From assembly GCA_046597055.1 (NCBI GenBank), contig JBKJLC010000061.1, forward strand, positions 1 to 25,844: a stretch of 25,844 bases of DNA, read 5' to 3'. Each line of letters opens with the position of its first letter. Position 1 is the first letter of the stretch. This DNA comes from Kofleriaceae bacterium (lineage in GTDB: Bacteria; Myxococcota_A; Polyangia; Haliangiales; Haliangiaceae). Under the pieces are notes generated by a model. That model was not told the DNA's origin, searched no databases, and saw nothing but the letters and a program-made list of their open reading frames with translations. This document shows, piece after piece, positions 1 through 25,844 of this stretch. Both the position numbers and the translations under genes were made by a program.

Positions 1-141
1 GCGCGCGGCGTCGCGGGCGGCGGGCTCGACGCGACCCTCGCGGATGAACTCCTTGAGCTTGGCCTCGTACGAGTGCGCCGCCTCGCGGTCGCCTTCACCC
101 TGGTTGGTCGGCTTGTCCCCGGTCTCATCGATAGGCTTCAT
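1..141 (-). CDS. Small hypothetical protein (NQGEG-motif type), partial, runs off the left edge
   Basis: Not in the ORF track. ATG at 141 preceded by GAGGA. Translates MKPIDETGDKPTNQGEGDREAAHSYEAKLKEFIREGRVEPAARDAAR..., open to the window edge with GC3-rich codons. A sigma54 motif lies just upstream. Confidence 0.7.
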   Translation of the reverse strand, partial: MKPIDETGDKPTNQGEGDREAAHSYEAKLKEFIREGRVEPAARDAAR

Positions 142-189
142 GGGAGTTCCTCTTGGTTCGAAGTAGCGGTCGGTAGCCATCTTGCGAGG

Positions 190-205
190 AGCACATCGCG
201 TGCCG
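190..205 (-). promoter_or_regulatory. sigma54 (-24/-12) promoter
   Basis: Minus strand CGGCACG-CGAT-GTGCT, with exact GG-N10-GC spacing, about 50 nt upstream of the ATG at 141. Confidence 0.6.
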
Positions 206-282
206 GATGTGTGCGCGAGAGATCCTGGTGGTCTAGCCTGTCACCTCGAGCGCCCATGCACGGGCGCCCACGCCCCCGTGCG

Positions 283-375
283 ATGTCGCGCGCCGCCGCG
301 CTCGGCAACACCCCGGCGGTGTGCCGGCGCAGCTACATCGATCCGGAGCTGGTCGATCGCGTCCTGCGCGGGTGA
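283..375 (+). pseudogene. DNA topoisomerase IB C-terminal remnant
   Basis: Translates ...AAALGNTPAVCRRSYIDPELVDRVLRG*. LGNTPAVCRxSYIxP is the catalytic-Tyr motif of bacterial type IB topoisomerases. The rest of the enzyme is absent upstream. Confidence 0.7.
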
Positions 376-459
376 CGCGGGCCGGTCGAACCGCCGCGGT
401 CGCCGCCGAACCGGCGCGGGAGCGCTTGGCGCCCGCGCGCGACGTGCGAAAGTCGGCGC

Positions 460-984
460 ATGCGCGACTCCCTGGTGCTCACTGTCATCGGACCGGATCG
501 CACGGGCCTGGTCGAGGCGCTCGCCGATCGGATCACGGCCGCGGGCGGCAACTGGGAGGCCAGCCACATGGCGCGCCTCGCCGGTCAGTTCGCCGGCATC
601 TTGCTGGTCACGATCGACCGCGCCCGCACCGACGCGCTGGTCGCCGAGCTGCGCGCGCTTGACGCGCGTGGTCTCCAGGTCGTCGCCCAGCCGGCCGAGG
701 TCGCGCCGGCGGTGACCGGGACCCGGGTCCAGCTGGCGTTGACCGGCGATGACCGGCCCGGCATCGTGCGCGACGTCGCGCGCATCCTCGCCGAGCGCGG
801 CGTCAACGTCGAGGAGCTCGAGTCCGAGGTCCAGAGCGCGCCGATGTCCGGCGAGGCCCTGTTCGTGGCCCGCGCGTTCCTGCGGGTGCCGCCGCATCTC
901 GCGCTCGCCGACCTGCGGCACAGCCTCGAAGGCCTCACCAGCGAGCTGATGGTGGACCTGTCGCCGCTCGACACCGGCGGCTGA
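460..984 (+). CDS. GcvR-like tandem ACT domain protein (glycine cleavage system transcriptional repressor family)
   Basis: Two ACT repeats (LTVIGPDRTGLV...; LTGDDRPGIV...GVNVEEL); 174 aa, typical length. Confidence 0.85.
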   Translation: MRDSLVLTVIGPDRTGLVEALADRITAAGGNWEASHMARLAGQFAGILLVTIDRARTDALVAELRALDARGLQVVAQPAEVAPAVTGTRVQLALTGDDRPGIVRDVARILAERGVNVEELESEVQSAPMSGEALFVARAFLRVPPHLALADLRHSLEGLTSELMVDLSPLDTGG

Positions 985-1037
985 TCAGCCCCGGCCCGGC
1001 CGGCGCTGACCGACCGACGCCGGTGCCTCAGCGGGCT

Positions 1038-4000
1038 TCAGGCCCGGCGCCGCCGGCGGCGGACCACCAGCGCGGCGACCAGCAGGCCGGCCGCGAGGTC
1101 CGTGCCGCGACCACCACCGGTGCTGCAGCAGCCGCCGCCGTCACCATCGGGCCCGGCCGGGTCGACCACGTCGGGGTTGCAGGCGTCGGCGTCGGCGCCC
1201 TGGACCGGGAACGGCGTGTTGGTGATGCCGACGACCTGGAGGTCGTCGATCGACCAGCCCGCCGCGCCCACACCAGCGTCGGTGCCGATGCGGAACCGCA
1301 GCCGGAAGGTCTTGCCGGCCAGCTGGGTTCCGAAGTCGAGCGTGAGCTGGTCGGTCGACGGGTACGCCGGATTGGTGCCACCGAAGGCGGTCTGGCCGCC
1401 GAGCGGGTTGCCGGACTCGCCGCCGAGCGTGGCGTTGTACGCCACCGTGGTCAGGGTCGACACGTCGGCCCAGGTCGCGCCGTCGTCGGTCGAGATCTCG
1501 ATGACGCCACCGTCGTAGTAGATGCCGTCGTCGCCGAGCTCGAACTGGAACGCGTGATTCAACACGACCGCGACCGTGCCCGGACCGGCGATCAGCGCCG
1601 GCGACACCAGCATCGTGTCGCTGGTGGTGCCGAGGTCGGCGCCATGCCAGTAACGATCGAGCGCGGTGGTCGACGCGAGCTTCCACGCGACCGTCGCGTC
1701 CTCCCCCGTCGGGGTCCACGGCGAACCCGCCGCGTCCATGCTGTCGGTCGCCGACGCCGCGGCCTGGTCGTCGGCCGCGAGCCGGACCGGCATCGCGATC
1801 GACCGGGTCTCGGTGCAAGCACCCGGCGAGGCGATGGTGACGTCCAGCATGCCGGCGGCCGGGCCGGTCGCGGCGTCGAGGCGGACCTGGAAGGTCGCGG
1901 TCGCGCTGGCATACGGCGCCAGCGCTGCGATCGAGACCGGCGCGGTGACGACGGTGAGCCCCGGCGTCGTGGTCGCGACCGTGACGGTCAGGTTGGCCAG
2001 CGCCGCGGCGCCCGAGTTGACGACCGGGACGGTGATGGTCGCGGTCTCGCCGACGTCGAGGGTGCTGTCTTCGTCGCAGTCGGTCACGTCGACCGCCAGG
2101 CTGGTAACCCCGGTGGCAGCGTGGCCCCTGACGTCGAAGCTCTCGACGGTGCCGAGGAAGTCGTCGGAGGTCCGCGCCGGCGACACCGCGCACGAGCCGA
2201 GGCCACGCCGCGCGAAGGCCGCGGCCAGGACGGTGTGGTCGGCCGGGCTCGCCGCCTGGGTCGCCGCCAGGATGGAGTCACGGATCTCGGTGAAGGTCCC
2301 GTCCGGAGGTGCCATCAAGAGGCCACCGACGATGTAGCGCATCATCTTGCGGCGGACTTCGTCGAAGGTCGCGGTGCCGCGCTCCTGCTGGAGCGCGATG
2401 TAGCCCTCCCACAAGATGGTCGCCCACACCTCGCCGGCGTTGTGAACCTCCGAGTTGGGGCCGCCGCCCGAGGTCGGGTGGCTGGTCGGCAAGGGCACGC
2501 CATCGGCGACCATGCCGAACGTCACGGCGTTCTTTCGCAGATCGGTCGAGTACGGCACCCGGCGGATGCCGAAGTACGGGTCGCCGTTGAAGGCGTAGCC
2601 GCTGAGCGAGTAGACCCCGGCCAGGTTGTCGCCGGACCGCGCCATCATGTGCATGGCGAGGAAGTCGGCCCAGCCCTCGCTCATCCCGCCGCACTGCGCG
2701 GTGCCGCACAGGCTCAGGCGGTGGTGCAGGTAGTGGCCGAACTCGTGGGCGACCAGGCCGCCGTCGAGCGCGCCGTCCGACTCCACGCCAACCCGGCGGT
2801 GCATGACCATGGACACCGCGCCCGCGGTGAGGTCCGCGCGCAGCGCGACGCCGTCGTCGTAGCCGACCGACATCGCCGGGATCGTGATCGCGTCGGTGAT
2901 CGCGGTGTCGTTGGGCAGCCCCGGCGCCGGGCTGTTGACGACGTTGTGCGCGATAACCACGCCGACCGCGCCGGCGGTCTGGGCGTTGAGCGCCTTGCGC
3001 TTGCCGGTGCAGTTGCCACGCTCGAGCAAGACGATCTTGCCGGCGACCGCGGCCGCGTTGGTCAGCGCCTCGCAGCCGTCGCCCATCGAGACGCCGGTGC
3101 CGTCGGTGCCGAGCACCAGGTCGTCGGTGAGATCGTAGTTGGGCGGACCGTAGGACGCGGGGCGCGTGGCCGGGACTCGGTTGGTCGGCTGCACCGTGAG
3201 GGTGCGGTCCTCTGCGCCGCTCCACAGGTAGACCTGCATGCGGGGCGCCATGCCGTCGTCGGGCGTCGACATGTTGGCGTTGTTGCGGTTGCCCGCGTTG
3301 GCGCCGTCCTGGGCCTCGGCGCGAAGGGCGTCGCCGCCGGTCCCGCCACGCCCGAAGTTGTTGACCTGGCCATTGCCCGCCGCCTCGGTGAAGCCCGCGT
3401 CGTACCAGTCATCGTGCAGCCAGTTGATGCTGTAGAAGAGCTGGGTGATCGCGGCCTGCTGCTGCGCGTTCGAGGCGATCGGGCTGACCGCCGTGTCGTA
3501 GACGCGGTCGAAATTGCCGGCCGAGGTGACCGAGGCGCGGAAGTCGCCCTCGCTCAGGCCGGTCGGCGAGTTGATGTCGGTGTACGCGTCGACGTTGTTG
3601 CCGGTGGTCTCGGTGGCGTCGTCGGTCAGCCACGGGTCGGGGGTGCCGCCGCCCCGGTTGTTGAGGCCGGTGACCGAGATCAGCGACGGGGCGACGAACG
3701 GCGGGCGCGCCGCGCCGGGCGTGCCGCTCGGGTGCGGCGAGAAGTCGGAGACCGGACCGTCCCACGGGCGGTAGTCGGCGGTGGTGTCGGCCCACACGCG
3801 GTAGTTGAAGGCATCGACGGTGAGGTCGCGCCGGGCCAGCACCCGCCCGTCACGCGCGCCGATCACCATGCGATAGGCGAGCCCATCGGTGGAGTCGTCG
3901 CTCGAGGTGTAGGCCTCGACGACCCACGCCGGCACCAGCGCGTTGCCATCGCGGTGCCACAGCTTGCGGGCGCGAGCCTCCTCGACAGCCACGTCGGCGA

Positions 4001-4625
4001 CCTGGCCCTGGAACCAGGCGACGTCGTCGGTGGTGCGGGCGCCAGCCGCAGCCGGGCGCGCGCGCAGGCCGGCGCTGATGTCGACGCCATGCAGCTCGTG
4101 GATCGCGCGGGCGACCGCGGCGGCAGCGTCGAGCTTGAAGCCGGTACGATCGCGCGCGATGTCGGCCGGGACCACGGTGCCGGCCGCGGCGACCAGCGAC
4201 CCGCCGGGGCCGACCAGGACCCGCAGCTCACCGGCGTCGACGGTCACGCCGTCGATCGCCTGGCGCAGCCGCACGATGCTGCCGCCGCCGACCGCGACGG
4301 TCGCCAGCGGGGTCAGCTCGGCGGTGCCACCGGGCGCGCCCCACGCCGGCGCGAGCCGGCCGACCAGGGTGACCGCCGAGGCGGCCGGGGTGGCGGCGGG
4401 CGCCGCCGGGACGCTGCCACCGCGCCAGAGGCGGGCAACCGCCTCGGTGGTGCCTGAAGCGGCGCTCGTCATCGGAACGGCAACGCCGACCGGTTCGGCC
4501 GTCCGCGTCGGTGCGGTGTCAGCGCATGCGACCAGCGCTCCTGCCGTCAGGCCGGACGTCCACAACCCCAGAAAGCGACGCAAGTTTCCGCGAGTTCTCA
4601 TCGGGTGCGACGATACACGTCCCAT
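1038..4625 (-). CDS. M36 (fungalysin-like) metallopeptidase with PA domain and MYXO-CTERM sorting signal
   Basis: HEFGH zinc motif followed by GGMSEGWADF, GIRRVPYS and EVHNAGEVW; PA insert (GKIVLLERGNC...AQTAGAVGVVI); C-terminus GCCSTG, hydrophobic helix, RRRRRR. Start could be 4625 or 4601. Confidence 0.9.
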   Translation of the reverse strand: MGRVSSHPMRTRGNLRRFLGLWTSGLTAGALVACADTAPTRTAEPVGVAVPMTSAASGTTEAVARLWRGGSVPAAPAATPAASAVTLVGRLAPAWGAPGGTAELTPLATVAVGGGSIVRLRQAIDGVTVDAGELRVLVGPGGSLVAAAGTVVPADIARDRTGFKLDAAAAVARAIHELHGVDISAGLRARPAAAGARTTDDVAWFQGQVADVAVEEARARKLWHRDGNALVPAWVVEAYTSSDDSTDGLAYRMVIGARDGRVLARRDLTVDAFNYRVWADTTADYRPWDGPVSDFSPHPSGTPGAARPPFVAPSLISVTGLNNRGGGTPDPWLTDDATETTGNNVDAYTDINSPTGLSEGDFRASVTSAGNFDRVYDTAVSPIASNAQQQAAITQLFYSINWLHDDWYDAGFTEAAGNGQVNNFGRGGTGGDALRAEAQDGANAGNRNNANMSTPDDGMAPRMQVYLWSGAEDRTLTVQPTNRVPATRPASYGPPNYDLTDDLVLGTDGTGVSMGDGCEALTNAAAVAGKIVLLERGNCTGKRKALNAQTAGAVGVVIAHNVVNSPAPGLPNDTAITDAITIPAMSVGYDDGVALRADLTAGAVSMVMHRRVGVESDGALDGGLVAHEFGHYLHHRLSLCGTAQCGGMSEGWADFLAMHMMARSGDNLAGVYSLSGYAFNGDPYFGIRRVPYSTDLRKNAVTFGMVADGVPLPTSHPTSGGGPNSEVHNAGEVWATILWEGYIALQQERGTATFDEVRRKMMRYIVGGLLMAPPDGTFTEIRDSILAATQAASPADHTVLAAAFARRGLGSCAVSPARTSDDFLGTVESFDVRGHAATGVTSLAVDVTDCDEDSTLDVGETATITVPVVNSGAAALANLTVTVATTTPGLTVVTAPVSIAALAPYASATATFQVRLDAATGPAAGMLDVTIASPGACTETRSIAMPVRLAADDQAAASATDSMDAAGSPWTPTGEDATVAWKLASTTALDRYWHGADLGTTSDTMLVSPALIAGPGTVAVVLNHAFQFELGDDGIYYDGGVIEISTDDGATWADVSTLTTVAYNATLGGESGNPLGGQTAFGGTNPAYPSTDQLTLDFGTQLAGKTFRLRFRIGTDAGVGAAGWSIDDLQVVGITNTPFPVQGADADACNPDVVDPAGPDGDGGGCCSTGGGRGTDLAAGLLVAALVVRRRRRRA

Positions 4626-4716
4626 GATGTCTCACTTCGAGCCCTCCCTGAAGGACGCTGACAATGGTTGCGTACCTAGCTGCTCCCTCGACCACGCAAC
4701 GTGGGCTACCTCATCA

Positions 4717-4833
4717 CTATTTTGGCGAGTGACACGCGAAGCATGAGAAGCCGTCGGGGTGCTGCGCGCTCGCGAGCGGTTGGATGAGCATGGTCGCCAT
4801 GGTCGCCATCGTCGGCGTCACCTGCTCGCGCAT
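4717..4833 (-). pseudogene. 38-aa micro-ORF or remnant ending in a CxxCH heme-binding motif
   Basis: MREQVTPTMATMATMLIQPLASAQHPDGFSCFACHSPK*; includes a 9-bp tandem duplication (ATGGCGACC x2). Not in the ORF track. Confidence 0.5.
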
Positions 4834-4872
4834 GAACGCCGTGATCGCTTGGCCGCGTCCGATGGGTCGGCT

Positions 4873-6039
4873 TCAGCGCCGCTCGTGGCCGCGGTGCCAC
4901 GTCTCGATCAGCAAGTCGAGGAGCTGCTCGTGGGCAACCGCCGCGTAGCAGAGCGAGCTGGTCGCCAGCACCACCAGGCTCACGTGGATGGCGATCGTGA
5001 CGGCGCCCGGTCGGCCGCGGCGCCGGGCCTGCGCCAGCGCCGCGCCTGACAACCAGGTGATCGCGAGCGCACCGGCGAGGATCGTCTGGATCCCGCGCGC
5101 TGCAAGCTGGTTGCCGGTCTCCGCGATCAGCCCGAGCACCAGCGCGACCGGGACCAGGAACAACGCCTCGATCGGCGGGGGCCACAGCGCCCGCGCCGCC
5201 GCGCGCCAGCTGCCAGCGCGCCGGCGCAGCGCGATCATCGCGACCAGCCCGCACAGCGCGAGCGCGACCCGCGCGGCGATCGCGAGCCACCAGCGAGTCC
5301 GCGCCCACGCCAGATCGGCGCGTGCATCGACCACCGCCGCCACCGCCAGCGCGTCGGGCGGCACCAGCCGCCGGTACGCCGCGTCAGCCGCGGCGAACGC
5401 GCCCTGCTCGGTCAGGAGGTCGGCCCGCGCGAACCCGGCGCGGAAGCGCTCGGCCGGATCGCGGGCCGCGCCCAGCGCGCGCTCCAGCCAGCGCCCCGCG
5501 CGCGTGCGCTCGCCGACCCGCGCCCAGCTCTCACCGAGCCACAGCGCGGCGGCGAACCAGCGCGGATACTCCGGGTTGCCGTCGAGCACGGTCTCCAGCT
5601 CGCGCAGGCTGGCGGTTGGGTCCTCGGCCGCGGCGGCCGCGCGCTCGAGCCGGCCGTGCGCGGCAGCCACCGCATCCCACTGCCCGCCCCGACCGCCCGC
5701 GGTCTCCAGCGCGGCGAGCCGGGGGCCGGCCCGGCGGCCCGGGGTGCCGTCGGGGTACTGCTCGCTCACCTGGCGCCACAGCGCGCGCGCCGCGGCGAGG
5801 TCGCCCTGCCGCTCGGCGATGGCGGCGGCCTCGGCCAGCGCGTCGTCGGCCCAGCGGCCGGCGGGCGCGGCGCGGGCCAGCGCCTCGAAGTCGGTCCGGG
5901 CCCCGGACAGGTCACCCGCGCCGAGCTTGCGGGTCGCCGCGACCCAGGCCGCCTCGTCGAGCTGATCGTCGGCCGCGGCCGATGGCGCCGCCAGCGCGAT
6001 CATCGCCGCCAGCACGAGCCCGGCCCGCCTGGTCACCAC
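4873..6039 (-). CDS. Signal peptide plus TPR-like repeats plus C-terminal multi-TM membrane protein
   Basis: GGAG precedes GTG at 6039; hydrophobic signal ending PSAAA; TPR-like helices (WADDALAEAA...ARALWRQVSEQYP); about 4 hydrophobic segments at the C-terminus. Confidence 0.7.
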   Translation of the reverse strand: MVTRRAGLVLAAMIALAAPSAAADDQLDEAAWVAATRKLGAGDLSGARTDFEALARAAPAGRWADDALAEAAAIAERQGDLAAARALWRQVSEQYPDGTPGRRAGPRLAALETAGGRGGQWDAVAAAHGRLERAAAAAEDPTASLRELETVLDGNPEYPRWFAAALWLGESWARVGERTRAGRWLERALGAARDPAERFRAGFARADLLTEQGAFAAADAAYRRLVPPDALAVAAVVDARADLAWARTRWWLAIAARVALALCGLVAMIALRRRAGSWRAAARALWPPPIEALFLVPVALVLGLIAETGNQLAARGIQTILAGALAITWLSGAALAQARRRGRPGAVTIAIHVSLVVLATSSLCYAAVAHEQLLDLLIETWHRGHERR

Positions 6040-6187
6040 CGGGCGCTCCGCGGCGCGCGGCCAGCATCGACGGAGCGTGGGCCCATCACGCCGGGCAGAT
6101 TCGTACGCCCGCGGCCGGCGTGCAAGGCGGAGCACGACCGGTGCGCGGCCCTACCGCGCCAGGGCGGACGGCATGCGCTTCACGTGC

Positions 6188-6823
6188 TCAGCCCGCGCGG
6201 TCGAGCTTGGCTGGCGTCGGCTGACGATGGATCACGATGAGCTCGGCGGCGTCGCGCAGCAGATCGACCCGGTTGATCTGCACCCGGATCACCTCGAACC
6301 CGAGACGCGCGGTGAGGTCGGCATGGAGCGCCTGCTCCTTGCCGGGGTGGAGCAGCGACAGGTTGTCGTACAGGAACGGGGTCGAGCCCTGCCGGCGCGC
6401 CGACGGTGTCAGCTCGAGCAGCGCGGTGATCCCGACGATCATGCCGTTGACCAGCAGCAGCTCGGCGGCGCTGACCTTGCGGTTGGCGACGCCGTTCAGG
6501 ATGCCGAGCCCGATCATGATGAACAGGTAGGTCAGATCGCGCATCCGGATCTCCTCGGTCCGGTAGCGCAGGATCCCGAACACCGCGAACAACCCGAGCG
6601 CGAAGCCGAGCTCCATCGGCACCTTGCGCAGGAGCACGCACATCGAGAACGTCATCAGGTTGAAGACGAAGTACGTGAAGACGAACTCGCGGTTCTTGTA
6701 GATCCGGTAGTAGACCGCGAGGATCACGAGCGACGCGAACCCGAGGTTGACCCCCAGTCGCGAGACCAGCTTGAGGAAGTCGCCGACGTCGATGAAGTTT
6801 TCGGTTCCCAGCAGCTCGTTCAC
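6188..6823 (-). CDS. DUF4956 domain-containing membrane protein
   Basis: GFALGLFAVFGILRYRTEEI...DLTYLF motif; directly downstream of a VTC-domain gene, its usual partner. Confidence 0.85.
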   Translation of the reverse strand: MNELLGTENFIDVGDFLKLVSRLGVNLGFASLVILAVYYRIYKNREFVFTYFVFNLMTFSMCVLLRKVPMELGFALGLFAVFGILRYRTEEIRMRDLTYLFIMIGLGILNGVANRKVSAAELLLVNGMIVGITALLELTPSARRQGSTPFLYDNLSLLHPGKEQALHADLTARLGFEVIRVQINRVDLLRDAAELIVIHRQPTPAKLDRAG

Positions 6824-6825
6824 GC

Positions 6826-7617
6826 CTACCTTCTTTCGATCGCCCGCAGGTCGGCCAGCAGGCGGTTGCGCGGCAGCGCCGGATTCAGCATCGCGGTCGC
6901 GACCGTGTACTTGCTCATCGAGCGCTCGCGCAGGCCGGCGTCCTGGATCGCGCGCATCACCGGCGTCCGCGACGAGTACGGCGCCTGCTTGACCTCGATC
7001 ACGACCAGCTCGTCGAAGCCCCAGCGCGCGCCGCCGAGCTCGTGCGCCATGAGGCCGAGGTCGATGGTCACCCGCTCGTTGTCGGCAAGCCCGACCAGGC
7101 TCACCCGCTGGAAGTCGATCCGCATGATGGGCTGCAGCGCGTCGACCGGCAGGGTCATGCGGGTACGCAAGAAGGCGAGCTCGGCCGGCCCCAGCTGCTC
7201 CTCGCCGTAGCGCAGCGGCATCCGCCCCTTGTCGGTCACCAGCTCGTTGCGCTTGGTCTTGACCTCGAGAAAGCTCAGCTCGCGATCCGGGTAGTGGCGG
7301 ATTCGGATCTTGTGGCGGATCCGCCGGCCGCGGCGGTGATCGTGGAAGCAGACCCGGTCGGGGGTGTCGAAGTAGAGGCTGCGGTAATGGGCGACGTTGC
7401 CCGACGGCACCGGCAGCGCCTCATAATGAGGGAGCATGGGCTCGATCAACCCGAGCACCTGCCGCGCGTCGGCGACGAACTTGGTGTCGACCCGGCGCAG
7501 CAGGTCGCGGCCACGCGACAGCTCGAGCGAGGCGGTCGCGAACCGGTTGGCCGCGGCCGCGACCAGGCCGGTCAGCTCGCCGGGCGCGGCGCTGGGGGCC
7601 CGGGTGCGGAGGCTCAT
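6826..7617 (-). CDS. Polyphosphate polymerase (VTC/CYTH-like) domain protein
   Basis: LLRRVDTKF, YRSLYFDTPD, RHKIRIRHY, FLEVKTK, ERVTID, VIEVK and SKY motifs. ATG at 7617 preferred over the upstream start. Confidence 0.85.
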   Translation of the reverse strand: MSLRTRAPSAAPGELTGLVAAAANRFATASLELSRGRDLLRRVDTKFVADARQVLGLIEPMLPHYEALPVPSGNVAHYRSLYFDTPDRVCFHDHRRGRRIRHKIRIRHYPDRELSFLEVKTKRNELVTDKGRMPLRYGEEQLGPAELAFLRTRMTLPVDALQPIMRIDFQRVSLVGLADNERVTIDLGLMAHELGGARWGFDELVVIEVKQAPYSSRTPVMRAIQDAGLRERSMSKYTVATAMLNPALPRNRLLADLRAIERR

Positions 7618-7628
7618 ATGCGCACTAC

Positions 7629-7668
7629 GTGACAGCTCGGATGCATGCTGGTGACACCCCCGTGAGGG
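7629..7668 (-). promoter_or_regulatory. Pho-box-like direct repeats in 11-bp register
   Basis: Minus-strand heptamers CCCTCAC (7668-7662), GTGTCAC (7657-7651) and CTGTCAC (7635-7629), spaced 11 and 22 bp, immediately upstream of the VTC gene. Confidence 0.4.
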
Positions 7669-7909
7669 CAATCTTAAGCTGCATCGAGCGCCGTGGGGCG
7701 GCGCCAAGCGTGAGTCCCCATGTAGGTCTCGTCACATTCGGGTGCGCTGGCGCGTCACCCCGCCGGCACCGCCTGCGGCGCGGCCGACGACGGCCGTGGC
7801 GACGTCGTAGCTCGCGGGCGTCGCCGCGCCCGTCCCCAGCGCGCGTCGGAACTCGGCGGACGGCAGGTCGAGGGGAACCCGCGGCCACGCCGGCGACGTC
7901 AGGCGAAGG

Positions 7910-8539
<630 letters not shown>

Positions 8540-8610
8540 CGCGCGCCGCGGTGCCCGCCCACGCTCGAGCGCACGCTGGCGCGGTCACACCCCCGGGGCA
8601 TAGTGCCGCG

Positions 8611-9261
8611 GTGACACGCCTCCGCGTCCTCGAGACCCACATCGCCGCGCTGCGGCAGTGTCGCGCGTGCCCCGACATGATCGGGCCGGTGGTGAGCGGA
8701 GGCGCGGTGCTCTCGCCCGTGATGTTGATCGGCCAGGCCCCCGGGACCAAGGAAGGTCCGGCCGGCAAGCCGTTCGCCTGGACCGCTGGCAAGACGATGT
8801 TCCGGTGGTTCGAGGAGATCGGCGTCGACGAGACGTCGTTCCGGAGTCGCATCTACATGGCGGCCGTGTGCCGGTGTTTCCCCGGCAAGGATCCCAAGGG
8901 CAAGGGCGGCGACCGGGTCCCGGCCCCCGCCGAGATCGCGCGCTGCGGGGGGCACCTGCAGACCGAGGTCGCGGTGCTCCGGCCGCGGCTGGTCATCCCG
9001 GTCGGCAAGCTCGCGATCGCGCAGCTGCTACCCCACGCCAACCAGCTGGCCGACGTGGTGGGCACGCTGCACCGGGTCATGTTCCACGAGGTCGCGGTCG
9101 ACGTCGTGCCCCTGCCCCACCCCTCGGGCGCTTCGACCTGGCACCGGATGGAGCCGGGCAAGACCTTGCTCGCCCGCGCCCTGCAGGTCATCAGCGCACA
9201 CGAGGCCTTCGCAGAGGTCCGCCGCGGCACCGGCCCGACCCGCGCCACCGCCCGCGGCTAG
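8611..9261 (+). CDS. Uracil-DNA glycosylase superfamily protein (family 4/5-like, probable Fe-S)
   Basis: CRAC, IGQAPG, VCRCFPG...DRVP...EI..C and LPHPSG motifs. GTG at 8611 is the likely start. Confidence 0.85.
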   Translation: MTRLRVLETHIAALRQCRACPDMIGPVVSGGAVLSPVMLIGQAPGTKEGPAGKPFAWTAGKTMFRWFEEIGVDETSFRSRIYMAAVCRCFPGKDPKGKGGDRVPAPAEIARCGGHLQTEVAVLRPRLVIPVGKLAIAQLLPHANQLADVVGTLHRVMFHEVAVDVVPLPHPSGASTWHRMEPGKTLLARALQVISAHEAFAEVRRGTGPTRATARG

Positions 9262-9333
9262 CCCTCTCCCTCTCCGCGCTCAACCCCTTCTCCGCGTGGA
9301 CACCAACCCGCCCCTCGGGCGAACGTCCCCCGG

Positions 9334-10467
9334 ATGCCTGCCGCGGTCGCAACGCTCCTCGCCGATCTCATCGCCTACCGCACGCACCACGCCGCCAATC
9401 CGGCCGACGCGGGCGACGAGCTCGCGCTGTGCCGCTACCTCGCGCCGCTCCTGCTCGCCCGCGGCGCCGACGAGGTCACCGTGGTCGAGACCGGACGCCG
9501 CGCCGGCGGCCCCGGCGGCTACGTCGTCGCCCGCTGGGGCCAGCCGCGCCTGCTGGTCAACTCGCACCTCGACACCGTCCCGGCCAACACCGGCTGGTCG
9601 CGCGACCCGTGGACGCCCGCGATCGTCGACGGCCGCGTGTACGGCCTGGGCTCCGCCGACACCAAGGGCGCCATCGCCGCGATCCTCACCGCGCTCGAGC
9701 GGGTGACCCCGCGCGACGTCGCGGTGGTGTTCTCCGGCGACGAGGAGCGCGGCACTGCCGCCATCCACCACTTCCTCGACTCGGCGTCGCCGGCCCGCGT
9801 CAGCCTCGAGCGCGCGATCGTGTGCGAGCCGACCACCCGGCGCGCGGGCATCCGCCACCGCGGCGTGCTGTCGTACCGCGCGCACGTCACCGGCCGCGGC
9901 GGCCACTCGTCGAAGGCCGATCACATGCCGGCGCCGATCGTCACCATGGCGCGGCTCGCGCTCGCGCTGCACGCGCTCGGCGTCGAGCACCGGACCGCCG
10001 GGCCCGCCGGCATGACCGGCGTGTGCATGAACGTGGCGGCGCTCGACGGCGGTGTCGCCTTCAACGTGGTCCCCAACACCGCCACCCTGTCGTGGTCGAT
10101 CCGGCCCTGGCCCGGCTTCGATCGCCAGGCGTGGGAGCGCCGCCAGGACGCCGCGGCGGCCGCCGCCTCGGTCGAGCACGCGGGCCCGCCGATCACGATC
10201 GAGCCGATCGTCGTCCACGACCCGTTCGGGTGCGACGACGCCCAGCTGGCGGCCCTGGTCCGCGATCACGCGACCGCGCTGGTCGCGCTCGACTTCTGGA
10301 CCGAGGCCGCGCTGTACCAGGAGGCCGGGCTGGCCGCGATCGTGATCGGGCCCGGCGACATCGCCCAGGCCCACGCCGCCGACGAGTGGGTCGCGATCGA
10401 CGATCTGACCTGGGCGGTCGACCTGTTCGCGAGCGTCTTCGAGGCGAGCCGTGCCGCCGGCGCGTGA
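9334..10467 (+). CDS. argE: M20 family peptidase, acetylornithine deacetylase-like
   Basis: SHLDTVP, GLGSADTKG, GDEE, CEPT, GGHSS and GPGDIAQAHAADEW motifs; adjacent to an arginine-pathway NAGS-like gene. Confidence 0.8.
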   Translation: MPAAVATLLADLIAYRTHHAANPADAGDELALCRYLAPLLLARGADEVTVVETGRRAGGPGGYVVARWGQPRLLVNSHLDTVPANTGWSRDPWTPAIVDGRVYGLGSADTKGAIAAILTALERVTPRDVAVVFSGDEERGTAAIHHFLDSASPARVSLERAIVCEPTTRRAGIRHRGVLSYRAHVTGRGGHSSKADHMPAPIVTMARLALALHALGVEHRTAGPAGMTGVCMNVAALDGGVAFNVVPNTATLSWSIRPWPGFDRQAWERRQDAAAAAASVEHAGPPITIEPIVVHDPFGCDDAQLAALVRDHATALVALDFWTEAALYQEAGLAAIVIGPGDIAQAHAADEWVAIDDLTWAVDLFASVFEASRAAGA

Positions 10468-11608
10468 GCACGACGGCACCGAGGCCGGCGACCTGGTCCT
10501 GCGCTTCCTGTCGAGCATCGGCCGCCCGGCCGAGGCCCAGCAGTACCTCGACCTGTTCCGCGGCGAGCACCCCGAGCGGTTCGCGATCGTGCACGTCGCC
10601 GACGCGGTCGTGCGGCAGGCCGCCGACGCGCTCGCGGTCGAGCTGCGCTACCTGGTCGAGCTGGGCCTGACGCCGGTGGTCGTGTTCGGCGCGGTCGAGC
10701 CGCGCGGCGCGGCCCGCGCCGCCGACCGCATGTTCGACGCGCTCGGGCCGGTGCCGGCGCTGCGGGTCCCCGCCTCGGCCGACGCGATCGCGCCGGTGGT
10801 CCGCGCCGACGTGCTGCCGCTGGTGACCCTCGACCGCGAGGAGGGCGGCCCTGACGGCCGGTTCGACGTGCTGGCCGAGCTCGCCGGCGCGCTCGGCACC
10901 CGCAAGCTGGTGATGGTGACCCGACGCAGCGGGTTCCAGCCAGCCGGCGGCCGGGTGGTCTCGATGATCGACCTCACCGCCGAGCCACACTGGCTGGCGC
11001 CGGGTGGCTTGCCGGCCGATCCCCAGAAGCTGCTGCGCCAGATCGGGCGCGTGCTCGACCGGGTACCGCACCGCATGACGGTCAGCGTCACCTCGCCGCT
11101 CGACCTGCTGCGCGAGCTGTTCACGGTGAAGGGCGCCGGCACCCTGGTCCGCCGCGGCTCGCAGATCGTCCGCCACCGGTCGTGGGATCAGGTCGACCGC
11201 GATCGCCTGGTCGCGCTGGTCGAGGAGTCGTTCGGCCGCCCGCTGGTGCCCGGGTTCGACAGCCGCCCGGTGCTCGCGGTCTACGTCGCCGACGAGTACC
11301 GCGGCGCCTCGGTGGTGACGCCGGCGCCGCTCGCGCCGTACCTGTCGAAGTTCGCGGTCGGCACCGTGTCGCGCGGCGAGGGCGTCGGCAGCGATCTGTG
11401 GCGCGCCATGACCGCCGACTTCCCGCGGCTGTTCTGGCGCAGCCGCGCCGGCAACTCGATCACGTCGTGGTACCGCGAGAACTGCGACGGCATGGCGCGC
11501 ATCCAGCTCGATGGTGACGACTGGTGGGTGCTGTGGCGCGGGCTGGCGCCGCTCGAGATCGCGCCAGCGATCGACTACTGCCGCGCGACGCCCGCCGACT
11601 TTGCCTGA
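10451..11608 (+). CDS. AAK-like plus NAT (DUF619) domain protein; probable N-acetylglutamate synthase of the NAGS/K type
   Basis: N-terminal LSSIG...E.QQYL..F, linker LLRELFT.KGAGTLVRRG, NAT motifs PYLSKFAV...RGEGVG..LW and LFWRSR..N....WY. GAGG precedes the GTG, which overlaps the argE end by 17 nt. Confidence 0.75.
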   Translation: MPPAREHDGTEAGDLVLRFLSSIGRPAEAQQYLDLFRGEHPERFAIVHVADAVVRQAADALAVELRYLVELGLTPVVVFGAVEPRGAARAADRMFDALGPVPALRVPASADAIAPVVRADVLPLVTLDREEGGPDGRFDVLAELAGALGTRKLVMVTRRSGFQPAGGRVVSMIDLTAEPHWLAPGGLPADPQKLLRQIGRVLDRVPHRMTVSVTSPLDLLRELFTVKGAGTLVRRGSQIVRHRSWDQVDRDRLVALVEESFGRPLVPGFDSRPVLAVYVADEYRGASVVTPAPLAPYLSKFAVGTVSRGEGVGSDLWRAMTADFPRLFWRSRAGNSITSWYRENCDGMARIQLDGDDWWVLWRGLAPLEIAPAIDYCRATPADFA

Positions 11609-11685
11609 GCGACGCGCGGCGGGCCCGATGCGAGCCTCTCGCCGCGCGGGCGCCGGGCCCGGCTTGCCCGATCTCGACGCCACCG

Positions 11686-11719
11686 AAAATGCCAAACGGC
11701 GCTCACGAGGAGCGCCGTT
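11686..11719 (-). terminator. Intrinsic terminator-like hairpin between convergent genes
   Basis: 10-bp perfect stem AACGGCGCTC / GAGCGCCGTT with 5-nt loop, followed on the minus strand by TGGCATTTT. Confidence 0.6.
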
Positions 11720-11763
11720 CGAATCCATCCGCGCGGTCAGCCGCGCGTCTCATCACGCGCCGG

Positions 11764-12678
11764 TCAGCGCGGGATGCGAGCCGGACCGCAGGTGCCCGCG
11801 GCCTTCGAGGCCATCGTGCGGTCGTAGAGATCCTTCAGGACCACGTACGCGGCATCGTTGAGCTGGGTGTTGAACGACGGGTGCTCCTGGTGCGGCACCT
11901 GACGGAGACCGACACGGGTGAAGTTCGCGTAGTTCGGGACAATCTTGGCGTTGGCCGGGTCGGCCAGGTCCACCGCGAAGTACGCCATCATGAAGTACTT
12001 GTTGGTGCTGAGCGTCTCGTACATGCCCAGGTTGTCGTCGCTGGCCTTGAAGCCGTAGGCGCCCGAGACGTGGCACTGCTCGCAGTTGCCCTGGTTGGAG
12101 CCCTTGTTGGCCCACTTCTCCCCGAAGCCGAGCTCGGTGAAGTCGGTCGCCTTGAGGCAGCCCGACCACTCGCTGATGAGGCGCCCCGTGGCCTGGGCCG
12201 GCGACTCGGCGCCGGGGGTCGGGGGCGGCATGTTCGGGTCGGTCGGCGCGGTCGCCGCGCGAACCTCTTCGGCCATCCAGGCGGTGATCTTGGTCTTCTC
12301 GTCCGCGGTGTAGGTGCGGCCGTTGTGCGGCCCCGGGTCGACCAAGGTCAGGATGGGCGCGTTGGCCGTGGTGAAGTTGCCGACCACGGAGGTGTATCCG
12401 ACCGTGGTGACGTAGGCGGTGTCGACGGTGGTCGCGACGAATGCGGTCGAGACCGCGCCGCTGATGCCGTGGCAGGGGGCGCCGCACTTGGCGCTGAGGA
12501 TGGGGAAGACGTCGCGATCGAACATCGCCTTCGCCTGTCCATTGCCTCCACCCGGGCCCGTGCCGCCCGCATCGGGTCCCGCGACGTCATCATCACCGTC
12601 GTCATCAGCCGCGGGCTCGAGCGAGCCGACACAGCCACCCGCGAACAGGAGCGCCGCGAGAAGGGTACGGTAGGACAT
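11764..12678 (-). CDS. Lipoprotein with two c-type heme-like motifs (CxxxCH and CxxCH)
   Basis: Lipobox LFAGGC; F.RDVFPIL..KCGAPCHG at 12469-12486 (motif core); CEQCH at 12070-12084; GGAGA RBS. Confidence 0.75.
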   Translation of the reverse strand: MSYRTLLAALLFAGGCVGSLEPAADDDGDDDVAGPDAGGTGPGGGNGQAKAMFDRDVFPILSAKCGAPCHGISGAVSTAFVATTVDTAYVTTVGYTSVVGNFTTANAPILTLVDPGPHNGRTYTADEKTKITAWMAEEVRAATAPTDPNMPPPTPGAESPAQATGRLISEWSGCLKATDFTELGFGEKWANKGSNQGNCEQCHVSGAYGFKASDDNLGMYETLSTNKYFMMAYFAVDLADPANAKIVPNYANFTRVGLRQVPHQEHPSFNTQLNDAAYVVLKDLYDRTMASKAAGTCGPARIPR

Positions 12679-12722
12679 GTTGATTCTCCGTGGCCTGAGT
12701 TGGAAGGGGGTGCGTCGGGGAG

Positions 12723-14666
12723 TTAGTTGCGGCGGCGGCGGCGAGCGGTGACGGCGAGGCCGAGACCGAGCAGGAGGAGGGCGCCACCCGAGGACGAGGA
12801 CCCAGTCGAGCAGCCACCGGTCGACGAACCGAACTCGGGGTCAGACGGCTCGAGCGGGGCCGGCTCCTCGGGGGCGGGCGCGTCGGGCGTGGTGTCGCCG
12901 GGGAGGTTGTCGTTGTAGCCACCCTGCGGGTCGGGCGCGTTGGCGGTGAACGCCATCGGGAACAGGCTCAGGTACGCGGAGGGCTTGATGGCCGAGCTCT
13001 CGTGCTGGGGCGCCTTGCCGGTGAGCGCGAAGGCGGTGAAGTAGGTCACCTGGTTGCCGTTGATGCCGGCGAAGGGGTTCTTGACCAGGTCGGAGCCCGC
13101 GAAGTTACGACCCTGGTTACCGGGGTTGTTGCCGAGGTAGTTCGAGTAGAGGTGGCGGTCGTACGACGCGTTCGCGTTGTGCTGGCCGATGCTGACCATG
13201 CTCTTGGTCGCCGGGTCATACGCGATGGTGCGGATGTCGGCGTCCTGCTGGAGGCCACCGGTCTGGCTGCCCTGGAGCTGGGTGAAGCCGGGCATGAGCA
13301 GGTCGCCCTTGCCGAACAGGCCCTCGGTCATGCTGAGGTGAGTACCGTCGAGGCCGAGCAGCATGGGGCTGGTGCCCAGGTTGATGGAGGTCATCGGCAT
13401 CGAGTAGGTGAAGCCGGTGCGGGTCGCCTTGATGACGGCGAAGTTCATGATGTCGCTGCGGCCACCCTTCTTGTCGTTGTTGTTACCGCCGCGGTTGCCG
13501 GTGTCCTGGAAGATGATGTCTTCGCCGGCGACCAGGGTGCCGTCAGCAGCCTTGGTCATGATGCGAGCGTGCTGGGCGCGCATCGCGTAGTACTCGCGCT
13601 CCTCGCCATTGACCGTCAGCTTCTGGCGGTGGTTGAGGCGCTCCTTCCAGAGCAGGCGGCCATCCGCGTTCTCGCCGTTGCCGCCGCCGGCCAGGTCGAC
13701 CGCCGCGATCCAGGTGCCCTCACGCTGGGGCTGGGAGTTGCCCTCGGTCCAGGTGCAGACGGCGAACGACTTGTCGGCCCCGCCGACGGTGCAGCGACCG
13801 CGCGACCGCTCCTCGCGCTGGGCGAGCGACAGGTCGAACAGGCGGGTGATCTTGCAGCTGGTGGCGGCGCCATCGGCGCCGTTGGTGCAGTTCACCTCGG
13901 TGGCGCGGGCCCAGCCGTCGTCCCGGCCGTTGCCGTTGCCGCCGTCCCACGTGATGTAGCGGGTGACGCCGTTGGCGTCGACGTACGGAGTGCCGGCCTG
14001 GCCCGCGCCCGACTGGTGCATCGAAAGGTCGTCGTTGTTCTTCGCCATGACCAAGACCTGCTTCTGGGTCTGGCCTTGCGCGTTCTGGACCTGGACGATC
14101 TTGCCGTCCCAGTCGACGATCTTCATGTACCGCTTGGTGTCGTTCTGACCCGCCGGCTGGTAGTTGAACTCGATGGCGACGTTCTTGCCGCCATTGATGA
14201 CGAACACCTCGGGCTTGTTGCAGTTACGGTATTCATTACCGTCGTTGTCGGTGAGCCAGGTGTCGGCGGACGCGGCGGTCGGCCGGCGAACGTTCACGGC
14301 GCCGTCGGGATCCTGGAAGGTCTCGAGCGCGGTGAGCGCGCACTGCATCTGGTGAACGGGCGAGGACTCCTGCGGCGTGCCCTCGTTGATCGGGCTGGTG
14401 CGCATGTGGACGTAGATCGCCCGCTTGCCGTCCGGGCTGAACTTGACCGCGGCCTGCTCGTTCGTGAACTCCTCGTCGGTCTTGCGCAGGCGCTTGATGC
14501 CGTCCTCGCCGGTGCGGGTCGGCGCCTGGTCCTTCGTGGCCGACGCGAGGCCGATTTCGAAGGCGCGGGCCGCGCCGAGCTCGCGAGCTTCCTGGGCGGC
14601 GGCGAGGCTGGGCAGGAGGATCCCGGCCAGGGCTCCGGCGAGAATAGAGGTCTTGATCTTCGTCAT
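12723..14666 (-). CDS. Secreted MYXO-CTERM surface protein of unknown function
   Basis: Signal peptide ending LAAA; Pro/acidic linker; GGCSTG, Ser-rich spacer, LLLLGLGLAV, RRRRR tail. Confidence 0.8.
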   Translation of the reverse strand: MTKIKTSILAGALAGILLPSLAAAQEARELGAARAFEIGLASATKDQAPTRTGEDGIKRLRKTDEEFTNEQAAVKFSPDGKRAIYVHMRTSPINEGTPQESSPVHQMQCALTALETFQDPDGAVNVRRPTAASADTWLTDNDGNEYRNCNKPEVFVINGGKNVAIEFNYQPAGQNDTKRYMKIVDWDGKIVQVQNAQGQTQKQVLVMAKNNDDLSMHQSGAGQAGTPYVDANGVTRYITWDGGNGNGRDDGWARATEVNCTNGADGAATSCKITRLFDLSLAQREERSRGRCTVGGADKSFAVCTWTEGNSQPQREGTWIAAVDLAGGGNGENADGRLLWKERLNHRQKLTVNGEEREYYAMRAQHARIMTKAADGTLVAGEDIIFQDTGNRGGNNNDKKGGRSDIMNFAVIKATRTGFTYSMPMTSINLGTSPMLLGLDGTHLSMTEGLFGKGDLLMPGFTQLQGSQTGGLQQDADIRTIAYDPATKSMVSIGQHNANASYDRHLYSNYLGNNPGNQGRNFAGSDLVKNPFAGINGNQVTYFTAFALTGKAPQHESSAIKPSAYLSLFPMAFTANAPDPQGGYNDNLPGDTTPDAPAPEEPAPLEPSDPEFGSSTGGCSTGSSSSGGALLLLGLGLAVTARRRRRN

Positions 14667-14711
14667 GGTGGGGGGGCCCTCTGAGTGGGGGGTTGTTACT
14701 TGCGTGTCATT

Positions 14712-14727
14712 TGCAGACGTCGTGCCG
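14712..14727 (-). promoter_or_regulatory. sigma54 (-24/-12) promoter
   Basis: Minus strand CGGCACG-ACGT-CTGCA, exact spacing, 45 nt upstream of the ATG at 14666. Confidence 0.65.
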
Positions 14728-14822
14728 CCACCAATTCCACCTCAACCCACTGAAACCATTCCGTAGCGAGCCAAAGTTAGTGGGGGGGGACCACCCATCA
14801 CCCGAGACCCATCCCCCGGGGT

Positions 14823-15905
14823 TCAGAGCTCGTCGGGATCCGCAACCGGCACGTCGGCCTGGGCGACCGGACGCGACCGCAAGATGATGCTCTGCGCCTT
14901 CACCTTGTTGTCGCCGAGCTCGATGTTGCCCTTGGCCTGCGCCGAGGCCTGGAAGTACATGCCCTCGAGCTCGGCGCGGGTGAGCTTCTCTTCCCACTTC
15001 TCGCCGCGCACCACCCAGCCCTCGACCACGACCTCGACATTCACGCCCTGCGACTTCAGATAGTCGAACAGCTTCCACTGCGGCTCGCCGTCGGCGGCCT
15101 TGCGGGTCTCCGGCGGGAGGTCCTGACGCTTGATGTAGGCGGCCATCCGATCGTCGAGATAGACGCGCACGCCGCCCCGCAGAGGCGTCCCGAAGTACGG
15201 CACGCCCTCCTGCACCTCGTTATCGACGACGAACCCGACATTGCGGACCAGCTTCGGCGGTGTCTTCTCCACGTAGATCATGACGGCCGATACCTTGTCG
15301 GGTGACCGACCGTTGCCGAACCCCTCGGGGACGACCGGGAGCGCCTTCCCCGACACCATCCCGCCGAAGCGGAACAGGAAGCCCTCTGCCCGCTTGGAGC
15401 GCAGGTCCTTGCCGGTCGCGACGATCGAGTCGCTGTACTTTGGCCCGTAGACATGGACCTCCTTGATCGCCTTCAGGTCGAGCCCGATCGCCTCGAGATA
15501 CTCGGTGAAACGGTAGCGACGCTCCTTCGCCCAGCGCCAGCCAGTGTCGGTGGTGCCGTAGCGCTTGGGCGCAGACGCCTTGACCTTCAACCAGATCGGC
15601 TTGAGCGCGACCGGGAGCTCGGCGAACGAGAGCAGGCCGACGAACTTGCCGTCGACGTACACCCCGGTGTCGCGCCAGCGGTCGGCGCCGGACTTGAACT
15701 CGGCGGGGATGTAGGCTTCTTTGTCCTCGTCGACCGCCGGCGCAGGTGTGGGTGCGGGTGCCGCCGGAGCACCCACCGGCGCGACGGCGGCTTGCTGCTT
15801 GGTGGCGTCGGATTCACGCTGGCCGCACCCGACGGGAGCGAGCGCGAGGCTGAGCGTGAGAAGCGAGCGCAGGGGCCGGTGGGACCGGGTCAGGACATGG
15901 GGCAT
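14823..15905 (-). CDS. Lipoprotein with an internally duplicated domain
   Basis: GGAGGTG RBS before ATG at 15905; lipobox APVGC; Pro/Ala linker; repeats GVYVDGK...ELP / GVRVYLDDR...DLP and YRFTEYLEAIGLD / WKLFDYLKSQGVN. Confidence 0.75.
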   Translation of the reverse strand: MPHVLTRSHRPLRSLLTLSLALAPVGCGQRESDATKQQAAVAPVGAPAAPAPTPAPAVDEDKEAYIPAEFKSGADRWRDTGVYVDGKFVGLLSFAELPVALKPIWLKVKASAPKRYGTTDTGWRWAKERRYRFTEYLEAIGLDLKAIKEVHVYGPKYSDSIVATGKDLRSKRAEGFLFRFGGMVSGKALPVVPEGFGNGRSPDKVSAVMIYVEKTPPKLVRNVGFVVDNEVQEGVPYFGTPLRGGVRVYLDDRMAAYIKRQDLPPETRKAADGEPQWKLFDYLKSQGVNVEVVVEGWVVRGEKWEEKLTRAELEGMYFQASAQAKGNIELGDNKVKAQSIILRSRPVAQADVPVADPDEL

Positions 15906-16064
15906 GGCATCACCTCCTGCAGATCCTATGCACAGGCGTACCGTCGGGTACACCGCGCCTTCTGGTGGCCCTGGAACCCGACATCGGGTAGTCGCCACCC
16001 CAGCAACCGGGGTTCACGCTCCCCGATCCAGGCCGGATAGACTGGATTCGCGCGGGGTTGGCTG

Positions 16065-16080
16065 TGGCATGTCCGTTGCT
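16065..16080 (+). promoter_or_regulatory. sigma54 (-24/-12) promoter
   Basis: TGGCATG-TCCG-TTGCT, near-consensus, 33 nt upstream of the ATG at 16114. Confidence 0.75.
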
Positions 16081-16113
16081 GCTCTGGGTTCTGCCTAACC
16101 GGGGAGATTCCAC

Positions 16114-16656
16114 ATGCGCTCGCCTTCCATGCTCTCGTGCCTTGGCCTTGGCCTCGGCTGCTCGCTGCTCGCTCTGACCACCGCGTGCGACCCAGGATCC
16201 GTCGACCAGGGCTCTCCCGGCGCCGTCGCGGACGAGCTGGTCTGCTCGGCCGCGCTCTCGATCACCGGCACGTTTGCGGTCGGAACGCCCAAGCCGGTCG
16301 GGATCAACGGCTGCTGGCCGATCGGCACCTGGACGTTCCGGGTCGCGGTCGGTGCCACCGACTGCCCGACCGCGCCGGTGCCGCTGTCCGAGTACCAGAT
16401 CCGGGTCGACCGCGACGTCGCCAGCGAGGATCCCGACTTCGCCTGGCTCTATTCGTATCTCACCGACCCGGCCGACACCCGCGCCCACATCGGCGTGACC
16501 TCGGGTGGCGGCGGGCTGTGCGAGGCCGAGGTCCTGGTGTTCTCCGCCGACGGCAAGACCGTCTGGAACATGCACCCGGCGCTGCAGGCCGACAACTCGC
16601 TCAACGGCAACGGCGACTACGAGATCCACACTGCCAACCAGGTGCCCGAGCTGTGA
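16114..16656 (+). CDS. Hypothetical lipoprotein, Cys-containing and beta-rich
   Basis: GGGGAG RBS; lipobox LTTAC; four further Cys; GC3-biased codons. Confidence 0.75.
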   Translation: MRSPSMLSCLGLGLGCSLLALTTACDPGSVDQGSPGAVADELVCSAALSITGTFAVGTPKPVGINGCWPIGTWTFRVAVGATDCPTAPVPLSEYQIRVDRDVASEDPDFAWLYSYLTDPADTRAHIGVTSGGGGLCEAEVLVFSADGKTVWNMHPALQADNSLNGNGDYEIHTANQVPEL

Positions 16657-17225
16657 AGTGGCTGGCGGTCGCGCTGGTGCTCCTCGGCGCAGCCCTCATG
16701 GCGCTGCTGTACGAGGTCCGCTCGCCCGGGCCGACCGCCGCCTCGGCCAGCGCCGCCATCGACGCTCGCCCCGTCACGCTCGCGCCGACCGGGTCGCGGG
16801 CCATCGCCGCGCCGGTCGCCGCCACCGAGGAGGCGCCGTCGCCGCCGCCGCCCGAGGAGGACGAGTCGGGCGAGCCGCCGATCGCCAAGCTCAGCGAGGA
16901 GTTCTGGAGCCGCATCGACGAGGTCTACTCGCGGCGGCTGGTCGGCCAGGCCGCTGATTGCTACCAGGGCGGCAAGGACCGCAAGCAGAAGCTCAAGCTC
17001 GCCTTCCGGTTCGAGATCGCCGGCGGCCAGATCACCGTCAGCGGCGCCCGCATCGTCGACAGCACGCTGAACGACCCCGCGCTCGAGAAGTGCATGCTCG
17101 CCGCGGTGGCGACCGCGCGGTTCTCGGATCCGCGGATGCCCGACTGGTCGAGCCCGGCCGACGAGGAGGAGACCGTCCTCATCCGTATCTCGGGGCTCAA
17201 GCGCTTCGGCGCACCGTCGCCGTGA
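16653..17225 (+). CDS. Membrane-anchored AgmX/PglI C-terminal (TonB-C-like) domain protein
   Basis: GTG overlaps the previous TGA; N-terminal TM, Pro-rich linker, then CY...KLKLAFRF.I..G.I....I..STLND..LE.C......RF. Confidence 0.65.
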   Translation: MKWLAVALVLLGAALMALLYEVRSPGPTAASASAAIDARPVTLAPTGSRAIAAPVAATEEAPSPPPPEEDESGEPPIAKLSEEFWSRIDEVYSRRLVGQAADCYQGGKDRKQKLKLAFRFEIAGGQITVSGARIVDSTLNDPALEKCMLAAVATARFSDPRMPDWSSPADEEETVLIRISGLKRFGAPSP

Positions 17226-17263
17226 CCGCAGCCGCCCGCGCCGCCGTGGTAAGCCTGTCATCC

Positions 17264-19600
<2,337 letters not shown>

Positions 19601-19622
19601 CGATGACCGAGGCGTCGACCGC

Positions 19623-20879
19623 GTGAAGGGATCGTCGCCGCTGCCGGGCGTTCGCAGCTTTCCGGGCGGGCCGCGGCTGCGGGTCGCCTTTCTGGTCGGC
19701 GTCGCGGTCGCGGTGTTCTTCCTCCCGCGGTGGTGGATGGTCACCGCCGCCGCGGTCGCCATGGGCGCGGCCTGGATCGGCCTCGGCCTCGGCGCCCGCC
19801 GGCTCGGTCGCCAGCTGAAGAAGTTGGTGACGATCGGCGCCGTGATCATCGCCGGCTACGCGCTGTTCAGCGAGGATCCCCGGCTCGACGAGTGGTGGGT
19901 GCTCTCGCTCTGGCGCTGGGAGCTCGAGCTCAATGCCCACGGCGCGCTGGTCGGCCTGACCATGGCGCTGCGCATCGTGGTGGTGGTGATGGCATCGCAC
20001 GTGGCGCGCGCCGGAGACGTGCGCGCGCTGGCCGCCGGCTTCCGCGGCATCGGGATGCCGCGGCTCGCGGCCGCCGCGATCGACGTGACCCTCGCCCTGC
20101 TCGAAGGCGGCCGTGGTGGCGGTGGCGGCGGTGGTGGCGGCGGTGGCGGTGGGGGGGGTGGCGGCGGGGGTGGTGGTGGTGGCGGTGGCGGTGGCGGGGC
20201 TCGCAGCCTCAGCGGCTTCCGCGCCGGCCTGGGCCGGATCGCGCGCGGCGACGTGAGCTTCCTGGTCGCCGCGCTGCAGCGTCACCTCGGCCGCGCCGAG
20301 CAGCACCTGCACCAGGCCGACCCCGACCTGTCGCCCAGCCGGGCCCGCGACGCCGCGGCGATCGCGGCCGTCACCCTCACGATGCTCGGGATCAAGGCGG
20401 TGAAGATCCTGCCCGGCATCCCGTTCCTACCCGGGTACAAGGGGGTCCTGCTGCTGCCGCTCTACCTGGTCGCCGCGCGCATCACCCGGTCGCGCGCCGG
20501 GGCGACCCTGACCGGCCTGACCATGGGCACGGTCGCCTTCTTGCTCGGCGATGGCCGCTACGGCGTGTTCGAGATCGCGAAGCACGTCGCGCCCGGCATC
20601 GTCGTCGATCTGCTCTACGGGGTCGTGCGCCGGCTCGCCGGCCACGGGCGGGTCCGGGCGGTCATCGCCTGGTCCACGCTGGGCCTGCTCGCGGCCCTGG
20701 GAAGATTTGCCACGATCACGCTCGTCGCCCTGGCCGTGCAGCCGCCTGCGCTGGTGTATGCGGTGCTGCTGCCGGGGCTCATCGTCCACGGTATCTTCGG
20801 AGTCCTCTCGGGTCTGGTGGCCGCGCCGCTCCTGGCCGCGCTCGACCGACACGAGGGGCCCGAACGGGAGTCTCCATGA
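19623..20879 (+). CDS. Membrane protein: EcfT/CbiQ-like N-half, poly-Gly linker, ECF S-component-like C-half
   Basis: N-half RLRVAFL...GLTMALRIV...ALAAGFRGIGMP..AA resembles EcfT; ARG motif at 20241-20249; C-half of about 5-6 TM segments with GATLTGLTMGTVAFLLG and PGIVVDLL resembles S components. Confidence 0.65.
   Translation: MKGSSPLPGVRSFPGGPRLRVAFLVGVAVAVFFLPRWWMVTAAAVAMGAAWIGLGLGARRLGRQLKKLVTIGAVIIAGYALFSEDPRLDEWWVLSLWRWELELNAHGALVGLTMALRIVVVVMASHVARAGDVRALAAGFRGIGMPRLAAAAIDVTLALLEGGRGGGGGGGGGGGGGGGGGGGGGGGGGGGGARSLSGFRAGLGRIARGDVSFLVAALQRHLGRAEQHLHQADPDLSPSRARDAAAIAAVTLTMLGIKAVKILPGIPFLPGYKGVLLLPLYLVAARITRSRAGATLTGLTMGTVAFLLGDGRYGVFEIAKHVAPGIVVDLLYGVVRRLAGHGRVRAVIAWSTLGLLAALGRFATITLVALAVQPPALVYAVLLPGLIVHGIFGVLSGLVAAPLLAALDRHEGPERESP
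20115..20198 (+). repeat. GGN trinucleotide tract encoding 28 consecutive glycines; includes a G8 run at 20151-20158
   Basis: Read directly from the sequence: 84 nt of GGT/GGC/GGG codons. Confidence 0.95.
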
Positions 20880-21715
20880 CCAAGCTCGTCGGCGGCGATG
20901 GCCGCACGCACATCCAGTCACGCCTCATGCGCGAGTCACTCCAGGACAAGCGGGTCCTGGCCGGCACCACCTCCGAACGCGATCTCCAGATCATGCCCGA
21001 CGCGGTGCTGGTCGGCATCGGCGGCCAGAGCATCTTCGATCGCGGCAAGGAGGCGATCCTGCCCCTGGTCGAGGAGATCGCCGCGATCAAGAGCGAGGTC
21101 AAGATGGTGCTCGCGGTCGGCGGCGGCACCCGCGTGCGCCACACGATGTCGATCGCGCTCGACCTCGGCCTGCCGGTCGGCGGGGTCGCCCAGCTGATCG
21201 GCGCGATGGAGGAGCTCAACGCGATCCTCCTCAACGCGCTGCTCGCCAAGCACGGCTCGATGCCGATGCAGCGCGATCACTTCTGGGACCTCCCCCTCTA
21301 CTTCGCCTCGGGTATCCTGCCGATCGCGATCTCGATCCCGCCCTATCACTTCTGGGAGCCGCCGCCGGCCGACGGCTGCCTGCCGATGCACGGCAGCGAC
21401 TTCGGCCTGTTCCAGCTCGCCGAGGTGCTGTCGATGAAGCAGCTGATCTTCGTGAAGGATCAGGACGGCCTCTACGACAAGGACCCTGCGGTCCACGCCG
21501 ACGCTCGCCACATCCCGCGCATCACGCTCGACGAGCTGCTGAAGGCCAAGCTGCCGACCAACATCCTCGACGAAGAGCTGTTCCGGGCCTGGTCGACCGC
21601 CAAGAACCTGTCGCGCGTGCAGATCGTCAACGGCCTCGTGCCCGGCATGCTGTCCCGCGCGCTCCGCGGCGAGGACGTCGGCACCGTGATCACCAAGGAG
21701 CCCGCCCGTGGCTGA
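20876..21715 (+). CDS. mosA: Molybdenum storage protein alpha-like subunit (amino acid kinase/UMP kinase fold)
   Basis: ATG overlaps the upstream TGA (ATGA). N-arm HIQSRLMRESLQDK, IGGQSIFDRGKEAILPLVEE, LDLGLPVG, PPYH, VQIVNGLVPG.L.RALRGE.VGT match MoSto subunits as I recall them. Confidence 0.75.
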   Translation: MTKLVGGDGRTHIQSRLMRESLQDKRVLAGTTSERDLQIMPDAVLVGIGGQSIFDRGKEAILPLVEEIAAIKSEVKMVLAVGGGTRVRHTMSIALDLGLPVGGVAQLIGAMEELNAILLNALLAKHGSMPMQRDHFWDLPLYFASGILPIAISIPPYHFWEPPPADGCLPMHGSDFGLFQLAEVLSMKQLIFVKDQDGLYDKDPAVHADARHIPRITLDELLKAKLPTNILDEELFRAWSTAKNLSRVQIVNGLVPGMLSRALRGEDVGTVITKEPARG

Positions 21716-22511
21716 GCGTCGAGTCCTCGAGTCCTCCCTCGCCCACACCGCGCTGACCGGGTCCAGCGATCCCCACTTCGACTACCAGCCGATCGCGCTC
21801 ATGCCCGACGTGCGGGTGGTCAAGATCGGCGGCCAGAGCGTCATGGACCGCGGCCGCGCCGCGCTGTTCCCGATCCTCGACGAGCTCGTGATGGCCCGCA
21901 AGGAGGGCATCCCGGTCGTGATCCTGGTCGGCGGCGGCACCCGCGCGCGCCACATCTACTCGATCGCCAGCGAGCTCGAGATGCCGGTCGGCATCATGGC
22001 CACCCTGGGCAAGTACATCCCCATGCAGAACGCGCGCATGGTGCAGATGCTGCTCGCCAAGCACGGCGGCATCTACATCCTGCCCGACGACTTCGAGAAG
22101 CTGCCGCTGTACCTGCAGATGGGCGGCATCCCGGTCATGAGCGGCATGCCGCCGTTCGGCTACTGGGAGAAGCGCGAGGAGGGCAGCCGGATCCCGCCCC
22201 ACCGCACCGACGCCGGCGTGTTTCTGTCGGCCGAGTTCCTGGGCGCGCGCCGCGCGATCTTCATCAAGGACGAGGACGGCCTCTACACCGACGATCCCAA
22301 GAAGAACAAGGCGGCGACCCACATCCCGCGGATCTCGATCGACGAGCTGGTCGCCCGCGACCTGCCCGATCTGGTGCTCGAGCGGGTCGTGTGCGAGTAC
22401 CTGCCGCGGAGCCGCTTCTGCAAGGAAGTCCAGGTCGTCAACGGCCTGCGCCCGGGCCAGGTCCTCGAGGCCCTGCGCGGCGGCGACAACGGCACCATCA
22501 TCCACGCCTGA
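21708..22511 (+). CDS. mosB: Molybdenum storage protein beta-like subunit
   Basis: VKIGGQSVMDRGRAALFP..DE, GTRARHIYSIA, QNA.M...LLAKHG, SGMPP, IPPHRTDAG.FL.AE, KDEDGLYT.DPK, EVQVVNGL; AAGGAG RBS; 8-nt overlap with the previous gene. Confidence 0.8.
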   Translation: MAERRVLESSLAHTALTGSSDPHFDYQPIALMPDVRVVKIGGQSVMDRGRAALFPILDELVMARKEGIPVVILVGGGTRARHIYSIASELEMPVGIMATLGKYIPMQNARMVQMLLAKHGGIYILPDDFEKLPLYLQMGGIPVMSGMPPFGYWEKREEGSRIPPHRTDAGVFLSAEFLGARRAIFIKDEDGLYTDDPKKNKAATHIPRISIDELVARDLPDLVLERVVCEYLPRSRFCKEVQVVNGLRPGQVLEALRGGDNGTIIHA

Positions 22512-22550
22512 CCCCACCTGCCCGGCGGCGACGACGGGCTGGTGACGACG

Positions 22551-22580
22551 AAAAAAGGTGCGAGTCCTGCGACTCGCACC
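22551..22580 (-). terminator. Rho-independent terminator (possibly bidirectional)
   Basis: 10-bp perfect stem GGTGCGAGTC / GACTCGCACC, 4-nt loop, T6 tail on the minus strand; between convergent genes. Confidence 0.85.
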
Positions 22581-22632
22581 CTTCTGACGGTCACCCGGAT
22601 GGCGTGAGCCGAGGCCTCACGCCGGCGTGCGC

Positions 22633-23700
22633 TCAGCGCACCATTGTGAGCGACAGCGACACGCCGTTGTCACGGCCGACCAGCTTGGTCGCGGTGCCCT
22701 TGCCCTGCGCGACGAAGTCGGCGGTGGCGCCGAGGCGCGACGCGGTGGTGTAGACGAGGTGCAGGCTGGTGCCGTCCTCGGCCAGGCTGTAAGTGCCCTC
22801 GAACGCCGGGATCTTGGCGAGGCACGGCGGGGTCTGGAACGCGCACGCGGGCCGCTCGAACGAGGTGAAGGTGTTGTCGGCGTTGAACTGGTAGACGAAC
22901 TGCGAGCTGCTCGACGACCGGCGGTAGCGCCACTCGCCGACCAGTTCGAGCTTGCGCGCGAAGGCCACGAAGAACTGCGTCGCGCGAAGCACGACCGAGC
23001 CGCGCTGCGCCGTGATGTTGCCGGTCACCAGGATCTTGCTGGTGAACGCGTCGTTCATCGCGTTCTCGACCGCGGTGGTGCTGACGTGCTCGACGCCGTC
23101 GAGGAACAGGTCGGTGATGTTGGCGCTGGTGGTCGAGTTGAGGTTGGCGGTGCGCAGCGTGGGGCACGGCAGCTGGACGCAGCGAATCCCGCTGTCGCGC
23201 ACGGCGAAGAACGTGCCGGTCGGCGCGCTGCCGGTCGCGGAGTCCCACGCCTCGGTCACCTTCAGCACGCCGAGGTTGCCGAACCCGTTGTAGTTCTTGG
23301 GGGCGATCGAGCCGCGCACGACGAGGGCGCCACCGGCAAGGCGGTCGGCCAGGTAGCTGGTCTCGTTCACGGTCGCGTTGAGCGCCGAGAAGGTGGCGGT
23401 CGGCACGTAGCACTCGCTGCGATTCGCGCCGTCGACGCACCGCGTGGTGGCCTGGTTCACGCGCTTCACCCAGATGCCGCCACAGCGCGGCGACAGGCAC
23501 TCGCGGAAGTCGCGGCGCGCCATGAAGTAGGTCGATACCGTGCCGATGCCGTCGGCCTTGTCGTCGGCCGCGAGGTCGTCGCCTTCGGCGGCGGCAAGCG
23601 CGTCGTCGTCACTGATGGAGTCATCGACGCAGCCAGTCGCCATCGAGGCGGCGAGCGAGGCGATCAGGGCGTACACGAGCTGGTTGCTCTGGATTCTCAC
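22633..23700 (-). CDS. Lipoprotein, DUF6748-like
   Basis: GGAG precedes GTG at 23700; lipobox ATGC; DDKADG; RRDFRECLSPRCGG.WVKRVN...TRC.DG...ECYV; DSGIRCVQLPCP; C-terminal CAFQTPPCL. Confidence 0.7.
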   Translation of the reverse strand: MRIQSNQLVYALIASLAASMATGCVDDSISDDDALAAAEGDDLAADDKADGIGTVSTYFMARRDFRECLSPRCGGIWVKRVNQATTRCVDGANRSECYVPTATFSALNATVNETSYLADRLAGGALVVRGSIAPKNYNGFGNLGVLKVTEAWDSATGSAPTGTFFAVRDSGIRCVQLPCPTLRTANLNSTTSANITDLFLDGVEHVSTTAVENAMNDAFTSKILVTGNITAQRGSVVLRATQFFVAFARKLELVGEWRYRRSSSSSQFVYQFNADNTFTSFERPACAFQTPPCLAKIPAFEGTYSLAEDGTSLHLVYTTASRLGATADFVAQGKGTATKLVGRDNGVSLSLTMVR

Positions 23701-23760
23701 GGGGGCTCCGAACGAGATGAGGAAACGGGGGGACAATGGGAGGAAGCAATCGGACCCCCG

Positions 23761-23776
23761 AGCAAGCTCCATGCCG
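23761..23776 (-). promoter_or_regulatory. sigma54 (-24/-12) promoter
   Basis: Minus strand CGGCATG-GAGC-TTGCT, exact spacing, 60 nt upstream of the GTG at 23700. Confidence 0.7.
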
Positions 23777-24309
23777 TCCGTTTCGAGCGTGTCGGCGCGG
23801 TGACGCCAGGCAGATACGAGATATGTCGGTGTCGCCACCACCGACACCTGGCGGCCAGAGTATTCAGTAGTTGCGCTATCTGCGCACCGCGGGGCGCCCC
23901 AGCGAGCGCCTCGACCGACCGCGCGACGACCTGCGGCGGACGCCCGCGAACAGGTCGGCCGATGCGTGGCGGCGCGGCGATCGCCGCGCGTCACCAGCGG
24001 CGAGGCTGCCCGAGCCCGCGCCCCACGTACGCGCGCGCCGGTGGTGACCGCGGCTGTGGCGGCCCCGAGCCCGCGCACGACCCGTGGTGCGCGACCTGTT
24101 CGTCAGCGGCCGCGCGACCCGCCGGCCGCCGCGCAGGGCGGCCCTGGCCGAGGTCGCCGAGACATCCCGGCCTGCCGTACGACGTGGTCACCGTCGCCGA
24201 TCGCGTTGGCCATCGCCCCGGTCACACCGAGGCCCAACGAACACCCGCCCTCCCGTCGCGGCTCGCCCCACGACCTTCGCCCCCCCGGCACCGCGCGGAC
24301 CGTTCGCTT

Positions 24310-24360
24310 CCGTTCGTCCTGAGCCCGAGCGAGCGAGAGCGAGCTCGGTGTCGAAGGACG
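24310..24360. repeat. REP-like extragenic stem-loop element
   Basis: CCGTTCGTCCTGAGC-[CCGAGC..GCTCGG hairpin]-TGTCGAAGGACG with outer stem CGTCCT/AGGACG, 22 nt past a stop codon. Single copy in this window. Confidence 0.55.
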
Positions 24361-24382
24361 CCGTGCCTCCGCGCGGGCCGGC

Positions 24383-25180
24383 TCACATCTCGTTGCCGCC
24401 GCCCTGCTTGGACGCGCCGGTGCCGGTTCCCGTGCCGGTGCCGCCCGGCTTCTCGGTCTTGCCCTTGCCGTTGCCGTCGCCGGAGTGGTTCCCACCGTGG
24501 TCGCCCTTGCCACCGCCGACGCCGCCGCCGCCGCCCGAGTCGTCGGTGCGCTGGATGTTGCCCTTCGACCACTCGGTGGTCTTCACGATCCGCGCGGCGA
24601 TCTCCTTCACGAGCACGTCGCGGGTCTGCCCGCCGACGGCCTCGATGCGCACCTTGCTACCGCCCTCGATGTCGGTCGCGCTGATCTTGGTGTCCTTCGT
24701 CGTGATCACCGGGCAGATGCCCATGCTGGCACCACCGGTGCCCTCGCCGGTGTGCTTGACGTCGGTGTCGGGCGCGCCCTGGACCTGGAGGAGGTGGGCG
24801 ACCCGCTTGCGGATCGTGTCGGTCGCCGCGGCGTCCTTCGCGATGATCGTGATGAAGACCTTGTCAGGCGCGTCGCGGTCCTCGAACAGCACCGTCTCGG
24901 CACCGGCGACGGCGCTGGGGCAGTTGCCAGCCTTGTTGTCCCCCGCGAGATTGCCGGGAGGCGGCGTCATCGCGGCGGTGCCCGCGGCGGTGCCAGCGGC
25001 CGTGCCAGTGCCAGCAGCGGTGCCGGCAGCGGCGCCGGCAGCGGTGCCGGCAGCAGTGCCGGCAGCAGTACCGACAGCCACGGCGGTGCCGGGTCCGGTC
25101 GGCTGCTCTTCCTTGTTCTTCTTCTTGCAGGCCGCGAGCGAGAGCGTCGCGGCAACCAGGATGATCGTGAGCTTACGCAT
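24383..25180 (-). CDS. Hypothetical lipoprotein with GTAA repeats and Gly-rich tail
   Basis: GGAGG RBS; lipobox LAAC; GTAA tandem linker; two Cys-Pro motifs (NCPSAV, ICPV); Gly/Thr-rich C-terminus. Confidence 0.8.
   Translation of the reverse strand: MRKLTIILVAATLSLAACKKKNKEEQPTGPGTAVAVGTAAGTAAGTAAGAAAGTAAGTGTAAGTAAGTAAMTPPPGNLAGDNKAGNCPSAVAGAETVLFEDRDAPDKVFITIIAKDAAATDTIRKRVAHLLQVQGAPDTDVKHTGEGTGGASMGICPVITTKDTKISATDIEGGSKVRIEAVGGQTRDVLVKEIAARIVKTTEWSKGNIQRTDDSGGGGGVGGGKGDHGGNHSGDGNGKGKTEKPGGTGTGTGTGASKQGGGNEM
24970..25071 (-). repeat. Imperfect 12-bp coding tandem repeat (Gly-Thr-Ala-Ala), about 8 units
   Basis: GTAAGTAAGTAAGAAAGTAAGTGTAAGTAAGTAA in the protein; GGCACCGCTGCC-like units in the DNA. 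Confidence 0.85.
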
Positions 25181-25220
25181 CGGGTGCCTCCGCCGGCGAT
25201 GCTACCGTAGCCCACACCCG

Positions 25221-25568
25221 ATGCGCGTCCTGGCCGTGCTTTTCGCGCTTCTCCTGGCCGTGCCCGCGGCCGCGGCCGACGTCCATGGAGTCCCCCTGCC
25301 CCGCGGCAGCCGGGCCCAGGCCGACCGCCACGCCTCCGGCCTCGGCTTTCGCGCGACGGTCGACTGGTACCGCCGGCAGTGGCGCACCGACGGCCTCCCC
25401 GTGCGCCTCCTCGGCCCCTACGGCGCCCGGGGCCTCGACATCGTCCGCTTCCTCCGCGAGGACCAGGCCGGCACCTGGCTGGCCGTCCACGTGTATCGGC
25501 TCGCCGGCAAGACCTGGATCTTCGTCGTGCCACGCCCTGGTCTTGACGCGGCCCCGCCGACCGAGTAG
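25221..25568 (+). CDS. Small secreted hypothetical protein (115 aa)
   Basis: ATG 25221, signal peptide MRVLAVLFALLLAVPAAAA; it is the codon-biased 3' part of ORF 24084..25568. Confidence 0.7.
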   Translation: MRVLAVLFALLLAVPAAAADVHGVPLPRGSRAQADRHASGLGFRATVDWYRRQWRTDGLPVRLLGPYGARGLDIVRFLREDQAGTWLAVHVYRLAGKTWIFVVPRPGLDAAPPTE

Positions 25569-25610
25569 AGAATCACCCCGCCGACACCCTCCTCGGGATC
25601 GGCCTGACAA

Positions 25611-25681
25611 TCGGGGATCGTCTAATGGCAGGACGCCAGCCTCTGGAGCTGGCTATCTAGGTTCGAATCCTAGTCCCCGAA
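25611..25681 (+). tRNA. tRNA-Gln(CTG), CCA not encoded
   Basis: Acceptor stem TCGGGGA/TCCCCGA, anticodon arm CCAGC-CT-CTG-GA-GCTGG, T arm CTAGG-TTCGAAT-CCTAG. Confidence 0.95.
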
Positions 25682-25770
25682 CGAAGGCGCCGAAAGGCAC
25701 CGAACAGCACCGGAACCGTTCAACCCTCTTGACGGTCCCAGCGCTTTCTGCGACAAGACCAGCCTTCCAC

Positions 25771-25842
<72 letters not shown>

Positions 25843-25844
25843 CT

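Follow-up and report, generated by a model that had tools for sequence, protein, structure and literature searches.

Many myxobacteria and some other bacteria carry a MoSto-type gene pair set together with a vitamin-transporter-like membrane protein that has no motor, one of the two MoSto-type proteins being occasionally fused to it in a single chain. Judged from the sequences, such an arrangement points to a way of importing molybdenum or its cofactor not described so far, and in the literature we found no description of a system joining an ECF T-S protein to a MoSto pair. By definition, ECF transporters have an ABC motor, and the MoSto known from nitrogen fixers is a soluble store. The locus examined here lies in a stretch of 25,844 nucleotides (the window) and has the following features:

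19597 to 19626, plus strand: 9-codon ORF that overlaps glnS at its stop and the membrane gene at its GTG start
19623 to 20879, plus strand: membrane protein of 418 aa fusing an ECF T and an S unit, with residues ~5–232 EcfT-like and an S-component fold at ~235–410
20115 to 20198, plus strand: run of 28 Gly (residues 165–192) that breaks the T coupling region and its helices
20241 to 20252, plus strand: Ala-Arg-Gly-Asp motif (residues 207–210), the single EcfT motif kept, the second being absent
20325 to 20852, plus strand: S domain, in which the basic residues K261, K273, K320, H321, and R361 are invariant and R312 and H389 also conserved
20876 to 21715, plus strand: MoSto-like subunit 1, 279 aa, without the Lys of the ATP site or the Arg-Thr motif and with the equivalent of His156 of MoSto alpha
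21708 to 22511, plus strand: MoSto-like subunit 2, 267 aa, whose ATP-site residues are intact
22551 to 22586, minus strand: strong hairpin (stem-loop 22557–22580) with its U-run on the minus strand

The three genes overlap just as an earlier, sequence-only reading of this DNA had stated, by an ATGA at 20876–20879 and by 8 nt at 21708–21715. The ABC ATPase gene that it had reported missing from the window is indeed absent, with 0 of 21 scanned window proteins matching an ABC family and none of the genome's 82 matches to the ECF ATPase model falling on this contig. The hairpin had been taken for the terminator of the three-gene operon, a role that was not borne out, the plus strand having a tail poor in U and no site in the terminator scan. 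With A6 at 22551–22556 of the plus strand, a z of -4.74 for the minus-strand segment and, therefore, a U-run that fits the convergent DUF6748 gene, it is likely the terminator of that gene, and perhaps a bidirectional one. The 9-codon ORF, on which the earlier reading had not remarked, is possibly a translational relay or a sign of a small indel at the N-terminus of the membrane gene; in one relative (L004) this gene begins right at the glnS stop.

The proposal that the membrane protein joins a CbiQ-like T half to an S half was borne out by profile and structure comparisons. The protein scores below the Pfam CbiQ cut-off (E 4.8e-4), 59 of 99 family members reach E 0.1 or better with CbiQ, and the family profile matches EcfT (4hzu_T, E 5e-4). 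With the predicted model (pLDDT 88.7, dropping below 50 at residues 170–172 and 175–194 around the Gly run), ranks 1–15 of the structure search were all ECF subunits. The six-helix fold of the S domain (model residues ~235–415) retrieved S components at all of ranks 1–12, with Z 12.4–9.5, although the tool warns that Z <13 may be chance for helical bundles; the best of them aligned 169 residues at rmsd 3.3, and the T domain matched 5d3m_D (Z 9.0, rmsd 3.0, 129 aligned). Foldseek gave nothing for this model at E 0.001 or better, the top match being 5edl (E 0.027, prob 1.00). The S folds nearest to the S domain belong to vitamin binders, a folate binder included. Compared with known ECF subunits (EcfT/CbiQ and ThiT, PanT, FolT, YkoE, or CbiM), the likeness lies in the T-like N-half, the six-helix S-like C-half, the small-xxx-small pattern of S helix 1 and one Arg-Gly motif, whereas the single chain, the Gly loop in the coupling region, the missing second motif, the CbiQ scores below cut-off, and the lack of EcfA/A' in the operon or among the genome's detected genes set it apart.

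Within the family, the Gly-rich run has a median of 24 residues in 56 relatives and varies from 0 to 56. The xRG[DE] motif is present in 52 of 56 rows and the canonical second EcfT motif in none (0/56), against 11/22 and 0/22 in a distant clade, once the rows without the anchor pattern (1 of 57 in the former set, 4 of 26 in the latter) had been dropped. According to the available part of PMC3246461, the two Arg-Gly motifs of EcfT are ATPase-docking elements. Around the kept one, R208, G209, D210, R224, and E226 are conserved in at least 90% of 57 rows. From S-component topology, the conserved basic residues of the S domain probably face the outside. All but one of 56 rows (55/56) retain the small-xxx-small pattern at 245/249 (strict AxxxA in 11/56), as do 16/22 of the distant clade (4/22 strict). 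This pattern marks S components that dock on ECF modules, while receptors with the S fold lack it (PMC11109136, in the portion available), and full-length family members also keep the T domain; both features argue against a fusion that imports nothing and acts as an anchor, as a sensor of outside molybdate controlling the pair, or as an outward route by which stored metal reaches exported lipoproteins. The use of the S fold by receptors (same portion of PMC11109136), the degenerate coupling domain, the presence of ModABC for import, and the exported sulfite-oxidase-fold and cytochrome proteins in the cluster (see below) would suit such roles, which we nevertheless regard as improbable.

The "MosA/MosB-like" description of the two other genes stands as far as MoSto kinship goes, the labels themselves being loose: both subunits are closest to MosB (E 4e-65 for subunit 1 and 6.6e-69 for subunit 2, compared to 3.3e-47 and 3.9e-42 with MosA) and appear to fall in clades of their own. 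A free tree of 30 rows, with no Azotobacter row and no outgroup, split the pair from alpha plus beta with support 95/92, and a constrained grouping of subunit 1 with alpha was not rejected (p 0.104; 30 rows, no outgroup). As in MoSto from Azotobacter vinelandii (PDB 2ogx, 4f6t, 6gu5), there are two adjacent paralogous subunits of amino-acid-kinase fold, often beside modABC, and the ATP site of subunit 2 is complete (K39, R79, R81, R166, T167, D168, K187, D188, and E189 in 57/57). Unlike in MoSto, where both canonical subunits have the ATP-site Lys, which we take to be catalytic, subunit 1 is devoid of it in 57/57 rows; PDB 6ris_B has Ser at this position. His140, His114, and His130 of alpha, presumably further cluster ligands, are also replaced (the first by Tyr in 57/57). 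The two covalent cluster ligands of alpha named in the accessible part of PMC4504029 are His156 and Glu129; the former is kept in 57/57 rows, as the sole alpha cluster ligand retained, and the latter is Gln in 51/57 and Glu in none. Other differences from MoSto are the linkage or fusion of the pair to a membrane protein and a host in which the nifH search found none, so that a nitrogenase link was discarded.

Coupling between the fusion gene and the mosAB-like pair, claimed from this one locus, turned out to be conserved when gene neighborhoods were surveyed. The T-S gene adjoins the pair in 75 of the 78 loci with at least 300 nt downstream, and in the three non-adjacent loci and two others without room the pair is found elsewhere in the genome (5/5). 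Among 301 genomes sampled from the phylum, 12 hold the T-S fusion, all 12 together with the pair, which occurs in 19. Moreover, one-chain T-S-subunit-1 fusions exist in nature (P0270–P0275, P0178, and ORFs of L074 and L076); they fall in three groups that are ~75–95%, 60%, and 35% alike, with linkers of ~12 residues in the largest one, and back the idea that the membrane protein tethers the putative storage cage. The pair is also found on its own. Three genomes of one genus retain it along with the three upstream genes and have no membrane gene, only 3/107 and 3/115 conserved columns of the pair differing there, and no interface signature was detected in the pair from genomes devoid of the membrane gene. 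A canonical-order pair without T-S neighbor likewise occurs in four more genomes and in the two Azospirillum regions inspected. A sample of 400 genomes from the phylum of G331 contained the pair in the center genome only (1/401) and was uninformative about canonical neighborhoods, for which the two Azospirillum regions were used instead.

The suspected lack of an ECF ATPase was followed by a search for orphan ecfA genes, in which nothing in this genome passed the cut-off (best score 179 vs. 315; assembly 94% complete). No second T component was found in it, nor in 38 of 40 relatives. Across relatives, 0 of 57 had an ECF ATPase at E 1e-58 (36 candidates scored per genome), a weak negative given that this screen missed divergent ECF ATPases in two genomes (G066 and G081). 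These misses and the incomplete assembly are what could be said for an ordinary vitamin ECF transporter with its EcfA ATPases encoded elsewhere and an incidental neighborhood. We hold this to be very improbable, in view of the lack of a second T component, the linkage and subunit-1 fusions, and 52 ABC domains taken from this genome, which reach at best 106 bits against the G066 and G081 ATPases, compared to 144–156 bits among the latter. None of the outcomes named beforehand as refuting the sequence-only reading (halves without ECF fold, a linkage that is not conserved, an ordinary EcfA partner for vitamin import) occurred.

With no ECF ATPase found, the pair itself might replace EcfA/A' as the motor, docking on the T coupling helices and reshaping them through its ATP cycle so that the S domain is reset. 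In ECF transporters, as given in the part of PMC10368641 at hand, resetting involves two long coupling helices that are bent upon closure of the ATPase dimer. The conserved region around the kept Arg-Gly motif and the short fusion linkers are consistent with such docking, and one active plus one inactive subunit would suit a single kept motif. On the other hand, the variable Gly loop cuts the coupling-helix region, the Arg-Gly motif decays in distant members, and the pair has no conserved residues specific to a membrane partner. To our knowledge, no large domain motion has been described for MoSto either, and we consider a motor role of the pair unlikely. The wider notion of a new class of primary transporter, i.e., an ABC-less ECF unit driven by a MoSto-like ATPase of amino-acid-kinase fold docked on its coupling helices and loading molybdenum or its cofactor straight from the outside into a membrane-bound store, we rate as unlikely too.

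The explanation that we tentatively prefer, at a little under an even chance, is that the T-S protein is an ATPase-less carrier and that a MoSto-like ATPase held at the membrane takes over a molybdenum species from this carrier and traps it. It builds on the folds, residues, linkage, fusions, and missing ECF ATPase observed here. The fusion would be both an ECF-type carrier and the membrane dock of the pair. An anionic molybdenum (or tungsten) species would enter a basic pocket on the outer face of the S domain, which would topple against its own tethered T domain with no ABC motor and deliver the bound species to the pair held on the inner side of the membrane. There, subunit 2 would spend ATP on metal capture and condensation, subunit 1 being a non-catalytic, membrane-side partner, and this ATP-driven sink would set the direction of uptake (facilitated diffusion with trapping). 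We infer the ligand, the direction, and the toppling, and likewise the formation of a cage and the contact between both proteins in species where they are unfused. A precedent is BtuM, a solitary B12 S component in a genome without ECF module and adjacent to BtuR, an ATP-using enzyme with a potential trapping role, for which ATPase-free facilitated diffusion and metabolic trapping are the authors' hypothesis (PMC6072759, available in part). BtuM is itself a structural match to the T-S model (Z 8.2, rmsd 4.0, 166 aligned), although it has no T domain and a different ligand, and the trapping partner here is a MoSto relative, sometimes fused. Points against the preferred explanation are the apparent redundancy with ModABC, the pairs without membrane gene, the loss of Glu129, and the distant loci with neither mod nor storage genes.

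Molybdenum is suggested as the ligand by the gene context, and the claimed molybdenum link agrees with the frequent presence of modABC in the cluster. Of 80 T-S loci, modA is nearby in 28, modB in 25, and modC in 23; the figures for 80 distant-clade loci are 42, 39, and 33, the T-S gene often lying directly upstream of modABC. In distant-clade loci of at least 5 kb, modA/B or the pair were found in 34/45 and neither mod nor storage genes in 11/45. Fusion-bearing genomes also have ModA (36/41) and ModB (38/41), and since most of them contain modABC, a plain molybdate importer looks redundant. In this genome ModA was not found and modBC is on another contig; a T-S system that replaces ModA was rejected, as 36/41 relatives hold ModA and the incomplete assembly is the likelier cause of its absence. 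The fusion might also borrow ModC, the molybdate ABC ATPase, or assist ModABC as an accessory unit for high-affinity capture. The position upstream of modABC in the distant clade, the order pair, modB-like, modC-like, fusion in G294, and one ModC-T-S fusion (P0195) fit this, yet P0195 is single, sits on a 2.6-kb contig and may be a gene-calling artifact, while subunit-1 fusions recur. Besides, modBC is not on the same contig here and ModC has a membrane partner of its own, all of which leaves this option with a low probability.

Three further genes, on the minus strand upstream, are associated with the system:

11764 to 12678, minus strand: dihaem cytochrome c lipoprotein with cytochrome c matches, upstream in 36/51 loci
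12723 to 14666, minus strand: exported protein ending in a tail that resembles a membrane anchor, upstream in 34/51 loci with 6 kb of room
14823 to 15905, minus strand: lipoprotein-like protein without conserved Cys, containing two sulfite-oxidase/PruR-like domains

The cytochrome has C20/C24/H25, H73, C154/C157/H158, and H221 invariant in 49 rows. The exported protein, whose tail is presumably of the MYXO-CTERM type, gave no PDB profile match and atlas leads that were all <0.9. For the lipoprotein (model pLDDT 90.8), the top 10 structural matches were all sulfite-oxidase-family or PruR pterin-binding chains, with Z 7.9 (rmsd 2.9, 100 aligned) and 7.7 (rmsd 2.7, 96 aligned) for PruR and 9.0 (rmsd 6.0, 117 aligned) for sulfite-oxidase cofactor domains, and its atlas lead was PF00174 (0.87). 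It differs from these proteins in its two tandem domains, in its Cys (the most-conserved column reaches 13/37), and in having no Pfam match to the sulfite-oxidase/PruR family in 37 members; Foldseek found nothing at E 0.001 or better with its model. Such a protein might gather molybdenum cofactor, molybdopterin or another pterin, admitted in some species by a TonB-dependent receptor, imported by the S domain and either phosphorylated (trapped) by the kinase-fold pair or stripped of its metal, which would be stored. This cofactor salvage involves no redundancy with ModABC, and is in keeping with vitamin-binding S folds, a TonB receptor in 14/80 loci, moeA genes upstream in L111, and the 7 PF00384 and 5 PF02738 matches in this genome. 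Against it, many loci have no gene for the lipoprotein (35/51 with room have one, as do 10 of 301 genomes, all within the 19 with the pair), and this protein stays with the pair where the membrane gene is lost and has Z values near 8 that the structure tool itself notes as middling, while the distant clade adjoins modABC instead. We see salvage as unlikely.

If the preferred explanation is true, a conserved and sometimes fused unit made of an ATPase-less ECF protein and a MoSto relative would extend ECF proteins to a further class of substrate and would show how a metal store can be loaded at the membrane, in hosts without nitrogenase. A natural single-chain T-S protein would make it possible to ask if toppling depends on ATP or on dissociation, the one-chain fusions being ready test objects, and the system could serve the recovery of molybdenum and tungsten.

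The window is one entire contig of an 8.4 Mb assembly (completeness 94%, contamination 7.6%) whose closest relatives among the genome matches are Kofleriaceae or Myxococcales. The genes discussed first are these:

17267-19600, + strand: glutamine-tRNA ligase (glnS) with a YqeY/GatB tail
19623-20879, + strand: membrane gene, 418 aa
20876-21715, + strand: MoSto-like subunit 1, 279 aa
21708-22511, + strand: MoSto-like subunit 2, 267 aa

The sequence-only reading had described three overlapping genes ending at a terminator, with no ABC ATPase nearby. ORF calls reproduced the three lengths and both overlaps exactly (ATGA at 20876-20879 and 8 nt at 21708-21715), and a domain scan of 21 window proteins found no ABC ATPase. 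A strong hairpin does lie 3' of the operon, but its U-run sits on the minus strand, and it therefore fits a convergent gene better than the three-gene operon. A 9-codon ORF bridges the glnS stop and the membrane-gene start, overlapping both; just six related loci (of the best 80 of 139) have glnS 5' of the membrane gene, and it is thus local context.

Fusions of T and S components probably occur in other ECF systems too. The proposal that the membrane protein is a T-S fusion is supported by profile matches and by its predicted structure. Pfam CbiQ matches residues 17-154 weakly, below the cut-off (E 4.8e-4), the profile of the 99-sequence family matched EcfT of a solved transporter (E 5e-4), and at E <=0.1 the 99 members matched CbiQ (59), Trep_Strep (5) or ABC_cobalt (2). 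In the model (pLDDT 88.7), residues 5-144 align with EcfT (Z 9.0, rmsd 3.0, 129 aligned), and S components, aligned to residues ~235-415, take ranks 1-12 (Z 12.4-9.5), ranks 1-15 being ECF subunits throughout; Foldseek returned zero matches at E 0.001, its top row nevertheless being an S component. When 1.84 billion representatives were searched with a profile, 271 matched, the 150 listed being mostly fused proteins of ~400 residues.

The coupling region of the T domain has an abnormal make-up: 28 consecutive Gly (residues 165-192) interrupt it, and one Arg-Gly motif is kept in 52/56 rows while the canonical second occurs in 0/56. Both motifs are ATPase contact sites in BioN (PMC3246461). S helix 1 retains its small-xxx-small docking motif in 55/56 rows, and K261, K273, K320, H321 and R361 of the S domain are invariant (57 rows); S-component topology would place these basic residues at the outer pocket, and their charge would point to an anionic ligand.

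Both downstream subunits score best against MosB (E 4e-65 for subunit 1, 6.6e-69 for subunit 2), with MosA next and UMP kinases far below. Subunit 2 conserves K39, R79, R81, R166, T167, D168, K187, D188 and E189 in 57/57 rows. In subunit 1 the ATP-site Lys, which we take to be the residue with the catalytic role, is replaced by Gly, Ser or Ala (57/57), and the Arg-Thr motif is missing, so that this subunit is probably non-catalytic. At the alpha cluster positions (numbering from 2ogx_A) subunit 1 keeps His156, has mostly Gln in place of Glu129 and has Tyr in place of His140; in MoSto the cluster is bound covalently through His156 and Glu129 (PMC4504029). A 30-row tree gave each subunit its own clade (supports 100/100 and 98/95), separate from the canonical alpha and beta subunits (95/92), and a grouping of subunit 1 with alpha was not rejected (p 0.104). 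The MosA/MosB likeness thus held for descent and for the ATP site of subunit 2 but not for the cluster ligands, mostly replaced, and for that reason the pair, which would work in a MoSto-like way, is not classed as MoSto proper. One sequence, P0269, is an apparent fusion of both storage-like subunits with a shifted C-terminus, and may be an artefact.

The expected conservation of the T-S gene beside mosAB homologues was borne out among the best 80 of 139 genome loci: subunit 1 begins within 600 nt in 75 of the 78 with at least 300 nt downstream, and for the three exceptions and two short loci the pair is encoded elsewhere in the genome. Among 301 genomes of the phylum the pair occurs in 19 and the T-S fusion in 12, all inside the 19; since these relatives share kinship, such counts are to be read as conservation and not as a statistic. 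Three of the seven pair-only genomes, from one genus, keep the pair and upstream genes with the membrane gene missing; the other four have a pair in the canonical MoSto order, followed by modA/B/C-like genes in three and a modC-like gene in one. The strongest new evidence for the linkage is natural one-chain proteins joining T-S to subunit 1, seen in six of the eight longer subunit 1 relatives (P0270-P0275) and in P0178; ORFs at two Eremiobacteraeota loci also join them, one ending within subunit 1. These fusions sort into three groups by sequence identity.

No CbiQ match other than the membrane gene occurs in this genome (94% complete), and the search for orphan ecfA genes in it found none, the best ECF ATPase score being 179 against a cut-off of 315. 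None of 57 relatives matched the ECF ATPase screen at E 1e-58, which scored 36 candidates per genome and missed divergent ATPases in two relatives carrying a separate ECF system. These systems (L192, L193) have divergent double ABC ATPases beneath the TIGR04520 screen, followed in L193 by cobalamin-related genes. Firmer negatives are the absence of a second T component in 38/40 genomes and of any resemblance to those divergent ATPases among 52 ABC domains taken from this genome. An ordinary vitamin ECF transporter is very improbable. Borrowing of ModC, which is fused to T-S in one single sequence, is improbable, as is a role as anchor, sensor or exporter. It is also quite unlikely that the pair replaces the ECF ATPases as motor, as known ECF resetting requires two long coupling helices (PMC10368641, PMC4820897).

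What fits best, with a likelihood we put a little short of even, is an ATPase-less carrier supplying a membrane-held, ATP-driven trap: the T-S fusion would pass its substrate onward, and the trap, kept at the membrane, would receive what is delivered. In its favour are the fusions, the S-T docking motif that is kept, the lack of an ATPase and the degeneration of the coupling domain, and PMC6072759 proposes for BtuM with BtuR a comparable ATPase-less uptake with trapping. Against it count the presence of ModA in 36/41 and ModB in 38/41 relative genomes and the pair outliving membrane-gene loss without losing conserved residues.

In the best 80 of 139 loci, modA (28/80), modB (25/80) and modC (23/80) lie 3' of the pair or close by, and a TonB-dependent receptor occurs in 14/80. 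A distant clade of T-S relatives was sampled as the best 80 of 308 metagenome loci: 44 of these carry modA/B and 19 carry storage genes, and among the 45 loci of at least 5 kb, 34 have one or the other and 11 neither. In six distant-clade loci (L128, L130, L144, L159, L168, L179) genes for a large WD40 protein and for RND efflux are recurrent neighbours of modABC, the T-S fusion and a storage pair in canonical order; L130 has an ArsB-like permease between them as well. The host genome has molybdoenzyme genes, no nifH was found in it, modB and modC lie on another contig (L191, G000:C46, 5568-7015) with no modA adjoining, and no ModA was found in the 94% complete assembly. Further upstream in the window are:

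1038-4625, - strand: Fungalysin-family (M36) metallopeptidase with PA domain and C-terminal anchor-like tail (domain scan)
6188-7617, - strand: VTC-domain gene and DUF4956 membrane gene (domain scan), presumably tied to polyphosphate metabolism
9334-11608, + strand: M20 peptidase (ArgE-like) and N-acetylglutamate-synthase-like genes (domain scan), 5' of the cluster in 7/80 and 9/80 loci
11764-15905, - strand: exported trio (11764-12678, 12723-14666, 14823-15905), 3.7-7.9 kb upstream of the membrane gene
16114-17225, + strand: two small uncharacterised exported proteins with no Pfam match, near the cluster in 6/80 and 8/80 loci and in the three genomes without the membrane gene

Where 6 kb of upstream sequence is available (51 loci), the exported trio lies together upstream in 33; it accompanies the storage-like pair even in genomes without the membrane gene. 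One member is a dihaem cytochrome c; another is a lipoprotein whose predicted fold resembles a tandem of sulfite-oxidase or PruR pterin-binding domains and which lacks a conserved Cys, found in 10/301 genomes, every one with the pair. The third is large and anchored and matched no PDB profile. The trio may form a module at the cell surface for redox chemistry or the handling of pterins. Salvage of a cofactor or pterin would give the PruR-like protein a role and remove the redundancy with ModABC, and we consider it unlikely, while ranking it next after the carrier with its trap.

We found no literature linking MoSto to an ECF protein in a search that covered PMC6448029 and PMC5599499 but few subscription papers, and not the key ones on MoSto and ECF genomics. 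In an S-fold survey (PMC11109136) neither 'molybd' nor 'CbiQ' occurs in the main text, and five terms have zero occurrences in its three searchable supplementary files. Absence from print is thus not proven. That the unit represents a new motor type is rather unlikely. The T-S fusion with its MoSto-like pair is a real and conserved unit, uniting two known kinds of protein in an apparently undescribed combination.
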